A stretch of DNA of 64,000 nucleotides from Psammoneis japonica (taxonomy: Eukaryota): assembly GCA_008632985.1 (NCBI GenBank), contig QPGO01000218.1, forward strand, positions 1-64,000, in the 5' to 3' direction. Positions 1 through 64,000 of this stretch are shown here, one piece after another; position 1 is the first letter of the stretch; the number at the start of each line of letters is the position of its first letter. The notes beneath the pieces were generated by a model, which saw only the letters and a program-made list of their open reading frames with translations, was not told where the DNA came from and did not search any database. Both the position numbers and the translations under genes were made by a program.

Positions 1-323
1 ACCGGTATCGGGGTTAATCTTGGTCCCGCCAAAACCCGAAGTGCTTTTTCCTCTTCTTTTAGGATAGAGCGCTTCGATTGTTTCAATGTGTCTAACGATC
101 AGCTGGCAACTAGCAATGTCATGACGTGCTGAGATGATACACACAGTGAGTTAACTCTGTTATATACTGTACATAGTTGTGCTCTAGTCCTGCTTGCCAA
201 GCAGCGGTCGTTACCAGGATAGCTTTGTTTGTCGAGTAGAGTTCGTCAGTGCGCAAGCTATAAAGAAGGCGTTCATATGTTCTAGATGGAGATATCGGGA
301 TAAACAAACCCGATAATCTGGTG

Positions 324-872
324 CTATCTCAGTCGATGGCTTGGTGTCTTCTTAAGTCCCAAGCGATTCAACGCTTTGCTCAGTTTCTTATGCTTCTTTT
401 TCTTCTTCGGGCTAGGTGCAGGTTCTTCGGGGTAGTCTGTGTAAAGGTTTCCGTATCTGGAATAGCCATACTCGGTATATAGAATGCGTTTTCTGTCAGC
501 TTCTTCAATGATAAGCTCATGTGCTGGTCGGCGGGGTGATCTTGTCTTTTCGTACTCATCAAGATTCTGCACAGTGCGGTTCACACATTCCCACGAAAGT
601 TGTAGAGGCGGTTTACTACAGGAAGGGTTGTCGCCTACGACCTGCGAGTATTCCTGGATAATAACCTCCTTGAAACCAACGTGACGGGATTCACTGAATG
701 AGGAATCATCAGAGAAATGGGTGCTTGCAGTAGTGACACTAACACTGGACTCAGGTGCATTTTCCCCTTTTTTCAAAAGATTGCTTGCGGCATTGCTCAT
801 GCCAGTACTTGAAAGTGTTTTCTCACCTTCCCGGCCTAAAAGTGTCATGTCAATCATGTCAACGCGTGACAT
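324..872 (-). CDS. Hypothetical protein with a diatom-typical VxFxxVxIxEY...GDNPSCSxxPPLxLxW...DEYExxR motif and basic C-terminus
   Basis: ORF 324..980 begins at a non-ATG codon and its first in-frame ATG is at 872. Motif VGFKEVIIQEYSQVVGDNPSCSKPPLQLSWE...LDEYEKTR, plus PKKKKKHKK (NLS-like). Confidence 0.65.
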   Translation of the reverse strand: MSRVDMIDMTLLGREGEKTLSSTGMSNAASNLLKKGENAPESSVSVTTASTHFSDDSSFSESRHVGFKEVIIQEYSQVVGDNPSCSKPPLQLSWECVNRTVQNLDEYEKTRSPRRPAHELIIEEADRKRILYTEYGYSRYGNLYTDYPEEPAPSPKKKKKHKKLSKALNRLGLKKTPSHRLR

Positions 873-1487
873 TGTGTTTCTTGAATGCAAAAGTCGTTCC
901 TTTTTGTGAGAAGAAGCGTTCAAAAACTCCGTTCCTTCAGATTTGCCGCCAAAAGCGTTTTCACGATTGATATGATGCACCGTAGGTTCCTACGTAAATC
1001 TACTTGCATCTGATCAATCTGGCTTCGCATTCTGAATTGTCAAATACGTCAATCTGACGTAGATTCAGAAGTGTCAGTATTTAAGGAATATGTAGAATAG
1101 GGCATATGTAGGCGTCAGAATTACGTCTGCAGAGAATATGGACAGGCATGCAGACTGCCACGTTCGCATGGAGATGAGGTGGCAGAATTTCCACGTGATT
1201 CCTACGTAAAGATGTACCAGATTCAACGGACACGAAAATGCATCGAAGTTAGCGCGCGCATGATTCTAGAGTATCGCGCGAGACACGTACGACACACGAG
1301 CGGAGCTATTCTAATGATTTTGCGCGCGAAAAGATGTGCGCAAAAAACGCGTACGTGGTGACTGATGATGGAAGATACCCCCGCTGATGCCGGTTCTTGG
1401 TTGACACGCCTGTTGTCTGAGATGGCAACAGACTTTGCACACCCATAGTCTTGTAACAAACCTGTGTGAGAGACTTTTTGCGTGAAA

Positions 1488-2917
1488 ATGAAGTTAGCGA
1501 CTACTGCGTTGTTTTTAGTTGTCGGTGGTGCAGAAGCGTTTGTGCCGTCGCCGGTTCGAAGGGCCACGCGGACGAGCCTTTGCATGTCGGTCGAATCTGC
1601 ATCTGAGGATCGCAGATCTTTCGTCTCAAAGGTGAGAAGCCTGCTGCTCCTATATTTAATCTTGTGGAAGTCCTTGGCAGGCATTGTGTTGTTGTTCTCA
1701 CGCCTACTCGTGGTCTCCTATTGTTTACTTTTCTTTTGTAGACCGCGTCTTCTGCAGCCATCGCGTCATTAGCTACGACCGGTGCCGTCGGCGCTCTCCC
1801 TGCACCAGCATCCGCTGCAAGTTCACAGTGGACCCCAGTTCAGCTCCCTTTCGAAGATACTCTATATGATATCGATTTCGATAGGTCAGTGCCGGGTAGA
1901 ATGTTGTGACCTGTGAAAGTCAGATCCCAATTTTGAGCTTCCTTGTCGGTGACGATCTAACTTTCGTCTTTTTCTGTTGTATTTTATGCCATCAGCGAGA
2001 CGCATGGATATCTTGTTGGGGCACGCGGGGCATTTGCCGAGACAAATGACGGCGGGCTAACTTGGGAAGCAAAGTCATTTTCCAACTTGGACGCGGAAGA
2101 GGAAGTGTCGTATCGTTTTCAGGTGGCTTCGTTCAAGGATGGCGAGGGGTGGGTACTCGGGAGACCGACTCTTCTGCTTCATACGAAGGACGGTGGCAAG
2201 TCTTGGGAACGTATCCCACTGTCACCCAAGCTACCAGGTGATCCTTCTTCCATTATTGCACTCGGACCGTCTCAGGCAGAAATGACCACATCATCCGGAG
2301 CTGTGTACGTGACAGACAATGCAGGAAGGAACTGGAAGGCCCAGGTCAAGGAAACGATCGACGCTACTCTCAATCGAATCAGTAGTAGTGGTGTTAGCGG
2401 AGCTTCTTACTTTACGGGATCGATCATTAACCAGGTCCGCGACGACAACGGTTCATACCTCGCCGTTTCTAGCCGTGGAAACTTTTTCCTCACCTGGAAG
2501 CCCGGTCAAGATTTTTGGATCCCACATAACCGTGGAACTCCTCGCCGTATTCAAAACATGGGATTCGTCGAGGGAGAAATCGAAAAGGGCCTGTGGATGT
2601 CTCTTAACGGCGGAAAGCTGTACATTAGCCCAGAGGAGGTCGACCTGACAACCGACAACTTTGACTTCCAAGAAGCTAATATCAAGACTGGAGGATACGG
2701 TATCACAGATGTGGCGTGGCGGGCACCAAACGAGGTTTGGGCGGTAGGTGGGTCCAACACCATGTACGTCAGCTACGACGGCGGAAAGACCTTCAGCTTT
2801 GACAAGAGTGCAAACAATTTACCAGGTAATCTCTACAGTGTTAAGTTTTTCAAAAAGTTCGGCAACATGGGCTGGGCACTTGGAAGCAACGGAAACTTGC
2901 TCCGATACACTGGCTAG
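1488..2917 (+). CDS. HCF136: Photosystem II stability/assembly factor HCF136/Ycf48, plastid lumen-targeted, 3 exons
   Basis: MKLATTALFLVVGGAEA-FVP signal peptide with ASAFAP-like site and RRSF twin-arginine motif. Introns at about 1632-1741 and 1884-1995 (GT..AG). BNR repeats TNDGGLTW, TKDGGKSW, TDNAGRNW and Ycf48 motifs AVSSRGNF and RRIQNMGF. Confidence 0.95.
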
Positions 2918-3404
2918 ATGAACAAAATGAAGACCTAAATACTTAAAAGCAAAACATCATTGTTGGCAATGCGGGAAGGCACCTCTGGTAATACTGTAGA
3001 AGAAGGAGAACAAAACATGATTTTTAAATAAAATAAACCTCAGCGTACATGAGCTACATATCTTGAGAGGAGTAGACCTCAAGCTAAAATTGGTTCCGCC
3101 GACTGGCGAAATAAAGGATAAGGATCATCCAAAAGGATCACGGTGCCGAAGAGTTGGGCTGGAGGACCAAACGTAGCACTAAATAGAATAATCAGGATTG
3201 GATATAATCATTTTCAGTTTTTCCCGCGCTTTTTGTGTGGGGTGGAGCAATGATTCAAAATGTGGCGCGTGGCGCCGTATGGTCTCATTGTGTTGAAGCA
3301 AGTCTCGTCATAGATCCCATCGTCTGCCGTCGCAAACGGCAACCAGAAATCAGGAAAAGACCGCCGTCACTCGTGCATCTCTTGAGGTACTCGTGAAAGG
3401 GCTC

Positions 3405-4715
3405 ATGGCGACGAATCAAAGCGGAGAATCAAGTGGAGAGTCAAGCGAAGAGATGATGGAACGTGAAAAAGCACTTGCTTCATTGAAAGTGGATGACGAC
3501 GAGGCTCCCGTGTCGATGAGCTTCATTCGGAGGATTCTCGATTCTGAAACGACTGGTAGCTCCAATGCCGCTCTCGACACGACTGATGAGGATACAGGGA
3601 GGGCGAAGGGAGTTTCTTTTTCGGGCGTGAGTTCCACTGGCTCTGTCGCCTCTAGCACTGCAGATGAAGACAAAGATCATGAAGAACTTCTTCTGAAAGT
3701 GCAGAGCCTGAAGCTTGACCTAAACCAAGCAAAGCTGGACAAGTCTGCAGAAAAGACGATGAACAGAAAGAAGGACCGGAACTTAGTTAAGCTGGCAAAA
3801 GAGCTTAACAGACGAGGTGATGAACTTAAAACAAAAAACAAAGAGATATCCGAGGTATGTGTCACTTCTCCTATACTCTCGTTTGACTTTCGAAATTCAT
3901 GTGTAAAGTTGAATCAACGTCTATGTTGCTCGCTTCTTTTTTAGTTGACTGCTACTGTTGCCACGTTGGAGGCTAAGCTGGCCGCAAACCAGAAGGAACT
4001 GGAGGCTCGTGTTGCGACCAATGAGAAACAAACTCGCGAACACAATCTGAAAGTGTCGCAGCTTGGAGACGAGCAACGCAATTTGTGGAAGGAGCACCAA
4101 GCGAAAATGGCCGAGGTCCAGGAGAAAAGCATCAAAGCATCTCAGGAACACGTTGATCAGACGGATAGAATGCGAAAAGAAATCCTTGCCTCTAAGCGCA
4201 CCATTGAGAGTCTTCGTGCTGAATTAGCACGTGTCGGAAGTAAGAAGAAAGCTGACAAACTTGTGAGTCGAGGGATGTCAGCGCCTTTGACACAGTCCGA
4301 TGTTCCCGTAAAGGATCTAAAGATCACCAAGCAAATGTACGCTGGGATTTTATTCATGGTTCTAGTGGCATTTGGGTATAAGCAAGACTTGCTCTCTGTG
4401 AATGCCATGTGCGCTCCCGTGAAGCCAGGGACGATACTCGCTCACGAAGAAGTAAACTCAGATGCTCCATGGTGGGCTCCATCTTCCGTGAAGTCAGCTT
4501 CTTTCTCGATTTGTGGGGCACGTCCCCGAACACGCTTATCATGGGAAATTGGCAAGCAGGGAAATAATTTGTTGTCTGTGGTGACCTTAGACTCCGATTC
4601 GAGAAACTCACTTCTTGCGACGAAAGCCGCTTCTGCTGAAGTCAAATCTGGATCCATTACTACGATAGATAAGAAAGGCGCTTCAGAGGATTCAAAGGCT
4701 CCGTGGAAGTTGTAG
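3405..4715 (+). CDS. Coiled-coil protein with one predicted transmembrane helix, unknown function, 2 exons
   Basis: ORFs 3393..3944 and 3945..4715 joined by intron 3855-3943 (gtatgt...tttag). Long heptad-rich region and hydrophobic MYAGILFMVLVAFGY. Confidence 0.75.
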
Positions 4716-4904
4716 CTTCTTCGCTGCCGTATTGCTACTAAGCACATGCTATATATTGTCAAAGCTGGTGCATCGAAAATGACAAGCAAGGTAAACCAGA
4801 CTCTGTCGGTGCAAAAGGCCCAGAATATCAAAAAGACAACAAAGATAGGGTTTTAAATAGCGTGCCGTACGGACGCAAGAGATAAGTTGGCTTTTTTTCC
4901 ATGT

Positions 4905-7082
4905 TCATCGTTTGCAAAGAATTTTACGAATCAGACGAGCTAGTTTCAGTGATTTGACATTGTGTTGGGAAATCGTCGATCCTCGACATTCGGGCACGGC
5001 TGCATACGCCGAGCTTGTATAGCAGTGCCTCTTTTGAAATGCATCGGCCCCGGTATGTGCGGTAGCCCAAGGTGGCATGCTTATAGATGGGGTATACATC
5101 CCTGTGACTGCAGTCTTGAAGCAATCGGAAGTGCTCCCGAAGCGGAAAACTCTGTTCGTTAACCCCGGACCATAATGGGCGTACTTCCCACTATTGGTAA
5201 GCACCACTGCAGTGGATGAAGCCGGAATCACAGGCGGGTCTAGCATCATACACCAACACGTATCATTGACAAACTCTACCCCGAATTCTTCCAGTTTTGA
5301 TATGTATCCTTTCTCTTGAGCCTGCATTTGGATCTGACGTGAAATGCACGCGATCATTCTAACTTCTTTATGCTTTTTCCCGGACTGCTCCACGAGTTGC
5401 CACATATTTTCACACTCGGGGAGTGACAAATGTGGATTACCAAGAGCTATCAAATCAACCTTTTCCTTAGCCGTGAGTAATCCCCCGGCTCCATTCAACT
5501 CTCGAAAAGTGTCCAGTAGCTGCGACATTGAAACCTTCTCAACAATATCGCAGCGCTCGACGAAAAGGTTGACAGTCTCTGGATCCTGAGCTTCGGGTGT
5601 GATTCCGGCAATGTGAATTATAGGTGACGTGCCAGATGTTCCAAATGCAGCACAAAAAGCTTTTAAATGGTCTGTTGTGACTAGTTCCGGCCACCTCTCT
5701 CCTTGGAATCCAAGCAATAGTGGCACGCGTCCATCAGAAAGTTTACCGCATACATAACCAAGTGTGGGGAAGAGAGTCTCGAAAGAGGAGGGGAGGGGAG
5801 GATAGAGGGCGACAGCAGGTGATTCAGAAATTCAGTCGCGTCTATCACGATTTCCGGGCGGCGGTTTTCCTCTAGATGCACTCCTGCAGCTGGCACCTTG
5901 CCTACAATCGCGCAGCAAATGTCTAAATAATCAGCATACTTCTCCGTTCTTGCTCCAAGAACAGAGTTACTTGAGATGCAATTGCAGTGGAGGGGGGTGA
6001 GGATGTGAACTAGTTCTTCACAACGGGGTTGCGAACAATATCGAATATCGGTCGATCGAATACTCGTTCGTAAGCCTTACCTGTACACAACGGCATTGGA
6101 TTCTCCCCATATGATGTTTTGCGAAAATGTCGGCGCATCTGGGAGTAGATATGGCGCGCAAGTAAATGATTCATCACATCCCAAATCCAAGTACGCGTCG
6201 CCCAAATCAATTGAGGCTTTTGCGTAGTCGGGTGGAACACCCAAGGCGCTCCATTGACGCCGATCTGCAGAGACAGAGTTCAACGTCGTAGGGACTTTTA
6301 CTCTACCGTTCGCCTCGACAAGCTTCCTTGCAAACTCTAAGCCTCCAGGACCAATATATGTGCAGCCATCTATCTGAAATAATGCACGAAAAAGTGAGAA
6401 AACGATCGGGGTTTTGAAAACTTGCAAGTAGGGATTTGAGGATACGCACATGAGCCTTTTCAATATCAAGATATGTTGGATGGGGCGATGAGAGCTTTGC
6501 ATATCGCATCATGACTTGCAGCGACATTCTCTCTGCCTCACTAGCAACCGAACTAAGCATGGACTCCTCTTCCTTGGTCAATGAAATCTTGCAATCCAAG
6601 TCAGCAGAAGCATTCATAGAGGTCATCCTCGCTACATGTTCTTTCGAGTCCCCAGCAGCCAACTTGCCATTTGGTAGCACTCGACCGTATCGTGGCTTTT
6701 GCTGCAACAGTTCGTTGAATTTCTTGGCACCAAGGCAAAGTATATCCGGTACACACTTCACATCAAATACCTCTTGGGCTACAATCGCACCAACGCATAC
6801 TATCCCATCTACATCTCGAAGAATAAGAGCTCTTGGGGCCTTCCCGTTGAGAATAAGTTCGAGTAGCACTTGTGATGCCGTACAAGAGCCCCTTCCAGAC
6901 GGTAAGCAGAAAATTGAATCTGAAATGTCCGTATCGAACAGCGGATGCTTCGTGTCGATTATCACCCCAGATTTCGGATCCACCCCACCCCAAAATGATA
7001 ACGGTACATCTGTAAACAAAACTTTGCTAGCTGAAGAAGGACTGTCTCTATTGTCGCAAACTAAAACTTGCCCTGAGATCAT
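4905..7082 (-). CDS. Aconitase X (fused DUF126 swivel + DUF521 domains), cis-3-hydroxy-L-proline dehydratase-like, 3 exons
   Basis: N-terminal LSFWGGVDPKSGVIID..HPL and GRGSCTAS. Then GPGGL, PTTLN, FTCAPY, WGESNAVVY, GTSG, LGNPHLS, DTCWC, TNSGKYAHY. Introns near 6374-6447 and 5968-6079 (boundaries approximate). Confidence 0.88.
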
Positions 7083-7380
7083 ATTGGACTCCGCTGTGCA
7101 ATGGAGGACATGGTCAGCATGAACGCAAAACCAATTTGGTTCGTCAAGTCGGAGGAAGCGAATGCATCCAAGATTGCGAGCAATTCGCCACCTACATTCT
7201 TGAATACCATAAATATCTGCGAACTCTCTGCCGTGCTTCTTTGACTCCTCTAGGGGCCCTACGACTATGAGGCTACGACTAGCACAATGTGCAAAATAGA
7301 CCATAACGAACTGCATATTGTGTATTTTTGGTCCGACCAAAATGCACATTCGGGAAACACTACTCGTACGACTTCTCAAA

Positions 7381-10275
7381 CTACTGTTGGATTGAGAAAA
7401 GAGACTTGAGGTCTCCAATCCTAGCTTTGCGAATCTCTTCGGGCTTGAGCTTCTGCATCGCACCCTTTCCTATGGCCTCCTTCGCTTGTTGCAACGTTAT
7501 CATCCGCTCCTCAATCGTATCTTTCATAACAAAGCGTAGCACTCGAACGGGGCGAGTTTGTCCAATTCGGTGCACCTGCATGGGCGATCAAAGTGTGTCA
7601 GCGACAATGTCAAAACTCACGGAAGGCACAACATGATTAGAACAGAATGGGTCTTACTCTATCCATTGCCTGGTTTTCGACACTTGAGCTCCACCAAGTG
7701 TCCATTAAGTAGCAGTGGTTGGCGCGGTTCAACGTGATTCCCGTGCCAGCAGCATGCAAAGAAGCCAGCATGATCTTGGGACCACCATCAGCGTTGAACT
7801 CCTTCATTGCGGCAATGCGTTGCTTTGCAGACTTGCTGCCGTCGATGCGAACAAATGTCAGACCCAAAGAGGAAAGAAACGGCTCAACCGTATCAAGAAA
7901 CTTTGTAAACTGCGAAAAGATCACTCCCTTCTCGTCGCTCTTCATTTCAGCAAGGGCTTGCCCGAGCGCTTCAATTTTTGGAGAATTTCCCAACTCGTCC
8001 AACAATTCCGATAGAGCTTTCGGGGTCTCGTCCGTCGATGCGGCAGCAACGGCAGCATTCTTTTTGATCATATCTTGGGGCTCGAACTTGCCTCGACAAA
8101 ATGGGCAGAGCCCTCGGCACTGCTCCGACACTTTAGAAAGGCAGGGCTCACAAAACACATGCGAGCACGAACGCAAAATGACGGCAGCACTCTCCTCCAT
8201 CTCATTGAGACAAATGGCGCATTCCGCAGCTTCCGTGTCTTCAAAAGTACCCTTGAGTTTCTTCAAGAGCTCTTCTCCTTCTTCATGCGACAGCTGTCCT
8301 TTGCCTTCGACCTCCTTGAGAATCGATTCAGCTGCTTTGAGGCGCTCACTTGGAACAAGACTTCCGGAGCAGCAACTCTGGCGTATACGGGTAAGGGTCT
8401 CCAGAATGAGAAAATAGTTGGATAAGGCTTTGGCGTCACCACCGGAAAGCGTAGCACGGAACGCAAGCTGAGCGGACTTGAAGAGAGCATCGTGAATCTT
8501 CTTGTGCATGCTCTCTTGAGGAAAGACAATAGACCGAATCTCGACCGTCTTCTCAACAAGATCCAGCTTGCTCTTGTTGCGTCGCAGAGCTACATGTGCC
8601 ATCATTGTCCGAAGACGTGATAGACCAACGCCATCTCCGTTCATTATAGGCTGTGAAATGGCCCGACGGAAAACGGTAGCGTCGGAAAGGGGCTCGACAC
8701 CCATGAACGAAAAGAGGCTTTGAATATCCTCCGGCTTATTCTGAAGCGGCGTACCTGTCAAGCAGAGGCGAAAGTCGTTCTGCAACGCTTTGCAGCCAGC
8801 AAAGGCTCGCGATTTTGTGTTGCGAATGGTGTGGGCCTCATCAAGAATGACTCTGTGAAAAATCTTGGCAAAAATGGAGACTCCGCCCTTGTTCTTGCGT
8901 GCCTTTTTCTTTTTCGGCTGACTGTTTTCCTTGCCCGACTTCTTGGGGAACTCCACTCCATGATCCATCGAAATGGTCCCATACGATGTAATGAGAACAT
9001 CGATGCTATCATCGTTCAACAAGTCATATCGGTCGGGGCCGTGGTAAAATGCAACCTTGAGGTGACCATCTGCCACGTGTTGTTCAATCTGCTGGATCCA
9101 GTTTGGCATGACTGAGACGGGTGAAACAATAAGAGTTGTCTTGTTGGATGACTTGGACGGGTTCGCAAGAATGAGAGCAATCGCCTGGATAGTTTTGCCT
9201 GTGCATTAGAAGTGGAAATAGGGAAAATGTAAGGCGCGATCATTGGGTTTCGAGAACTAGTGCATCGAATAAAACGTACCGAGGCCCATATCGTCAGCTC
9301 TGCAAAACGATAGTAAAACAAACAAAGCGAATGAGTCTATCGATCGTTCGGCCAATTCAAATAAAAATCAAGCACCAATTCTTACAGGATAGATCCCTTG
9401 CATTTGGCGGGCTCGTGCCTCTGCGAAGAGTTGGTAATCTCCGACAACCAAACCTGCTGTCCGCCCTCATATACTTGTTTATAAAATGGTGCAGGTTGTT
9501 GGACTGTTTCTCGCTTGTACAACCAGCGGAGTCCGTCGAGTTGATGGTTGAGTAATTCTGTTTTCAATTCCTTTGGTGGGCCTATCTCTGGCAGATTCTT
9601 GAGCTGTTCCTGACTCATCTTGTCAAAGAGTTCGTCCAGATTTTGCTGCGCACTACGCCAGTCGACAGCCGTCTTGGCAACTTGTACTGACTTCTGTGCT
9701 TTCTTGGAGGAAACCAAGGATCTGTTGGGACTCCAAGACTGACGGTGTTGTTTCAGAATGCTCTGGACTTGCTCGAATAGGGCTTCGTTGCTGCCGTAAA
9801 TCTCAATCGTACAAGGCAGCGCAAACTGATTTCCGCTGTATGGAATCGTGCCGTCAAGTTTGACATTCATGCCGCTATCCATAATGGGCGATAAGACAGA
9901 GGCCGTTGTCTTCTTGATGTGTCCCACCTTGATTCCGGCCATGTTGTCGACCCTAATAGCGTTGCGGTCGTAAGGATTCGAAGGCTCGCGAACGAGCGTG
10001 ACGAACTCCCCTGGGTGTGCGACTCCTGTATAGTAGCGAATGCCGACAACCTGAACCCGGCAACCAATCGTTTGTAAGGTTCCAATAAGATAAACAACAC
10101 ACTACTCACAGCGGGGAAAGCACTTTCAACTTACGTTACAGCTCAAAGATCCCAGAAGCACAGACGGGCTTTCTGCTTCCTCCTCCTCTTCGTGTTGACT
10201 CGAAGTCAGATCAATCATTGCCACGCCTGTCGGCGATTTTAGCGAACTATCTCCTGTAAGGTCGATCGTCGCCAT
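7381..10275 (-). CDS. HLTF/Rad5-like SNF2 ATPase with HIRAN and C3HC4 RING domains, multi-exon
   Basis: HIRAN (VVGIRYY...LVREPSNPYDRNAI..VGHI), Walker A LADDMGLGKT assembled across introns, ILDEAH, LTGTPLQN, RING CAIC..CSHVFCEPC..CPFCR, QAMDRVHRIGQ. ATG at 10275. Confidence 0.92.
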
Positions 10276-13200
10276 GGTCGCGCTGCAGTTTCAACTTATT
10301 GTTGTCTCTGCACTATCTACTTCCTACCGGTAGCTCTTGCCGAAGGAGACCAGCCACAAAAGAAAATGTGAATGGCATCAGCCCCCGCCGGCCCGAAGGC
10401 ATCGTCGTCATTTTTCGCGCATCGACGCGCGTTGGAGGGAGTCAAAAAACGGCGCGCTTTGATTTCATTTGGATCGGCCGGCTCACGTGAAGTTCGATGA
10501 GAACACACTTCACATCTGCATCACCACGCCAATGTGTCGAAAAGTGCAAAATTCCATCCGACGTTCAACATGAGCAATGCAACACCGACAACCACAGACA
10601 CTGACGCATCGTTGCATCGCTCGTTTCAGCAGTTTACGGCCTGCCCTGCATCCAAGAACACAAGCCACGTGCTGTGTCACTCACAATGAAAAGGTTTCTT
10701 GTGCAAGCAAATTGGGGTCACTTTCATGTCAATGTGTGTTTCAGCGGCGTTTTCATTGGTCGGGCCAACAAAGCCAGGATCCTGTGTGATGTGCAATGCA
10801 GAGAGGGAAAGAAATGGCATGCTTTGGATTGGCTTGCTTGTTCTCCTGGTGCTCAATCATGTCCACTCCAGCTGAAGTGTTTTTGTTTGACACGCCATTT
10901 CTGTGCCACATGCCAAAAATTTTGAAGAACCAAAATTGCCACACAACACCACAGAGAAACAAGTGCAGCAATTGGCAATGCAATGCCAGCCTTGACAAGC
11001 ACAAAAAAACACTGATGTGCACTGTCACATTTTGCTTGCTTCACCAGCTTTGTGGCTTGCACACCAGCGAGGAGAGTGCGCAACTCCAAGCTGTGCTTTC
11101 CAAACAAGGTTTAGAAAGAAATCCTTTGAGCCAGGAAAAGCATGCACTTTGCCAGAAGGAAATGTGTTGTCATCATCTGCAACTGTGCTGCCTTTGAGCA
11201 GTCCCTGTGTGCAGTTTCTGCAAGGGACCAAGAAACTTGTGTCTTTTCATCCCCGCCTTTCTTGAGTGCTCTTTTCATCATGCTGTTGTTGACATGCAAA
11301 CAAGGGGCTGCATTTTGGGGCACATTGAGTCCTCAGCTGATGAAGCAATTGCAAATGACAACAAGCCCTTTATGTGCACAGCTCACATGCTGAGAGGGCA
11401 GCTGAAACAGAAACACCAGCCAACCAACCAAAAAGGAGGAGGTGGCACAGTGTTGAAGAAAAATGTTTTGAATCATCTCCTGGTTTCAACACCATCAAAT
11501 GCCAAGATCAACTCATTGCATTGTGCCAACCAGCCAACAACCACCACTGCACTGCTTTGTGCAACAAATGGATCTTTGGCTCCAGCTGCAGCGGCTCACA
11601 CATGCTGCTCTTGCCACCAAGACAAAATGGCTGAACTGGTGTCTTTGCAATGATGTGAGCATGAGTTTGAAAAGGTGTCCAATGGCCCAATGGCACAAGT
11701 GTCTGCTGTGTTCTGAATCAGGCTGCCAAAGGTGGCAAAGAAATTCTTTTACAAAAATGGGAAGCAGAAAAAATTTGATGCAGACAGTTGTTTTTTGTGT
11801 GCGACAAATTGCGGCGCATGCTGCACTCTGTTTTTTCACACTCATGTTCCCAGTCAACAGACTCTTTTTGTTTGTTGGATTCTGTCTCATCATCCTCATC
11901 ATTTTTTCCTCATTTTCTTAATCCAGCTCTTCTTCAGTGTTGCTTTCCTCATCTCTGTGTGGTGAACTCCTCAAAACAGTCCAATGCACCACACTGTCAT
12001 TTTGCTTTAAGAATGGACTTGTGCCCATCATTGTTGAAATGCAGTGGATTTAGATGATGTGCTGTGCCCCTGCTGCAAGTCCCAGGCAGTTGCAGGGAAG
12101 GCAGCAGTTCATTTGGCTCAGTGTGGCTGCTTGTCATTGCAATTTGCTTGAGCAGCCCTCTCATTTGCAACTCAAGTGATTGCCCAGGCATGCACCACCC
12201 TTTGGCTCTTAGAACAGAGCTCAAACATGTTCCCTTGCAAACCCACCCACCAGCTTTCACAGCAGCAGGCAGGTTGTGCTCTCTCCATGCATCATCTTCT
12301 GCAGCTTTGTGGGGAATTTTTCATCCCATTGGAGCAGACAAAAACCATCTTCTGAGTCACAGGACAATGTGCAGCACAACTGCTGGCAACAACCTTCATG
12401 GCAACTTCATTGGTCAAAACATCCAATGCCAATTGTGAGCCACTTGCTTGAACCTCACTGGCAGCATCGCCTTCATTTGTTTGACAAACTTGACAGACTT
12501 GCCAGTCATTCAGCAACTCAAAAACATTGGCCACAACTTGAAAATGCGTTGTGACCACAGGGGCATGTCTCAGCCAGTTGTTGTGAAGGGCTCACATTGC
12601 TTGCCCATGGCATCTTGGCTGCTTCAGTTGAGCCTTGCATGCACAAGAAATTCACCTCATGGCAACCAAGCCAATGGGAAAGTCAGGTTCAACCCACAAT
12701 GAAGTTTGCATGGCTCCTGCTGCAATTCTTGCAGCTTGACTTTGATGGAGCCACTGACAACAATGATGGGATCTTGTGGATGGCAAACTCTTTCTTTCTT
12801 TCTTTCCTCTGTTGGCTTCCAAATTAGCATGCTTTCTGTCACCAAATGCTTCTTTGTTGTTTCCTCCCTTTTAAGATTTTTCAAACACTTGCACAGAGCT
12901 GTGCTCATTGACAATGTTGTTGTTGTCTGTCACCAATGCACTGGCACCAACTCTCTTGTCTTTGTCATGATTCACTCCAGCCACATTGATGGGCTTCATT
13001 TCCTGACAGATGGCTGACTTCATGTGCACTTCAATGCCACCTGCTTCTCCACTGCCATGTCCAGGTGATCACCACAGTGCCCAACATTCCTCTGCCTTCA
13101 GCGGGGACCTTGTTTGGTTGCTGCTGCAGCAATCACAACACATGAACTTGGTTGTTGAGCTGTGATGCCATTCTCTTGGAGCAGCAGCCCACAGGTGCAA

Positions 13201-15810
13201 AAATGCTGTGGCCCAATGACTCAAATGCCTGACAGCACATTTCCATGCAGCAGTTCTTGCCCAGAGTGATCTCATGTGGCATGCGGCAATGCCGCTGTTC
13301 AAAGCAAGGAATGCAGCCATCCTTTGTGAAGACACTGGTCGGTTTGCAAAACTTTGTCAATGGCAGTGTTTTTTGTTTGACAACTGCACCCTTGTTGTTT
13401 TCAGGATGGCATGCATCCATGAACAGAACATGTTTTGAGCAACACTTCACAGACAGACACCTTTGGAAGGAGATTTGGAGCTGGGCAAGAGGGGCAACTT
13501 TTGCACTTGCAGAGCACAGGTCCAATGAAGATGGTCCTGACCAACAACATTGCCACACACAATTGCCACCATTGCATCCTGAGGCTCCTTGGGATGGAGG
13601 TGACTCTCTCATCAAGAAAGGAGCCAACTTCAAACCTCAAAGAAATGCGCCAGTGGTGGAAAGATTGATGCACGCAGCAGAGAGCTCAATTTTCCGGTGA
13701 ACAAAGGAGGGGTCGTCCATGACTGGGAGATCAGAAATGGGAGCACTTGATTGTGTCATGGGTCGGTCATCAAGAATGATGTGTTTCACGTGCAGAAACC
13801 ATGCTGGTTCTTGCAAAAAAATGCCAATGAACAAAGCAAATGGAAGACAGTCCATTGATGTCAAAGAAGGGCACGCGCTCACACTTGTCAGTGCTGCAAC
13901 AGAAGCAGTGCTTTCACCCCATGGAGTGAAGGACTTGATTGGCTGATGGGAACAAAGAGGGTTGTTGAAGATTGAAAAGTGTGCTGGGTGCAAGAAACTC
14001 AGAGATGTGACAAAGCATTTGTTTGGGGTGTTTGCTGAAGTGCACAGAATTTGCACTGTGTCTTGTGAAGATGTTGTGAGCTTTAGAGGCTTGCCACTTC
14101 TATGGTCTGTGATCCATCCATGTCAGTCACGTCAGAGGTGTCTTTGACATCAACCTCACTGAGTCAGCACAAGCTGTTCTTTGTGCGCACACACACGCAC
14201 GCTCGAGATGCAGTCTGACCATCTGTGCATTCCGTGGCTGACCGTGACACACTGGAATCCATGTAGAAATTTCTTGGATCTGCAGAGAATGCAAAAAAGA
14301 TCAACGTGCATGCAACCCACAAGGAGTCAACACCAGTCATTTTCCACTTGGCAACATTGCTTGACATGCTGAAACACCATTGATTGATGGAAATGGCCAG
14401 AATGGTCTTGGGAGACCTGGCAAAATGCAGTCTGAGAAAGGCAACATCAGCACAGGAGCGCACACGCAGAAACACATGCAGGGGTTGCTGGCAGGCAGCT
14501 GCAGCACATTTGTGTGGAGCTCATGCATGGATTTGTTGTGCAGTCATTTGCTGGCTGGTTTCATCTTTCCTTTCCCCATCTTTGGTGATGATCATGTCCT
14601 TTGTGCTGGGGGGTGCAACCACATCATCTGGAAAACATTGTTGCTCTTGTTCAGAACTCACTCTCTCTTGTTCAGAATCCTGTGTTCTTGACAAGTCCTT
14701 GACAATTGTTCACAAAGGGAAATTAACAAGTGTTTCAAGGCTCCAAGTGGGAATTGACAGCCAATGTGGTGAATCGGTCTCATCGTGCACGCACTTTTGA
14801 CAATTTGTCATGTCTGCTCATTTTTGACATGATTTTTGATTCTGTCCACACTCAAGCTGACCTCACAAGTGGGAAACAACAGTCAATGAAACTTGTCACT
14901 TGCATTTGTTTCCACCTTGACAACCGTGTGTTGGCAACAACTTTCTGACATTGTTCATTTTTGACAACAACAGCAACAATGTTCAGTTGTCTTGTTGACC
15001 TGATTGTGCATCGGCTGTGTGCCGCTTGTCATCTGACTTGCAAATGTTCCATTTTGTTGTTTCTACACCAAGTGCCAAAAATGCTCCCTTTTTCCCATCC
15101 TTTTTTTCACATTGCACCAGTTCCTGTTGTCCTTCCCAGTCCCCACACACAATGGGTGTCCTGTTTTGGTCCTCTTGTGTCCTCCCTTGTGACCACTCTT
15201 GCTCTCTCCATGACCCCACTCTTCTTGCTCTCTCTACATTCATCCACAACAGGCAACAATGTCATCATCCTGCATTGATCTGTCTTAAGTTCTCACTGTT
15301 TGGCAGGCCAAAGCATTGTCTGCAACAAGAGAAAACTTTGTGCAAATGACAAGGTTTGTGCATGTCTTGTGTTTCTTACAATCTTGTCTCATGCACAGCT
15401 GCTGCTGCTCACCTTTGTGCCCTCCCCACTGCCCGTCTTCTGTTTTAGCTCAGTCTGCATGTCCAGATGTCTGTGTGCAAAGATTTGCGCAAGTGTTGGT
15501 CCTTTGCATTGATTGCCTGATCTCCATGCATTCGCCACTTGTTTCCTCTTTCTCACCTTGTGTCCCACATTTTGCTCCATCCCATCTGCAATGCCGTTGC
15601 CTGTCCCTGCTGCTCTCATTGTCAGATGTTGGGTGCAACTTGAGTTTGCATTGTTGTGTCTTGCAAGGCAGCAACAACTCATGTTTTTGGCAAAAAGGCG
15701 AGCCTGTCTGTCAGTTGATTCCCATCAGCATCTCTTTTTCAGCAACAGTTTTGTTTAAAAATCAATGTTTGTGTTGTGTCATGATGGTTTGAAGGATTTG
15801 AAACAACTTT

Positions 15811-16177
15811 TGCACTGTGCTCGAAGAACGAGTGTAAACGAAAGTAGAACAGTGTACGAAAAGTGGAAATTGTGAGACCAAATTTTGCTCTGTGATTTTT
15901 GGTTTCTCCGAACGAGTTCTCAATGGCCTGAAGCTTCTGTGCTGCTTCTACAGACAAAAGGCCTTTCGGAGAACATGTTTGTGACAACAGATTGTCCGGG
16001 TGCGATTGCCATTGACACGCAAGATGTCAACATCGTCAATCGATCGCACCTGCAATTCTCGACATCCGATCAACTCTGTGTGATCGTTCTGTCCTTTGCA
16101 CGCATCCACGACTGTGGTGCGATTGACACACAAACAACACACAATCACAAACATGTGTGTGACAGTCGCATGCTGCA
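15811..16177 (-). repeat. 3' LTR of the Gypsy element
   Basis: Ungapped 367-nt match to 20172-20538 with 30 mismatches. Adjacent to the polypurine tract at 16178-16189. Confidence 0.93.
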
Positions 16178-19100
16178 TTCGCCTCCCTAATTGCACATTG
16201 GAGTCATTTGCAAGTGGATTGTTCGACGGACATCGACAGTGTCAACAATGTCTCCACTTTCACTGCATTGTGCCATTGGCAATGACTGTTGTTGTTTTGT
16301 GTGGGCAATGTGGGGCCGTTCCAATTTCCGAATGTCTTTTGAGAGTGACATTGTTTGTTTCTCACTTAACATGCACATGTGTGGCATTGCGTCGAGCATT
16401 CTCATTGACGTTCTTGTTGACATGAACACAAGGACTAATTGTCCTGGAGCAAGTGTTTTTCCTGACCATCGATTGTACACAGCATCGTGCCCAGTGCTTA
16501 ATGTGCGCTCTCAATTGTGGCGTTCACTTGCTTGCTTGTGGATTTCATGCAGTTTGGCGGGCTTGCTTTGTGTGCCATGTTGCTCTGCTGCACTGCCACG
16601 TTTCACAAGTGACAATGAACGATGGTCAAAGACATTGTGACCATTTCGTCTTGACAATCAATCCTGTGATGGTCATGAATTCCATTGTGGATTTTTTTTT
16701 TTTGCACTTCAACCATCTGTCAGTTGGATTTTAATCGTCATTTGGACGTTTCTTTCTGACACACCGGCGTCATTTTGTCATTCCGAAGGCACTGGTTTCG
16801 TGCACTGAGTGGACAAATGTCCATTTTTCTTTTCTTTTTCTAGATCTTTGGCACATCTCGTGTGTCGACATGATGTACATTTTAATGTCTTGCCTCGTAC
16901 ATTGTACAATACAACCGTACGGGTGTTGTGAGATTGTCTTTTGCCAGTGTGAAGTGGATACGTATAATGTACACCAATCTGTCACTGTTTTTTCCTAAAT
17001 CGTCCTTTAAAAAGGCGATTTTATCCTTGTGACATGAGCATTTTTCGATCTCGCTCGCCTCCACGAAAAGTGTTCGTATGATATGTCGCGTCCGACAATT
17101 TGGAGGGAATGTCTTTATCCCGTTTTAACGGTAGGACATTGTCGTAGGATTCAATTTTCTATAGTAAGTCGGCTGATCGCGTCTATCGCGACGATGTTCG
17201 CCTTGCCCTCGTTGTATTCTAATTCGGGACTGAAGTTGTCAACGTATGACTTTGTCCGTTGTGTCTTATGATCCGTATATGTATAAATCTGTTGGCCAAA
17301 CAGTATATTTCGGAATTTTATAAGTGTTTTCACTATGGACAGAAGTTCTTTTTTCCGTTGTAACGTATAATATTGAAATCCGTGTATGATAACAATATAG
17401 TTTTTGATTTGATACGCTCCATATTTTCGGAGACTTTTCGTTCCGTACTTGTACTTTTGCCGTTTGACCTTTATTGAGGTGAATTTGGCTAGTGTTGTAC
17501 AGGAGATCGTTGAGACTTACATGTCTCGATAATGGCAACGTATGACAACGAGATGTCGTAGTGTTCTTTACGTTTTTCTCGTGTTGCGATTGCTTGAATC
17601 GCCTCCATTTTTTTTGTAATCGATTGCATATCGTTACGTATGGAAGTCTTGACAGTTTATTTCAAGTTAAATAGTGAAGGACTTTTGTTGTTAACCTTCT
17701 AAGCGACTGTTCTAGTCGTTTGAATGCCGTGTTAAGCTGTTGCTTGTACAGGTGATGTTTTGAAGTTACTTTTGTCAGGCACAAACGATCACATGTAGTC
17801 GTTCTGACAACTTCAAACCTGTTATGAGTTCACTCAAGTGTTGTATAAAAATATCTGGGGCTCTATAGATTCTCATTGGAAGTCCACAGTGCTCATTTTC
17901 TCCCCACGGCATGATTTTCGTGTGAGCACGACGTGTGCTTTTTTTATTTGACATGGTGGCATTCCATGTTTGAATCAAATAGATTACATGTGTGAAACGT
18001 TCTTGCTTCAATGGTGTTTCCTGAACATTGGGTAAAGGATACACCACCTGTGTGAACCTTATGCTAAGCTTCTGAGTGTCGGATGCGGTCGAACTCGACC
18101 TGTTTTCTTTGGACAATGAGTCTCAGAGCGACTTGTTCAGAGCAACTTCATTCTTAAGACTTCAATCTTTCATAATAGGTCAAACTCCTTTTGATTGGAC
18201 GCCTCCAAAGACTGTGATAGGAGAAGGTTCTCACGCGTCGTGGAATCGCGTCAGATTTTCCACGATGAGATCCACTGATGCTTCCCACACATTCGTCTGA
18301 GGAACTTTTCAAAACGATTTCAACCTCTTAAGAAGAAGATTGAGTTGGTTGTGTTCATTTGGGTTAGATGCATCGCCGCAGTTGTCACTTGATTAAGATC
18401 GATGGCGTGATGGGTGTGAGTCGAGGACCATTGGTTCCGTCATTGACTCCATTCACGGCGTCACATTTTTCAATGTGATCGGTTTTCAGCTTGAAAACAT
18501 CGGCATCGAAGAGTGTATGAACATTCTTCATAAGGTAATTGCTTCTTCCCATTAGATTTCTTCATTTGCGTAGTCCAATGTGACTTGCAGGACTGGACAT
18601 TAAGTCGCGTCCCATGATCACATCATTTGAACCTGAAGAAAATTTGGTGTTTTCAACACACACTGTTTGAATGTCAGCATGCCTTAAATTTCGCATGGTG
18701 AGAACTGAATTCGGTGTTTACTGTCAGTCGTAAAGAGCTCACCCTTGGTTTCCCAAGTTTTTGGTGGCGGATTCTTGTGTTCTCAACTTTCGCACGAATT
18801 TGCGCAAAATTATGGTTGACGATGTTCCGTCATCGACAGGAACACGTAGATGCTTTTTTCTCTCCTTTCCCAAGAAAGCATTCATATAAATGATGACTCC
18901 TGGACTAGCATGAATTATTTCTGCCTTCTTTCTAGGCTTCCCAACATCCAGTGAAGCATGTGGTTCGTGAACAGACCAAAATTGTTCTTCGGATTCAGTC
19001 TGGATCATCCGATCAAATTGGCACTTTTCTTCACTGAGGGCATCAGAATCTGATTCTTTGCCCTCATGCTCTTTTTCTTTGTTCAAGGAACTCGCTTTGA

Positions 19101-20171
19101 GCATTTTTTGAACCGCCTGATCAATCATGACGTTCATCTCTTTTTTTGCGAGCGGCATTTTCGTTGTCGCGACGCGACCGCGTGCGATTGCCATTTGAAC
19201 GGTGCATTTTTGGGTCTCTTTCAGAGTCACCCTTGCACTCTTTTGCCAGTTCATTTTTAGAACAGCTTCAATCCGTGATGCAGGTGTTCTTTTTTCAAAG
19301 ATGAGACCTTGCATTCACTTTGGATTGTTCTGGCACCATGTGGGAGACCATTTTTGGAACCAAATTTGGAACCTTTTTTTATTTTGGAACCAACTGCGCT
19401 GTCAGAGCCTGAGTTGATGTGTTTTTTCGTCACGGACGTCATGAACGACCTTTAGATGACTCAAAACTTAATCAGCTCATCAAGGATGAGTTGCAACAGT
19501 TGATTGTTTTGGACAGTAGACTGATGCTGCCATCCTTGCGGTGCGAGTGACAGCTGATAAATCAGCGCTCGGTTTCCCGCTAGATTCGACTTAGAATCCA
19601 TCTGAGGGTCGCGTGGACTCTCATCATTGACCTCTTGGGTCTAACAGAGGCTTTCTTGCTGTCAAGCAGCTCTGGTTTCTTCAGATCGTCTTGAAAACAA
19701 TGACTCTGATTCTGAAGTGCAATTCTTGGAAAGACATGAGATGTGAGACTCTTGAGGTGCTTTCCAACGGTTCCATCTTGCTCTTGGACTCGAGGCTCGT
19801 TGATTCGGTCTCCAAAACTCTCCAACAGTCTCTCCTTGCACACCAGACGCATTTCTCGGACCTGATCGACTCGGAACTTGCATTCTCTGCAACCATGACT
19901 TGGTGTAGATTTTTTGACAATGCGGTGCACTTGAGAGCCCTTGATCCTTGGGTGCTTGGAACAGACCGCATTAGAGCGAATCCTCTTGTCTGGCAGACGA
20001 AAAACAGCGTTCCATCTTGAGGCACTGCTCGGCTTGAGCTTCTTCCGCTCGGAAATCGATTCCAGCAGAACTGATGCGATTCGTTCCTGTTCACAGAAGA
20101 ATTTGCAAAGGCACATTAGTTAAAAATTTTCATTTTCCGTGCTTTTTACCTTCTGTGGTGTGCACACACAA

Positions 20172-20538
20172 TGCACTGTGCTCGAAGAACGAGTGCAAAC
20201 GAAAGTAGAACAGTGTACGAAAAGTGGAAATTATGAGATTAAATTTTGCTCTGTGATTTTTGGTTTCTCCGAACGAGTTCTCAATGGCCTAAAGCTTCTG
20301 CACTGCTTCTACAGACAAAAGGCCTTTCGGAGAATGTATTTGTGACAACAGATTGTCCGGATACGATTGCTGTTGACACGTGAGATGTCAACATCGTCAA
20401 TCGATCGTATTTGCAATTCTCGACATCCGATCAACTCTGTGTGATCGTTCTGTCCTTTGTACGCATCCACGACTGTGGTACGATTGACACACAAATGATG
20501 TACAATCATAAACATGCATGTAACAGTCGCATGCTGCA
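20172..20538 (-). repeat. 5' LTR of the Gypsy element
   Basis: Ungapped match to 15811-16177, followed by TSD CTTT. No clear primer-binding site is recognisable. Confidence 0.93.
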
Positions 20539-20704
20539 CTTTGATGAATCATTCAGTCATTGATGTCATGCGTGCATTTGGCAAATTTAATTTTGTCACA
20601 TTGGTGTGTTCTTGTTGAGATTGAAACTTTCACACTCATGCTCCACACTCCCAGCTCCAGGACTTCAATCAACACCTTTTTGCCATTTGGTGTGTTCATT
20701 GACC

Positions 20705-21350
20705 ATGCCGCCAAGAAAAAGGAAGAAGCTGAACCCACAAGGTGCTGGCCGCAACAATGCCAGTCACACCAGTGCCGCCAGTGGCCGTGATGGAGGTGGT
20801 GGCCATGGTGGAGGTGGTGCTTGTGGTGTTCAAGAGCAAGGTCAAGGTCCTCCCAGGCAGCCCAGGCAAGGCTCTAGGACAAGCCATTGGTGACATCAAG
20901 GCTCTTTGTCTGGAGCTGCTCCGCCAGCTGGTGACCCATGATCTGCCACTGCTGCTGCAGCCTCCATCAATGAAGAAGCCAATGCCTTTGATGATGTGTT
21001 TGACAACTTTTCCCCTGCACCAGTTCAACAAAAAGATTGTGACTTTCTCAAGGGGTGCAGTGTGAAGTCCTTTGCCACAAGACTCCTTTGCTGCTCAGAG
21101 CCTCTGAGCACCATGCCACCTGTGGCATCAACCCAAAAAAAATGTCTGGCAATGAGTGCAGAATGTGGCTGTTGCTTTGCTGGCAGATGCATGGCCTTTG
21201 CAAAAACCAAGACAAACAGATGTGCAAGCAGCTGCAGCAAAAGCATGAAAAAGCTGGCAGTGCAAAAATTGCTGCTGCCAACAAGAAGATCACCTCTCTC
21301 CAGAAAGCTCAGAAACAGACCCTTTGTGATGCCAGCAAAATGACAATTGC
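20705..21350 (+). pseudogene. Decayed ORF (basic NLS-like and Gly-rich N-terminus), probably transposon-associated
   Basis: MPPRKRKKLNPQGAGR...GGGGHGGGGACG continues in frame through TGA stops into AAAASINEEANAFDDVFDNF. The pattern fits CpG decay of Arg codons. Confidence 0.4.
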
Positions 21351-21489
21351 CAACTTTGTAAAGAAAGTGGGCAACTTGGGCTCAAAGGTGGGTTGTGCTC
21401 TGTCCTTCTGTTCTCTCTTGCTTTTCCATCCAAACAAGAGACAGGGAACACCATTTGTTTCCATTCACTGACTCCCTGCCCTGGTTGTT

Positions 21490-23335
21490 GTCAGCTCCCC
21501 TGGGACACAATGGAGGCACCCGAGGCCATCATCCAAAGACAACTGGGCACTTGCGCTGTCACATGGCCACAGAAAGCTCCCTTGTCTCTGCAGGTGGGGT
21601 GGCTGGGCCAAAGCAAGCCAATCACATCAGAAAGAAAAGGGGCTCCATTGGCAAAAGACAAGGCTTTCTTTCCCAACCATTGTTGTTCTTGCCTCCTCAG
21701 GGGCCTGATGGATTCTCTTGTTGTGCCCATCCCAAGACAACTGAGTGCTTGCACTGTCACACAGATGGCTCCCTTGTGTCTTTCTTGCAAATTGGTTCTT
21801 GGCTGGGCCAAACCTGGTCATGTCAGAAAGACAAGGTGCTGCATTGACACAATGCAAGGTCTTTGCTTCCCAACCATTGGTTTTCTTGTCTCAGCAAGTG
21901 TGGTGTCTGGGGGCAAACCCTGCAATGTCAGAAAGCAAGGTGCTGAATTGACACAAGACAAGGCCTTGCTTCCCAGCCATTGTTGTTGTTGATTGTTCTG
22001 GGACCTTGTGGAGTCACCAAAAGTCATCCCAAGACAACTGATCACTTGCACTGCTGCACAGATGGTTGTCTTGTCTCTGTGGGTGGGGTGGCTGGGCCAA
22101 ACCCAGTCATCAGAGAGACAAGGTGCTGCATTGACTCAAGACAAGGTCTTTGCTTCCCAGCCGATGTTGCTGTTGACTCCTCTGGGATCGAATGGAGTCA
22201 CCAAAAGCTGTCCCAAGACAACTGAGCACTTGCACTGTCGCACAGATGGTTTTCTTGTCTCTGCAGGCTGGCTGGCTGGGCCAAACCCAGTCATGTCAGA
22301 GAAACAAGAAGGTGCTGCATTGACAAAAGACAAGGCCTTCGCTTTCCAACCATTGTTGTTGTTGTGTCTTCTAGAATCCAATGAAGTCACCAAAAGCCAT
22401 CCCAAGATGACTGAGCACTTGCGCTGTTGCACAGATGGTTTTCTTGTCTCTGCAGATGGGGTGGCTGGGCCAAACCCAGTCATGTCAGAGAAACAAGGTG
22501 CTGCATTGATGCAAGACAAGGCCTTTGCTTCCCAACCATTGTCAATGTTGAGTGTTCTGGGATCCTGTGGAGTCACCAAAAGTCATCCCAAGACAACTGA
22601 TTGCTTGCACTGTTGCGCAGATGGTTTTCTTGTCTCTGTGGGTGGGGTGGCTGGGCCAAAGAACCCAGTTGTGTCAGAGAGACAAGGTGCTGCATTGACA
22701 GCTGTTGTTGGCTCCCCTGGGATCCAACAGAGTCGCCAAAAGCCATCCCAAGAGGACTGAGCACTTGCGCTGTTGCACAGATGGTTTTCTTGTCTCTGTG
22801 GGTGTGATGGCTGGGCCAAACCCAGTCATGTCAGAGACACAAAGAGGCTGCATTGACACAAGATGAGGCCTTTGCTTCCTGGCCATTGTTGTTCTTGCAT
22901 TTCTGGGACACAATGGAGGCATCCCAAGCATCCCAAGCACCCCAAGACAACTGAGCAATTGCGCCCCTGTTGCACAGATGGCCTTCTTGTCCTTGCAGGT
23001 GGGGTGGCTGTGAACCAAACAACTCAGTCATGTCAGAGAGACAGGGTGCTGCATTGACACAAGACAAAGCCTTTGCTTCCTGACCATTGTTGTTGTTGCA
23101 TCCTCTGGGACCCATTGGAGTCATCCAAGGCCCTCCCAAGACAGCTGAGCACTTGCACTGTCGCACAGATGTTTCCCTTTTCTCTGCAGGTTGGCTGGCT
23201 GGGCCAAACCCAGTTGTGTCAGAGAGACAAGGTGCTGCATTCTTGACACAAGACAAGGCCTTGCTCCCCAACCACAGTTGTTGGTGTGTCCCTTGTAACC
23301 CACTGGAGTCCTCCAATGCCATCCCAAGGCAACTG
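21490..23335. repeat. Tandem satellite of about 10 diverged units of about 185-190 bp
   Basis: Core cccaagacaactgagcacttgc..gcacagatgg..cttgtctctg..ggtggctgggccaaacccagtcatgtcagag..acaaggtgctgcattgacacaagacaagg recurs near 21532, 21731, 22027, 22212, 22401, 22586, 22746, 22941, 23134 and 23323. Confidence 0.92.
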
Positions 23336-24253
23336 CACACCTCTTTTGCCACATCTGTGGGCCCGATGCTTCCACACCTTGTGCAGCTGGACATCTTCTC
23401 ATTTGTGGAGGAATCACACAAGGGGCTGCTGCCACTCAAGACAAGGCTTGCAGCTTCCCAAATCAGGAGTGCAAAGACATCACAATTGGGCCAACCCACC
23501 TGACAAATGCAGACTGAGTGCATTTGGGATGCATGTCATGCAGGCAGCAACTCAAACCAATGTGCGCATTTGTGGTGATGATGATGATCTAGCTTGGCAT
23601 TTGGCAAATGTTTGCTGGGACATGGAGACACCACCATCAGATGCTCCATTTTAGTTTCTCAAGAAGCAGCCCTGGCCTGTGCATCATGCACCATCCACCT
23701 GGCAAGCATGTTGCTCCAGTTGGAGACACCAAGACATGTCATCAAACTCATCACCAGAATGAACCCCTTGGAACTGAGGATGTGTCACTGGCAAACTCTG
23801 GCCATTGTCTTCATTTGTGGCAATGGTGACAGGAAAGAAAATCAAACAATCCTCCCAGTCTCTGTTGTCTGGTGATGGCTTTCCAAGCAGTGGTGCTGTT
23901 GCTTGCTTTGTTGGATGCAAAGACCATGCCTTGGCAAGTTTAACTCCAAGCTGCTCTTCCTGCCATTCCCAGTGCTTCTCTTGCTTCCTGAAGCACTGGG
24001 GGTGTGCTTTCCAAAGTCATCATCAGGGTTCATGCTAAAATGAAGAAAGAAGAACACTGGAGACACATTTGAAAATGTGTTTGTGCAGCATGCCTGTTGT
24101 GTTGTTGTTGTTGTTGTTGTCACACATCCAACCAGGACAACACAGTGGATTGTGACAGGGGTGTGTCATTGTTGTTGTTGGATGTTAGATCGGAGGATGA
24201 GTTGTGCAGCACCAGCAAGGAAAAGGACAGGTGCAGGAGAAACAGAGCAAAGC

Positions 24254-24447
24254 AAAGGCAGAGAGCTGACAAATGGAAGGAAAAAGGAAGAAATGAAGCT
24301 GTTCTTGAGAGGTTTAAAATGAGGACAAAATGAGCCACACAGGTGATTTAAACAAAGGCAGAGATCTGACAAATGGGAAAAGGGAACAAATGAAGCTGTT
24401 CTCAACAACAGTTCAAAATGAGGACAAAATGAGCCACACAGGTGACT
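24254..24447. repeat. About 100-bp unit, two tandem copies plus a dispersed copy at about 26438-26556
   Basis: aaaggcagaga.ctgacaaatgg...aaatgaagctgttct...aaaatgaggacaaaatgagccacacaggtga is repeated. Confidence 0.8.
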
Positions 24448-27400
24448 TTACATGATGCTTTTGGGCCACGTCCGAGTGGCCATTGCTGTGATTTTTGACA
24501 AAAATGCTGCTGCCTCACAACCCACAAAATCATTTCTTTTTCTTTCCAAAACACAGACAGGCAATGCAACTCAAGTTGACCATAGGATTGGTTGCAGCAG
24601 TGGCAACATTTAACACCAAGTGCAAGAAACACCTGGAGAGCATGGGGAAACATTGCTGTGATCATGAGGTGTGTGTCCCACCGGCAAAGAAAGGCATCTT
24701 CATTCAATGCCTTAAATCATCATCTGATCTTTTTGCTCAATTTCTTTGTTTCTTCTGCATCTCACACTGCAGCAAATGTTTTGAAGGTCAGAAGTGGAAT
24801 GCACTCAGCAGACACCCATGAACTTGGATGGTGCATTTGACAAAGATGACAGAGAAAAGCATGCACTCTTTCTTTGGTTTGCAAGTGCGGCAATCCTTGC
24901 TTGTCACGATCATCTGCAACGATCAAATCGACTCAATGTTTGCATCAATTCATCTAAAAGTTTCAACCAATGGCTCAAACACCACCCTGTGTGACTTGGG
25001 GAGACTGTCCTGGGCAGTCATCAGGTGTTAAAAATTTGTGCGAGTTCCTGAGGAGCCCCAAGCAGTTGGAGATTGGATCCTGTGAACATGCCAGCTCCAA
25101 CCAAATTGATTTGGAGCACGGAGCACAGCTCAAATTGTGCTCATGTTGTCTGCAAAGAGGTGTTTTTAAGTGGCCAATGCTTCTAAGATTTTGGGATCAA
25201 ACTGTAGAAAATGCTGCCAGCAACAATTAAATGACAAGAGCTGGCCAGAGCCCTTCTGTTGGACACCCATTCTCTCATCATTTTGCAGGCACGGAATGAT
25301 GCACAGTTTGTTGACAGCAGTGTGGGTTGAACACTGTGCAACAGATCAGGAAGCATCTGCTGCATGGGAGGACATTTAAAGTGAGCAACAGCAAGAATCA
25401 CCAAGCACAATCAGTGCCATTTAACCACAAAAGGTGGGTTTGATCCAGGACTTGGTGTGAGCATGCAGGCAGTTCTCTCTGCTGGGCTCCAAGCACTGGA
25501 GATCATTGCTGCAATGATGAGATTGGCTTTGTTAAAGAGCAATGTCACAAAGTGGCATGAGCTGGTGCTTTCAATGGCCAATTGCAACTGGGAGTTGTCT
25601 CCCATCTTGTGAGTTGTCTGCTGTGACCAACCCACCCAACAAGAGAATCTGCAGTGGATTCGTCGGACCCCCTTCCATTGCAGTCTCCAAAATGTGTGTG
25701 CATTGAAGGTCCAAGCACTGTGAACATTGTGTGCATGGTGGAGAAGTCAAAGAAGCCAGTGATCACACAGAAACTGACCTGCATCACATCCCTTCTCACC
25801 AACACATGTGCCTTGACTGCTGCTCCCCATGAAATCCAGTGTGTGGAGACCAGTCTTCCGGCATTGAAGTGGTGGCCTCATTTTGATTGCACTGCCAAGG
25901 TCTGTGACAATCATCCATGTCATGTGTGAGACAAGCAAGCCACCCAAAAGAGTTCACATCACACCCAAAAAATTCTTGCAAGCTTGCAAAAGAGGATTTC
26001 ATGATCAAAAGTGCAAGAAAGGGATCAATCCTTCTGCGGAGCCAAAATGACACCGTGCCCATGCCAAATGAAACAAGCAATGCCTGTGAGCACACATTGC
26101 ATGTGAAAAATTCTTACAATGACAAGCAGCTGTTTCACACTTGCCTTGGTTGTTTCACACATCACCATCACACTGCAGCTCTCCTGGCAGAAGTGGAAAA
26201 GAGGACATGACATGTTGGTGCTTCAACAGTGATTTCCTGACTGATTGTTGCAATGACTCTGCCTGCAAAGCTCTCTCAAACAACAGCCAAAGCAAAAACA
26301 CTGTATTTCAAGAGTCTTGACAACTGGTGCATTGTGCAAAGCTTGCTTGAGTGCCTTTCAGAAACAAGCTCACTTTCTTTCACCACAACAGATTGAGCCA
26401 GCCAGCAAACTGCAGCACACAGCAAAAACACTCATCTGAGCCACACAGGTGACTCAAACAAAGTCAGAGATCTGACAAATGGAAGGAAAAAAAAAACAAA
26501 TGAAAGTTCTTGACAAGTGTTTTAAATTTGGACAGAATGATCCTCCACACAGGTGGCTCACAATGAGCAAAAAAGATTCAATCATTTGTGACTTGACAAT
26601 TGCTGAGAAACAAAATTGACAACTGTGTGTGTTGAAGATCTGTGGATGCAGTCAGCATGCATGTGTGAAAATTTCAGTCATTGACAAGTTGCACTCTTGT
26701 CAAGCACGGAAACATGTTGCAGACAATTGGCGCATTTTCCAACCATTTGACAAAAGCTTTTTGAATCTCTGGGGTGACTTCATGAGGGCATTGACAAGGT
26801 TGCACTGAAGACCACATGATGCCTTCCTCTTGTCCTTGACCAAGGCTGCTCCAACATTTTTGCTTTTTTTCATTTGGCAATCAATGCACAGTGCTTTTGT
26901 TTGCACCCAGCACTTTTGCAAAGGTGTTGAAAAAACCTCAGGTGTGCCGTTTGACTTGTGGAGAAAATCAAAGATTCCTGCTGCAGCAGAATGGACAAAA
27001 GATCTTTTGTTGTCAGCACAAAAATCTTTGCCATCGTTGTTGGCATGCACCAACATTTTGCCCAGCTGCTTTGTATTTGCGTGGCAGCTTCCATTGCTTT
27101 GGGCAACACAAAAATGCAAACCTGGACAGTCAAAGCAACATCAGGCATGGACAAAGTGCAGAGCACCAAGGCCACAGCTTGTTGCTCAGGGACATTGGTG
27201 GAGGACAAGATGGCATCTCTTGTTCTTGTGGCAGCCAGCATGGCACTGTGCTTGTGTTGACAATCTTTGTGGGTTTTTACAAAATGAGCCAATGGCTCTG
27301 TCTGTGGCATGAACTTTGGTGGCAGTTGCCAAGTCAGAAGGAGTGGTGGTGTCCAAAGGAGCAGCAGAGGGAGTGACGGCGGCATTGTCAGAGGTGAGCC

Positions 27401-28946
27401 ATGCTGTTGGAGCAAGTGGCTGCATGTTGCAGATTCAGCAGGAGCTGGGAGGGCCAGGATTTCCACGGAAAACACAGATCTTTGCATTTGCAACTCCAAA
27501 CTGCTTCTTCTCTTTGTCATGGGGCATTGGAGTGAGAAGTGAAAAGGAAATGGGCAATGCAGCAGATGTGTGCTCCAGCCCCAGGCAGGACTCTGTGTGA
27601 CATGAGCCTGCAAAGTTCCACACTGTGGCCAGTGGATGCACTCATCATTCCAGCAAAGCCACACAGAAATGTGTGGGCAACATGCGGCACATGGCAAAAA
27701 AACATCAATGTCACAGCTCAGCAGCATGAGGCCCCACCTGGCTGGAGCTGGAGTGCATCAGCAGAAGAGGAATGTTTTTGGTGCACTCAACAGAAAACTT
27801 GTCACTTCAGTGGCTGTGAAAATTGAGTGCCAAGAGTGACTTCATCTTAGCTGGGGGCAAAGAACAAACACACAAGCTCCAAAAAACGAAAAAAGTGGCT
27901 GTGTGGCCACCATCTTTTGTGCAGAAAAGACAACACATCAAAACCACGTTGTTTGGCACATCAAACTCCTCTTCAATTTGTCATTTTTTTAAATTGCATG
28001 GCAAGCTCACATGAAAAATGCAAAGTTTTGTGCACACTCACATCTTGACTTTGTAAAAATCAAAAACTGAAGGAGCCAAACACAAATGGGCCATTTGATG
28101 GATTGTGTGCTGTCCAAGTGTGTCGCCTGCTGGAGCTGGAGCCAGCCCTTTGCTCTCTTTGCTCATGAGGCAGCAAGCCAGAAATGGCACCATTGGTCAA
28201 AGTGCTGTTGGGCACAACAAAGCAGAAGAATGTGAAATTGAGAGAGTCAACAAGATTGAGAAGGTGTTGTTGTTCTGTGATCTTTTGTCTTTGTCATTGC
28301 AGCAAGTGTTGCTGCTCATTGACACTTAAAAGATCTTGATCCTTGAAAGAGCTCCAGCAGTTTTTTCATGAAGTGCCAGGCCTCTGATGGTTTTTGTCCA
28401 GACCTCAGACCTTGCAAGTCATGATGGGCGTGCAGAGCAGCAGCCGCACCCTGGTCTTTGTTCCTGTTTTGAACAAACAGAGTGAGCAAAACAAGCCTCC
28501 CACTGGGGTGGCACTGACCACTGCTCAGCATGCTCCATGCCACATTGTTGCGCTGCACACAGGGTTGAGCACAGGGTGCATGTGAGCCACTGACACATTG
28601 GTGCACATGACCAAAGCACATCTCCGGTGGTCAAAGTGCGCCACTGATGTCCAATGCTGTGCACATTGTTCATGAACAAAGGATGGTGAAACATCGTTGC
28701 TGACAGCACAAAGTCTCATCTTTTTTGCAGCAGAGTCACTGCGCAAGTTCCCAACCACACCAGAACTCTCAATGAGTTGATGCAAGATCTCTTAAACTTA
28801 GACCTCGTGTCTGCTTGTCTGCTAGTCCGATCCCCGCCGCGCCGCACTTGTGTCGAAGTGGGTGGGTTTCGATTGCGACATGGCTGGCACAATGGCGCAC
28901 GGCACGATTGTGAACGTTGCCTTCGTGGAATGCATCCTTCTTGGAC

Positions 28947-30572
28947 ATGAGATATAACGGAGCGTTGGTGCCGATGCGGCATGCGGTTTGTTTACTTGCG
29001 TTTCTATGTTTACAGTCTCACTTCCACTTAGTCTCTTCGTGGAAGAACTGGATGGCAGACTCTGCTGATGATGCCAAAGCGCCGGACATGGATATGAAAG
29101 AACTAAAATCTTCTTACGGGGTAGATTGCTCTTTTCCGACTCACCACACAAATGGGTGTGAGTCTAACCCGTTTGGAAGCTCGACTCAAAAGGCGTATGA
29201 TGCGTACATGCAAGGCTGCAAGAAGTACTATGCAATTTCTCCCGAGCGGTGCGACGAATGGGAAAATCAGCGCATGGAAAGAAATAGGAACCAACCCGTG
29301 TCGAGCCACGTGAGTGGAGACAATGTCCATATTCAATGCTTCCCTTTCGATACCCTCACGATCCTTACATTTGCGCCTCGCACTAGAATTTTACTGCTTT
29401 GGGGTTCGCAAAGATGCGAGCACCTAGGTCGCTATGGAGGCGATTGCTCGCGCTCTTGGATGAACACGGCGGCGAGGAAGTCGGCGAGAGGGGTCGAGAG
29501 GCAAACACATGGATGAATCAATGGGATTTTTTCTCGTACATGATTGACATTCGTCGTGCAGTTGGCATGGATTTGCAGAAGGACATTATTCAAGTTATAT
29601 TGCCAATTGTTGAGCGATGGACTAAAACGTCGTTGTCGCCTGCTGCGGTTTATGGAATTCGTTTGTTTATTTCGGGGACGACTGTACCGCCACATGTAGA
29701 CCTTCCACCGCTTGCCGTCACTGCTGTTTTAAATATTGCCCAGGAACCAGAAGATCAGGCTTGGCCAATGGAATTGATTGGTCATGACGGTCGTGCTTAC
29801 AATATTTCGTCCAGGCCCGGAGAGATGATCCTATACACCGGGAGCTCGGTCATACATGGCCATCCCTTTCCAATGCAAGGCACTTACAGTGCTTTTGTTT
29901 ATGTCTACTTTGAACCAAATGCTGTCCCTTATATTCATAACAAGGAAAATGAGGTCGGCGATGCTGTCAAGAAATCAATGAAGGAAGCTTACAAATATGC
30001 CATGGAGCGGAAGCAGGTTGAGAGCAGCAGGAAGCGTGACATGCCTGATTTCCTTGATGGAACGGGAGAGGGGCGGATGTGGACTCAGCAATATGTGTAC
30101 GCCGACATACGTCATGTAAGTTTGATCTTGCTCTCTCCTCGCTCTTTTCATCTTCATTCCCTACTGATCTTCCCCCATTTGAACTGGCTCGTTCAAAGGA
30201 GACGCCGGTAGAACATAACATGAAGTTGCGCCAAACCGTAGCGCATCGCGCTGCAGCTAAAGGCAACCTAGAAGCTCTCAAAGAAATTGGAAGCAAAGAT
30301 GCGTCATTGCTTCATCAAGAGGATGCCAACGGATGGAGACCTTTGCACGAGGCCGCTCGAGCTGGTAGTGTTGAAGTTATACAGTATCTTGTTGACAACG
30401 GGGCCAATGTAATGAGAGAACAAACCGTGGGAAAGGAGGAACGCCGCTGTGGTGGGCGTCCTTCTTCCACGGCGAGAAGCACGAATCTGTGGAACTCCTA
30501 AAGAAGCTTGGTGGTGTGGCCATCAAACCACAAATGACTTGTTGTAGAGTTTCATGGGTGATTGCGCGGTAA
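28947..30572 (+). CDS. Secreted protein with a 2OG-Fe(II) oxygenase-like domain and C-terminal ankyrin repeats, with an apparent 1-nt frameshift at about 30410
   Basis: Signal-peptide-like N-terminus. YGVDCSFP, YGIR..PHVD..WPMELIGHDG..PGEMILY..VIHGHPFP, ankyrin DANGWRPLHEAARAG. The frame GANV/NERT..GGTPLWWA is restored by one base. Two introns (about 29310-29385 and from 30116). Confidence 0.82.
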
Positions 30573-30733
30573 AATTAGCCTGTATCTGTAGATTAATGGC
30601 GTAGCGATAAACCCTCAAATTGACTTGCTCGAGCTGCGAAGCAAAGTAAGACTACCATGGTGTGCTTTTTCTCTCGCATGCCTGTTCAACGTTGCAAACG
30701 CTGTGCGTACCGTCGAAACTACAGTAAGATTAT

Positions 30734-31000
30734 TCAATCAGTCTCGACTCTTTTCTTTGGATTCCCTGGATTTTTCTTTCTTCCTCTGTTATCTCTTTCC
30801 CTATTTTCTTCTTCGGGGCGGTCCTCCGACAGAAGTTTCAGCAATGCATCGCTCAGTTGGCAAACCACGGTGCAAGCGACAGCGTAGGCGGATAGTCGCC
30901 CCCAGTCAAATTTCGCAACGAGAAGTTCCCCACCGAGAGCAGTAAGAAATAAAAGTACGAACAGATGTAGAAATCGTTTGGCATCTAAAGTGAACTTCAT
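30734..31000 (-). CDS. Possible small membrane protein (88 aa)
   Basis: ATG at 31000, two hydrophobic segments and a charged tail. No family recognised. Confidence 0.4.
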   Translation of the reverse strand: MKFTLDAKRFLHLFVLLFLTALGGELLVAKFDWGRLSAYAVACTVVCQLSDALLKLLSEDRPEEENRERDNRGRKKNPGNPKKRVETD

Positions 31001-31414
31001 GGCTGACTTCTTCTTGTTGCGTCGTTTCTCATTCGGTTTCTGGATTTTGGATTTCCTGGAGAGCTTTTGACAATTTTCTGCGGGGCTGGACGACGAATCG
31101 TTCGACTTGAGCGACGACAACATGACGACACGCGCGCATCACGCATCCGCCATCCATCCGCTGCCATGAGCAGAGCAACATTGCTTGAACATCGCAGACG
31201 CGCTGCCGTCGCCCCAAGCAATTGTACCTTGCCGCTTGCCGCCTGTATGTATTTGCCGCTTTGTGTTTCCTGTAATGCGCTTGTCTTGAAGATTATTATA
31301 ATTTGTTCGAGAACCAGAGTAGTACGGTAGACAGCAACGCGCTGCTGTCACTCTCTCTTCGCACACGCGAGAATATTTGTTGAATGATTAATTCGTCCAA
31401 AGAGGAGTGACCCA

Positions 31415-33230
31415 ATGGAGAAACAAACACTAGACAATTCCCAAGGCGTCAGGAAACGAGAGAAAAGACAAAGACCCAAAAGGAAGAGGAAGCGTCCGAA
31501 ATCAAGTATTCACACGAATGATAGTTTGAAGCATGAAACGTACACACGTCGACTGGACTTATTGCGCGACGACAGGCTGGGCGATCCTTGCCCCTTAATT
31601 CGGATCGTGAAGCCGTATCCTTTCACTTTTTCCACGTTTGCCAAGGCACGTTGGATTGGTCGATCCCTCCTGGATGTTTATCATGAAGAGTTTGGGAGCT
31701 ATGTAAGTATGTTGGAGGGCGCAATCCATGACTCTGATACCGTATCGTAGCGCTTGAGGCTTTCACTCAATAGAATGGAATTTTCTTTCTCCAATATACC
31801 ACCTTTAGCCGAGGAGTTACTATGAGCGAGCAATCAGGGAGGGGAAAATTTTGGTTTCAGACAGAAAGGTTGATCCTACTTACACGATCAAGGGACCCGA
31901 CGTTTTGACACACACTGTCCACCGCCATGAACCTGCAGTGGCGGAAAACATAACAATGGTGAAAGAAACCAAAGAACTGGTGGTAGTGGATAAGCCTGGG
32001 ACCTTACCGGTGCATCCGTGCGGTGGATATCATATGAACTGTCTATTGAACATCTTGGAACCACAATATGGGAAGCTCTTCACCATCAATCGGCTTGATC
32101 GCCTGACGTCAGGGTTGGTTATACTAGCCAGAAGTTCTTCTACCGCCCAGGAGTTGGGCCGCTGCATCATGGCGCGTGATACATGCAAGAAGGTATATCT
32201 GGCAAGAGTCCGTGGAAAGTTCCCCACGTCGTGCCGTCCTGACTTAAACCTAATGGATAATAAGACGATCACAAACCCTCCGTGTCGATTTGGGGAAAAG
32301 CACCCATCAAACGTAACTTCGGAGTCGACAGGGAAGAGCATTCGCAGTCGCCACTGTCTTGGATATTGGATAACCGACAAGGCAGGTAATCTAAAAGTCG
32401 AAGCCTCCCTGGCGCAAGTTCATGAATCTCAGTGGGATGAAGATGACTGGTTGCGAGAACTGGATACTCTCTCGCCTTCAAATGCAGGCGAGCATGACAC
32501 GAAGAAGGCTCGGGAAATGTTGTGGTTTAATCTAGCATGTCCGACTCGAATTTCGGTTCCAAAGGATGGGATTTGTGAAGCTGGATCGTTTGTCGACCTT
32601 GAAGATGCTCTTTACGAAAAGACTGTCAAAGCATGTGAGACGGCATTTGGTGTGATACGGTACGACAAAACGACAGATTCAACCATTGTGTTATGCCGAC
32701 CAATGACTGGGAGAACACACCAGATTCGATTGCATCTTCAATACCTTGGCCATCCTATTGCAAATGATCCCAACTACGGGGGACACCTGTGGTATGGCGA
32801 CGCAAAGGGCGAGGAAGCCTGCCGGTTTGCGAGATCTGAATTAGATGCAATGGACAATGCCACGGACGCGGAAGTGACTAAGTTGAAAGGTGGTGATGAC
32901 TCTCAAGAAGTCATGGTACGTGCGAAGGCGCCACATGGATCCACCTCGACGGATACACCTGCAACAGAAGAAGAAGTAACAGCGGTATCGCTTCAACCCA
33001 GAATGCATGGGGAGTCCATGGAGGATTTCGTCAAGAAGACGTGTGTATGGTGTGCTCGGAGTCGCGTCGGTGGCAACGACCGTACGATGCTTGAGTTTCT
33101 GGTTAGAAGTAGAGGCATCTGGCTTCACGCGCTGCAGTACACCTTACTTGACTTGCATGGGCAGAAGTTGAGCTTTCGAACGGCGTTGCCGTCATGGAGT
33201 CGGGCTAAGGCAGAGACTGAACTAAATTAA
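31415..33230 (+). CDS. RluA-family RNA pseudouridine synthase (Pus8/Pus9-like), 2 exons
   Basis: VKPYPFTFSTFAKARWIGR, HRHEP, VVDKPGTLPVHPCGGY, catalytic RLDRLTSG, TGRTHQIRLHLQYLGHPIAND, IWLHA. Intron at about 31703-31808. Confidence 0.92.
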
Positions 33231-33367
33231 TGAGGAAAGAAGCTCGCTATGGAACTTTGTTTTAAATCATCATACGTACAATACTTTAAAGGATTTAGTG
33301 CATATATTACTTCTCGCGCGAATCGATCAGCAAGAGCAACTGCACCTTAACAAAAGAATCCATAAAT

Positions 33368-36300
33368 TCACACTTCCGTCATGTCTTCTTGGTCAGTGAG
33401 CTGATTCATCATATCTGCCACACTGTATTTGATATTGCTAAACATGCGACGAAAATGAACCTCAAGCGCCGTGTAGTCTCCATGAGGCTGTTGCAAGTTG
33501 TTGTGGGCAACGAGGCATAGCTGACCAAGGGAGACAATCCGATCTTTCAGTTCATTGCGCCTAGCAATACTTTGATCATCTCGGAAACCTTTCTGCTTCG
33601 ACACAAGCATTTCATAGACACCTTTGTCCAGAGGAACTCCGATGTCATCGTCTTCGGAAGCGGGAGGGAGTTTTAACTGAAGCTTGTCCTTTTCTGCCTG
33701 GTCGACATTAAGGTTTTCGATCAATTCTTTTTGGTCGCGCAAAACCTTCTCGGTTTCTAGCCACAAAGCCTTTGCATCGTCGCTCAGGCTCTTACTTCCG
33801 TCAGGAGGCTGAGTAATTCGAAGGAGTTCCTGTAGACTCTCGTCACCTTCTTTTGCAGGCACGCGATCTACAACATGTAACAACACCGAAAGAAAATCAT
33901 TCTGGGTCGCGTCACTTTCTTTGAAGCTCTTCGTCTTGTTGTAACAGAAGCGGATGTACAATTGATCGAGTACCGCACGGAGATGAACCGCCTCGGGAAG
34001 CGTGTCGTGCATTTCCCAAACCATACTGAGCACGTTGTGATCCATCGCAAGAGTCATATCCTCGTGTACATATCCGAGACCCTTGATGACTTCAGTAGAC
34101 AGCCCAAGATACTCGTCGGAAACTTTACCAGCGCAGAAATCATGCAACGGCGTACTGGTCATCCACTGCATCATTTCTTCAGTGACGGTGGGGTGGCAAT
34201 GCTGAGCGCGCTGCATCTTGCGAAGCGCAGTCGCAAACGGAGTTGTTTTACCTTCCGGCTCGTGGATGAAGTGCTTCGTATCCGTAGGATCGTTGGACGC
34301 TGCCAGTGCCTCTTGCAACGCAATCAAGGGATAGCGAGGTTCTTTGCCAGTGACCTGGCTGATTTGTCCAAGCATAAGGTTTTCGATGTACGGCCACTCC
34401 ATTCCGAGATAAATGATGTTACCCTGAACGTCCATTCCTCGGCGACCAGCGCGACCCTGCATCTGTTGTGCAATGAGCGGGGTAAGAGCATCTCCCATAT
34501 CTCCGCAGAAAATGCACGACCGAAAAGGCATGTTGACACCATACGCGAGAGCAGAGTCCGAAAAGACAACAGCAAGACGGCCTTTCTGTGCAAGCATTTG
34601 CACTTGACGACGGTAGCAAGAGAAACCAACTTCGTTCGTGTAAATTGCAATCCCACGACGCAATCCTCGAATAAGCGCGTGGTTGATATCAACCCGTTCA
34701 CCCGACTTCTTCATGTCGGCGATGATATCCTCTACCTCGTTATAGTTGAGGCGCTTTCCTGCCGGAGACAAGACATATTTATCGTGAGGTTTTGTGGTGT
34801 CTTCCTGAATAAGCGAGTCATCGGTGAATCCTGATTTCGCATCCTCTTCGGCTTCAGCAGCGTTTTCACGGTTAGCTTTTCCCGCTGCCACTTTCCGCAT
34901 CGCCGCCTTCTCACGGGCCACTTTCATGAGGTCCTTCCTGTAGGTGGGAAATTCGGCCACTTGTTCGCTCTCCAGACGATGAAGTAGCGTTTTAAACATA
35001 TTAAACGCGCCATAAGTGTTGAGCTGGAAAGCCACGGCGGGAAGAAGGTCACTGGATTTCAGTTGGCCCACCACGCCGTAGAGAATGTCGCTCACGTCTT
35101 CTTTCGCGGTCAAAGGCGGCGGAACCTGTGCCACGCGAAGCCTTTCGTAGAGATCAGGGTGCAACTGTGAGAGCGTTGCGAGACGTGCCTTAAGGTGATT
35201 CTCGTATTCTTTCGTTTGATTCAATGTGATGCGTTTGCTTTCGTCGACATACTGGTTGAAAAAATTGTCTGGATCATCCAAATCCTCCAAAGCAGTAGAC
35301 GGAAAGATCGACCTCATCCTCTTCCACAAATCCATCATGTCGGTCGGAGTCATGGAGAGCGCCGCCACCAAGTCCGCCTGATCGCGGAGCCTTTCGGGGG
35401 TCATTGCCGCGACGGGATGAAGCTTGACAAGCTTATGCCTAGTTTTACCATCCTTTCCCTCCGACTCTGTCACCACGTAGCGCTGGAGGTTGATAAATCT
35501 CGCAAAATGTTCCTTCAGGACAACTTCTTCCGCTTTCTCCGGCGCGTCAACAATAGTGGCAATGTGTTCGTTTTGGACGGACTTAAACCAATCCCTAAGC
35601 TGCGTCGCGTTGCCAATGGTGGCACTAAGAGCAAGGCTTGGGCAGTTGCACGATTTGATGATCCTCTGCAGAGCATCGCCCTCAGGACCGTTCAGCGTGT
35701 GAACCTCGTCCAGGACCAAATAGTCGAACTGGCTGTATCCGCCATCCAAAATCATAAATTCCCTCTCTCCTTTGGTCATTTCCTGCCCAGCACACCCACG
35801 AACTTTGCTAAGGCTCTTTTCAAGAGCTCGAGGGGTTCCAATATACACCTGGGCGTCCCCGGTGACTTCCTGAAACGTGATTTGGTCAGTGCAAATGGTA
35901 ACGTTGCCTTTAAAGAACTGATAATACGTCGCAGCGATCTGCCAAACCAGAACTTCACTTGGAAGCACAAAGAGTACCGTCCCATTCGCGTTCTTACACG
36001 TGTAGGTACTTAGAAGAGTTTTCCCGGATGAAGTGGGCGCGCAAACGACCGCAGATTCGCGGTTGTCTATCGCTTCCAGGATAGCGCACTGCCACTCTTC
36101 GAGCTGGAACTTTCTGTTGTATCGACTAAGGGGAGGTAGCCTGTCGGGCATCTCGGTCAATTGAAAAGAGATGAGATTTGACTTGCCCCCCATTAGCTTG
36201 CGTGCATACTTGAGAGAATCCTTGTACGATCCACGGCTATCCCCGCCTTCCTTGAATAGAGATTTTAGCGCCTGGGCGTCCGGAGACAGTGCAATCTTCT

Positions 36301-37326
36301 CCTTTTTCTCATCCGAGCTCCCTTTCTTGTCTTTTTTAGACTTCTTGGAATCCTTCTCCTTCTTATCTTTTTTCGAACTCTTCTTCTCGTCCTTATCTTT
36401 TTTCTTTGCGGCTTTTTCAAGAGCAAGCTCTGTATCCGCCTTTTTAAAGGAAGGCATTTCTTCCAATGCCCAAAGGATATCTAACACCTCCGATTCGCTC
36501 GAATTGACTGAACCTAGCCGGAGATCACACACGGCTAGATGAAGCATCTTGATCATGCGGTTAATCTTGCCACCATCGGTTTCACACGTAGCGTCTTGAA
36601 GAGCCTTCAGCGTCTTCAGGTTCGAGAGTTTCTGGAGATCACGTAGCTGGTCCTTCTTATCCTGCTCCGCTGCGTTCGACTCCCGAATGGTATCGGCGGT
36701 CGATTTCTTCTTTTCTGCCGACTTTTTGCCCTTTTTTGTGGGCTTCTCGGAAGTTTTCACAAGCTCTTTAGCTTCTTGTTTTGCAGAACTGCGACGCTCT
36801 TGCTCTTCTTCCCACTTTTCCGCAGGGTCGAAGATAGATCCGGCAGGTGGAGCCATATCACGGAGAATCAACGGAATCGACGACTTCTGCTTGGTGACAA
36901 TGATTGCCTTGCGCGCATCTTTATCGAACGACTAGAGACAACGAAAGAAGTCAGATACGAAGTAGTAGTTTCAATTTCATAGCCATGAGCCATGAACAAC
37001 AGGCACAGGAAGATTCCAAGATTTACAGAGTGCCACAATGCTGTTCAGAGTCGACGGCAAGGCGAAAACACTTGAACCACTCGTTGATCCATACAAAACA
37101 CGCGTATGTAGAATCCTACCTTGGCAATACCGTCTTTGTACATGAGCGACGCTCTGTCGACCCAAAAGACATCGAAGGTTCTCGTCTTGAAGATGAGCTC
37201 CTGGTCCGAAACAGGAGCTTCAGCCGCATTGGCGGCGGCCGCCGAAGCGGCCTGCGTCGAAGTTACTTGGTTGTTAGCATTGGCGCCGGCGGCGTTCGCC
37301 TTTTGCGGTGCAGGAACGAAAGACAT
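33368..37326 (-). CDS. Ski2-like DExH RNA helicase, DDX60-like, 2 exons
   Basis: APTSSGKT, DEVH, LSATIGN, LRRGIAIY, LAYGVNMPFRS, QMQGRAGRRG. The upstream exon MSFVPAPQK...DGIAK (ATG 37326) splices near 37118 to about 36933. Confidence 0.88.
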
Positions 37327-40300
37327 GCACTGGTTTCTCTTCGCTTTGTTTTTGTTGTGTCTGTGCTTTATTTGATCGATCGTGTGGGTGGAAATCTTCA
37401 CACGACCTGGGCGCCACTGAACATACCGTTTTTCTTCCGAATTGTATAAAAGTAAATTCAATCATTGTTAGTACTTCGTGTACGTGGGTTTCCACGGGTT
37501 ACGGTAGTCATACAGACCAGAACTAACTTACTGTTCGTTCGTTCGTGCATGTCATGTCATTCCACCTCAACCACACAGGACCACACCGCCCGGCAGTGGC
37601 ACTGAATGTGCACTCGAGTGTGTTCCTCTGTTGGCAGCTCTAGAGAGTAGAGACACAGTCTAGCACTGCCATGTTTAGTGCACTGCCTGCTGGTGCTCTC
37701 CCTCCTCTAAGAGAGAGTCTCTCTGTGCTGCAGAGCAAAGCTCAAAACTTCTTTTTTGCACACACACACACACACACACACGCACCAGACAATGCCACAC
37801 ACAAAAGGCAGGGGGGGGGCAGCCAGCCAAGCCTCTGGAGGACTCTCCACTCTTGTGGTGGCAAAAGGGACCTTGCCTTTGACTTGACATTGCCTGAACA
37901 CTGCACCAGTGAAGGCAAACGCACACTTTTCTCATGCTGGTGCGGCAGAGTCTGTGCTCTGTGTGTGTTGTTGGCTGCCAAGATGAGCTGTCAGAGCAGA
38001 AAAGTGACTTCTGCCTCTCTTGGCTGGAGCTCAGAACCAACGTTGACTGTGCCAATCTTTTGAAAAAAAAAATGGATGTGGGGTGCTCTTCTCTGTGATT
38101 TTTCATTGACACACGGAGCTGAGCACCGCTGTCACCCCCATGGTTTGCTCTCACTCACTCACACTTGCAGTCACAAGAGCTTGACTGCATGCTCATGACC
38201 ACCCAAAGCTGCTTTTTTCACTGGCATCCAACCATTTTTGTCCTTGAAACTTGCAACATGTTTTCTTGTCTTTTTGGATGAATTTTTGCAGATTCTCCAA
38301 GTCTTCTTTTTTCTCTTTTTGTTGTGTGGAGGGATGACAGGGTGTCAGCAAAGCCCATGTCATGAGTGCCTCAGGCTTGGACCAGCTGTGATCAAGTTGT
38401 GGCTGGAGAGCAGAAGACAAATGCAACAAGAGCGAGAAAAACATGAGACTGCAATGTGACCTCCATTTTTCTGGTTGCATGACAGCACACTCTTTGTCTG
38501 GCATGACGAAAGTTTCTCCAACATGTCTTTTCAGCTGAGCTTTTTCAACAACAAAGGAAGGAAGAAAGGGCATTGTTGGTCAACCTCATGTTTGCTGGCC
38601 CTGCGGCCACTTTGTTGCTTCTTCATGCTTCACATGCACACAATTGTCAGCATCTTTCAACTTGGAGTTGCAACACAAAGAGCAACTCTTTGGCTTGAAA
38701 TGCACAAAGACATCAGCCATGGGCTGTCCTTTGAGAGGGGGTGGATGACCCATGGCAAAAGAACAAACACTCAAGTCAGAAGGTGGAACGAAAATTTGGA
38801 ATTGCTCGCTGCTGCTGGGGGGTTTTGAATGAACAGGACACCAGCTGTGATGACAAGACTTTTGTTGACTCACCATGGATCACACTGTGCACACATGTGA
38901 GATTTGCACAGGAGCATCAGCAGGCTGCTGACCCACCCTGAGAGCTGGGCTGTGCACTTTGCCACCATGTGGCCACAAACTTCAAGAGGCCAGGGACTCA
39001 TCAAGATCCTTGGCAACATTGATGATGGTGGCACTGCTCACAGCAAGGGGGGTGATCATCTGCATGTGGAGCAAGAGTTGCTCCCTTGCACCCAGATTTT
39101 TCAAGGAGAGCACTCTGTCAGCTCTTGGTGCCTGTCCATTTTTGGGTTGTCTCTCTCTTGCTGCATCCACCACCACCACCTGGCAGTCCATGGTGTCCTG
39201 TGCTTTGCCATGTCCCCAATTCTCAACCTGTGCCTTGTTGTGTTTTTCATCTCAAATTTTCTTGGTGAGCTGAAGCACACTGTCAGAAGCCTTTGTCTTC
39301 TTGTGCCTGACAGCTGTGCAGTTTTGCATTGAAGCTGGCTGTTGCAAGGACATGGCAATGTGGTTGCACTCACTCCTCACACAGCAAATCTTTCCAAAAT
39401 TGCCCAAACAGCCCTTGATCATGTGACATCATCACAAAACTTTTGGCCATTTTCCAAGGGCCACACCACCTGTTGTCATTGGTGCTGTTGACTTGAGGCA
39501 CATTCATTGCAGGGTCTGCACTGTGTGGCAAAAAATGCAGTTGTTGCTGACCTGCTTTGCAAGTGGTGAATTGGACAAGACTCATCAACCCCAGAGTTGA
39601 CAGGTGTGCTTTTCTCTCTGTGGAAATCAGGCTCTGCCCCAGCTTTCAAGTTTCTGTCTTTTATGGCAAAACCAGTCAACACAACAACTTGTGTCTCTGT
39701 CAACATGCTCTAACCCAGCTTTTGCATCTTCCTTTTTCCATCAAACCAAAAAAGTGATGCAGTTCCCAGACAAAGCAAAAGAGTGAAACAAACAGCATTG
39801 TGTCCACAAGGTGTCATGATGGTGGGAAACAGGACCAGTCACAGTCAAGACCTTTTGTTTTTGCATTGTGTGGCAAGATCATTCTTTCATTCCTGCTTCC
39901 TGCAGCTGGCAGCACAGCAGCTGGCTCCAATGATGGCTGTGCTTCAGATTTTTCTCAATGGCTTTCTGCAAAAATGCATGAATTTGCACACACACATGGT
40001 GTTGATCCAACACACACTGATTTGATTCCAAAGTGATGCATGTGTTGGAGTTTTGGGCAGACTGGCATGATGCCTGTGCCCAGGCAATTTTCAGGTTGCA
40101 GCCAGCCCTGATGTCAAAATGACATGCAGATGTTCACACAAAACTCAACAACAATGACAAGGAAGGGTTCAGTGCCCTTTTTTGTTGTTTGAGCCTTGTG
40201 CACTGTGGTTGCAAGGCTTTCCTTGAGTGAGAAGGGGCACATCATGTGACAAGCAGGTGTGCTGACTGGGCTCCTTTCAAATGAACCCAGGCTGCAAACA

Positions 40301-43079
40301 AACACTCATGTGATGTCAGTTAGAGTCAACAGTCACAGCATCAAACTTTTGCACTCTCAGCTTGGTGCATGTGGGTGTGAGAACAAAAAAATGATTGCTT
40401 GCAACAGCACAAAGTTGCTGTGGTTTGGCAGATGTTTTGCATGTGTGATTTTTGCCAGCCACAACCACACATTTCTTTGTTGTTTCTGCAGCACAAATGG
40501 TGTCTGTTTGTTCCAGTGCTGAATGGCAGCTCTGGTGGCAGCAATGATGTTGTCATGGGTCATCAAGGGCACTGTGTTCAGTGCTGCTGAACAAAAAGAT
40601 GACATTCACTTGTTCCTTCTCTCTGGCACAGTCACCTTCAAAGGCACCCGATGCACATTGGCCACACTGGGTCAGCTGTTTTTGACAGCATGACATGGGC
40701 TGGTGTGCTCATGATCTTTTTTGTCACGAGGATTCTTCCAATTGAAATGATGACAATGAGCAAAAGATGCGGAGGCATTGCTTTCATCAACCGCATGCTG
40801 CAGATTGCACATGGTCCCCCCCCCATCCAGTCAATCCAGAGTGCACAGGCACTGATCATTTGAAAAATTCAACTGTGGCTTTGAGCACACAGCAGCTCTG
40901 GCTGAGGATGATGCCAACACTCTGGAGACTTGTCAAGTGGTGTGGTTGCCACTGCCAACACAAGAAACAATGATGGTGGGCCACCTTGTCACATCTGCTC
41001 AATTCTTGCATGCACACCAACCATGCTGACAGAAATGCATCATCCTGGAGCAAAATGGTGCCAGCCTTGCATGCAGATTGAGGCTGCTTTGAAAACAGAG
41101 GAGGTCCTCAGCAAGACTCACAGCTGCTTGCAGCTTCTGCTGGTGCAGCTGCCTTTCTCATCACTTCACATGTGCAAGCACTGTGGTGGCTTGTTGCACC
41201 TTCTGTGTCTTGGTGCCACCATGCTTGCAGACATTGAGCCAAAAGGGCATCACAGACAATGATGGTGGCTGCTGCTGCTGTTCTGTTTCTGGGGATGAGC
41301 AGTCATGGTCACCAAGGTCAGGGCACCTGCACTCTTTTCTCAAGTGGTGCGTTGCTCAACAGCTGTGCAACAAAAATGATTGTCCCACTTGTTGTGCCAA
41401 GTTTTTTGTGTGGATGACATCAAATGAGGAGCACCCAAGCAGCAATGCTGCACTCCATTATGAACACAAGATTGCCGCCATTGTTTTTCTGGAAAAGTCA
41501 CTCTGTGCAGCACAGCTGCTGCCTCTGCATGTGAAATGATTCCAGGCCAAGCCCAAAGAACTGCACATCACCTGCATTTGCACAGCCTTGTTTCCTTGTC
41601 ATTTGTTTGCAATGCTTTGTGCTGCCAGCCACTGCAGTTCTTCAACCTTGGTGTGCAGCCACACAGCACCAGGACACTGCTGGGCTTCCTCCATGTGTGG
41701 CAGGCATCACTGCTGCAGCCACTGATGATGCCACTTTTCCTGCACATCTGCAGGCTGTTTGCAGTGATGCTGCTGATCCCACAGAAGCATGCATTGGAAA
41801 ACACAACTCCTCCTGGTGTGAGACCCACAATGGGCTGCAGGAGCTCCACATGACCACAACCAGTGCAACTGGCCATCATGCAAGTGACTTGCCTTGCATG
41901 AAGGGGCTGTGCAGGATCCATGCAGCACTGAGCATGACTGATTCCATGCAAGCACTCAATCTGCATGCCCTGCTGTGCTCTCATGTGTGAACACCACACA
42001 CCACCAACACCACACTTGTGCAGCAAATGCTTTCCAGCCTTGCAATCTCTTGGTGGCTTGGCACCATGACATTGTTTTGTTGGTGTGTTGACACACTTGA
42101 TGGCCTTGCCAAATGGTGGCCAAGCACTCTTGTGTTCCTTGCAGAACAACCTGCGTGCATCTTTTTTTCAAAGCTGTGTGCAACCAGAGACATCTTGTTT
42201 TGTGGAAGACTCAGGTCCAGCGATGATGCTGTCACAACTGCTCAGTGTGGTCAAAGCATTTCTGCTTTCATCCGTGCAGTCAGCAAAGATGGTGATTGCA
42301 CTGCAATCTGAAATGATCAGTTCAAGCATGCCAGATTTCAGATGCCCCACCACATGCATCATGCTGAGCTGGTGTTTGCTCCACAAAAGCACACAATGTG
42401 ACATTTTCAATTTGTTGCTTGCACTTAACATTTTCAAACATGAACACAAATGTGTGAGAGAAAATGGATGTTGTGTGCTGTGGTTGCAGCACTGCAGTCA
42501 TGGCGCCAGTGCAAACAAGACAAAAGGTCTCAAAAATCATGTGTTCAGCATTGCACAGTCATGTGTTGTTTTTCTGGCAAGCACCAACAACACCCTGACC
42601 ACCAAACCCCTGAGTTCACAAAACTCAAAACTCCCTCCACTCCACCCCCTGGCCCACCATGGAGTGCAGCTTCTTTCTGGCGTCTCTCTTGCTCTCTCCC
42701 ATGCTGCTTTCAACTGTCTCTCTCCTCCTGCAACAACCCTCACTTTCACCTTTGTCTGCGCACTCTCTTCCAGCACTTTGCCTCTGCCCTTGCCTCCAAC
42801 TCACCATCCTCCTCCCCACCTGTCTGCTCTTGTCAAGTCAATGATGCTGTCTGGCCCAGCTTGCCCTCTCTGCCAGACTTGCAGTCAACAACGCATCATT
42901 GCCACTGCCCTTGCTGATGCTCCTTCTGACATTCACTCAAGCTGCTCTTCCCTCCCTCCCATCTTCTCTTGCCAGTGTCCTGCTCCACTCCTTTTCCGGC
43001 AGCTTTGCCATCACCTGCCTTGCCTCTGACAAATGCACCACAGCAGCTCAGTGCAAGCTGCACCTTCCCATCCTCCCTC

Positions 43080-43410
43080 CCCACATGCCTCATCAATGCT
43101 CTGTGCCCCAGTGGTTCACCACCCTTGATGCCTTTGGGGACCATGCCTTTGCCTGCAAAGGAGGTGATCCAAGTTGTCCTCCAAAGGTGATCATGATGCT
43201 GTCTTCATGAGATCATGTCACACAAACTCCAGGGGTGCCTCTTGCAAAATCACGTCACTCACCCAATGACATCCACCTTGAGCCTGCACACCTTCTCCTG
43301 AATCACCCTCTTCTCCACCCAGCCGATGTTGACATTGGCACCCCTCCTCTCACTTCCCTTGCCACCCCCTCCCACCATCATTGCATTGCTGGTGATGTCG
43401 GCCCATCCCC
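43080..43410 (+). mobile_element. Remnant of a restriction-like endonuclease domain of a CRE/NeSL-type non-LTR retrotransposon
   Basis: LDAFGDHAFACK followed by HLEPAHLL..LLHPADV (compare RPAD) and IAGDV. Confidence 0.55.
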
Positions 43411-43422
43411 AAAGCCCCCCCC

Positions 43423-43437
43423 NNNNNNNNNNNNNNN
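43423..43437. other. Assembly gap (15 N)
   Basis: Run of N after a poly-C tract. Confidence 0.99.
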
Positions 43438-44554
43438 CCTGGTCTGCCTGCCCCTTCTTCTCTGGTCTTAACTGGGGCACACCATGCAAGTGCAAGGTCA
43501 AAGTTTCTTGGCCCCTCCTCTGCTTCCTCCACTGATGGCTCCCTTGCTGTTCAGTCTCTCAATTGTGGTGCATCAGAGGTGGGCTCCATGTGGGTTTTGC
43601 ATTGGTCCATTGTGTTTCTGTTCCTTGAATGTGGGGTGACCCTCATTCAATGCAACAAACCTGCACTGTTTCCACACCAGCACCCTGCATGACTCCAGCA
43701 GGGCCTGCATGACTCATGCAACATGGTCAAATTTAATTGAAACTTCCTGGATTTAATTTGTCTTTTGCACGAAACAGACACGGCATTTTTCCAATTTCTC
43801 CAGGGGGCATTGTCCCCACACATTCTCTGCATGGATGCCCCACTCACATTCACCTGCTCTTTTTAGGCAATGCTGTTTTTTTGTGCCATTTGCCACCTCT
43901 TTTTTTTCCTGCAGTGATGCCATTTTCCAATGACTGCAAAAATTTCAACCTGCAGCTCTAATTGTGTGTTAATGTCCCATCCAACACACAAGTTTGTTTG
44001 CTCAAAAATTTTGTTTTGTTCAGTTAAATTGCCAAAATGAAATTCTGTTCACCGCAAATTCACTTTTTTGGAATCAGCATCACTTCATTTGGTGACAGGA
44101 ACAACACATCTCCACCCACTTGCCACACCATGGGTCACTGTTCCTTCCACTCCAGCAATTCAAAGGCAAAAAGGGGTTGCTGCCACTCTTGTCTGTTGAA
44201 GAAGCAGCATCTGAATGCAGCCAAAAGTGGGGAAGGGAAGTTGCTGGGTCAAGAACTGTCTTCACCAGTTCATGGTTTTGTGGTGCTGCATCATGGGGAT
44301 GGCATCAGAGACATCTGTCATGCTGCCAAGGGTTCTCAATCCCATGGCCCCTGTGTTTGTGGGGGGCACACCAGTCAGTTGTTTTGTGCTGTTTGATGGC
44401 TTTTCCAATGTTGCTGCCAGGGTTATCCCATGCCCCCCATTTTCCAAAGGGCATGCAGTGATGTCCATGGGGACGCTCCCTGCAATGATTTTGTCAGCAT
44501 GCGCCCCCAGCTCCCTCATCACTTTGGTGGCACCATGCCCCACTTTGCGGCCTT

Positions 44555-45877
44555 TTGCAAGTGGCGCAGCTTTTGAAGGACACCCCATTCTTGGCATGGA
44601 CAATGGTTCACATTCGCTGCCATGGGGCCAATGCCATCGCTCCAGATTGGGGTGTTTTGAACGAGATTCTCCACACCCAGCAGGCTCTGATGCAACTGTC
44701 GGATACAGCAGATCTCGCTCTACCTCCTGTGCGTTGGGTAAAAGGACACCAAGACAGGCAATCTCCCGTTCACTCATTGCTGTTAAATGCTAGAGTCAAC
44801 ATCTGAGCGGACAAATTGGCAGGGGCTTGCCAAGGACATTGCCTGCACGACACGAATCAGGTCAAGCACCCACCACATTGCCACTCGCATTTGGAGATCG
44901 ACGGAGGTGCCATCACGACGAATTACAAGAAACAGATTCGGCACGCAGCTGCTGCTCCTGAATTGATGGAATGTGTTGTCGAACGAAACAAATGGGATCC
45001 TTCAGTGGTCGACCTGGTCGATTGGAACGCTCACGCGGTTCTGGTGAAACGTCATTCGCAACAGCACGTTAACACAGTCAAACTGGTCCATGACTTGCTG
45101 CCGACCAACAAGATTGCAAATTGATGCAATCCAGTTCGACCGCACCAATGCATTGCATGTGAGCATCCGATGGAGGACAGGGACCACATGCTTCGGTGTC
45201 CAAATGACGAACAGTGGAGAAGGAAGTTCCTGCAGGGTCTCCGACGTTGCTGCAACAAGATCGACACCATGCCCACTCTCCGTGACTTCCTGCTGGACAT
45301 GCTTCAAGCCTGGTTTAATGAAGAACTGACGTGTCTTGACAACGTGGACTGCCGATGCAAGGAACTGTGGCGAGCTCAATCGGACATTGGATGGAGACAG
45401 GTTTTCAACGGCAGACACTCGCACATGTGGAATCTTTTACAATCCGGACACCTGCCCGATTCTGGCATCTTGCGACAACGTCAGGAAGAACACAAACAGC
45501 CACCGGATTGGATGGTTCAGATGGGGTCTTTCACATGGAGAAACTGGTGGGAACTTTGGGAGGAGCACAACAAGTTAGTTCATGGACACGATGTTGATTC
45601 TTGGAAATCATCTCAACGGAGAAACGCAGAAGCCGAGCTGACGGCGACACACAACAAACGACAAGAATGCCTGGCGAAGGACAGAGGTGTGTCATTGGAT
45701 TCAGTTGAAGAACACCTGTCATTTTCGACAACGAGGATCCAAAACTGGATCTCTGTGGTCCGTCCAAGACTTAAAGACAGCCTGAAAGAAGCCAAACGAC
45801 TGGCAAAAAGCGGCACTTGCGCCATTTGCAGCTGTCTCCGTCGGGCGCCCTCTAATGGGGGCGCCGAAACCGGCTAA
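44555..45877 (+). mobile_element. 3' part of a non-LTR retrotransposon ORF (RNase H end plus C-terminal Zn-knuckle region), interrupted by two TGA stops
   Basis: A single frame runs across ORFs 44555, 44816 and 45170: WVKGHQD...NI*ADKLA, VDW, KLVHDLLPT, CIAC..EDRDHMLRCP, QSDIGWRQVFNGR, LWEEHNKLVHG. Confidence 0.8.
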
Positions 45878-48019
45878 TTGCACTGTGTTTCTGCCGCATC
45901 CTCTGTGGGGTGCACTGGAAGTGTGGGCTGGCCGGCGCCGGTGTTGCTGGGCAAAGGTGCAATGGCACTTAAAATTGGGGTTTGTTTTTTTTGGCATGGA
46001 CAATGGTTGTGACACATCATCCCGTGGTTTTGGAGACAGTGTCAATGTCAGATTTTTTGTTTCCATGGACTGTTTGACAGGCTCTGCTGCAGTTCATCCT
46101 GTGTCTCCCCTCCTTGTTGGTGACAAATCCAGTCTGTTCACCCCAGGTTTCCCCTGTGTCTTTGCCTCCTGCTGCTTCAGCACCTGAAGTGTCATCATCA
46201 CTCCAGACCCCTTGCAATCCTGTCACTGTCCAAGCATTGATTGGCATTCCCACAATGGTTGCAACACAAACAATCAAGTGTGGTGCACCACAGCTCAGAA
46301 CTTCCCAACAGTGCCATGCGATTTCCTCTTGCAGGCACTTGGCAGTTGCTTGCTGTCCCATGGTTGGTTCCCAGGTGCACAAAGAGCCCAAACCAAGAAG
46401 TGAGCTGGAAGAGCATTGTCACACTTTGCAAGCTGGGGCAGGCCAGCTGCGTGCATTGGATCCACATCACTTGCACTCACTTTGTTCTGCCTGATCTTGA
46501 CAGGGGTCAGGCATCCATTCATGTTGGCCGGAAACATTGTCATTGCATGATGGTGCACTTGGACATGCGCAGAGCTGTTGTCCAATTTTGTTGCAACGGC
46601 AACATGAAATTTGATTTCTGTCTTCCAAACCAGAGTCACTGCAATGACAGCCTTCACATTGCCAATGAGGGCCACCCTGTCCTTGATTGACTGGGTTTTA
46701 AGGCCATGTCCAAGAAAGCCAGCAAAACTCCCACTGCTTGTTCTTCCTTTGTTGGCACTCTTCAGCAGTTGCTGGGCATGTGCAAGGACCATGACGGCAC
46801 TTCTGGTCAATGCATGGATGGGGAGGAAGAATTCCTGCAATGGTGTGTTCACTGGCCATGTCCACCCTGTGGACAATCCTGTTGTGCATTCTGCATTTGT
46901 TGGAGTTTCCAACTGCACCAAGCAAGATCAAGATGGTCCTTGGTTTTCCCCGGGAGAAGTTTTGTTTTTAACCACAATGGCCCATCTGACATCAATGCCA
47001 AGAAAGGCAATGAAATGACTGCTGGCTGTTGTGTCCCTTTGCTGCACATGGCCAACACCAACCTCAACCCTTGGCAATGCCAGGGTGCCTCAATGGACAG
47101 CTGTGATGGGATCGGAGAATGAGTCAATGAACTGATGTGGTGTTGCGGGGGGAGATTCAAGTCAAGACTTACATTTGCAGGGTGATCCAAACAACAAGCC
47201 ACCCCAACAAGAGGTTGATTTAAGTGGCTGCACACTGTTCTTGACAAGGAAAGGATCAGTGCTGTGAGAAGCAATCTCAAGCAAGAAAGAGCAATGGCCA
47301 GGCTGGAAAATGTTGCTCAGGGAACAATCTGAGATGTCATTGTGCAGCAGCTTTTTTCATTGCACAAAAGTGGACACCAAAGCACGTTGTGAAATGTCAT
47401 CACTTTTGCAAACACAGTGCATTCTTTTTGGTGGGGACCACCACAAAAACTTTGTGGTGAGGGGAGAGGGCAGGCAGATGGCTCAAATGGTTGGAGCACA
47501 TGGACTGCATGCATGACAGACATGCATCACCATCATGTGATCCTTTGAACCTGCAAAATGTTCAGATGCATTCAACCAATCAGAGCTTGTTCCAGAAATT
47601 TGAACAAATGGTGCAGATGCAGGAATGTGTGGGAACACGTGCATGTGCAGGCAGGCACATCAGCACAACATTGTTGAGCCTGGCACTTGATGATTTGCAA
47701 TGCCCCCCCATGAACAAATGTCACTTTTTCACAAAAGAGTCAAAATGCACACTCCACCATGCCATCTCTGATGGCAGTGAATGCCCTGCACCAAAGCCCG
47801 CAGTTGCATGAGGAGAGAGACAACTGGGCAAGATGAGGAGTGATTTCAACAGACTTGCCAAAGTTGTGGCTCATTGTTGTTGCAGGTGCAGGGACAAGAA
47901 GTGTTGGCTCAGACACAGAACAATGCTCCAGCAACAACCATGACACAACAAGGCAGTTGATTGGTTGTCATGGGTGGGACTCTCACCATCATGTCCTGCG
48001 TGGGCCTGGAAGATGACAT

Positions 48020-48820
48020 CACAAGTGAGAAAAGAAAGAAGAAGCAACACAGCAACAAAATGAATGACAGGGACAAGATCATTTTGGAGAACTGCTGCAA
48101 CAACACCTTGTTTAGACAGCACAAGTTTCTAAATGACAAAGTCCTCAACAACAGGAATGGCAGGGTTGCAAAGATGGTGCTCCTGTCCAAAATCAATGTG
48201 CCCCAAGAAATCAGAGCATGATTTTGGGAAATGTTGAAGGTCGAGGCACAAAGGCAGATGACAACAAAGAGGGACAACACCAGCAGGGAACCAAAGAAAG
48301 AGTTCTTTCATGAGTGCTGCATCAAAATGGAGTTTGCAACACATGGGGTGCTGGAAGACTGCTGACACACATTGCTTGGTGTTTTGCGAGTGCACAGGGC
48401 ACATGGATCACAAGAAGAGAAACACACAAGCAGAAAACAATGCCAAGATGCCATCTCTGGATGAGATGCTAAAGAGGAGAGACAACATAAAAGCCCACAG
48501 CTGTTTCACCCTGCACTTCCTGTCAGTGGCGGTGAGAAAAACAAAGTGGAAGAATCAGCTCAAATCAAGATGTTGCTTGAGCAGGTTGCCATCTGCGAGC
48601 GATGCGGCATTCAGCCTGCTGGTTTTGGAGAAAAAGAGGAACAAGTGTGGACACACGTGCATGGCAAAACAAAGGAAGAGTTGAAAGAGGCTAAAAAGGA
48701 GGGGCTCATTTCAGAGGCAAAACACAGCAATGGGAACGGTGGTCAAGCAAAAAGGAATCAGGGATGGAACAAGGACAGGTGTGCAAAGAATTGGGAAAAA
48801 AGATTCATGAGCAGAGATTG
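48020..48820 (+). pseudogene. Degenerate repeat-associated ORF
   Basis: LFRQHKFL..FW, FLSVAV..KW..SASDAAFSLLVLE..W, QGWN resemble a motif I recall from diatom repeat-borne ORFs (SDEAFxLLxLEN). It is broken by stops and frameshifts. Confidence 0.4.
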
Positions 48821-49847
48821 AGCAAGGACACAGATGAGTGTGACGAAGTTCAGAGTCAAAGGAGCTCCAGGAGTGCATGAATGGGGTGGAAGAGACTCAA
48901 GAAAACAATGGCAATCAGTTGCAAACGGGCAACAAAATGATGACAATGTCATCAAAAACATGGATTTTTGGTTCCTGGAGACACAGCAACAGGCAGCTCT
49001 TTTCAGTTGACATTTGGCAACCATTTGCAAAAATGAAAACAGACAGAATTGACAACAGACAGACAGACCAGGTGGATTAAAAAGGAAACAAACAAACCAA
49101 AGATGCGCTGATGGAGGGCACATGAAAAATGCAACAGCACCAGAATTGTTCATGCAGTGGGACAAAATGGGGGCAAGTCGTTGACCTTCATTGTGGGTGC
49201 AGCAGCACCCAAATTGTCAATGAAGCACACCAAATGCAATGAGCTCAGAACCTGCTGCATGGAAAATTTAAGATGGACCCACATCGCTCAATTGCCCCCC
49301 CCCCCCAGTTAAATTGCTCCCACGATGCGGGTTTGCCCCCTTTCCTTTGCCATCGAACACCACTTGGGCGGTGGCCTCGTTTTCTTTTTTCATCATTTTT
49401 TCTTCAGCCCTTCTTTTCCCACTTTCTGGAACATTCGCCTTCCAACACTTGCATCATGCCGTCTGCCCCAGTGCTCCCCTCCGCTGACTAACTTTTTGAT
49501 TTACGCCAAATCACTGCTGACCACTTCGGCAGCACTCATCACTCTTCACTCTTCTCCCCCCTCCCAATGGGCCACACAGACCCTTGGCCACAACATTGTT
49601 CACCATTTCACTGCTCACACTCTCCTTTTTCTCTCCACTGTAGAGGGCCCTGCCCTGGTGCATCAGACTCTTCTTCCCAGATGATGATTCCGTCGTTGAA
49701 ACGCCATGCGCGCTGTCTCGCGCGTCCTTCCTTTGTCCCCGCTCCCGCCAAAAACTCAAAACGAAAACGGGCATGGGCCGGCTGACACCTGCATATCGTT
49801 TGACCACAACACAGATAGAAGTGAATCCGACAAGGGATAAAATAGAC

Positions 49848-52098
49848 ATGCAAGATAACCTTGTCAGCGATGGGGCGAAGGATCTTGAGCAGCCGGTGCA
49901 CGACCAGCTTCCTTCTCCTGCTGAGGTTAATCATCGGTCTAGTCGACGTCTGGATGAAACGAAGCTTTTTGACACGATGGTTGCTCCGCCCATGAATTTC
50001 GGACAGAACGACGAAGCCTATCAGCTTCCTTCTGTGGAGGATCTCAAGACTTCATCACGGAGTAGTGGCATGAACCAGCCCGAGCAGTCAAATCCCTCCC
50101 GCAGGAAATTGATTTGGGTAGGATCGATTTGCGTGGTGTTGCTAGTTGTCGCGGTGGTTGGAGTGGCAGTGGGCTTGTCCCAAAACAGACAGGATGACAG
50201 TTCCTCGACTTCTGCTGGAAATGAAGCCGAAGGCACACATGGATCCCGTCTCGAGACAATCGTTGGTTTTCTTGTCGGTGAGGGAATTTCCGAGTCTACT
50301 GCATTGAAAACCCCAGGCTCGCCCCAACAACTTGGGGCCAACTTTGTTGCCAATTCAGATCCCGTGACCTACCCCGTACCGGAATCGATCTCATCCTCGT
50401 ATGCTCATCGGTTCATTCAGCGATATGTTTTGACTGTTTTCTTCTACGCCTTGAATGGAGATCAATGGAGGAACCATTTACACTTTGCATCAAATACGAA
50501 TGAATGTCTGTGGTATGCTGTCGCTTATTCAAGTGATGGAGGCATTTATCGCCTCGGTGTTGAGTGCAATGATGCTTCTCAAGTCATAGCTTTACGCGTT
50601 TGTGAGTATGCTGATTCAGTTCATGTACTCTCTGGGATGTACGCTCATGTCTCCGTTTTGTTCTAGCGCAGCCGGAAACAACTTGGAGGGGGGCATCCCT
50701 GAAGAAATCGGGTTCTTATCGGAGCTACAGGTGTTATCCCTTCACTTCAACCGTATCAGTCGGATTCCTGAATCTATGAGACAGTTGAGGAGTCTCCAAT
50801 GGTTAGCTGTCCACTACAACCAATTGGAAGGTCCAATACCCGATTGGTTGAGTGAGCTTAGTAGCTTGCATACTCTCGTCTTGAGTAACAACGATTTTTC
50901 TGGCCCCATTCCGCCGTCCTTTGCGACACTAACAGACATGGACACATTGGGCCTGGACGACAACAAGTTAACGGGGGACCTGTCGGTCATTTCGGCCATG
51001 ACCAACATGAGGAGACTTTACTTGGAAGACAATCAATTCACAGGAACCATTGATGATGAGTTTCTGGTGGAGATGCCAGGCCTTGAAGAATTAGATTTGA
51101 GTGATAATCTTTTCCAAGGTACCGTGCCGCCACATCTTTTGCAACTCGAAAAGTTGCGGGCTTTAGATCTTCACGACAATGAGTTGGACGGGTCTCTTCC
51201 AAAGAACATTCCAGTGAATAATGCCTTGACCGTGTTGGCACTTCATGGCAACAACATTACAGACTCCATCCCCGAATCAATTCAAAACCTTCAGGGGCTG
51301 GCTCGACTTGATTTGTCGAGTAACCGGTTCAAGGGTGACATTGTTCCTGCGCTCGCTAACATGACGGCGTTGACGTACCTTTTTCTCGCCGATAATGACT
51401 TTGAAGCGAGTCCTATTCCAGATTTCTTGCAGAACTTGGTGAAGCTGGAGGAGCTGTCGCTCAAAAGTACGCAGCGCACTGGCCCTATTCCGGACTGGAT
51501 GGAAATATTTTCTGGTTTGGTTCTTTTGGACCTCGACGACAATGGTCTGAGTGTAAGTGCGACGCATGCGTCTTCGTTATGTTGTTTGTTCGGTGTTCTT
51601 ACCTATTTGCGACCGTAGGGCTCGGTGAACTCGAAACTAGGGGACTTATCAAAGCTAAGGTTCCTGCTACTGAATCGCAATCAACTTGACGGTACTCTTC
51701 CTGAAGAGCTTCAAGACTTGTCGAATCTTGGTAAGACGTGGGGTTGTGACTGACGGGTGACAACGTACAACTGCCAGTTGCTCTGTTTGTCTCACAAATA
51801 CGGCACGCCTCTTTGTGTCGCACCGACAGACATGTTGCTCCTTCAGGATAATCGTCTCACTGGCACGACGAGTAAGTTGGGATGCGATTCTTTGTTTAAT
51901 ATCTCGGTGTTTGTAACGGATTGCAACGTGACTTGCGAATGCTGCTCCTTGTGTTGTGGCGATATTGAAGATTGCGAGGACAAGAAGTTTCTCGTTCCAG
52001 CAAATAACGATCCGATCTGGGAAAGGGACTACAACCGGGAATTTTTTGCCTTTGGGCAAGAAACGACGTTTGACGAAGAGGGCCTCGTTCCACCATGA
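49848..52098 (+). CDS. Single-pass membrane leucine-rich-repeat protein (diatom LRR family), 4 exons
   Basis: TM helix IWVGSICVVLLVVAVVGVAVGL, cap QRYVLTVFFYALNGDQW..ECLW..GVEC, many LxxLxLxxNxLxGxIP repeats, end DC..CECCSLC. Introns at about 50603-50667, 51553-51618 and 51731-51829. Alternative ATG at 49773. Confidence 0.88.
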
Positions 52099-52301
52099 GC
52101 AGCTGCTGAAAGAACAAGCCGTTCTCTGGTTTCGTCTCGCAGCCCACATTATCTCTAGTAGGATTTTACTTTAAAAAAAAAAACTAGAGACATGTTTCGG
52201 AAAGACAACAAGCAGAACCTTACACTACTGATTCTAACCAGTGTACGAGTATAATGTAGAACACAAGCCCAGCTCACTCACAACTTATATCTAAATCGCT
52301 A

Positions 52302-54485
52302 CTACGAAAACACCTTGCCGTTGTTGTCCTTTAGGAATTTAGAAACAGCGTGATCTTTACCGTGAGTTTGGTGAGCCAAGGAAAGAGGGCTTTGTCCACT
52401 ACGAGTCCTTGAGTTGACATCCGCGCCCTTTTCCAAGAGGAATTTCATGACATCCAAGTGGCCGCCACGCACAGCTTCATGGAGTGGCGTCCATCCATTG
52501 GAATCTTTGATGTTGGCTAATCGCGGGTTTGCTTTCACGGATTCCTCGAGTTCTCGCAGGTCGCCGTCCATAGCATAGCGATGGGCAGTCGTCGATCCTG
52601 CAGCATTTGCTTCTGTTTTCATGACCTGCAGAGGAAAATTGTATGAGTTGCGTCAATACACAAAGGAACAACAACATTCTGCAAGATTCAGTCAGGAAAT
52701 GCAGCTTACTTGGTGTCCGTTCGGATTGTTTCGGCGCCAGTTCGCTTCTTCTGGCGATCCTGGAATGATGTACGGGGGTAGGTCAGAGCTACCGTATTCA
52801 AGATCACCATCAATTGGACCCAAAGGTTCAAAATGAACAAAGACGTTTGCCTTAGTTTTTTCCGAGGTGTATATAGAAGTCCAAGGATGAGCAGAGGGTA
52901 AGCGTCTCCCACGCAAAGTTTCGAAAGCAACTCAGCCGCGTCCACTTACCATAAATCGCCCCTTGAGAGGGAATGGACGACCATGTAGGATAGAATGGCT
53001 TTCATATAGCACGAGGTCACCTAGAGGGATTTTACGCAAGTTGGTGAGCCGACGATGCCTTCAAAAACGAACAAAGCACACACACACACACACACACACA
53101 ACAACAACAACGACAACAGCACACTCCAAGAGCTCACCTGGCTCCATCGTTACATTATAAGCCTTTCCATCGTGCCCAATCACTTCTAAAGGCCATGGTT
53201 CTAGAGGATTTTACAGGAAATGCAAGTTGGTGAGCCGACGATGACCTCAAAACGCACAAGCAAACATAACAAGAGCACATTAGACGGCAGTTTTGCAGTC
53301 ACTACGCGCACCATCAACGTCCTAAGAGCAGAATGGATTGAATGAGATACAAAGATAATACACAGAGAAGGCATGCAAGACTGGAAAGGGAGTAAAACAC
53401 ACCTGGTCCACATTGATAATTGCGCTGCTCACAAGGGGAAGCCTGTCAACGTGTGGTGCAAGGACGGCTCCCTCCTTGTAGACTCGAATACCATAAAGAG
53501 AACACTCCGCAAGCGCGTTCCCGGTCCATTCTGAAATGGTGTCGCGAGCAGCATTCCAGATATGATGCTTCAAAGCATAGCCTCCACCTTCTAGACTCGT
53601 ATCCTCGACATTCACCATCGCTGGGTAAATCTTCCAATGATTTGTGTATGTGTTACTAATTTTTTTGTGCCGAAGAAAACAGAGCAAACCGTTGAAAAGA
53701 ATGTAACGTGAAAAGATGAGTGCAGTATGTAAATATGTGGAAGATTGAGACTTGTGTGAATTCTATTTTGCGGAGAGTGATTCGTTTTCCATTTTAACCC
53801 CAAGCAAATAATACGTACCCTGTGTGCCATCTTTCCGGCTTCTCCTTATCCTTGTTCTTTTCCCAGAAATCTTTCAACAACCGCCACACTCGGTCAGGAG
53901 CCCGAATCTTTGTGAATCCCATTTTCGTAAAATTCTGAGGTAGTAAGGCGCAAGCACGCAAGTCGTTAGCTTCAGATAGAACGCTTTGGTTTATGGTAAA
54001 AGCAAGAGACAGGCCATCACGCACTTTCATTGACTGCGGTTGCCTAAGACTCATGGCAATACGATCTTCTTCGCTCTGACGGCACAAATAGCCTTTGTCT
54101 CCGTAAAAGTCTACACATCCCTGAACAAAGTCGTCGTAGAACTTTTGCTGATCTCCAAGTGGCTGAATGGGTTGATCCTTGTGTTCTTCCAAGGATTCGT
54201 TGAGCCAGGCAAAGTTGCTATGACAACACACAGGGCGCATTGATATAAAGAGAAGAAAGGTGCTGAGATGAAGCGTCACTAGCGACACAGAAGCAAAACG
54301 AGCGGCACGGAAACTTACGCGCTCACGTTCTTATGATGCATTGGAAAGGAAATGTCCACACCGTAATCAATTACGTTCGTACAAGAACCAGCATCTAGTT
54401 CTGTGCCCCATACAGAAGCAATGTCAGAGGCAAAGGCGAATGAAGCCAAAAGAATGCCGCCGCAGCGGAAGAGAGAGGGCGTCAT
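52302..54485 (-). CDS. Secreted 2OG-Fe(II) oxygenase-like plus ankyrin protein, paralog of 28947..30572, about 8 introns
   Basis: Signal peptide, YGVDISFP, YGIRVY..APHVDRLPLVSSAIINVDQ/DVD/EPWPLEVIGHDG..EPGDLVLYESHSILHGRPFP, ankyrin DSNGWTPLHEAVRGG. Confidence 0.88.
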
Positions 54486-54954
54486 GGTCCTTGTTTCAAC
54501 TGTTTCCTGGGTAATGTGGTGTAAAAACAACCTTTAGCGTGACAGCAATCTTATGGAAGAGTTGCCTAACAACCTTTATCGTATCAAATGATAAAATGCG
54601 CCACTGTTTGGTGTTGTCATTCGCGTCGCAGGTTTTTTCAGGCTTTTGGAGGCAGCTGTCGAATGTCCAACGGTTAAAGAATGACCCATTGTAGAAATGA
54701 TACTGGCTTCTACCTCAAATGTGTCCTAAGAAAACGAATAAAATATAGGTACAGCCAGGCAGTACTGCTCGCGCGTACCAAAGGCGATGAATAACCGCAC
54801 CCACGGTGCTGGATGACGGACACGCTGACAACTCTCACTTCCTGTCAAGGGTTTCTGCGATCGCGAAGAATCATCAGCCGACTGTGAAGTCAGAAGAACT
54901 TCGCCCAAAGAATCGACCAACGATGTTCTTCGAGAGGTCGGAGTCTTGGTGACG

Positions 54955-55617
54955 ATGATAGTCTTTTTCCTTTTATTATTGCTCCTCTCGGTCGCTCATG
55001 CGGTTGATGAGGAGAAGCCGACCTTATGTGATAGAATCCAGCCCCTTCCAGAGGAATGTGCTTGCCGAGAACCTGGAAATTACAGTCTTGTTGTGGAGTG
55101 TTTGAAACCCATGAATAGCAGCTATTTCAACGACACGGTTGGGGTCAAACTTTTAGTGGAGCCATGTGATGCTGCGGGGTCCAGCATTTCGCTTGCTGTT
55201 ACCGAGTTCAATCATAATATTGATTATTCGATTGCTGGAATTCGAGCTGGGGACCAACATGAGTTTCCTATTCCTGGCCTCAGTTGTAAGTGTCAGTTCA
55301 CGGGGAGGAATTATCCAATCGTTTATTGTATTATTGTTTTATTCTAATGTCGCTCGTTTCTTCTTTTCTGTTTGTTCAGTCGCCGTGCCAAGTCTCGGAA
55401 ACGTAGGTCTTGATGCGACAGTCTCGGTGTTTGGTAATCCAGACAAATTGACGCTCAAGGTTGGTCTCAACGCATGCGCTGCAGTTGGACACAAAATGGT
55501 TTGCGCTTCAGAGATTCCCGGGCTGAACAAATTCTTCCGTGGTGGATTCTGAGTGGAACCTATTCGTTTGGTGATATTTGCGGTGGAACAGTTGCCATTG
55601 TAGCAGCAGAGCAGTAA
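54955..55617 (+). CDS. Small Cys-containing secreted protein of unknown function, 2 exons, with an apparent 1-nt frameshift at about 55530
   Basis: MIVFFLLLLLLSVAHA signal peptide. Intron at about 55286-55378. One added base gives ILPWWILSGTYSFGDIC..TAA at 55617. Confidence 0.7.
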
Positions 55618-55994
55618 TTTTGTTAATAGTGCACGTAATTTATGTTTGCCTGCGAACTTTTCTGCTGGTCTCTATTTTAAAGCATACCGGTATTGCCGCT
55701 CTAGCGTATAATGTTTGATAATTTGAAACTGTTCGCGAGTCGCATCTGTAGAGAAACAACACATAAATTTACTCCAGCTGCAACAGCCAATCGAAAACAT
55801 ACTGTACCTGTGCGAATTCGAACTTGCTACCTGCCAACTCTAAGAGACTACCGTACATACCTAAGAGCAAGAAACTTTATATATTACAAGGGTAACGTGC
55901 TGTTTAAAATTCCTCTACACTAAACTACATATAATTTCAAGTCGAACCATCCCCAATGGCACGCGTTCAAACGGCGCAAGTCCGAGTAGGTCGT

Positions 55995-57513
55995 TCATCG
56001 ATTCCTCTTCAGGGTTCGCAAAAAGTCCGGAATCTCCCCTGGCTCTTCCTTGGGTGCTGCTGGCGGTGGTGCCTTTTTCTTTTGTGGTGCGGCAGGTTTG
56101 GTAGCCACCGCTGCTTCAGGAACCTTTCTGCCGCCTCCACCTCCATCCATGAGTGGCACCACATCATTGAGAGCATTGCCGTTGGCTTTGGGTGTAGCAA
56201 CATCCTTGGCTGTCTGATACTGTCCCGTGGTTTCTTCTGAGGAGAATCCCGTGGCCAATACCGTAATTGAAATGGAATCTTCCAAGGTGTCGTCCGTGAG
56301 AGCTCCAAAAATCACATTGGCATCCTTGTCGACCGTATCGTAAATGAGCTTGGCTGCGGCGTTGACCTGTGCCAGAGCGAGATTTCTACCGCCACTGACA
56401 TTGAATACAACTCCTTGTGCATTATCAATGGTTGAGTCTAACAAAGGACTCGAAATGGCAGCAGCTGCCGCGTCCGCTGCAGCAGTCTTGCCCGTTCCAA
56501 TGCCAATTCCTGTAGCAAATAATAGTGTAGGAAGTATGTGAGATGCATGGAGTGAGACACGGAACGATGGTATGATTAGAATTCCAATCAATGACTGACT
56601 CACCCATGAGAGCGGTTCCGGCATTGCTCATGACTGTCCTTACATCGGCGAAATCGACATTGATCAATCCTGGCTTGATGATAATGTCAGAAATGCCCAC
56701 AACACCTTGTCTCAGGATATCGTCGGCAACAGAGAATGCCCTTTCCATGGGAGTATCGTCCGGAATAATCTCGAGCAATCGGTCGTTGGACACAACAATG
56801 ACAGTATCGACGTGTTGTCTCAATTCTTCAATCGCCGCCCTCGCCTGCCTCATGCGTCTCTTCCCCTCAAACGAGAACGGCTTTGTCACAATTCCTACAG
56901 TCAGACACCCCGTCTCCTTGGATACCTCTGCTACAACGGGCGCCGCTCCAGATCCAGTTCCGCCTCCCATACCACTCGTCACAAAACACAAATCCGTCCC
57001 CTTGACCATGGCTGCAATCTCCTTTCGACTCTCCTCTGCCGCCATGCGTCCCACTTCAGGATTTCCACCTGCGCCCAACCCACGAGTGACAGACGCACCA
57101 ATGTTGAGTACTTTGGCTCCTCTTGCCTTGCTTCGTCCCAGAGCCTGGGCGTCCGTGTTGAGTGCCCAAAAGTCTACTCCGCCGACGGCCGTGTCCAGCA
57201 TGCGATCTACCGCGTTGCACCCACCGCCGCCCACGCCAATCACCTTGATTACGCACGGACTCATTCCTCCGTCGGGCATTATGGCTCCGTCCGGTGTGCT
57301 ATGGAGCGGCGGTGTGGAGGAAGGGCGAATACCGGTAAACTGCCAATGAGATGGGGGCTTCCAATCGGATATGGATGATGAGGATGACGACGACATGAGC
57401 GACATGGAGGTGCGACGAGGAATTACAGACGACCGTGTCACGACATAGGCGCTGCTGCTGCTGGCCAGCAACGACACTATCGATATGCTTGTTCTCAATA
57501 CTTCTTTCCACAT
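55995..57513 (-). CDS. ftsZ: Plastid division protein FtsZ, 2 exons
   Basis: Signal plus Ser-rich transit peptide (SSSA-YV). [44 protein letters not shown] and C-terminal IPDFL core. Intron at about 56512-56601. Confidence 0.96.
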
Positions 57514-58024
57514 TTTACACTTCTCAACACTGGAAACAACAACCACACAGGAACGATACAGTAACAAGCAGCAATCTTCCAACGCTTTGGGTGTTGCCAC
57601 AAAACAAGAGAAGAAAATCAGCAATGCGCTCAGATCGCTCGCCGACAGAAAAAAAATGATGGGTCGTTTGAAATCTACGACAAACATCGTATGTAGAAAA
57701 TGTACTAAATAGCCGTTAGATCAAAAGATACCCGGAAATCAATAGTTCCACTTGGAGTGCGTACAGTCTTTACATACGTGGTTTCTACGAAAGATGCAGT
57801 ACTTACCGTCTGTCCATTGCTGCTCGAAAAAACACAACACAACACGACGCATCACGCATCACACTGCTTTGAACTTGAAACTCACTGTTGTTCCGATTGA
57901 CACTGATCATACTGTACATCATAGCAACGTCTTTACAACCTGGATCCCTTTGACTGTAGCTCTCGAATCAATAAGAAACCTCAATACGTCCCATCCTTTT
58001 CAGTTCTTACACTTGATTCAAAGA

Positions 58025-59099
58025 ATGAGAAATTTGGGCTTGTTCTGCTCCTGCTGCCAAGCTGTGTGGATGGCTTTACACCGATCCAACCTCAGTCGAC
58101 CCTCTTCTCCACCATGTCTCGTACCAATCCGACACCAATCGGAAAATTACAGCTCATTCCAAATGACAGCAACGAGGAATCCGAACAACAAACAAGTTTG
58201 GTGGAACGTGTATGGAATCGACTCGACACCTTAAAAGCAGCCGGGCTCAAAACGGAAACGAATCAACCTCTGTATCAGATTGGATTCAAGAATGGTGTGA
58301 TTCTCTTTTGTCTGGCCTTTGGATACAAGTGGTATCGTGCTCGATTCATCAACAAGGTGTGTGTTTTTACAAGACAGAAACTGTCCCGTCTCCAATCAAA
58401 TGCCTGCCATACTCCTCCTCATTCTCTTGTGTCTCTCGTTCTTGATAGATTCCAGTTTGGGATCGTCAACCACAGTGGAACACGGTTGTTACAAACAAAG
58501 AACAGGAAAAAGAGCTAAAAGCGTACACATGCAAAACATGTGGATCTACCATTTTCATTGCTCGTCATCGACGATGGTACTTTGAGGGAACCTTTGGACT
58601 TGGCGGACTCGGATGTTATACGTGCGGGGCCAAGGGAAAGGACAATTTTGTCATGGACAGAGATCGCATTGTCGAGGATGTGGGCGATGAGGACGATTAT
58701 TTTGATTACGAACGACCCTTGGACTTTGTATCGGCAGCAGAAAGAAGGAAGCTTCTCAAGGAAGCTGGTGGAGATGAAGAAGCCGCCAACAAATTGCTTG
58801 TGGATCAAGCAGAAGAATCCGGGGGAGCAGAACCAGCAGAAGACTTGCCCGATTTCGCACTGAGTCAAGAGGAAGAGACGGAAGAAACCAGTGCTGATAC
58901 GATAGAAGAACCAGAGGAGGAAGAGGAGGCTGTTGAAGTTGAATCGGTAGCCGAGACAGACAGCGAGACAGAAGAGCAGCCGGAGGTTGTGCTTGAAGAA
59001 AAGATTCCGGACCCACCGGTGAAGGCATCTACCCCAAAACCAGCGGTAACTACACCACTGTCGGACGACGATATCTTCGACCTCTTGGACATGGACTAG
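58025..59099 (+). CDS. Probable plastid-targeted membrane protein with a CxxC..CxxC zinc-ribbon/rubredoxin-like motif and acidic tail
   Basis: MR(K)FGLVLLLLPSCVDG-FTP presequence needs one extra A at about 58031. TM VILFCLAFGY, intron at about 58357-58448, YTCKTCG...GCYTCG. Confidence 0.7.
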
Positions 59100-59149
59100 T
59101 ATGTAGGAATACGGTAGGGATCGTGACTCAAATAAGAAGCGTTGATCGT

Positions 59150-62100
59150 GTACGCACTCTTCGTTTCATTATCAGGACCGTGCCCTTGCTCGAATATCCG
59201 CTTTCATAACTGAAACTGCAGTGTGGATGTGGTGCGAATGCATACGTACTTGTAGAGAAGAGAGGTCAATAACTCACGTTGAAATTGCAAGTTCAGATTG
59301 GATTTGGCCAACACATTGACGTCTTCTCGGGTAGGAAACAAAGTTGCTCGTGTGTCTTGCATTCGAGATAGTCCCAGAAAACTTCAAAGATTGTGGACCA
59401 CCTTATTTCCAGTACTCTTGGGGGTCGCACAGCCAGTTCTAGCTACGCCAAGTCGGCCGCTGGTGAAAATGGCAAGTTTTGTAGGACGGCTGACCAGGTA
59501 GGGAGTCACTTGCTGCGTATTCACCATCGCCAAGGACCGCGGCGGCGAGTTACTCCTTCCGACAATATTCTTCTACTTGTTGCCCTGGCTAAGGTATTCC
59601 TTTCCCTGATACAATCGGCTTACGTCCGGTTGGTACCGCCGAACGAGCCTCGGGCAATTGTTGACGTTTCTGGAGACGAAAATGGTCAATGCCGCGAACC
59701 AACTGTCTGCCCAAAAGATTCGTCAATAATGTATATATACTACTACATCAAGCTTATTGCATTTGCTGTCGACAGGAGCTTGCTTTCGAAACATGCATGG
59801 GAGGCGTTACTTGCACCTCTAGATATCGTGTATGTGGTGGTTGTGTCAATCGGATGCTCGCCTCTTGTACAGCTTGCTCTATGGTCCGAAAGCCACACTC
59901 ACATCAACAGAGGAACCAGCTTTTCAATGTTTCGTTTTTAACTTGAAGGCCATCGCAACAATCTAATTGATAATTCAACAACGGATGATGAAGTTTGGTT
60001 TCATTTGCGGCTGATTACTATAGGAGGGGATGCTCTGCCTCTTATCAACAAACTAAACTACAATAACCACCTTTTCTTTGTTTTTGCATCGGTGGCAATC
60101 CTGAGAGATGATTCGCAGCCAATGACTGAGCGGGGTCCCTTGAGGCCGCGTGTCACCGCCACAGCCTTCAACGTTTTCTTGAGGACAAGTTCGCAACCCG
60201 ATGAAATCGTTTTGACAGGGCCTGGCTGGAGTGCAAAATTAGAACTGTGCTTGGTAGTTGTGCATGCTCACGACTGGAAACGAGACATGTCTAAAGCACC
60301 GTTCAACTCTTTTGTGATGGTTGTCATTGGAAAGTACGCTCCCATTTCCTCAGCTCGAAGAATTGTGGCCACAGTGCCAAAGCAGTTGTGTGACGGTTGG
60401 TTGGGGTGCATCTCATGGCAAGTTGAGCTGAGAGTGCTTGCAAAGACACAAAAATGGAAGGAATGTTGATTCCCACTTCCAGCAGTGACAAGCCAGACTT
60501 TTAAAACAAAAGCAAGGCAAGGTGCAGAAACACGCAACAATCATGAGACATGGGCTCCATGTTGCACTCAGTTTTTGGAGCGCCCCATCTGTCCAATCCA
60601 TGAAAGGGTCAGATTGGGGTTCTTAGCCATGGGCAAGAAGGCCACATTTTTTCTCCAGCTGGGCAAAGAACCTTTGTGCATTCCCACGGAGCTCCATGCA
60701 ATGGGTACAATGGCCAAGATCTGCTCCTGGTTGTTGTCTGCAGGAGAGCGTGTGCACCCAATCTTGAGCTGCAACACTTTGAGAGCTTTCGCAGACAATG
60801 TAAAAAGCAGATGCTGTGCTTTTGCAGACCTGTCATGTCTTGATGAACGTTCTTGTTGTTGCAGCCCTGGCACAGCTTGATGCAAAAGTTGGAGAGGCAC
60901 AGGAGAGACTTGGTTTGAAGTTGTGGCTCAGCCACTGTTCAAGTCACTCATGTTGCTCTGCAAAAAGTCTCCTGTTTGACCCAAAAACTCCCAAAACCAT
61001 TTGAGAGTTGCAAGAAAAATGATTTTTGTTCTTGCTCACAAAAGGCTTCACTTTAAGAGCCCCCAATCTTTGTGTTTTCAAGCTGTGCCACCCAAGTGTT
61101 TTTTCTGGAGTTGTGTGTTGATTTGAAGTGACTCCAAAGTCTTCACAAAATCTGTGCTTGATTGCCCCAAACAGCCTCCCAGCTGCAGTGTCTGTGCAAT
61201 GTCAACTGCTCATGATGCTTGCATTGTGCCTCACTGCATTTGTCAACCAACATGACCATCTTGGCCAAGTCAACTGGGTGGGCTTGGTCATCTGGGGGAA
61301 AACAACTTCAAGTCCAAAGATGGCCACTGGAGTGGTTGCTCTGAGCATCACAGATGGCAAATGTGTTGCCCGATTTGTCCTTGAACAAAGTCTCTCAGCA
61401 AGATTTTTAAAAGTGAGCTGGAGGTGCAGCAAGCTCACTTGAGCTGCAGCACAGATTTGCAGCCTGGCCTGACATGTCACACACACACGTGCTTTGCATG
61501 CTGCTTTGGCCTTTCTGGGGCTTTTGTTCCATGGGACACCCCCCGGGTGTTGAGAACTTTGTCACAGTTGATTGTGTGCCAACTTGACAAGGTGATTTGG
61601 AGAACTCAGTGTGAAATTTTTACAAGCTTTGTCTTTGCCAAAGCCATCACATGGCCAATGTTGCACTTGCCCATCTCATCATTTTTGTCTGGCATCTCAC
61701 CCACCCCTTTGGTTTGAGTTGTTTTGGGGCTTGTTCAAAGAAAAGCCTCTTGGGTTTCAAATTTTTGTCACATGCAGCTGAAAGTTTGGTTCCCAGCTTG
61801 GGTGACAGGACCATCATGATGTGCCCCAGCATGCTCTGCATTGTTGTGTGAGCAACAGCTCCTAGAATCAAATGCAGCCTTTGAGTCAGAAAGCTCTTTC
61901 ACATCATGGTGTCTCTTCTGTGCACACACATGTGGGCCAGTGGCTTGACATCACTTGAATCTTGTTGAGACAAAGAGCTTGTGCAATCATGGGTGCTCTG
62001 ACAAAAAATGCACAAGCTTCCACCCCAGCAGCACCAGAGAACATGCTGGGGTTTCTGCAAGCAGAGCTGGGGGACAGCCGGGCACAGAGACGGTGTCGCA

Positions 62101-62380
62101 GCTGATGCTCTGTGAGCAAACATTGCTCCCACCTTTGTTGCACTCTACACAACCATGGCCTACACTGTTGTGTTGTGCTTCAAGCCATTGTGCCAAACAT
62201 TGCCACTGTGTTCTGAGCCACCTTGCTGGTCTCCAGGGGCAGGAAGGAGCAGGCACCCCCACCAGGCAGACAAGTGGCTCTGGGGCATTGGGGGCAGTTC
62301 ATCTTGACACTTGACAACCATGCATGATGACTCCACAGCATCATGTTGCTTGGAACAGCATAGAGTGACAACAACAGTGT
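59150..62380 (-). mobile_element. Possible highly decayed Helitron-like (PIF1 helicase-bearing) element
   Basis: Fragmentary minus-strand peptides YIIDES.GQ (about 59730), GSFGG (about 59640), LFPTREDVN (about 59330) and RHCSWEAVW (about 61180). No intact frame. Confidence 0.35.
60350..62380. other. TpA-depleted block 3
   Basis: Same CpA/TpG-rich, TpA-poor and CpG-poor signature. Normal composition resumes at about 62450. Confidence 0.8.
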
Positions 62381-62861
62381 GGTTGGAAGCATGAGACGAG
62401 CTGGGGAAGCAAAAACACACCAACCGACAATGGGAAAACCAAGAGAAGAATTCAACTAATCATGACACACTTCTGCGCCTACAATCCTAGCTTTTTGTTT
62501 TTGTTTTGGGCTTACCCTGTTGGATGGCTTGGAATGATGAAGCAGCAGCTGTCGGATCTCACGCCTCACCGTACTCCAACTCAAACAGAAAAGTATTTCT
62601 TTGTATTGCTGTCGTCGGTTATCTCAACGGGTTGTGATTTTGCACATCACGGACCCAAAACCATCTGTACGGTAGACCTACTTAGCAGGTAGTCACTAGT
62701 GCATAGTATTGCAACAACTATGCCACCATCGAAGCGCAATTCAAAAAGTAGGAACGGATGCATGATGTTATACTCTATCAAACGATCCTTAGTTCAAGCT
62801 GCTGCAATAAGTTATGGTATCCTTTCTCGACCTCCGAATCAGTCACGAGCTGATGATTCGT

Positions 62862-64000
62862 TCACTGGAAAGCGTCTGGCTCATCCGTGAAGAGCGATCC
62901 AGGTTTTGAGTCAACGGCTTCAGCACCCCCTGTACCATCATCGTCGTCAAGCATTTCCTCGCGCGGAATCGAATCCATGTCTTTTTCAGTAGCGGTCGAG
63001 GTCCCAGTAGCAAACATGCTTTGTAATGACTTCTTAGTGTTGAGCCGCTTCGTCTCGGCACTTACAAAGAATTTAAGCAAATTGCAGCGCTCCGCGTGAT
63101 CTTTGGCCTCAAGTATCTTTTGCATAGTCAAGGTTTGTTCAAGTAAAAGGGGTTTCATTTCTATCGCCATTCGCTTCTGCAGCTCTTGGATCTCTTGCTG
63201 GAGCGCAGGTGACAGCTCTTGAAACCCAATCGCACTAGAGTCAAGAAGTTACAAAGAGAAATAAGCAAAGAAAACACTTCACGTGACAACACTATAACGC
63301 CGTATCATGCACCTACCTTGGAAGCTCTTCGTCCTTCAGGCCCTTTTCCTTCGTTAGGAACTCAGCCAGTTTCTCTTGAAAATCACGCTGCAATTCATTC
63401 TGTCTTGAAACAAGACGCTGCTCTGCGTAGCTTTGCCAAAGCCGGATGGTGTGCCACAGACCATCAGATCCAGCTCCGGGTTTCAAGGCCAATGCATCGA
63501 CGCTAGCACGAGTAAAGCGAACATCTTCTTCCAGTTCATGCTGAATTTCTACCAATTCGGCAAAAGCGTCTCGGAGGGCCTTCTCTTCTTTGGAGAAAGA
63601 TTTTCCCGCAGCTTTAACGACAGCTCCATAGACATCATTAGAATGTCAGACGACGCTTCTTCTTCCGTTGCATCCTTTGTGTCATCTGTGATTGTTCCTT
63701 CCACTTTTAGATAAGTATCCCGCGATTCCCATGCTTCAGGGTTCAAAATTCGGTGTAGCTTCACCCGCCCAGTAACTTTATGATTGCATATATACTTAAT
63801 TTGATCCTCCGTTTGCTCGCTTACTTCCTTTAAGTCCTCCAGCTCGAAGAGCACTCCAGTTTCCGCAAATCGTCCAGATTCTGTAGGATGTGACATGGAT
63901 ACACAAACCGCTTGTTCCGTTCATAAGAATATCAGTATACATCTGCGGTATCGCGGCTCGAAAATGTTCAGAACGTGTTGCGAGTTTGGGGTGTAAACAA
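62862..64000 (-). CDS. Lon protease N-terminal (substrate-binding) domain protein, 5'-partial, with several apparent 1-nt indels
   Basis: HVLNIFEPRYR.MY.DILMNGT.RFV, GVLFELEDLKEVSEQT, LVEIQHELEEDVRF, TLTMQKILEA. Intron at about 63235-63315. Confidence 0.75.

What the first reader, a model, noticed from the sequence alone, without database searches (positions are those of the whole stretch)
10500..28790. Multi-kilobase TpA voids with sharp edges next to normal genes
Seen: about 20 TA dinucleotides by eye in 10.5-15.8 kb, where a few hundred would be expected from base composition. The same holds in 20.6-28.8, 37.7-49.5 and 60.3-62.4 kb. Normal TA use resumes within a few hundred bp, at the HLTF start (10275) and the gene at 28947. 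The voids cover unrelated sequence classes (LTR element, LINEs, satellite). Inference: the mutagenesis acts on chromosomal domains, probably heterochromatin, and not on one element's RNA or cDNA, which would be strand-biased and family-specific.
Basis: partly seen in the sequence, partly recalled or inferred. Interest (0 to 1): 0.85.

Follow-up and report, generated by a model that had tools for sequence, protein, structure and literature searches.

The report
TpA-erasing hypermutation of diatom repeat islands
In this diatom, the repeat-filled stretches between genes have had nearly every TA and CG step rewritten to CA or TG, and a young retroelement shows the TA rewriting happened in place on the DNA, matching a mutation-based defence so far reported only in an unrelated alga.

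Summary
TpA counts are 20, 33, 41 and 12 in the four blocks. That is o/e 0.05-0.09, against 0.59 in the genes. The same blocks have also lost CpG (o/e 0.11-0.20), and CpA/TpG are about doubled. The total of pyrimidine-purine steps and the GC content are unchanged.

An independent re-assembly of a public DNA run reproduces the gene-to-void junction at single-copy depth, so this is not an assembly artefact.

A retroelement with a CTTT target duplication sits between voids 1 and 2. Its two LTRs differ at 30 of 367 positions, and all 30 are transitions. 26 lie at TA/CA/TG steps, and all 20 CpGs are intact. TpA loss is therefore post-integration, acts on DNA, hits both strands, and outpaces CpG loss. 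It depends on context: ATA 2% kept, TTAA about 84% kept.

The window is from a diatom. The signature matches the TpA-only hypermutation measured in Bigelowiella natans (2026 preprint). My searches found no report of it in diatoms.

The enzyme (adenine deaminase or thymine oxidase) and the targeting rule remain inferred.

The parts
10338..16822 (.). TpA-void 1. Its older core, 10642-15818, is also a CpG-void. The margin 10338-10641 next to the HLTF-like gene has lost TpA and kept CpG.
   Evidence: HMM segmentation. Counts. Margin: TA 1 against 9.6 expected, CG 29 against 20.7. An X1 contig of 4228 nt at depth 66.8 spans 9526-13750 with 2 other letters.
15811..20538 (-). Young, degenerate LTR retroelement of a high-copy family, inserted into an older void. 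LTRs at 15811-16177 and 20172-20538 (TG...CA ends). Target-site duplication CTTT at 15807-15810 and 20539-20542.
   Evidence: Self-BLAST and alignment. Word depth of 9,456-21,089 against about 60 for single-copy DNA. The only protein trace is RT_RNaseH, E 7e-4 and 20.1 bits, below the cut-off of 24.8.
15811..16822 (.). Tract inside the young element with TpA lost and CpG kept (5' LTR plus about 650 bp).
   Evidence: TA 10 against 42.9 expected (p 2e-9). CG 43 against 51.3. The 5' LTR has 4 TA and the 3' LTR has 14.
16823..18941 (.). Unmutated centre of the young element. It serves as an internal control.
   Evidence: TA 107 against 104.4 expected. CG 101 against 86.3.
18942..20114 (.). Second tract inside the young element with TpA lost and CpG kept.
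   Evidence: TA 11 against 48.0 expected (p 1e-10). CG 51 against 61.6. At 18953, 18962 and 19247 most other copies of the family carry TA.
20524..28783 (.). TpA-void 2, which is also a CpG-void from 20485. It resumes at the 3' junction of the LTR element.
   Evidence: HMM. TA 33/555 and CG 54/470. No Pfam family in six read-through frames of 23340-28783.
21473..23335 (.). Tandem array of units of about 189 bp (satellite) inside void 2.
   Evidence: TRF. Unit mapping. In an alignment of 8 units, 7 column pairs split CA/TG and 4 keep some CG.
37724..49792 (.). TpA-void 3. CpG-voids at 37594-44611 and 45942-49282. A 15-N gap lies at 43423-43437.
   Evidence: HMM. TA 41/766 and CG 143/705.
44612..45941 (.). 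Island inside void 3 with TpA lost and CpG kept. GC is raised to 0.52-0.53.
   Evidence: TA 13 against 43.8 expected (p 5e-8). CG 73 against 89.3. GC. Its 250-aa ORF has no homologue.
60068..62453 (.). TpA-void 4 (CpG-void 60364-62550).
   Evidence: HMM. TA 12/139 and CG 17/124. No Pfam family in six read-through frames.
7640..10275 (-). HLTF-like gene (HIRAN, SNF2, RING, helicase C) with normal dinucleotide use. Its ATG lies 63 bp from the edge of void 1.
   Evidence: Pfam. ATG at 10275. Spliced X2 contig over 7656-9197 and 9386-10048.

Best explanation
The voids are old repeat and transposon islands between genes of a diatom. Two DNA-level transition processes have worked through them in place.

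Process 1 is fast and episodic. It turns TpA into CpA or TpG, an A:T to G:C change on either strand. It shows a trinucleotide hierarchy: ATA/TAT is hit more than GTA/TAC, then CTA/TAG, and TTA/TAA far less, with TTAA nearly immune. It arrives in tracts of about 1 kb and occasionally also hits a neighbouring A:T pair.

Process 2 is slower. It turns CpG into TpG or CpA, with TCG lost most. Most likely this is deamination of 5-methylcytosine in silenced DNA.

Together they leave almost only CA and TG among pyrimidine-purine steps, and GC stays constant because the two processes cancel.

Shown here: the composition, the direction of change, its post-integration timing, its strand symmetry, the order (TpA first), the context rule, and the reality of the sequence in reads.

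Inferred: process 1 is an enzyme-driven genome defence of the kind measured in Bigelowiella natans. I commit to deamination of adenine in 5'-TA-3' (hypoxanthine then pairs as G) by a TadA/ADAT2-like enzyme recruited to silenced DNA. I hold that enzyme assignment at only about one in three.
For: Composition. Symmetrised per-base frequencies change by TA -0.036, CG -0.049 and CA/TG +0.091.

Direction and timing:
- LTR pair: 30/30 differences are transitions. 26/30 lie at TA/CA/TG steps, 7 of them CA-versus-TG pairs. The other 4 are A:T (3' LTR) against G:C (5' LTR), next to a mutated TA. 20/20 CpGs are shared.
- Of 27 listed variant places in the repeated element, the window has CA/TG where most other copies have TA at 11, and the reverse at 4. 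Only 40 of 416 places were shown.

Order of the two processes:
- The CpG-void stops at the element's junctions (15818 and 20485), while the TpA-void runs into the element.
- Six zones have lost TpA and kept CpG.

Context rule, seen in two separate sets of regions:
- Old voids keep ATA 0.02, GTA 0.04, CTA 0.09 and TTA 0.24 of genic density.
- TpA-only zones keep 0.03, 0.19, 0.31 and 0.48.
- 73 of the 89 surviving TAs carry TTA/TAA, and 36 of them are TTAA.

Reality of the sequence: the X1 contig crosses the gene/void edge at the same depth as the genes.

Precedent: mutation-accumulation lines of B. natans gained 231 mutations in two viral inserts. 230 were A>G or T>C, and all of those fell on TpA. 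The authors propose an ADAT2-like deaminase (bioRxiv 10.64898/2026.01.13.699255; Results and Discussion read).
Against: - No enzyme, chromatin mark or DNA modification is visible in the window, and no whole genome was available.
- X1 probably comes from the sample the window was assembled from, so it rules out consensus error but is not an independent organism.
- The polarity of single TA-versus-CA/TG differences is inferred from the doubles and the family majority. There is no outgroup.
- The context rule uses genic DNA as a stand-in for the ancestral sequence.
- In the TpA-only zones, V-TA-A sites gave V-CA-A and V-TG-A equally (+31 against +29). The data therefore do not say which base pair the flank governs, and they cannot separate adenine deamination from thymine oxidation.
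- The spared 3' LTR beside void 2 fits neither simple spreading nor whole-repeat targeting.
- No viral or transposon protein domain was found in the voids, so 'foreign DNA' rests on the LTR element, the satellite and raised depth at 13.3-15.3 kb.
Confidence: 0.7

Rival explanations
1. Same in-place TpA process, but a different chemistry. A TET/JBP-type dioxygenase oxidises thymine at TpA to 5-hydroxymethyl- or 5-formyluracil in silenced repeats. The oxidised base mispairs with G and gives T>C. The same enzyme class acting on 5mC could add to CpG loss.
For: - In dinoflagellates a TET/JBP homologue makes 5hmU, 5hmU is enriched on repeats, and blocking it de-represses transposons (PMC11572971; abstract and passages read).
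- Both lost steps start with a 5-methylpyrimidine (T, 5mC) followed by a purine.
- The product-choice test does not favour either model.
- That 5-formyluracil pairs with G is recalled knowledge, not checked in a call.
Against: - TpA and CpG loss are uncoupled in six zones and in the LTRs (0 of 20 CpGs changed). One enzyme doing both needs extra assumptions.
- TpG, also a T before a purine, accumulates rather than being lost.
- No TET/JBP gene or modified base could be examined here.
Confidence: 0.15
2. RNA-level A-to-I hyperediting (ADAR-like) of double-stranded retroelement transcripts, fixed in the genome by reverse transcription and re-insertion.
For: - ADAR favours a U before the edited A, as cited in the B. 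natans preprint.
- Copies of the LTR family differ mainly by transitions: 347 of 399 kinds-of-change counts.
Against: - LTRs of one insertion are identical at integration, yet they differ by 30 TpA-centred transitions.
- A satellite and single-copy DNA are affected.
- Both strands are hit equally.
- ApA is not depleted: AA/TT o/e is 1.2-1.3.
- The tracts cross the LTR/interior border.
Confidence: 0.04
3. Sequencing or assembly artefact. Dense base modifications in heterochromatin are misread (5mC read as T, modified T read as C), giving random CA/TG at true CG and TA sites.
For: - Misreads specific to one strand at palindromic steps would give exactly a CA/TG mixture.
- The window has a 15-N gap and differs from the X1 contigs by small gaps, for example 8 in 3.2 kb, which suggests a long-read backbone.
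Against: - Logan contigs of run X1 hold 0.95 of the sampled words of void 1.
- One 4228-nt contig at word depth 66.8 runs from the gene into 3.2 kb of void with 2 other letters. Exact 31-mers at that depth imply accurate reads. I infer they are polymerase-based; the platform is not on record.
- TTAA is spared and the trinucleotide hierarchy is graded.
- CpGs are fully read in the TpA-only tracts.
Confidence: 0.04
4. The blocks were always like this: foreign or viral DNA, or DNA under selection against TA and CG words, rather than mutated in place.
For: - Low TpA and low CpG occur in some viruses.
- No recognisable genes remain in the voids.
Against: - The LTR pair and family comparisons show the changes arising after insertion.
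- The CpG-void ends exactly at a dated insertion junction.
- The sum of pyrimidine-purine steps equals the genic value, as conversion predicts and selection does not.
Confidence: 0.03

Closest known systems
TpA-restricted hypermutation of integrated giant-virus and virophage DNA in Bigelowiella natans (Mettrop et al., bioRxiv 10.64898/2026.01.13.699255, 2026)
   Same: - Almost only A>G/T>C changes, on TpA, giving TpG/CpA on either strand.
- Confined to blocks beside normally evolving DNA.
- A long-term footprint of low TpA with high CpA+TpG, enriched in transposon-type sequences.
- Episodic action.
   Different: - The host is a diatom (stramenopile), not a chlorarachniophyte (rhizarian).
- Depletion is near saturation here: o/e 0.05, against Rho 0.45 for their viral region and a cluster cut-off of 0.43.
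- The targets seen here are an LTR element, a satellite and unclassifiable repeats. No viral genes were seen.
- CpG is co-depleted here. CpG has 0 occurrences in their main text.
- A flank hierarchy with TTAA spared is found here. Their main text gives no flanking context.
- No rate was measured here.
Repeat-induced point mutation (RIP) of Neurospora and other ascomycetes
   Same: Transition hypermutation of repeated or invading DNA on both strands. It leaves long blocks with skewed dinucleotides and dead genes beside normal genes.
   Different: RIP turns CpA into TpA, so TpA rises and GC falls. Here TpA is destroyed and the change is A:T to G:C, the opposite direction. Dependence on homology and on a premeiotic stage was not testable here.
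RIP-like TpCpG hypermutation in Pucciniomycotina fungi (Horns et al. 2012, PMC3318451; abstract read)
   Same: C>T in repeats at CpG with a 5' T preference. Here TCG/CGA is the most depleted CpG trinucleotide, at 0.07 of genic density against 0.12-0.18 for the others.
   Different: The bias here is only about two-fold in survival and may be ordinary decay of 5mC. It is the slower and later of the two processes.
CpG decay in methylated transposons; diatom DNMT5-dependent TE methylation and RID-related DNMT4 (Hoguin et al. 2023, PMC9998398; passages read)
   Same: Diatom transposons are CpG-methylated. Loss of CpG to TpG/CpA is the expected long-term result. Many diatoms carry a DNMT4 related to the fungal RIP enzyme RID, and its function is unknown.
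   Different: It explains only the CpG half. That paper reports no mutation signature: 'deamination' and 'TpG' have 0 occurrences.
5-hydroxymethyluracil marking of repeats by TET/JBP enzymes in dinoflagellates (Li et al. 2024, PMC11572971)
   Same: An enzyme that acts on thymine in DNA, enriched on repeats, and tied to transposon silencing in another SAR lineage.
   Different: It is an epigenetic mark, not shown to be mutagenic. Nothing here shows the modification exists in this diatom.

Membership tests
TpA-targeted A:T>G:C hypermutation (Bigelowiella natans type) | Changes are almost exclusively A>G / T>C transitions | tested here: met
   In the LTR pair, 30 of 30 differences are transitions. 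Every one can be read as A:T>G:C in one LTR or the other.
TpA-targeted A:T>G:C hypermutation (Bigelowiella natans type) | Hits fall on TpA and give TpG or CpA on either strand | tested here: met
   26 of 30 LTR differences lie at TA/CA/TG steps, and the other 4 touch a mutated TA. CpA and TpG rise equally.
TpA-targeted A:T>G:C hypermutation (Bigelowiella natans type) | Confined to discrete regions beside DNA with a normal spectrum | tested here: met
   HMM edges lie within 63-131 bp of flanking coding starts at two edges. The gene-bearing segments have TpA o/e of 0.57-0.61.
TpA-targeted A:T>G:C hypermutation (Bigelowiella natans type) | Targets are invading DNA (viral inserts, transposons) | tested here: inconclusive
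   An LTR element with a target duplication, a satellite, and repeats at 4-13 times depth are hit. But 0 of 101 void ORFs reach a Pfam cut-off, and no viral gene was seen.
TpA-targeted A:T>G:C hypermutation (Bigelowiella natans type) | A per-generation rate about 1000-fold above background, active only in some lineages | not testable with these tools
   This needs mutation-accumulation lines. The only indirect sign is LTR divergence of 8.2% with no difference outside the TpA process.
Ascomycete RIP | C>T at CpA, so TpA rises and CpA/TpG fall | tested here: not met
   TpA o/e is 0.05 and CpA/TpG are 1.8-1.9, the opposite sign.
ADAR-type RNA hyperediting fixed by retrotransposition | Changes arise before integration and on the transcript strand, and are limited to retroelements | tested here: not met
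   The LTRs of one insertion have diverged. A satellite and single-copy DNA are affected. There is no strand bias.
RIP-like TpCpG hypermutation (Pucciniomycotina) | C>T concentrated at TpCpG in repeats | tested here: inconclusive
   TCG is kept at 0.07 of genic density, against 0.12-0.18 for ACG, CCG and GCG. TCGA is the least surviving tetranucleotide. The bias is modest.
5mC-driven CpG decay in methylated repeats | CpG lost to TpG/CpA in DNA that is methylated | tested here: inconclusive
   The loss and its products are shown. Methylation itself cannot be read from the sequence.

The most novel reading that the evidence does not exclude
A TpA-specific DNA-editing defence is ancient and shared across the SAR supergroup (diatoms and chlorarachniophytes). 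It reads a three-letter code: RTA/TAY is hot and TTAA is exempt. It strikes newly silenced DNA in bursts of about 1 kb, before cytosine methylation has left any trace. One deaminase with a 5'-T rule may act on both T-A and T-C(G), so a single enzyme would write both voids.
Probability: 0.2. Interest if true: 0.9.

Novelty: new member of a known kind. Interest (0 to 1): 0.74.

Why it matters
Targeted A:T-to-G:C hypermutation at TpA has so far been measured in one chlorarachniophyte and reported in one 2026 preprint.

Finding its saturated footprint in a diatom would mean one of two things. Either it is a widespread eukaryotic genome defence that mirrors fungal RIP, or it evolved twice.

About 26 kb of this 64-kb window is written almost without TA and CG. 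That affects repeat annotation, gene finding (TAA and TAG stops vanish, so false ORFs lengthen) and the dating of LTR insertions (here 8.2% divergence with no ordinary substitutions).

The window also adds facts that any proposed enzyme must explain: the flank hierarchy, the sparing of TTAA, the tract size, and TpA loss preceding CpG loss.

Diatoms include species that can be transformed, so the enzyme question becomes testable if the signature is present in one of them.

Tried and rejected
- Whole genome: none is held, so no genome-wide scan or enzyme search was possible.
- Pfam on ORFs: I scanned 150 of the 195 stop-to-stop ORFs of 100 aa or more. The 45 left out were overlapping or antisense ORFs in genic parts, one in the LTR element, two at 49.5-50.0 kb, and those beyond 62.3 kb. 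All 101 ORFs lying inside the voids were included. None reached a cut-off. One had a sub-threshold DUF6549 match (E 3e-4).
- Six-frame read-through with X at stops: void 4, 23340-28783, and the minus strand of the LTR interior. Only a sub-threshold RT_RNaseH appeared. Void 1 and void 3 were not read through in six frames, so a LINE remnant there is not excluded.
- ORF 45125-45874: 0 homologues among 126 candidates. I take it as a chance ORF in stop-poor DNA.
- Borders of the CpG-kept island at 44.6-45.9 kb: only 21-nt and 14-nt direct matches, with no LTR or TIR.
- Survey of other diatoms: 80 metagenome loci around Ycf48 relatives, 17 of them 3 kb or longer. None had a void. They are gene-dense contigs, so this says nothing about distribution.
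- Which base pair the flank governs: the tetranucleotide gains in full voids are confounded by CpG products. The TpA-only zones gave +31 against +29. Unresolved.
- General TpC deamination: TCT, TCC and CTC are kept at 0.80-0.96 and are unchanged in the TpA-only zones. Rejected.
- Expression: no RNA holder was listed by the look-up of sequencing runs. Run X2, whose contigs are spliced, has next to no cover over 10.7-20 kb. I use neither as evidence.
- The search of earlier findings: nothing on this genome. Only phage cases with CA/TG skews turned up.
- Literature searches for the signature in diatoms: none found.
Full report
**1. Observation**

| Block | TpA observed / expected | o/e |
|---|---|---|
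| 10500-15800 | 20 / 376 | 0.05 |
| 20600-28790 | 33 / 555 | 0.06 |
| 37700-49500 | 41 / 766 | 0.05 |
| 60300-62400 | 12 / 139 | 0.09 |

The four gene-bearing segments have o/e 0.57-0.61, and the LTR-element segment 15801-20599 has 0.39. Measured against the genic o/e of 0.59, the Poisson p values run from 1e-21 to 2e-136.

The 1-kb profile and an HMM over CA/TG/TA steps give TpA-voids at:
- 10338-16822
- 18942-20114
- 20524-28783
- 37724-49792
- 60068-62453

The first edge lies 63 bp upstream of the ATG (10275, minus strand) of an HLTF-like gene. The edge at 28783 lies 131 bp before the ORF that opens at 28914. The observation and its sharp edges are confirmed.

**2. What the finding did not say**

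The same blocks have lost CpG: 57/287, 54/470, 143/705 and 17/124, which is o/e 0.11-0.20 against about 1.0. CpA and TpG rise to 1.74-1.92.

The four pyrimidine-purine steps together make up 0.246 of positions in void 1 and 0.235 in genes. Symmetrised frequencies change by TA -0.036, CG -0.049 and CA/TG +0.091. TA and CG have therefore been converted to CA/TG by transitions. GC stays at 0.47-0.49 because A:T>G:C at TpA and G:C>A:T at CpG nearly cancel. Where only TpA is lost (44.6-45.9 kb), GC rises to 0.52-0.53.

**3. Is the sequence real?**

No whole genome is held.

One public run, X1, holds 0.95 of the sampled 31-letter words of void 1. When laid on 1-20000:
- Its contigs have word depth 55-67 over both the genes and 10.0-13.3 kb of the void.
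- A single 4228-nt contig at depth 66.8 spans 9526-13750 with 2 other letters and 3 gaps. That covers the gene, the edge and 3.2 kb of void.

X1 probably comes from the same sample as the assembly, so it is not an independent organism. It is, however, a separate assembly of accurate reads, which removes consensus or polishing error. I infer that the reads are polymerase-based. Such reads would read 5mC as C and 5hmU as T. The platform is not on record.

**4. Organism**

The Ycf48/HCF136 protein at 1961-2914 is at most 88% identical to any database protein. Its named best relatives are all diatoms: Chaetoceros tenuissimus at 86%, and MMETSP records whose names begin Cyclop-, Amphi-, Dact- and Trice-. 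Contigs of run X2 skip GT..AG introns of 76-111 nt in the genes at 1-10 kb. The window is diatom nuclear DNA, not Bigelowiella.

**5. What the voids contain**

- A 189-bp tandem array at 21473-23335.
- DNA at 4-13 times single-copy depth at 13.3-15.3 kb.
- Single-copy DNA with no recognisable coding remnant.

On the coding question, 0 of 101 void ORFs of 100 aa or more reach a Pfam cut-off. Six-frame read-through of void 4 and of 23340-28783 gives 0 families. A LINE was not confirmed. Void 1 and void 3 were not read through in six frames.

**6. The key object: a young LTR element between voids 1 and 2**

Its LTRs are at 15811-16177 and 20172-20538, with TG...CA ends and a CTTT duplication on both sides. 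It inserted into a pre-existing void. Word depth of 9,456-21,089 shows a family of roughly 150-350 copy-equivalents. Its interior keeps only a sub-threshold RT_RNaseH trace.

The two LTRs were identical at integration. They now differ at 30 of 367 positions:
- All 30 are transitions.
- 26 lie at pyrimidine-purine steps. Eleven have CA or TG in the 5' LTR against TA in the 3' LTR, one is the reverse, and seven are CA against TG.
- The other four are A:T in the 3' LTR against G:C in the 5' LTR, within three bases of a mutated TA.
- Each LTR has 20 CpGs, and all 20 are shared.

A CA-versus-TG pair cannot arise by one change from either state. It needs a TA (or CG) ancestor hit independently in each LTR, and CpGs are untouched here, so the ancestor was TA.

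Of the 27 variant places listed for the repeated element, the window has CA/TG where most other copies have TA at 11, and the reverse at 4. One is a CA/TG double, one is TG against CG, and nine are other changes. Only 40 of 416 places were shown. Across the family, 347 of 399 kinds-of-change counts are transitions.

The direction is therefore TpA to CpA/TpG, after integration, on DNA, and on both strands.

**7. Two processes, two speeds**

The CpG-void stops at 15818 and resumes at 20485, which are the element's junctions. The TpA-void runs about 1 kb into the element.

Zones that have lost TpA but kept CpG:

| Zone | TA observed / expected | CG observed / expected |
|---|---|---|
| 15811-16822 | 10 / 42.9 | 43 / 51.3 |
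| 18942-20114 | 11 / 48.0 | 51 / 61.6 |
| 44612-45941 | 13 / 43.8 | 73 / 89.3 |
| 10338-10641 (margin) | 1 / 9.6 | 29 / 20.7 |
| 49283-49792 (margin) | 4 / 14.8 | 24 / 31.2 |
| 60068-60363 (margin) | 4 / 11.0 | 15 / 17.7 |

The reverse pattern, CpG lost and TpA kept, occurs only in two slivers of 130 and 97 bp.

The element's centre (16823-18941; TA 107 against 104.4) is untouched. Its 3' LTR (TA 14 against 17.8) is nearly spared although it abuts void 2. The TpA process is therefore much faster than CpG loss and arrives in patches of about 1 kb. It does not appear as a smooth gradient or over a whole repeat.

**8. Context rule**

Of the 89 TAs that survive in the old voids:
- 36 are TTAA. That is 40% of survivors, against 4% of genic TAs, or about 84% of genic density.
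- 21 are CTAA/TTAG.
- 0 are ATAT, 2 are ATAC and 1 is GTAC.
- 73 of the 89 carry TTA/TAA.

Survival by trinucleotide, as a fraction of genic density:

| Trinucleotide | Old voids | TpA-only zones |
|---|---|---|
| ATA/TAT | 0.02 | 0.03 |
| GTA/TAC | 0.04 | 0.19 |
| CTA/TAG | 0.09 | 0.31 |
| TTA/TAA | 0.24 | 0.48 |

The order is the same in both sets. A model in which the two flanks add independently, worked by hand from the counts, reproduces the mixed contexts within sampling noise.

For CpG, TCG/CGA is lost most (0.07 against 0.12-0.18), and TCGA is the least surviving tetranucleotide. Other TpC trinucleotides are not lost in the TpA-only zones, so there is no general TpC deamination.

Which base pair of a TA the flank governs could not be resolved: +31 against +29.

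**9. What is known**

A 2026 preprint reports mutation-accumulation lines of the chlorarachniophyte Bigelowiella natans (10.64898/2026.01.13.699255; abstract, Results and Discussion read):
- 231 of 302 nuclear mutations fell in an integrated giant-virus region and a virophage region.
- 230 of these were A>G or T>C, and all of those were on TpA.
- The rate was about 6e-7 per site per generation, and it appeared only in some lines.
- The authors propose an ADAT2-like DNA adenine deaminase.
- Their main text mentions neither CpG, nor diatoms, nor flanking context.

Six full-text searches found no report of this signature in diatoms.

Other relevant work:
- Diatom transposons are CpG-methylated, and many diatoms carry a DNMT4 related to the fungal RIP enzyme RID, of unknown function (PMC9998398; passages read).
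- TpCpG-biased RIP-like mutation is known in Pucciniomycotina (PMC3318451; abstract read).
- In dinoflagellates a TET/JBP enzyme places 5hmU on repeats and silences them (PMC11572971; abstract and passages read).

**10. Reading**

The window shows the saturated, long-term footprint of a TpA-specific A:T>G:C hypermutation of silenced repeat DNA, of the B. natans kind, in a diatom. An ordinary-looking but TCG-biased CpG decay is laid over it.

I favour adenine deamination at 5'-TA-3' as the chemistry. The base before the wobble adenine in tRNA, the natural ADAT substrate, is the conserved U33; this point is recalled and was not tested. Thymine oxidation is not excluded.

Targeting by chromatin state is plausible from the sharp gene-side edges and from margins that reach a CpG-rich putative promoter. 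It remains untested, and the spared 3' LTR argues against uniform domain-wide action.

I file this as a new member of a known kind, known only since 2026. It adds four features: saturation, the flank hierarchy with TTAA exemption, patchy tracts, and TpA loss before CpG loss.

Noticed in passing
window 1-10100 (run X2): Run X2 is recorded as 'DNA?', but its contigs skip GT..AG (CT..AC on the minus strand) stretches of 76-111 nt inside the genes. It therefore behaves as a transcriptome, and it confirms five introns in the Ycf48, unknown, and aconitase-X genes.
   Followed up: partly
window 3594, 7367, 12825: Of 8 single-copy differences between the window and the X1 contigs, 3 are TA in the window against TG/CA in X1. 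Two of those lie in genic DNA. Two more are CG/TG changes. This may be allelic variation or a hint that the process is still running. The numbers are too small to say.
   Followed up: partly
window 15811 (loose end of an X2 contig): A spliced-run contig ends on the LTR start with 28 preceding letters that match the stretch before the 3' LTR. It carries TA where the window copy has TG. Some other copy of the family, less mutated, appears to be transcribed.
   Followed up: no
window 42000-44000, N run at 43423-43437: A strongly C-rich strand (C 376 against G 161 in 42501-43500) surrounds a 15-N assembly gap inside void 3. The 319-aa ORF at 42070-43026 lies in it and has no Pfam match.
   Followed up: no
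window 10338-10641: The 300 bp just upstream of the HLTF-like gene's ATG is CpG-rich (o/e 1.37) yet almost free of TpA (1 against 9.6 expected). A likely promoter seems to have been swept by the TpA process without losing CpG.
   Followed up: partly
voids in general: TAA and TAG have vanished, so TGA is the only stop in the voids, and chance ORFs of 150-320 aa appear on both strands (for example 26873-27757 and 45125-45874). Gene finders would over-call genes here.
   Followed up: partly
window 6671-8004: X1 word depth rises to 218-286 over part of the aconitase-X / HLTF-like interval, against about 60 around it. This suggests a short repeated piece inside or between these genes.
   Followed up: no

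Follow-up and report, generated by a model that had tools for sequence, protein, structure and literature searches.

Flank-dependent loss of TpA in repeat-derived blocks of a diatom genome is consistent with enzymatic hypermutation of DNA

Blocks of repeat-derived or unannotatable sequence in the genome of the diatom Psammoneis japonica have lost almost all of their TpA dinucleotides. The TAs that remain lie mostly in TTAA-like contexts, which indicates that the mutating process is flank-dependent: it senses the neighbouring bases of TA. Our analysis covers positions 1–64,000 of contig QPGO01000218.1 (the window). The reading that we favour, with some reserve, is a TpA hypermutation that follows insertion, reads the flanks, prefers TAY on each strand and would be carried out by a DNA adenine deaminase.

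TA-depleted blocks in the window

The window holds six TA-depleted blocks, totalling 27.8 kb, and 29.3 kb of host sequence. Across five block groups, the dinucleotide observed/expected ratio (o/e) is 0.00–0.14 for TA and 1.7–2.2 for TG/CA, compared to 0.5–0.78 and 1.05–1.25 outside, corresponding to a ~20-fold drop in TpA (~95% of TAs lost) together with a rise in CpA and TpG, at a G+C content of 0.43–0.52 in the depleted blocks. The blocks and the features within them are (strand where one applies):

10341–15810, depleted block B1: TA o/e 0.00–0.14, CG o/e 0.04–0.30, TG/CA o/e 1.8–1.9; includes 10600–15800
20539–28792, depleted block B2: loss of both TA and CG; 34 TA (24 YTAR, 2 RTAY)
21473–23335, plus strand, tandem array in B2: ~10 copies of a ~189-bp unit, 72–86% alike
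37709–44423, depleted block B3: TA and CG lost; 12 TA (10 YTAR, 0 RTAY)
44424–45969, zone with TA lost and CpG kept: 14 TA (8 YTAR, 1 RTAY)
45170–45877, plus strand, intact 235-aa ORF in that zone: diatom hypothetical-protein family
45970–49790, depleted block B4: TA and CG lost at 45970–49309, TA only at 49310–49790; 16 TA (12 YTAR, 0 RTAY)
60336–62360, depleted block B5: 10 TA (5 YTAR, 1 RTAY)

Block B1 divides into a part with TA loss only and normal CpG (10341–10770) and a part that has lost both TA and CG (10771–15810). Its segment 10341–13750 is matched, with 2 letters different, by a 4,228-nt contig assembled from sequencing data of the source sample, at a depth of ~67 that equals the flanking single-copy depth; such contigs share their sample with the assembly and are not independent of it. 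B1 and B2 were contiguous prior to the insertion of an LTR element. B2 represents a moderately repeated family (depth 1,000–2,450 across 20.8–25.1 kb), other copies of which retain CG at places reading TG here, and the ~189-bp array shows a CA/TG dimorphism at 16 column pairs. Block B3 is interrupted at 43423–43437 by 15 N, an assembly gap. TA-free zones adjoin the depleted blocks, and may be spill-over to neighbouring sequence.

The 235-aa ORF matched, with an Atlas feature score of 0.96, a cluster for which Bacillariophyta is the phylum most often recorded (2 of its members have a phylum on record), and gave no match in a Pfam scan. In the fully depleted blocks, no Pfam family rose above its cutoff among 83 ORFs scanned, and the scanned ORFs of the 64-kb window yielded no deaminase domain.

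A young LTR element shows post-insertion change at TpA

The element that separates B1 from B2 consists of:

15811–16177, minus strand, LTR ('LTR5' in plus coordinates): 18 of the 22 inferred TA sites changed, every CpG intact
16178–20171, minus strand, internal part: patchy TA loss, CpG intact
17154–17516, minus strand, weak RNase H remnant: PF17917, E = 3.2e-5, 24.5 bits, below the cutoff of 24.8
20172–20538, minus strand, second LTR ('LTR3'): 8 of 22 inferred TA sites changed

It ends in TG..CA and carries a 4-bp CTTT duplication on both sides. Over its internal part the summed depth is 9,300–14,900, compared to ~67 in the flanks. Internally, 16178–16810 is strongly depleted, 16811–17810 undepleted and 17811–20171 partly depleted.

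Comparison of the two LTRs places the process on DNA and later than insertion; it hits both strands and is nearly restricted to TpA. The alignment lists 31 differences, one of which is a flanking column; the 30 inside the 367-bp LTR are all transitions, with 0 transversions. TA/TG/CA interchanges make up 26 of these, and the remaining 4 lie at most 2 bases from a changed TA. Contigs of other copies, representing the family majority, read TA where this copy reads CA or TG, and they keep T/A at 8 listed LTR places, which supports the polarity of the change. At 7 sites one copy has CA and the other TG, so a single ancestral TA was changed independently in each LTR. The 26 events produced 13 TG and 13 CA, and the two products are interleaved along one LTR (8 TG and 10 CA in 9 runs, 9.9 expected). 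Overall, 26/44 TA copies were changed in the LTR pair as against 0/40 CpG copies (Fisher p = 3e-10), and change affected 29.5% of TA base pairs, compared to 1.4% per copy-site at A and T elsewhere. The TA hazard, derived from footprints and hence not a real-time rate, is 0.89 per site; for G/C sites the value is at most 0.9%.

Surviving TAs depend on their flanks

An original prediction, made by eye, placed ~20 surviving TAs in 10600–15800, with ~12 in YTAR and none in RTAY, and exact counting gave the same figures: 12 of the 20 are YTAR (6 TTAA, 6 TTAG), 7 YTAY, 1 RTAR and 0 RTAY. This YTAR share exceeds both that of the host (202/1159, 17.4%; binomial p = 2e-5) and the first-order Markov expectation of the stretch itself (31.5%; p = 0.008), and the probability of finding no RTAY is 0.0007 under the host and 0.014 under the Markov baseline. 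Along the window, YTAR accounts for 12/20, 24/34, 10/12, 8/14, 12/16 and 5/10 of the TAs in the six depleted blocks, pooled 71/106 (41 of them TTAA) versus 202/1159 in the host (Fisher OR 9.6, p = 3e-26), and the pooled RTAY count is 4/106 versus 354/1159 (p = 3e-11). With the flanks of TG/CA in the depleted blocks as the baseline (Y..R 21.5% of 6,308), the survivors still differ (χ2 = 127.7, p = 2e-28). The NTAN classes are thus unequally depleted after normalisation, and equal depletion, the outcome that the prediction had itself named as speaking against it, was not what we found.

A sharp contrast lies between ATAT, of which 0 are left in the depleted blocks versus 97 in the host, and TTAA, with 41 versus 50; the two have identical base composition and opposite survival. 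RTAY sites (ATAT, GTAC, ATAC) are lost first, mixed sites next and YTAR last, with TTAA almost immune and the protection reaching into runs of T upstream and of A downstream of the TA. This hierarchy, in which ATAT, GTAC and ATAC go early and TTAA is spared, speaks against plain DNA melting or a high A+T content as the cause. The flank bias is real and large and, as had been suspected from its enzymatic look, is consistent with a sequence-reading (enzymatic) process; it is visible even in the young CpG-intact element.

Which base pair changes

We fitted the survivors with a model in which each strand has a single rate that depends on the nucleotide directly 3′ of the altered A. The fit gave T 3.0, C 2.0, G 1.2 and A 0.1; it describes the data well (X2 = 4.7, df 6, p = 0.58) and far better than equal depletion (LRT 187.8, p = 2e-40). 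All rates rest on proxies for the ancestral base composition. The ranking T > C > G > A is the same under the host (3.01/1.97/1.17/0.11), LTR-element (3.40/2.06/1.10/0.68) and internal Markov baselines (2.61/1.62/1.27/0.49). The modelled preference for 5′-TAY over TAR is ~4-fold, and that for T over A 5- to 27-fold depending on the baseline.

In this genome, repeat-derived and unannotatable blocks undergo local hypermutation of their DNA after insertion, TpA becoming TpG or CpA through A·T→G·C transitions on either strand, up to ~95% TA loss. Under the reading that we favour, each strand would be attacked independently, at a rate that depends mainly on the nucleotide directly 3′ of the altered A (T > C > G > A). 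The chemistry may be enzymatic deamination of DNA adenine to inosine, read as G, and the putative adenine deaminase behind the hypermutation could be aimed at silenced or foreign DNA.

The TAY preference that had been predicted agrees with the per-strand fit, but the LTR-pair events do not reach significance and their direction is weak. The 9 of 12 LTR changes cited in its favour, at an A followed by a pyrimidine, were correctly counted; they are uninformative because 70% of the strand opportunities in the LTR are TAY, and over all events 20/26 fall at TAY, which is no significant flank bias (binomial p = 0.31). Avoidance of TAA was likewise absent from the LTR events (TAA 5/18, TAC 9/34). At mixed LTR sites 6/10 changes were toward TAY, which rejects a pure −2 model, governed by the base two upstream (6/10 versus 0.17, p = 0.003), and is compatible with 50:50. 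Where TAA stands on one strand only, the other strand changed in 5/9 LTR sites, or in 8/13 when read-derived events are added (a hand tally). With this tally the 27-fold T/A ratio obtained from the host baseline is rejected (p = 0.0003), whereas neither a ratio of ~4 (p = 0.18) nor 50:50 (p = 0.58) is.

The survivors alone fit a pyrimidine 3′ of the changed A, a purine 5′ and two upstream of it, or recognition of RTAY at the level of the duplex alike, and the assignment of the governing flank to a base pair is only weakly resolved. Duplex-level recognition, in which an enzyme or complex acting on dsDNA would read palindromic RTAY through shape or the minor groove, find TTAA refractory and change either A·T pair about equally, appears to us unlikely, yet deserves attention: it accommodates the 50:50-compatible direction data and the TAA edits as common as TAC edits, survivor data do not separate it from the per-strand model, and the TA-only zones lack a product-direction signal (RCAR/YCAY 1.07 versus 1.21 in the host). 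Set against it are the log-survival, additive over the two flanks as expected of two independent single-flank attacks, and the excess of RCAR (=YTGY) over YCAY in old blocks (1.53 versus 1.21 in the host, a ratio confounded by CpG-derived TG/CA); we also know of no natural dsDNA adenine deaminase.

Thymine-directed chemistry seems improbable. Here the T of RTA, preferably with a purine 5′ of it, would be modified, for example hydroxylated as in hmU or base J, and then mispair or be mis-repaired to C. Since the sequence outcome is identical to that of A deamination on the other strand, survivor, model and LTR-event counts fit equally, and in dinoflagellates hmU is enriched at TpA. However, to our knowledge no pathway yields clean T→C at such specificity, the literature searched documents no such modification in diatoms, and inosine yields A→G directly.

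Flank bias grows with depletion

Within the LTR element, YTAR/mixed/RTAY counts shift from 12/29/30 in the undepleted kilobase to 21/31/12 in the partly and 5/3/2 in the strongly depleted part (undepleted versus partly depleted p = 0.007; RTAY versus YTAR p = 0.0017), continuing to 10/8/1 in TA-only zones and 61/23/3 in old blocks. A stepwise increase within one young, CpG-intact element indicates a property of the forward rate rather than re-creation of TA.

These counts bear on a reading to which we give very little weight, namely that the surviving TAs are not protected sites but new ones (for example through C→T at TCA or G→A at TGA), or an ancestral TTAA excess in the invading DNA. Precursors are plentiful, with CA/TG ~1.9-fold enriched in old blocks; TCG is the most depleted CpG context, as would suit a TC-preferring C→T activity; and TTAA density is 6 per kb in the undepleted kilobase of the LTR element versus 1.7 in the host. 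Nevertheless, sequence with intact CpG, where C→T was accordingly rare, already shows the bias (the TA-only zones and the LTR gradient), T > C > G > A persists with the TE baseline, and TCAA+TTGA and ACAT+ATGT are similarly abundant although survivors number 41 TTAA and 0 ATAT.

Scarcely credible are a sequencing or base-calling artefact, for which it speaks that modified bases can be systematically miscalled in some long-read data and against which the source-sample contigs (from the same sample as the assembly) reproduce 10341–13750 with only 2 other letters at depth ~67, and ADAR-like RNA editing fixed by reverse transcription. ADAR hyper-editing resembles our case in its A→G changes, 5′ U/T preference and repeat targets, but acts on RNA, would mark one strand and has its hot spot at 5′-UAG, as given in PMC10661471, whereas here the two LTRs of a single insertion differ, changes on both strands are interleaved, TAT > TAC > TAG > TAA, and single-copy-depth blocks lacking a retroelement signature are affected too.

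CpG loss in older blocks

We infer that the CpG loss of old blocks (CG o/e 0.00–0.30) is a separate, much slower process than TA loss, probably arising from deamination of 5-methylcytosine. Loss of CG to TG/CA shows a mild effect of the base 5′ of C (T 1.14 > A 0.84 > C 0.68 > G 0.59; LRT p = 5e-6). Decay of 5mC in methylated transposons likewise takes CG to TG/CA, but accounts for the CpG half only, and the two halves are separable in time (0/40 CpG versus 26/44 TA copies changed).

Comparison with known systems

The closest likeness is to Bigelowiella natans, for which a preprint (Mettrop et al., bioRxiv 10.64898/2026.01.13.699255) describes TpA-specific hypermutation of integrated viral DNA. 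As its main text reports, TpA-only A·T→G·C change was measured in mutation-accumulation lines, with 231 de novo mutations and a mutation rate raised ~1000-fold in real time. Both cases share almost exclusively A·T→G·C changes confined to TpA, giving TpG and CpA, in regions with abrupt borders that are (in the diatom, probably) foreign or repetitive. In both, the long-term footprint consists of clusters with TpA depletion and CpA/TpG enrichment, and in the preprint TE domains are enriched among depleted sequences. In the window, changes are transitions only, almost confined to TpA and regionally clustered, and their targets comprise an LTR-bounded element with TSD and sub-threshold RNase H, the repeated B2, and fully depleted blocks in which none of the 83 ORFs scanned matched a Pfam family above its cutoff. 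The host differs, a diatom (stramenopile) rather than a chlorarachniophyte (rhizarian), as do the near-complete depletion (TA o/e 0.00–0.14) and the equally strong CpG loss in older blocks. The diatom rate comes from footprints and not from lines, and a flank preference is described for the diatom only; in the preprint's main text the words 'CpG', 'context', 'flanking' and 'trinucleotide' never occur (10.64898/2026.01.13.699255).

RIP of ascomycete fungi is also a post-insertion transition hypermutation of repeats in DNA, in a dinucleotide context and on both strands, and serves genome defence. It changes C→T mainly at CpA, raises A+T and TpA, and needs the DNMT-like RID/DIM-2 acting in the premeiotic dikaryon. 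Fungal RIP does not describe the window, where A·T→G·C occurs at TpA, TpA falls ~20-fold, CpA/TpG rise and G+C remains near 47–51%, within 0.43–0.52.

Evolved TadA, as used in adenine base editors, accepts DNA as a substrate. TadA and ADAT2–ADAT3 deaminate A→I with U/T directly 5′ of the target, and a T 5′ of the target A is found here; the natural target of TadA, according to PMC10661471, is A34 of tRNA-Arg(ACG), an RNA hairpin loop, as opposed to duplex genomic DNA on both strands. The proposed link to the UACG loop did not hold in detail: at +1, T scores no lower than C (3.0 versus 2.0), and G is not favoured at +2 (TACG 3.05, TACC 2.74, TACT 6.0; survivor-based, small counts).

Implications

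TpA-directed hypermutation had been described only in that one 2026 preprint on a rhizarian alga, which gives no mechanism and whose main text lacks a flank signature. That a diatom carries the same footprint suggests that the defence is more widespread among SAR algae; in the diatom it is near saturation, and successive stages can be followed from the young LTR element to the old blocks. Tentatively, diatoms and chlorarachniophytes might share an old genome defence, an 'adenine RIP', deaminating duplex-DNA adenine at 5′-(R)TA(Y)-3′ of invaders, fast at TAT/TAC and refractory at TTAA, before and independent of cytosine-methylation decay; if so, the enzyme would be a natural DNA adenine editor that could be identified through its motif. 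The flank hierarchy offers a concrete biochemical fingerprint comparable to the 231 de novo B. natans mutations, and ATAT versus TTAA a substrate pair for candidate deaminases. For annotation, depleted blocks lose TAA/TAG stops and all protein similarity, resulting in long false ORFs.

Depleted blocks alternate with host genes

The 64-kb window consists of the usual gene-bearing stretches alternating with blocks whose dinucleotide composition is extreme. Measured per kilobase, these blocks have observed/expected (o/e) ratios of 0.00–0.14 for TA, 0.00–0.30 for CG and 1.7–2.2 for TG/CA, as against 0.5–0.78, 0.8–1.2 and 1.05–1.25, respectively, outside them. Their G+C content lies at about 0.43–0.52, a steadiness expected if the G·C gained through TA→TG/CA balances that lost through CG→TG/CA.

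10341–15810: sharp-edged depleted block (TA and CG o/e)
20539–28792: sharp-edged depleted block
37709–49790: sharp-edged depleted block
60336–62360: sharp-edged depleted block
10341–10770: TA-only zone, CpG density normal
44424–45969: TA-only zone, CpG density normal
49310–49790: TA-only zone, CpG density normal
15811–20538: LTR element between the first two blocks, bounded by TG..CA and flanked by a 4-bp CTTT duplication

Host genes in the window encode YCF48, AcnX (in three pieces), a HIRAN-SNF2-RING helicase, a pseudouridine synthase, a DEAD helicase, an LRR protein and a plastid-type FtsZ. Many diatom proteins share 84–88% identity with the YCF48-like ORF; among named hits, the best are from Chaetoceros tenuissimus and MMETSP diatom transcriptomes. 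An Atlas look-up of the ORF at 45170–45877, inside a depleted block, returned diatom hypothetical-protein clusters only. These similarities identify the organism as a diatom. A Pfam scan of the depleted blocks, covering 83 stop-to-stop ORFs of 110 aa or more, gave a single hit not put down to chance, an RNase H remnant below threshold on the minus strand of the LTR element; hits to Rad52, MSG, DUF6549, S30AE and HPr kinase fell under their own cutoffs and were taken as chance. The second block contains a tandem array of a roughly 189-bp unit (21473–23335, about 10 copies, 72–86% alike), which has no TAA or TAG and hence long spurious ORFs on both strands, and the third contains a 15-N assembly gap (43423–43437).

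Fully depleted blocks either adjoin the TA-only zones or enclose them, and two of the zones lie upstream of genes that look intact (the HIRAN-SNF2 gene, whose end is at about 10101, and the ORF at 49773–50666). By analogy with the leakage of repeat-induced point mutation (RIP) into flanks, these zones may represent spill-over of the TA process into adjacent sequence. The host gene at 7637–10101 (minus strand; HIRAN, SNF2, RING and Helicase_C, Rad5/HLTF-like) adjoins the first block and has ordinary CpG, and positions 8001–9000 have a TA o/e of 0.34, which is low for host sequence.

Surviving TA dinucleotides are strongly biased in their flanks

The original prediction, that the TAs left in 10600–15800 are mostly YTAR and never RTAY, is confirmed, and the bias is strong: the interval contains exactly 20 TAs, namely 12 YTAR, 7 YTAY, 1 RTAR and 0 RTAY, a YTAR excess relative both to host-region class shares (p = 2e-5) and to the interval's own Markov expectation (p = 0.008). 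The same pattern was seen in six of six blocks. Pooled, the blocks retain 106 TAs, comprising 71 YTAR (41 TTAA, 25 TTAG/CTAA, 5 CTAG), 31 mixed (RTAR/YTAY) and 4 RTAY, compared to 202, 603 and 354, respectively, among the 1,159 TAs in 29.3 kb of host sequence (chi-squared 145, p = 3e-32). With the flanks of TG/CA in the same blocks as baseline (21.5% Y..R), the contrast was equally strong (p = 2e-28). Since ATAT and TTAA, at opposite ends of the survival range, are identical in composition, AT-richness or melting is excluded as the cause.

Table. Survival of TA by context (TA in blocks relative to host density).
TTAA: 0.86
TTAG/CTAA: 0.25
GTAA/TTAC: 0.11
CTAG: 0.11
CTAC/GTAG: 0.05
ATAA/TTAT: 0.03
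ATAC/GTAT: 0.018
ATAG/CTAT: 0.017
GTAC: 0.013
ATAT: 0 of 97

A per-strand model, whose rate depends on which base follows the changed A on its 3' side, fits all ten classes (X2 4.7, df 6, p = 0.58) and is better than uniform depletion (LRT 187.8, p = 2e-40). Fitted rates for T, C, G and A were 3.01, 1.97, 1.17 and 0.11 with the host baseline, 3.40, 2.06, 1.10 and 0.68 with a transposon baseline and 2.61, 1.62, 1.27 and 0.49 with an internal Markov baseline; the order was unchanged, while the T/A contrast varied from 5- to 27-fold. The context extends further, T making up 56% of the second and 40% of the third bases 5' of surviving TAs, with A in the mirror-image positions 3' of them. Protection also comes from an A at +2 (TACA 1.0 vs TACC 2.7 and TACT 6.0, small counts).

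The LTR element records change on DNA after insertion

The two LTRs (LTR5, 15811–16177, and LTR3, 20172–20538, both minus strand) differ at 30 of 367 positions, one flanking column that also differed being excluded, and all of the differences are transitions. Twenty-six are interchanges among TA, TG and CA, and the remaining four lie at most two bases from a changed TA. At seven sites one copy has CA and the other TG, implying that an ancestral TA mutated independently in each LTR, on opposite strands. None of the 20 CpG sites changed (26 of 44 TA copies vs 0 of 40 CpG copies, p = 3e-10). The mutating process works after insertion, on DNA, at TpA. RNA editing was rejected as a reading, the products being interleaved on both strands: TG and CA are intermixed in LTR5 (9 runs vs 9.9 expected), where the product order gave no sign of a strand-coordinated tract or of one-strand editing.

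The load of changed TA sites differs between LTR5 (18 of 22) and LTR3 (8 of 22; p = 0.005), and the interior is uneven, with TA o/e of 0.66–1.0 in 16811–17810 and 0.05–0.5 in its neighbours; targeting seems to occur in sub-kilobase patches, not whole elements. The four differences outside TA (window positions 15878, 16000, 16049 and 16050; columns 99, 221, 270 and 271 of the LTR alignment A1) have T/A in LTR3 and C/G in LTR5, three of them reading, by eye, A then T on the changed strand, and may reflect relaxed specificity or clustered hits.

The flank bias belongs to the forward rate

An excess of surviving TTAA could also arise if C→T change re-created it from TCAA or TTGA. In the young LTR element, however, CpG is intact, so C→T is negligible and re-creation cannot account for the bias. 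There, YTAR/mixed/RTAY counts run from 12/29/30 in the undepleted kilobase through 21/31/12 in partly depleted to 5/3/2 in strongly depleted parts; the shift between undepleted and partly depleted parts is significant (p = 0.007; RTAY vs YTAR, p = 0.0017), and the fitted rates in the young part (A 0.22, G 0.25, C 0.85, T 0.97) favour Y over R about 4-fold. Elsewhere the counts are 10/8/1 in TA-only zones and 61/23/3 in old blocks. The flank bias is a property of the forward rate.

Which flank governs which base pair is a separate matter. Survivors report only the sum over both strands; a pyrimidine 3' of the changed A, a 5' purine two bases upstream and duplex RTAY recognition all predict identical survivors. 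Events in the LTR pair, per opportunity and by the +1 base, were A 5/18, C 9/34, G 1/8 and T 11/28; TAY sites took 20 of the 26, compared to 70% availability (p = 0.31), and the TAY strand was chosen in 6 of 10 informative events. Where one strand reads TAA, the other strand had changed at 8 of 13 sites (hand tally including read-derived events). On these direction data, a pure upstream-purine model is rejected (p = 0.003), as is a T/A ratio of 27-fold (p = 0.0003); a ratio near 4 and a 50:50 model are both compatible with them. The RCAR/YCAY product ratio was 1.53 in old blocks, where CpG-derived products confound it, 1.21 in host sequence and 1.07 in TA-only zones; likewise, product excess relative to host tetranucleotides was suggestive in old blocks, again CpG-confounded, and gave no signal in TA-only zones. 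CA:TG tallies in the tandem array (R..R 36:27, Y..Y 11:21) lean as predicted, but with common ancestry, native CA/TG and ancestral CpG as confounders, they were left out of the evidence.

The proposed T-A-Y preference therefore stands as the best single-flank model, although the direct events show no significant TAY excess; the 9 of 12 LTR changes cited for it were correctly counted, yet are uninformative with 70% of opportunities being TAY. The suggestion that the bias looks enzymatic is partly supported, in the form of a process that reads sequence, is probably enzymatic and has a preference of the T-A-Y type; we infer that the enzyme is a deaminase.

Related copies in the source sample

Source-sample contigs, from runs that share their sample with the assembly and are thus not independent of it, were compared at 80% likeness to catch paralogous copies. 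The 6,876 contigs matched to X1 gave 1,791 transition vs 700 transversion places; polarised events are few, coming from 40 listed among 2,501 difference rows. Summed contig depth, which is not a copy number, reached 9,300–28,700 on the LTR element vs about 67 in its flanks. At the 8 LTR places listed, all in TA context, T/A made up 42–87% of this depth where the window copy has C/G, and was the majority at six. At 20211, 20490, 20492 and 20503, a derived C is common to both LTRs and T accounts for 44–80% of summed family-contig depth (TA context); a derived base in both LTRs implies that some changes are older than the insertion. Apparently, the source copy carried part of its mutations by the time it transposed, in which case partial hypermutation would not stop transposition at once. 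A conserved LTR motif had 0 matches in a metagenome scan.

Natively TA-poor DNA was rejected as a reading. An assembly artefact was rejected as well: a 4,228-nt contig matches 10341–13750 except for 2 letters, which shows, as judged from a run of the assembly's own sample, that consensus building did not create the depleted sequence. In the second block, other copies retain CG where the window copy has TG at 25107, 25112, 25171, 21706 and 23700. At block positions of single-copy depth (12825, 14790, 15260, 26949, 27206 and 28368), contigs and window differ by TA/CG vs TG/CA; these differences may be allelic, and if so, the TA and CG processes would both be recent or ongoing.

Relation to known systems

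The sole close precedent we found is a 2026 preprint on Bigelowiella natans (10.64898/2026.01.13.699255). There, 231 of 302 de novo mutations fall in two integrated viral regions, where all but one are A→G or T→C, these all at TpA; 124 clusters are poor in TpA and rich in CpA and TpG, and an ADAT2-like candidate enzyme is proposed. Its main text makes no mention of CpG, context, flanking or trinucleotide, whereas the diatom blocks show a flank bias and CpG loss. We found no diatom precedent for TpA hypermutation in the literature covered, which lay outside subscription journals. Fungal RIP is a functional analogue with chemistry opposite to that of the diatom TA loss. As described in a review (PMC10661471), the ADAR motif is UAG and that of TadA/ADAT is A-C-G after U33; the diatom order, with TAT at least equal to TAC, then TAG, then TAA, and no +2 G preference, exactly matches neither. 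The diatom blocks extend to a new lineage a kind of hypermutation that was described only very recently, and they add to it a flank fingerprint and the timing of TA loss relative to CpG decay.

CpG loss

CpG loss is set apart from TA loss in time and space, as seen in the LTR pair and the TA-only zones, and would reflect a slower process, in which methylated CpGs decay within silenced repeats. Its flank effect is mild, ordered by the base 5' of C as T 1.14 > A 0.84 > C 0.68 > G 0.59 (p = 5e-6). Surviving CpGs in the depleted blocks are also biased in context, GCGC being kept best (0.39) and TCGA worst (0.11), so that T-C-G is lost fastest. A TCG preference is a feature of RIP-like mutation in some basidiomycetes, of which these survivors are reminiscent.

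What the first reader, a model, noticed from the sequence alone, without database searches (positions are those of the whole stretch)
15811..20538. LTR pair records a TpA-specific A:T to G:C hypermutation, a 'reverse RIP'
Seen: hand alignment of the two 367-bp LTRs gives 30 mismatches, no indels, all transitions. At 12 sites one LTR has TA and the other has TG or CA (e.g. cctAaag/cctGaag, ttgTacg/ttgCacg). At 7 sites CA faces TG (14 mismatches, e.g. gcCAttg/gcTGttg), as expected if an ancestral TA was hit on opposite strands. The other 4 mismatches are also A/T versus G/C. All 20 CpGs are identical in both LTRs. Established: LTRs are identical at insertion, 5mC decay would give CG versus TG/CA differences, and fungal RIP creates TpA rather than removing it. 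Inference: a process targeted at repeats converts A to G in 5'-TA on both strands, for example by DNA adenine deamination (TadA/ADAT-type enzymes favour TA) or mutagenic processing of a modified base. I know of no described genome-defence system with this spectrum.
Basis: partly seen in the sequence, partly recalled or inferred. Interest (0 to 1): 0.95.

Follow-up and report, generated by a model that had tools for sequence, protein, structure and literature searches.

The report
TpA-erasing hypermutation in diatom transposon islands
The two once-identical ends of a jumping gene in a diatom genome differ almost only where a T-A letter pair became T-G or C-A, and the transposon-rich blocks around it have lost nearly all T-A and C-G pairs, which points to an undescribed DNA-mutating process acting on silenced DNA.

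Summary
The two 367-bp LTRs (15811-16177, 20172-20538) differ at 30 positions. All are transitions, there are no indels, and all 20 CpGs are unchanged. 26 of the 30 lie in TA-versus-CA/TG sites.

Contigs of the family's abundant variant polarise 18 of 19 LTR differences as A:T to G:C. A related gypsy polymerase, P0126, has replaced 17 of 17 conserved tyrosines (TAY) with His or Cys while keeping Arg, Trp and Gln.

The finding is larger than the LTR pair. About 41% of this diatom window consists of sharply bounded blocks with CpG o/e about 0.1 and TpA o/e about 0.05. CpA/TpG is nearly doubled there and the total number of YpR steps is unchanged. The element is a degenerate Ty3/gypsy copy of a high-copy family, inserted in such a block. 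It has lost TpA but no CpG yet.

78 related elements from metagenomes show no such depletion.

RIP-like C-to-T change, CpG decay, RNA editing, an assembly artefact and a genome-wide bias are each contradicted.

The mechanism is untested. I found no description in eight literature searches.

The parts
15811..16177 (-). LTR, 367 bp, TG...CA ends. It is the window-left copy and the 3' LTR of the minus-strand element. It is the more mutated copy, with 4 TpA and 20 CpG.
20172..20538 (-). LTR, 367 bp. It is the window-right copy and the 5' LTR of the element. It is the less mutated copy, with 14 TpA and 20 CpG.
16178..20171 (-). Internal region of a degenerate Ty3/gypsy element. It holds a gag-like ORF (19580-20119, 0 Tyr in 180 residues), a protease-like ORF (18739-19314, 1 Tyr), a reverse-transcriptase remnant (17775-18122), an RNase H remnant (17151-17516), no recognisable integrase, and a polypurine tract next to 16178. 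There are 11 stops in the 364 RT-RH codons.
15807..15810 (.). Target-site duplication CTTT, left copy.
20539..20542 (.). Target-site duplication CTTT, right copy.
16900..17800 (-). Centre of the element, where TpA is not depleted (o/e 0.7-1.0). The two ends of the element have TpA o/e 0-0.4.
10642..15810 (.). Block depleted of both TpA and CpG (CG 47, TA 19 in 5.2 kb), left host of the insertion.
20539..28783 (.). Block depleted of both TpA and CpG (CG 55, TA 34 in 8.3 kb), right host of the insertion. It includes a tandem array of about 186-bp units at 21.6-23.5 kb.
37679..44697 (.). Block depleted of both TpA and CpG (CG 38, TA 14 in 7.0 kb).
44700..45939 (.). Second segment with normal CpG but few TpA (CG 70, TA 13), lying inside a depleted block. 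It holds a 250-aa ORF without Tyr.
45942..49685 (.). Block depleted of both TpA and CpG, with a 236-bp normal interruption at 49269-49504.
60364..62421 (.). Block depleted of both TpA and CpG (CG 14, TA 11 in 2.1 kb).

Best explanation
The feature is a degenerate Ty3/gypsy LTR retrotransposon, 4.7 kb long and probably non-autonomous. Its sense strand is the minus strand. It belongs to a high-copy family and is inserted (target-site duplication CTTT) in a transposon island of a diatom nuclear genome.

Shown: after integration both LTRs lost most of their TpA dinucleotides through transitions, TA to CA or TA to TG (A:T to G:C). The changes fall equally on both strands. No CpG changed, and there are no transversions or indels.

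Shown: this is the early stage of a process confined to one compartment. Sharply bounded intergenic blocks, about 26 of 64 kb, have lost about 95% of TpA and about 90% of CpG. CpA/TpG nearly doubled there, while total YpR steps and G+C stayed constant. Genes and their short spacers are untouched.

Inferred: TpA loss is an active, post-integration hypermutation of double-stranded DNA in silenced or transposon chromatin. It runs at least 15 times faster than CpG decay and roughly 100 times faster than background. CpG decay then follows, presumably by ordinary 5mC deamination.

Inferred mechanism, with my odds. An enzymatic change of one base of the TpA step, fixed at replication:
- about 30%: thymine oxidation by a TET/JBP-type 5-methylpyrimidine dioxygenase (5hmU/5fU read as C);
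- about 25%: adenine deamination to inosine;
- about 20%: biased or error-prone repair (T:G mismatch glycosylase, or WA-motif polymerase tracts);
- about 25%: something else.
For: Spectrum: 26 of 30 LTR mismatches are TA versus CA/TG, against 0 of 40,000 random-transition trials that reached 26.

Direction, line 1. Contigs from the small runs X3 (record 18) and X4 (record 20) have every difference from the window listed. At the 19 LTR-mismatch positions in 20181-20427 they carry the 3'-copy letter at 15 and the 5'-copy letter at 4. That makes 18 of 19 derived changes A:T>G:C (9 A>G, 9 T>C) and 1 C>T. These contigs have TA at three CA/TG sites (20335/6, 20371/2, 20381/2). In the large run X1, A is read at 42-87% of depth at the second base of five such sites.

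Direction, line 2. Whatever the ancestor of a CA/TG site was (TA, CA or TG), at least one A:T>G:C change at a TpA is needed. Only a CG ancestor avoids this. That would mean 7 CpGs hit in both copies, 20 hit in neither and none hit once. With p = 14/54 per copy, about 10 single hits are expected.

Direction, line 3. Old blocks have TpA o/e 0.05 and CpG o/e 0.11. YpR steps number 236-245 per kb in every segment, depleted or not, and G+C is 47.7% against 47.9%.

Direction, line 4. P0126 is a 699-aa relative with no Tyr. At 362 columns conserved in 5 or more of 6 relatives it differs at 50: Y>H 10, Y>C 7, L>P 6, T>A 4, K>E 2. It keeps R at 27, W at 8 and Q at 11 columns.

Direction, line 5. The element's own gag and protease ORFs have 0 and 1 Tyr in 180 and 192 residues.

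Confinement to the blocks. Genic segments have CpG o/e 0.97 and TpA o/e 0.58. Block edges coincide with the element's ends and with gene borders.

Not a trait of the element clade. 78 related loci from metagenomes have TpA o/e 0.43-1.08, with only 4 short TA-poor segments in 366 kb.

Not low complexity. (CA)n or (TG)n runs of 4 or more units cover under 1% of any block.

Real DNA. High-depth contigs match the depleted single-copy flank with 0-2 substitutions in 357-1751 bases (records 1, 2, 3, 5).

Precedent for the favoured mechanism. In dinoflagellates a TET/JBP enzyme makes 5hmU, which is enriched at repeats and preferentially replaces T in TA and TC (PMC11572971, passages read).
Against: One of the 19 polarised changes is C>T. 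At 20301/2 the abundant variant has CA, like the 3' LTR, so the 5' copy's TG needs either two steps or a TA parent.

At 20196 about 90% of family depth in X1 has C, so there the majority state is CA, not TA.

The element's RT-RH frame has 11 stops (7 TAA). One replaces a Trp conserved in 6 of 7 relatives, which needs two G>A changes, so C:G>T:A changes also occurred in this lineage. Contigs of the abundant variant are identical to this copy over 16992-17227, so those defects probably predate amplification.

The 'abundant variant' is a k-mer path from low-coverage contigs of the same sample. It is not a true consensus or outgroup, and 1655 rows of the difference table were not shown.

The element's centre keeps TpA at o/e 0.7-1.0 for reasons unknown.

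Part of a depleted block is now single-copy by depth, so targeting of repeats is not shown.

No enzyme, modified base or mutation-rate measurement was available.
Confidence: 0.75

Rival explanations
1. RIP-like or APOBEC-like cytosine deamination. The ancestor had CA/TG (and CG at the double sites), and C-to-T changes created the TAs, mostly in the 3' LTR.
For: 22 of 30 mismatches have G/C in the 5' copy and A/T in the 3' copy. Clusters such as CCA/TTA and CACC/TATT look like deaminase clusters. A conserved Trp codon is TAA in this copy. Diatoms carry DNMT4, a relative of the fungal RIP enzyme RID, of unknown function (PMC9998398, passages read).
Against: Three-way polarisation gives 18 of 19 changes as A:T>G:C. 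The CA/TG sites would need CpG ancestors hit in both copies while 20 CpGs stay intact. The RIP index TA/AT is 0.19-0.48 in the LTRs and 0.05-0.10 in old blocks, the opposite of RIP. Old repeats are TpA-free. P0126 keeps R, W and Q and loses only Tyr and TA-containing codons.
Confidence: 0.05
2. The LTR differences predate this insertion or were imported. Recombination or gene conversion with other family members, or a chimeric assembly of a high-copy repeat, gave two LTRs of different descent. The pair would then record divergence between copies, not decay after insertion.
For: The family has depth 10,000-40,000 against about 70 for single-copy DNA, and 6233 contigs were laid, so donors abound. 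The window is a scaffold with a 15-N gap. The mosaic of TA-poor ends and a TA-rich centre could reflect conversion.
Against: A 4-bp target-site duplication flanks the pair. There are no indels or transversions in 367 bp, whereas family contigs differ from this copy by many transversions and indels. Even if true, the TA-specific A:T>G:C spectrum and the block-wide depletion stand. Only the timing claim (after insertion, rate estimates) would weaken.
Confidence: 0.1
3. Sequencing or assembly artefact. Modified bases (5mC, 5hmU, 6mA) in silenced DNA are miscalled, so true TA and CG are written as CA/TG.
For: The window differs from high-depth contigs by small indels (3 gaps in 1751 bases). I read this as a long-read assembly, but that is my inference, since the assembly method is not on record.
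Against: Contigs with k-mer depth 58-77 reproduce the depleted flank with 0-2 substitutions (records 1, 2, 3, 5). The contigs themselves show TA, CA and TG variants among copies. P0126, from another record, shows the same signature at the protein level. The library type of the runs is not on record, so this is not fully excluded.
Confidence: 0.03
4. A genome-wide mutation bias (TA and CG to CA/TG) that is visible only where selection is absent. Genes keep TA and CG by purifying selection.
For: TpA is also low in genes (o/e 0.34-0.61). Part of a depleted block is single-copy.
Against: Genic segments as a whole, including third codon positions and short spacers, have CpG o/e 0.97. The two-state segmentation finds no depleted stretch inside 3-10637, 28793-37676 or 49691-60356. 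Block edges are sharp. A young insertion inside a block still has CpG o/e about 1.
Confidence: 0.05
5. RNA-level A-to-I editing (ADAR-like) or editing of the cDNA during retrotransposition.
For: A-to-G with a 5' U/T preference is the known ADAR neighbour preference (recalled, not from a call).
Against: Both LTRs of one insertion are copied from one template, so editing before integration cannot make them differ. The changes are strand-symmetric, 9 A>G and 9 T>C on the same strand. Non-transposon-like DNA that is now single-copy in the blocks is equally depleted.
Confidence: 0.02

Closest known systems
Repeat-induced point mutation (RIP) of Neurospora and other fungi
   Same: Transition-only hypermutation that is specific to a dinucleotide, hits both strands and both copies, is linked to transposons, is far more intense than background, leaves compositionally distinct blocks beside normal genes, and may leak from repeats into neighbouring DNA.
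   Different: RIP changes C:G to T:A at CpA, creates TpA and makes DNA AT-rich. Here A:T changes to G:C at TpA, TpA is destroyed and G+C is unchanged. The chemistry cannot be cytosine deamination. Dependence on duplication, on a sexual stage or on a RID-type enzyme is unknown here.
Methylation-driven CpG decay (5mC deamination)
   Same: A self-complementary YpR dinucleotide is converted to TpG/CpA. The same blocks are also CpG-depleted (o/e 0.11).
   Different: It affects C, not A:T. In the young LTR pair 0 of 20 CpGs changed while about two thirds of the TpA positions did, so the two losses are separable in time.
CTAG depletion by very-short-patch repair in E. coli (Vsr correcting T:G towards C:G) - recalled, not from a call
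   Same: A repair activity aimed at deaminated 5mC turns TA into CA/TG as a by-product, giving context-specific A:T>G:C change.
   Different: It is bacterial, restricted to the CTWGG context, and a slow evolutionary bias, not hypermutation of a young insertion.
ADAR hyper-editing and A-to-G hypermutated retroviral genomes - recalled, not from a call
   Same: A>G with a preference for a 5' U/T.
   Different: It acts on RNA, hits one strand only, occurs before integration, and ADARs are animal enzymes.
Thymine hydroxylation by TET/JBP enzymes: 5hmU of dinoflagellates (PMC11572971, passages read) and base J of kinetoplastids (search listing only)
   Same: An enzymatic mark placed on T, enriched at repeats and transposons, with a reported preference for TA (and TC) dinucleotides, in another SAR lineage.
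   Different: It is known as an epigenetic mark, not as a mutagen. No 5hmU or TET/JBP enzyme has been shown for this diatom.
Polymerase-eta WA-motif mutagenesis in antibody hypermutation - recalled, not from a call
   Same: A:T mutations at TA/AA on both strands, in clusters.
   Different: It also produces many transversions, needs AID and mismatch repair, and is vertebrate and locus-specific.

Membership tests
Ty3/gypsy (Metaviridae-type) LTR retrotransposon | Two direct LTRs with TG...CA ends, flanked by a 4-6 bp target-site duplication | tested here: met
   The LTRs are 367 bp, 91.8% identical, with TG...CA ends. The duplication is CTTT.
Ty3/gypsy (Metaviridae-type) LTR retrotransposon | Polypurine tract before the 3' LTR and primer-binding site after the 5' LTR | tested here: inconclusive
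   A purine run AGGGAGGCGAA abuts the LTR on the minus strand. No tRNA-complementary primer-binding site was recognised.
Ty3/gypsy (Metaviridae-type) LTR retrotransposon | pol with protease, reverse transcriptase, RNase H and integrase, in that order | tested here: inconclusive
   RT_RNaseH scores 24.5 bits against a cut-off of 24.8. The read-through RT-RH finds 117 distant gypsy-type proteins, best 32% identity, and aligns with RT and RNase H motifs. A DSG-like protease motif was seen by eye. No integrase was found. There are 11 stops in 364 codons, so the copy is a dead, probably non-autonomous member.
Fungal RIP | C:G to T:A transitions | tested here: not met
   18 of 19 polarised LTR changes are A:T>G:C.
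Fungal RIP | High TpA/ApT and low (CpA+TpG)/(ApC+GpT) indices in affected DNA | tested here: not met
   TA/AT is 0.19 and 0.48 in the LTRs and 0.05-0.10 in the blocks. (CA+TG)/(AC+GT) is 1.2-2.0.
Fungal RIP | Triggered by sequence duplication, premeiotic, dependent on RID/DIM-2 | not testable with these tools
   No genome is held, and there are no experimental data.
5mC-driven CpG decay | CG facing TG or CA between copies; CpG o/e well below 1 | tested here: not met
   In the LTR pair 0 of 20 CpGs differ and CpG o/e is 1.0-1.2. The feature is met in the surrounding blocks (CpG o/e 0.11), so it is a second, slower process there.
RNA-level A-to-I editing before integration | Changes on the sense strand only, and identical in both LTRs | tested here: not met
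   There are 9 A>G and 9 T>C changes on one strand, and the changes differ between the two LTRs.
TET/JBP thymine-hydroxylase marking of repeats | A TET/JBP enzyme and 5hmU (or a derivative) in the DNA | not testable with these tools
   No genome or nucleoside data are available. Only the dinucleotide and repeat preference match (PMC11572971 passages).

The most novel reading that the evidence does not exclude
This diatom has an enzymatic DNA-editing process aimed at transposon islands that erases TpA by A:T to G:C transitions. It would be the first natural hypermutation directed at A:T pairs in any genome, a mirror image of RIP. One 5-methylpyrimidine dioxygenase acting on both T (in TpA) and 5mC (in CpG) could explain why exactly the two self-complementary YpR dinucleotides vanish together. 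Because TAA and TAG cannot arise, and Tyr codons turn into His or Cys codons, the process scrambles transposon proteins without making AT-rich DNA.
Probability: 0.4. Interest if true: 0.95.

Novelty: categorically new. Interest (0 to 1): 0.88.

Why it matters
All known DNA hypermutation systems that act on mobile elements (RIP, APOBEC/AID, methylation-driven decay) deaminate cytosine. A process that removes TpA through A:T to G:C change would be a new chemistry of genome defence or of heterochromatin mutagenesis.

It would explain a striking two-compartment genome architecture in an ecologically important algal group. It would also bias any LTR-based dating and any repeat annotation in such genomes.

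If an adenine-deaminating or thymine-converting enzyme that acts on duplex DNA lies behind it, that would be a natural A:T-to-G:C editor.

The question is directly testable: nucleoside mass spectrometry, mutation-accumulation lines, and a whole-genome survey of LTR pairs.

Tried and rejected
Whole genome: none is held for this window. A family consensus, genome-wide LTR-pair spectra and an enzyme search could therefore not be done.

Other copies in the window: none.

Exact-pattern scans for a conserved LTR stretch: 0 matches in metagenome contigs and 0 in viral contigs.

Pfam on 12 ORFs of the element gave only a sub-threshold RT_RNaseH hit. Pfam on 74 ORFs of at least 110 aa in depleted blocks gave no transposon domain.

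Protein search with the 250-aa ORF at 45125-45874: no hit at near lengths. Longer lengths were not searched.

RNA: no RNA holder is listed for the stretch.

Earlier findings of this scan: nothing by place, words or sequence.

Eight literature searches returned no paper that describes joint TpA/CpG loss or A:T>G:C hypermutation of diatom repeats. Supplements were not opened.

PMC11804724 was searched for mutation-spectrum terms and had none.

Strand-coordinated runs of CA versus TG outcomes along the LTRs, counted by hand: 9 runs against about 9.9 expected in the 5' copy, so no evidence for long single-strand tracts. All 4 non-TA changes lie on the same strand as the neighbouring TA change, which is only weakly suggestive.

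Microsatellite or low-complexity origin of the blocks: rejected.


Full report
**1. The observation**

The repeat finder and an ungapped alignment place two direct repeats at 15811-16177 and 20172-20538. They are 367 bp long and differ at 30 positions, with no indel and no transversion. Written as 5' copy > 3' copy, the differences are C>T 13, G>A 9, A>G 5 and T>C 3.

Each LTR has 20 CpGs and all 20 are shared. TA occurs 4 times in the 5' copy and 14 times in the 3' copy.

- At twelve mismatches one copy has TA and the other TG or CA.
- Seven sites have CA facing TG, which accounts for 14 mismatches.
- The other four (15878, 16000, 16049, 16050) are also A/T versus G/C. Each lies next to a changed TA site and on the same strand as that change.

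As a chance control I placed 30 random transitions on either LTR, 20,000 trials each. The TA-type count never exceeded 18 or 19, against 26 observed. CA/TG doubles never exceeded 4, against 7 observed.

**2. What the element is**

The LTRs begin with TG and end with CA, and a 4-bp duplication CTTT flanks them. On the minus strand a purine run abuts the LTR at 16178, as a polypurine tract would.

The minus strand carries these remnants:
- a gag-like ORF (19580-20119);
- a protease-like ORF (18739-19314);
- a reverse-transcriptase remnant (17775-18122);
- an RNase H remnant (17151-17516).

The RT-RH frame has 11 stops in 364 codons. Read through with X at the stops, it finds only distant gypsy-type polymerases: 117 hits, best 32% identity. 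No integrase is recognisable.

The family is highly repeated in the one sample that holds the stretch. Summed contig depth is 8,500-41,000 over the element, against about 60-115 over the lowest-depth flank, and 6233 contigs were laid.

Contigs of the abundant variant are identical to this copy over 16992-17227. The defects of the centre are therefore probably those of the amplified master, which makes this a non-autonomous family.

**3. The organism**

The window encodes:
- a photosystem II assembly factor Ycf48;
- a plastid-type FtsZ;
- a HIRAN-SNF2-RING helicase;
- a pseudouridine synthase;
- a DEAD-box helicase and LRR proteins, mostly as long uninterrupted ORFs.

The FtsZ finds diatom proteins at 83-93% identity. 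Named hits include Epithemia, Attheya, Chaetoceros, Seminavis, Cyclotella and Skeletonema. The window is diatom nuclear DNA. No whole genome is held.

**4. The wider picture: two compartments**

Dinucleotide statistics per kilobase are bimodal.

| Measure | Genic stretches | Depleted blocks |
|---|---|---|
| CpG o/e | about 1.0 | 0-0.2 |
| TpA o/e | 0.5-0.7 | 0-0.1 |
| CpA+TpG o/e | about 1.1 | 1.8-2.1 |

Several kilobases in the blocks have no TA at all.

A two-state segmentation on YpR steps gives depleted blocks at 10642-15818, 20530-28783, 37679-44697, 45942-49260, 49507-49685 and 60364-62421. Together they cover about 26 kb, or 41% of the window. In them CG+TA make up 3-5% of YpR steps, against 38-42% elsewhere.

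The number of YpR steps is the same everywhere, 236-245 per kb (my division of the counts). Base composition is also the same: G+C is 47.7% in blocks and 47.9% in genic DNA. This is what transitions CG>TG/CA and TA>TG/CA produce, and nothing else does.

The blocks are complex sequence, not microsatellite. Their long ORFs contain no tyrosine and many His and Cys. No transposon domain is recognisable in them any more.

The block edges coincide with the ends of the LTR element. The element is therefore a younger insertion into an old depleted block.

Within the element CpG is normal (o/e 0.96-1.2), but TpA is low. TpA o/e is 0.15 and 0.46 in the LTRs and 0-0.4 over about 0.7 kb and about 2 kb at the two ends. 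It is 0.7-1.0 in the centre, 16900-17650.

A second segment, 44700-45939, is likewise CpG-normal (70 CG) and TpA-poor (13 TA). TpA loss therefore comes first and CpG loss later.

**5. Direction of change**

Five lines of evidence agree.

(a) Three-way comparison. Three small runs of the same sample give contigs that can only represent the most abundant variant. For X3 record 18 (20123-20449) and X4 record 20 (20181-20427), the listed differences account for every difference reported (13 and 6).

- At the 19 LTR-mismatch positions within 20181-20427, these contigs carry the 3'-copy letter at 15 and the 5'-copy letter at 4.
- By parsimony 18 of the 19 changes are A:T>G:C (9 A>G, 9 T>C). 14 are in the 5' copy and 4 in the 3' copy. 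One change, 20301, is C>T.
- The contigs have TA at 20335/6, 20371/2 and 20381/2, where one LTR has CA and the other TG.
- In the large run X1, A is read at 57, 42, 67, 81 and 87% of depth at the second base of five such sites.
- At 20211, 20490, 20492 and 20503 both LTRs have CA where contigs have TA. At 20341 both have TG where contigs have CG.

(b) Logic of the CA/TG sites. From a TA, CA or TG ancestor, each such site needs at least one A:T>G:C change at a TpA. Only a CG ancestor avoids this. It would mean seven CpGs hit in both copies, twenty hit in neither and none hit once. A uniform rate predicts about ten single hits.

(c) Old repeats are TpA-free (section 4). A process that creates TpA would have enriched it.

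(d) A relative. P0126 is a 699-aa gypsy polymerase from another public record, and it has no tyrosine. I compared it with six relatives at 52-69% identity. At 362 columns where at least five of the six agree, it differs at 50. The differences include:
- Y>H 10 and Y>C 7, so none of the 17 conserved Tyr is kept;
- L>P 6, T>A 4, K>E 2;
- M>V, N>D, I>V and L>S, 1 each.

These are the changes expected from TA>CA/TG inside and across codons. It keeps Arg at 27, Trp at 8 and Gln at 11 columns, so there is no C-to-T signature and no CpG loss.

(e) The element's own gag and protease ORFs have 0 and 1 Tyr in 180 and 192 residues. Its TA-rich centre has 18 Tyr in 364 residues.

**6. Results that do not fit neatly**

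- At 20301/2 the abundant variant has CA like the 3' LTR, so the 5' copy's TG needs two steps or a TA-bearing parent.
- At 20196 about 90% of depth in X1 has C.
- A Trp conserved in relatives is a TAA stop here, which takes two G>A changes. Six further TAA stops lie in the TA-rich centre. C:G>T:A changes therefore also happened in this lineage, probably before amplification.
- The difference table shows only 40 of 1695 rows. Contigs were laid on whichever LTR they fit best. All runs come from one sample, which is probably the assembled one.

**7. Where the process acts**

It is not genome-wide. Genic segments as a whole, third codon positions and short spacers included, have CpG o/e 0.97 and TpA o/e 0.58. 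No depleted stretch was called inside them.

It is not a property of the element clade. 78 related loci fetched from metagenomes (366 kb) have TpA o/e 0.43-1.08 and hold only four TA-poor segments of 413-863 bp. Some of these loci are CpG-depleted without TpA loss (L044, L042).

It is strand-symmetric, and it differs between two LTRs of one insertion. It therefore acts on integrated duplex DNA, not on RNA or cDNA.

Whether repetition or a chromatin domain is the target is open. 12000-13600 is fully depleted yet close to single-copy depth.

**8. Rates** (my arithmetic, inferred)

- About 40 of about 58 TpA positions in the two LTRs changed, which is about 1.2 hits per site.
- 0 of 40 CpG positions changed. 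At most 4 of about 600 other positions changed.
- TpA change is therefore at least 15 times faster than CpG decay and of the order of 100 times faster than background.

That points to an active process. A replication bias would not be expected to give so large a difference.

**9. Further details**

The 75 TpA that remain in 22 kb of blocks are mostly TTAA (30), or TTAG/CTAA (20). These are either a poor substrate or are re-created from TCA/TGA.

Copies of the 186-bp tandem repeat at 21.9-23.3 kb differ most often at adjacent pairs by CA versus TG: 32 pairwise cases, against 14 for the next class. This is a fossil of the same process.

Three of the four differences between the window and single-copy contigs in the block are at YpR sites: TA/CA at 12825, CG/TG at 14790 and TG/CG at 15260.

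**10. Mechanism**

Nothing here identifies an enzyme. T>C in TpA and A>G in TpA are the same event seen from the two strands, so the sequence cannot say which base is attacked.

I favour an enzymatic base change in silenced chromatin. The candidates are:

- **Thymine oxidation by a TET/JBP-type dioxygenase.** Dinoflagellates use such an enzyme to place 5hmU on repeats, with a reported preference for TA and TC (PMC11572971, passages read). That oxidised thymine can pair with G is recalled, not from a call. The same enzyme class oxidises 5mC, which would tie the TpA and CpG losses together.
- **Biased repair.**

Diatom DNMT4 is related to the fungal RIP enzyme and has no known function (PMC9998398, passages read), but a cytosine methyltransferase does not explain A:T>G:C.

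**11. Novelty**

Eight full-text searches found no paper that describes joint TpA and CpG loss, or A:T>G:C hypermutation, in diatom or other repeats. The scan's own earlier notes hold nothing.

Known hypermutation of mobile DNA is cytosine-directed, so I rate this as categorically new. Two reservations apply: the active, targeted nature of the process is inferred, and a whole-genome analysis has yet to be done.

Noticed in passing
window 44700-45939: A 1.2-kb segment inside a depleted block has normal CpG (70) but few TpA (13). It holds a 250-aa ORF (45125-45874) with a Cys/His knuckle and no Tyr. The ORF has no Pfam hit and no homologue at near lengths. It is probably a second young insertion at the same early stage as the LTR element.
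   Followed up: partly
window depleted blocks (22.3 kb pooled): Of the 75 surviving TpA, 30 are TTAA and 20 are TTAG/CTAA. ATA, TAT and GTA contexts are almost gone. This reflects either a context preference of the process or re-creation from TCA/TGA.
   Followed up: partly
window 21600-23540: A tandem array of units of about 186 bp lies inside a depleted block. Its copies differ most often by CA versus TG at the same dinucleotide. Long artefactual ORFs arise there because TAA and TAG are absent.
   Followed up: partly
window 16900-17800: The centre of the LTR element keeps TpA at o/e 0.7-1.0 while both ends are depleted. This gradient suggests spreading from the flanks or LTRs, or a conversion tract. 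It remains unexplained.
   Followed up: partly
protein P0126 (public record, organism not given): This 699-aa open gypsy polymerase has no tyrosine. All 17 conserved Tyr are replaced by His or Cys, while Arg, Trp and Gln are conserved. The same signature therefore occurs outside this window, and there it left the frame open.
   Followed up: partly
loci L044 and L042 (metagenome contigs): These related gypsy elements have CpG o/e 0.11 and 0.27 but normal TpA (0.76, 0.81). This is ordinary CpG decay without TpA loss, presumably in other diatoms.
   Followed up: no
window 12825, 14790, 15260: Differences between the window and single-copy contigs of the run are TA/CA, CG/TG and TG/CG. They may be allelic polymorphisms of the same two processes.
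   Followed up: no
window 43423-43437: A run of 15 N marks a scaffold gap inside a depleted block.
   Followed up: no
window 7637-10101 (minus strand): A HIRAN-SNF2-RING helicase gene (Rad5/HLTF type, by Pfam domains) lies directly beside the depleted block that starts at 10642. This is probably coincidence.
   Followed up: no

Follow-up and report, generated by a model that had tools for sequence, protein, structure and literature searches.

TpA-specific hypermutation has been described in one rhizarian alga, Bigelowiella natans, where, as far as the available text of a 2026 preprint goes, it acts on integrated giant-virus and virophage DNA (Mettrop et al. 2026, 10.64898/2026.01.13.699255). 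According to the same text, A>G and T>C made up 230 of the 231 mutations that arose de novo in two integrated viral regions, the GC-biased mutations all fell at TpA, with a rate of ~6e-7 per site per generation, and TpA-poor coding sequences were enriched for reverse transcriptase and endonuclease domains. The TA>TG/CA process as such is, thus, already known, and this is the only published description of it that we found. The terms “CpG,” “trinucleotide,” and “diatom” are absent from the main text of the preprint, whose supplementary tables may hold context data. For diatoms, a literature search brought up neither TpA depletion nor hypermutation, and a term search within the accessible text of PMC2806351 and 10.1101/2025.10.24.684338 had the same outcome.

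The 64-kb stretch of diatom DNA analyzed here (hereinafter, the window) shows the same features as those reported in the available text on B. natans: A>G and T>C changes at TpA only, yielding TpG or CpA, in foreign DNA, at a level orders of magnitude over background, and with a patchy or episodic distribution. Unlike the chlorarachniophyte B. natans (Rhizaria), the host is a diatom (Stramenopila), and the process has affected a LINE, an LTR element, and intergenic blocks in their entirety rather than viral inserts. Compared with what the preprint text gives for B. natans, the depletion is also deeper (TA o/e 0.06–0.13 against 0.45 for the B. natans viral region), the old blocks have lost CpG as well, and a flanking-base rule is visible (ATAN much more affected than TTAA). 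RIP, known from ascomycete fungi, is similar in consisting of DNA-level, dinucleotide-specific transitions that cause missense changes in mobile elements and leave genes alone. However, RIP converts CpA to TpA, enriching TpA and AT and creating stop codons, whereas here TpA is destroyed, GC rises, and TAA and TAG are removed; instead of the C>T changes at CpA and the TpA gain typical of RIP, we found TpA at 0.06–0.13 and CpA/TpG at 1.7–1.9.

Depleted intergenic blocks total ~30 kb of the window. The block that hosts the LINE (37601–49800) is poor in both TpA and CpG (TA o/e 0.061, CG 0.218, TG 1.82, CA 1.79), and a second block (10301–16900) and two further ones (20401–29000 and 60101–62600) have TA o/e of 0.08–0.13, CG of 0.17–0.35, and TG/CA of 1.7–1.9. 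Between the blocks lie genes for YCF48, AcnX, SNF2/HIRAN, helicase, LRR, and FtsZ proteins, and the 2-kb bins holding these genes have TA o/e of 0.46–0.71 with CG near 1. The depletion is, thus, restricted to mobile or foreign DNA, and host genes are spared, despite three short genic stretches that dip to TA 0.25–0.29. A Pfam search with 150 open reading frames (ORFs) of at least 110 aa revealed nothing credible in the depleted blocks save one sub-threshold RT_RNaseH hit, and specifically no credible family in the ORFs of this length in block 37601–49800; the lone hit there, to DUF6549, is below cut-off and on the strand opposite to the LINE. Among 38 ORFs chosen by eye from the 62 listed between 15.7 and 20.9 kb, no other credible Pfam match was found.

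The tyrosine-poor frame is the tail of a dead, 5'-truncated copy of a multi-copy non-LTR retrotransposon in the diatom nuclear genome. The copy occupies 44609–45990 on the plus strand and consists of the C-terminal RNase H-like/zinc-finger part of the polyprotein (the C-terminal 420 residues of the element) and the 3' untranslated end. It is flanked by an exact 18-bp target-site duplication without TA or CG (44591–44608 and 45991–46008), an 18-mer that occurs only at these two places in the window. Among de novo contigs from sequencing run X1, summed depth, which is not an exact copy number, is ~65 in the flanks, 745–4600 inside the LINE, rising to 16890 in the final bin ahead of the duplication, the step falling exactly at the borders set by the duplicated 18-mers; the loose ends of contigs from other copies diverge at 45992. 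Such a profile is that of many 5'-truncated copies with an excess of 3' ends. No further LINE copies were detected within the window by blastn or tblastn. A joint 44605>46159, present at half depth in run X1, was considered as an empty-site allele, but is not the product of precise excision: no letters are shared at the joint, and 1553 nt are skipped against ~1400 expected for excision, so that we make no claim from it.

The best homologs of the frame matched with E = 2.4e-45, and a profile search yielded 9371 hits. Full-length relatives, 1900–2040 aa long, show Exo_endo_phos, RVT_1, RVT_3, and zf-RVT matches, with weak Pfam scores, several of them below cut-offs. In the three relatives scanned, Exo_endo_phos reached 27.7 bits in P0007 (cut-off 24.5), RVT_1 reached 22.6 bits in P0010 (cut-off 29.6), and all four matches of P0085 were below the curated cut-offs. 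Such a set would correspond to endonuclease-type LINEs that combine an RNase H-like domain with a zf-RVT zinc finger at the C-terminus (Pfam RVT_3/zf-RVT architecture). The window copy retains the invariant C..C..H..C and GHQDR/ADxLA motifs of these elements; Pfam matched no family to the fragment itself. Because the copy is 5'-truncated, it lacks the reverse transcriptase and endonuclease domains, and what remains of the protein, its RNase H/zinc-finger tail, does not include a YxDD motif. Unlike the typical endonuclease-type LINE, the insert has a T-rich terminus (...GGGGTTTGTTTTTT, immediately followed by the duplication) instead of a poly(A) or simple-repeat tail. Poly(A) is, however, absent in many LINE clades, so that the lack of such a tail does not exclude LINE membership.

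The initial annotation took the whole of 44555–45877 to be a LINE ORF of about 440 codons with a single Tyr and plentiful CpG. The counts are borne out: read in one frame on the plus strand, this span has 441 codons, with 1 Tyr, 18 Cys, and 28 His, and contains 70 CpG and 13 TpA. The extent holds from 44609 onward only, the first 18 codons (44555–44608) being flank and target-site duplication that remain open only because stops are few in TA-free DNA. The decayed LINE frame proper (44609–45877, plus strand) comprises 422 codons, with 1 Tyr, internal TGA codons at 44804–44806 and 45122–45124, and a terminal TAA at 45875–45877. The probability of at most one Tyr in 421 codons at the 2.7% of homologs is 1.3e-4. 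TpA o/e is 0.16 and CpG o/e 0.77 over 44489–45877 (0.18 and 0.78 over 44609–45990), against 0.04–0.10 for TpA and 0.11–0.12 for CpG in the LINE flanks, and TG (1.53) and CA (1.44) are both raised in the LINE, indicating that both strands are affected. The loss extends beyond Tyr codons to the other TA-containing codon classes (ATA 0, GTA 1, CTA 1) and to cross-codon T|A (6 against 22–27 in the closest relatives, L002 and L003), the exception being TTA (3 against 2 in the same relatives).

Comparison with homologs supports the interpretation, advanced in the initial annotation, that TA>TG/CA changes turned TAY into TGY or CAY. The 153 homologs contain on average 3.0% Tyr (sd 0.82, minimum 0.77%), against 0.24% in the window copy, which falls below all of them and has the third highest Cys content (4.3%). 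There are 167 columns in which the homolog consensus reaches at least 40%, and the window copy retains 105 of these residues: 0/7 at Tyr-consensus columns and 105/160 at the others (Fisher p = 7.8e-4). The seven tyrosines are now Cys (4), His (2), and Val (1); replacement by Cys or His, thus, accounts for 6/7 Tyr columns but only for 4/55 of the other replaced columns (p = 2e-5). The four Tyr>Cys codons lie at 44828–44830 (TGC; Tyr in 49% of homologs), 44972–44974 (62%), 45125–45127 (45%), and 45356–45358 (46%), all on the plus strand, and Cys occurs in these columns in 0%, 1%, 1%, and 1% of the homologs. Homologs are, therefore, neither comparably Tyr-poor nor do they carry Cys at the same places. 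The two Tyr>His codons, also on the plus strand and both preceded by A, are 45650–45652 (CAC; Tyr 88%, His 7%) and 45449–45451 (Tyr 45%, His 32%). The sole surviving Tyr codon (44924–44926, plus strand) is a TAC in the poorly mutable context TTAC, at a column where Tyr is the commonest residue (39% of homologs). These comparisons involve only seven Tyr-consensus columns and homologs that are ~30% identical, and the ancestral codons are reconstructed rather than observed.

Five sites had been proposed as former tyrosines, and they fared differently. The alignment agrees with LMECV (Tyr 62%), with AGACQ (49%), and, in VDCRCKEL, with the second Cys (46%), and LQSGHL is plausible only, Tyr making up 45% of its column yet His 32%. 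RQECL is not supported (Val 37%, Tyr 11%), nor is the first Cys of VDCRCKEL (Pro 22%). Two former Tyr sites had been missed: ATHNK, in a column with 88% Tyr, and codon 213, now Cys, in a column with 45%. The tyrosine loss had also been put forward as independent support for the direction of mutation; it is the codon-level face of the TpA loss, and the polarity comes from the homolog alignment only. Among the 19 replacements explicable by a single transition, 10 are TA>TG/CA, 6 are CG>TG/CA, and 3 are other changes; none creates TA or CG. A search for close metagenome relatives with a single protein gave 36 pattern matches, none of which was confirmed, and an alignment-based scan gave 26 loci, all distant (22–42% identity), so that substitutions cannot be polarized at the DNA level. 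In 25 of these 26 loci, TA o/e is 0.48–0.96, and TpA in the VTAB context amounts to 2.2 per kb in the LINE against 20–47 per kb in 16/17 relatives tabulated, with CpG per kb unchanged.

Both internal stops are most likely the result of CGA>TGA changes, that is, of CpG decay, an assignment that rests on the CGA present at 44804 in other genomic copies (run X1) and, for the stop at 45122, on a homolog column with an Arg consensus (61%). Methylation-driven CpG decay resembles the process considered here in that its products are TG and CA, and it would explain the CpG loss of the older blocks as well. It cannot, however, remove TpA. That TA loss would erase stops rather than create them, as had been predicted, holds for the terminal TAA, which is CAA in most other copies (run X1).

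An internal clock, and stronger proof of the mutation direction than the homologs provide, comes from an LTR-type element on the minus strand (15811–20538), with 367-bp terminal repeats (15811–16177 and 20172–20538) that end in TG..CA, a duplicated CTTT of 4 bp, and, next to the LTR, a polypurine tract (AGGGAGGCGAA). No clear primer-binding site was seen in this element. A putative coding region is indicated by an internal RT_RNaseH match just short of its threshold (24.5 bits against 24.8), and a search with the respective ORF for homologs among longer proteins found nothing. The two LTRs differ at 30 positions, corresponding to 23 events: 12 of TA versus TG/CA, 7 paired TG<>CA differences, and 4 transitions located 1–3 nt from a TA-derived site. 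There are no transversions and no changes at the 20 shared CpGs. TA was lost at 26/44 site-copies and CpG at 0/40 (Fisher 3e-10), a selectivity that CpG decay does not account for, and no isolated change occurred at other sites (0 in 646 site-copies). Each paired TG<>CA difference requires a TA ancestor mutated independently in both repeats. As lower bounds, TA mutated >12x faster than CpG and ~70–100x faster than other sites. As in B. natans, A>G and T>C changes fall nearly only at TpA (19 of the 23 events at TA-derived sites), and their rate is far above that of the rest. These events imply that TA>TG/CA acts after integration and much faster than CpG decay. The losses are uneven between the LTRs (18 and 8), and a 1-kb stretch inside the element (~16841–17870) retains normal TpA, which runs against the explanation favored below. 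Along the heavily mutated LTR, the two strands showed no long-range clustering (11 events, 7 runs against ~6.5 expected), and a candidate rule predicting the changed base from the flanking bases was discarded, having fitted four and failed three informative events.

Susceptibility, considered at the tetranucleotide level, depends on the flanking bases: hardly any ATAN or NTAT is left, losses are intermediate in GTA and CTA contexts, and TTAA escapes. Survival of TpA in depleted relative to normal DNA is 0.02–0.04 for ATAN, 0.09–0.13 for GTAC/GTAA/CTAC, 0.21–0.31 for CTAG/CTAA, and 0.92 for TTAA, and 11 of the 14 TpA remaining in the LINE are TTAN or NTAA. Among 128 windows of 500 bp, 8 are low in TA with normal CG, and none is low in CG with normal TA. 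A new insertion would, then, lose TpA first, which is the present state of the LINE copy and the LTR element; CpG loss would follow slowly, most simply via deamination of methylated cytosine, and the end state would be the TA- and CG-free blocks that make up ~30 kb of the window.

The explanation that we consider best, with good confidence, is that TpA>TpG/CpA conversion in mobile and intergenic DNA stripped the frame of tyrosine; the conversion itself is demonstrated here, and the above order and a deaminase chemistry are inferred. The conversion acts on integrated double-stranded DNA, on both strands, and independently in different copies, and would be the same kind of process as that seen in the B. 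natans mutation-accumulation lines. A DNA-acting deaminase would convert adenine at 5'-TA-3' to inosine, which is read as G, and be directed to silenced or foreign chromatin; elements would, thus, be killed by missense without the creation of stops, a form of genome defense. TAA, the poorest context here, often occurs in the anticodon loops that ADAT2/3 edits, which does not speak for the candidate of the preprint. Adenine deamination is put forward on the basis of chemistry and of the preprint's proposal (10.64898/2026.01.13.699255). All parts taken jointly, namely, a targeted DNA-editing defense of diatoms, probably a 5'-TA-3' adenine deaminase preferring ATAT over TTAA, that hits new retroelements before they acquire one ordinary substitution per ~650 bp, precedes methylation-driven CpG decay, and has rewritten close to half of the 64 kb, could equally well prove right or wrong.

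A slow, context-dependent TpA>TpG/CpA mutation or repair bias of methylated silent chromatin, without a dedicated enzyme or defense role, seems unlikely to us. It would account for the CpG loss in the blocks, as methylated heterochromatin predicts, and for single-copy flanks being as depleted as repeats, and no enzyme was found among the window genes. Nevertheless, the divergence of the LTR pair is too selective and too fast for ordinary decay, and intensity changes sharply over short distances, as between the two LTRs and in the spared 1-kb stretch; in addition, the B. natans process is, by the available account, switched on in some lines only (10.64898/2026.01.13.699255). Chemistry centered on thymine is improbable as well: a modified T (for example, 5-hydroxymethyluracil) would mispair or be mis-repaired, giving T>C at TpA without adenine deamination. 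The importance of the base 5' of T (A > G > C >> T) is natural for a thymine-centered context, and thymine hydroxylation at TpA is known in dinoflagellates. However, T>C would need an amination for which we know of no DNA enzyme, whereas A>I>G takes a single hydrolytic step; the mini-clusters in the LTRs can equally be read as A>G runs on one strand, and no relevant paper emerged when the literature was searched for hydroxymethyluracil in diatoms.

Editing before integration, by an ADAR-like A>I activity on element RNA fixed by reverse transcription, is very improbable. In animals, APOBEC3 (on cDNA) and ADAR (on repeat RNA) also restrict retroelements via hypermutation, and ADAR shares the 5'-U/T preference; their substrates, however, are single-stranded cDNA or double-stranded RNA, which they edit prior to or in the course of integration, leaving marks on one strand, whereas here both strands of integrated DNA are mutated. 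ADARs are summarized in the available text of the preprint as favoring a 5' U and hyper-editing repeat RNA (10.64898/2026.01.13.699255), and one metagenome contig (L010) gives a hint of strand bias (TG 2.09, CA 1.38). In the window, by contrast, the sense strand shows both directions (Tyr>Cys 4, Tyr>His 2; TG similar to CA), flanks that belong to no element are likewise depleted, and LTRs that were identical at integration now differ almost only at TA-derived sites. Highly improbable, too, is an artifact in which a long-read base-caller systematically mis-called TA and CG sites that carry modified bases in silent chromatin, giving TG or CA at random. Symmetric methylated motifs do give two-product miscalls in unpolished nanopore assemblies, and neither the assembly nor run X1 comes with a statement of its sequencing technology. 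Yet the short X1 contigs, which may be the assembly's own data, repeat the TA-free flanks (no difference over 425 nt and a single one over 537 nt, word depth ~65) and show TG/CA variation between copies, the unrelated contig L010 has the same signature, and the B. natans process was, per the preprint text, measured with Illumina data (10.64898/2026.01.13.699255). Finally, an element family that is Tyr-poor and TA-avoiding by nature, for example, through selection on its RNA, is next to inconceivable. Other copies in the same genome also lack TA (among 40 of 216 differing places listed), but Tyr is higher in all 153 homologs, TpA is ordinary in 25/26 related loci, Tyr has been replaced at conserved columns, the frame contains two internal stops, and the depletion is shared by non-coding flanks; the homolog comparison proposed in the initial annotation, thus, refutes this possibility.

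TpA-removing mutation goes counter to the prevailing GC-to-AT bias and forms a mirror image to fungal RIP. Because a LINE, an LTR element, and intergenic blocks are affected in a diatom, the process is not peculiar to a single species, nor is it confined to viral inserts. The flanking-base rule, with ATAN almost erased and TTAA spared, has to be matched by any enzyme proposed for it, and the relative timing of TpA and CpG loss could serve to date insertions. For annotation, the near absence of TAA and TAG in the blocks results in many long spurious ORFs, and element proteins are so altered, with Tyr turned into Cys or His, Ile into Thr or Met, and Thr into Ala, that they are hard to recognize. 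If the proposed reading is correct, TpA editing would, together with the chlorarachniophyte case, be a widespread defense of SAR algae, RIP-like but opposite in direction, and the defense enzyme could be identified in diatoms. Transformation and editing are possible in diatoms, and this genetic tractability makes the enzyme and its targeting testable.

The other genomic copies of the LINE bear the same mark. In the comparison of the window copy with run X1 contigs, among 40 of 216 differing places listed, there are at least 33 events, of which 7 are paired CA<>TG differences; at 44871 (Leu) and 45385 (Ile), the homologs point to a TA ancestor. Among the same 40 places, only one (45472) has TA in other copies and TG in the window, and two show the reverse. 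With TA kept elsewhere at so few places, the other copies must be TA-poor too, and part of the TA loss of the window copy may date from before its insertion. In a contig of 395 nt with high summed depth, TG stands where the window retains TA, so that copies already mutated may still have multiplied.

The Tyr-poor, CpG-rich frame reported in the initial annotation at 44555-45877 (+) was confirmed: its 441 codons include 18 Cys, 28 His and a single Tyr codon (TAC, 44924-44926), with 70 CpG and 13 TpA dinucleotides (observed/expected ratios, o/e, of 0.77 and 0.16, respectively, versus values near 0.1 for both in the flanking DNA on either side). Two TGA codons interrupt the frame, which ends in TAA. 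A database search with the translation matched three proteins (E = 2.4e-45 to 1.3e-30), and a profile built from these retrieved 9371 proteins, including 717 at E <= 1e-30. Several of these relatives are 1900-2040 residues long and align to the query by their last 400 residues; three long relatives scanned against Pfam matched Exo_endo_phos, RVT_1, RVT_3 (RNase H-like) and zf-RVT, although most of the scores were weak, and the window copy retains the GHQDR and ADxLA motifs and the invariant C..C..H..C. These features indicate that the frame encodes the C-terminal end of an endonuclease-type non-LTR retrotransposon (LINE) polyprotein. The window copy lacks the reverse transcriptase domain and hence any YxDD motif. 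Considering an exact 18-bp direct repeat (44591-44608 and 45991-46008), the target-site duplication, and the depth of matching contigs from a public sequencing run (X1), which is ~65 in the flanks and 745-16890 exactly between the duplicated 18-mers, climbing toward the 3' end, the element is a 5'-truncated, 1382-bp copy (44609-45990, +) of a multicopy family. The X1 contigs from other copies part from the window sequence at 45992. The first 18 codons of the frame lie outside the element and are open only because TA-free DNA contains few stops. One X1 contig, with half the flank depth (31.9), joins 44605 to 46159, skipping the LINE and ~150 nt more; it may come from a second haplotype that lacks the insertion, but the joint does not correspond to a precise empty site. 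An assembly gap (15 N, 43423-43437) lies 1.2 kb upstream of the copy, within a depleted block.

The LINE protein was aligned to the corresponding region of all 153 homologs retrieved. The homologs contain 3.0 +/- 0.82% Tyr (minimum 0.77%) and 1.9 +/- 0.69% Cys, compared to 0.24% and 4.3%, respectively, in the window copy. In 167 columns, one residue is shared by 40% or more of the homologs; the window copy keeps this consensus residue in 105 of them but in none of the seven with consensus Tyr (Fisher p = 7.8e-4), where it carries Cys (four), His (two) or Val (one). At the columns changed from Tyr, Cys is present in 0-1% of the homologs and His in 32% and 7%, so that the homologs are neither equally Tyr-poor nor generally Cys/His-bearing at these positions. 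Of the 62 replaced consensus columns, 37 are explicable by one nucleotide step, including 19 by a transition: 10 TA>TG/CA (affecting Tyr in six cases, Thr>Ala at T|ACN in three and Ile(ATA)>Thr in one), 6 CG>TG/CA and 3 other. None of the 19 creates TA or CG. Compared to its closest relatives, L002 and L003, the window LINE is low in TAY (1 vs 12), ATA (0 vs 3-5), CTA (1 vs 7) and cross-codon T|A (6 vs 22-27), with GTA at 1 vs 1-5, but TTA is undiminished (3 vs 2). TpA o/e is 0.48-0.96 in 25 of the 26 related metagenome loci, and CpG density in the window copy (52.8 per kb) equals that of the relatives. The predicted erasure of stops is likewise observed: most other genomic copies have CAA in place of the terminal TAA. 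Both internal TGA stops most likely arose by CpG decay, judging from CGA in the other copies at 44804 and the Arg consensus at 45122. With these corrections, the original interpretation is supported.

Comparison with other genomic copies of the LINE revealed 216 differing places, 162 of them transitions. A classified subset of 40 places, corresponding to 33 events, comprised 7 adjacent double differences (CA<>TG), 13 cases of CG against TG/CA, 3 of TA against TG/CA and 10 other differences. Each of these double differences implies that an ancestral TA or CG was hit independently in two lineages. The homologs point to TA ancestors at two sites: 44871, where Leu is compatible with CTA changed to CCA in the window copy and CTG in the others, and 45385, where Ile is compatible with T|ATT changed to C|ATT and T|GTT, respectively. 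Among the differing places seen, the other copies are TA-poor too, so part of the TA loss in the window copy may predate its insertion.

Compared to the Tyr argument, a pair of LTRs gives firmer proof of the direction, specificity and speed of the process and of its action on integrated DNA. Self-comparison of the window identified two 367-bp direct repeats (15811-16177 and 20172-20538) with TG..CA ends, a CTTT 4-bp duplication and an adjacent polypurine tract; 15811-20538 thus has the structure of an LTR retrotransposon, with a weak RT_RNaseH match between the repeats. The two LTRs of such an element are identical at integration. Here, they differ at 30 positions, or 23 events. In 12 of these, one LTR has TA where its partner has TG or CA; 7 are paired TG<>CA differences, and the remaining 4 are transitions located 1-3 nt from a TA event and sharing its strand polarity. 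None of the 20 CpGs has changed in either LTR, and the 646 other site-copies show no isolated changes. Of the 44 TA site-copies, 26 have lost the dinucleotide, compared to 0 of 40 for CpG (p = 3e-10); the rate exceeds that of CpG by a factor of more than 12 and that of other sites by a factor of about 70-100. Assuming that half of the doubly hit sites go unseen, the counts are consistent with independent hits at ~0.86 and ~0.52 per site in the two LTRs. CG ancestors for the TG<>CA pairs were excluded because CG is found against TG/CA at no site. The process is patchy: TA loss is uneven between the LTRs (18 and 8), and ~1 kb inside the element (16841-17870) shows normal TpA (12-21 per 200 bp vs 0-7 elsewhere). 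This segment, which has a sharp left edge and a gradual right one, combines a GC content of only 0.36-0.39 with a CpG o/e as high as 1.4-1.8; it was either spared by the process or is a younger nested piece.

In four depleted blocks, ~30 kb in all (10301-16900, 20401-29000, 37601-49800 and 60101-62600), o/e is only 0.06-0.13 for TpA and 0.17-0.35 for CpG but reaches 1.7-1.9 for TpG/CpA. The blocks occupy the spaces between genes; genic 2-kb bins have TpA of 0.46-0.71 and CpG near 1. The genes, mostly long uninterrupted ORFs, encode YCF48 (1961-2914), aconitase X (4908-7469), a SNF2/RING/HIRAN helicase (7640-10101), a large DEAD-box helicase (33371-36931) and plastid-type FtsZ (55998-57720), all five of ordinary composition, as well as pseudouridine synthase, LRR and ankyrin proteins; the FtsZ homologs bearing organism names are all from diatoms, which assigns the window to this group. 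TpA survival relative to genic DNA depends on the flanking bases: 0.02-0.04 for ATAN/NTAT, 0.09 for CTAC, 0.12 for GTAC and 0.13 for GTAA, with CTAG (0.21), CTAA (0.31) and TTAA (0.92) less affected. TTAN and NTAA contexts account for 11 of the 14 TpAs that survive in the LINE copy, and its one remaining Tyr codon lies in TTAC. When 128 segments of 500 bp were classified, 52 had normal values of both dinucleotides and 48 had low values of both, with 8 TA-low with normal CpG (three of these in the LINE) and none CpG-low with normal TpA; the simplest reading is fast TpA loss followed by slow CpG loss. Segments 28501-29000 and 18001-20000 (TpA 0.11-0.29, near-normal CpG of 0.7-0.9) share this intermediate state with the LINE copy. 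A tandem array (21878-23335; 189-bp period, units ~75-82% identical) lies inside a fully depleted block, its units differing by many paired TG<>CA changes. Because TAA and TAG are almost absent, the blocks, 37601-49800 among them, contain many ORFs of 110-320 aa in all six frames without a credible family match; these are spurious and could be mistaken for genes by an annotator.

The TA>TG/CA change is thus shown to affect both strands of DNA after integration, in a context-dependent and regional manner, and far faster than other mutation. The chemical step would be adenine deamination to inosine, the only simple one-step route to the TG/CA products; a thymine-centred chemistry is an alternative to this step, and a passive bias is an alternative as well. 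Editing of RNA prior to integration, rather than of integrated DNA, is poorly supported, as are a base-calling artefact and a native composition of this kind. An enzyme would be directed to silent or foreign chromatin, and the editing may serve as defence.

A 2026 preprint on Bigelowiella natans mutation-accumulation lines reports 231 mutations in two integrated viral regions, of which 230 were A>G or T>C, with the GC-biased mutations all at TpA (~6e-7 per site per generation); it also describes TpA-poor, CpA+TpG-rich windows that occur in clusters across the genome, and proposes an ADAT2-like enzyme as a candidate (10.64898/2026.01.13.699255). In P. japonica, which belongs to an unrelated lineage, a process of the same kind is seen, a further example of one only very recently described. 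Compared to that account, the targets here are retrotransposons and whole intergenic blocks, depletion is much deeper, CpG loss accompanies TpA loss, and a flanking-base rule, absent from the preprint's main text (10.64898/2026.01.13.699255), is visible. Literature searches, including term searches within two diatom transposon papers, found no report of such a process in diatoms. The closest classical analogue, fungal RIP, acts in the opposite direction. A 1424-nt contig of an unrelated metagenome (L010; match 18-1163), distantly related to the LINE protein, carries the same signature, with o/e of 0.10 for TA, 0.33 for CG, 2.09 for TG and 1.38 for CA, no cross-codon TpA and 1.0% Tyr; the excess of TG over CA is a possible strand bias.
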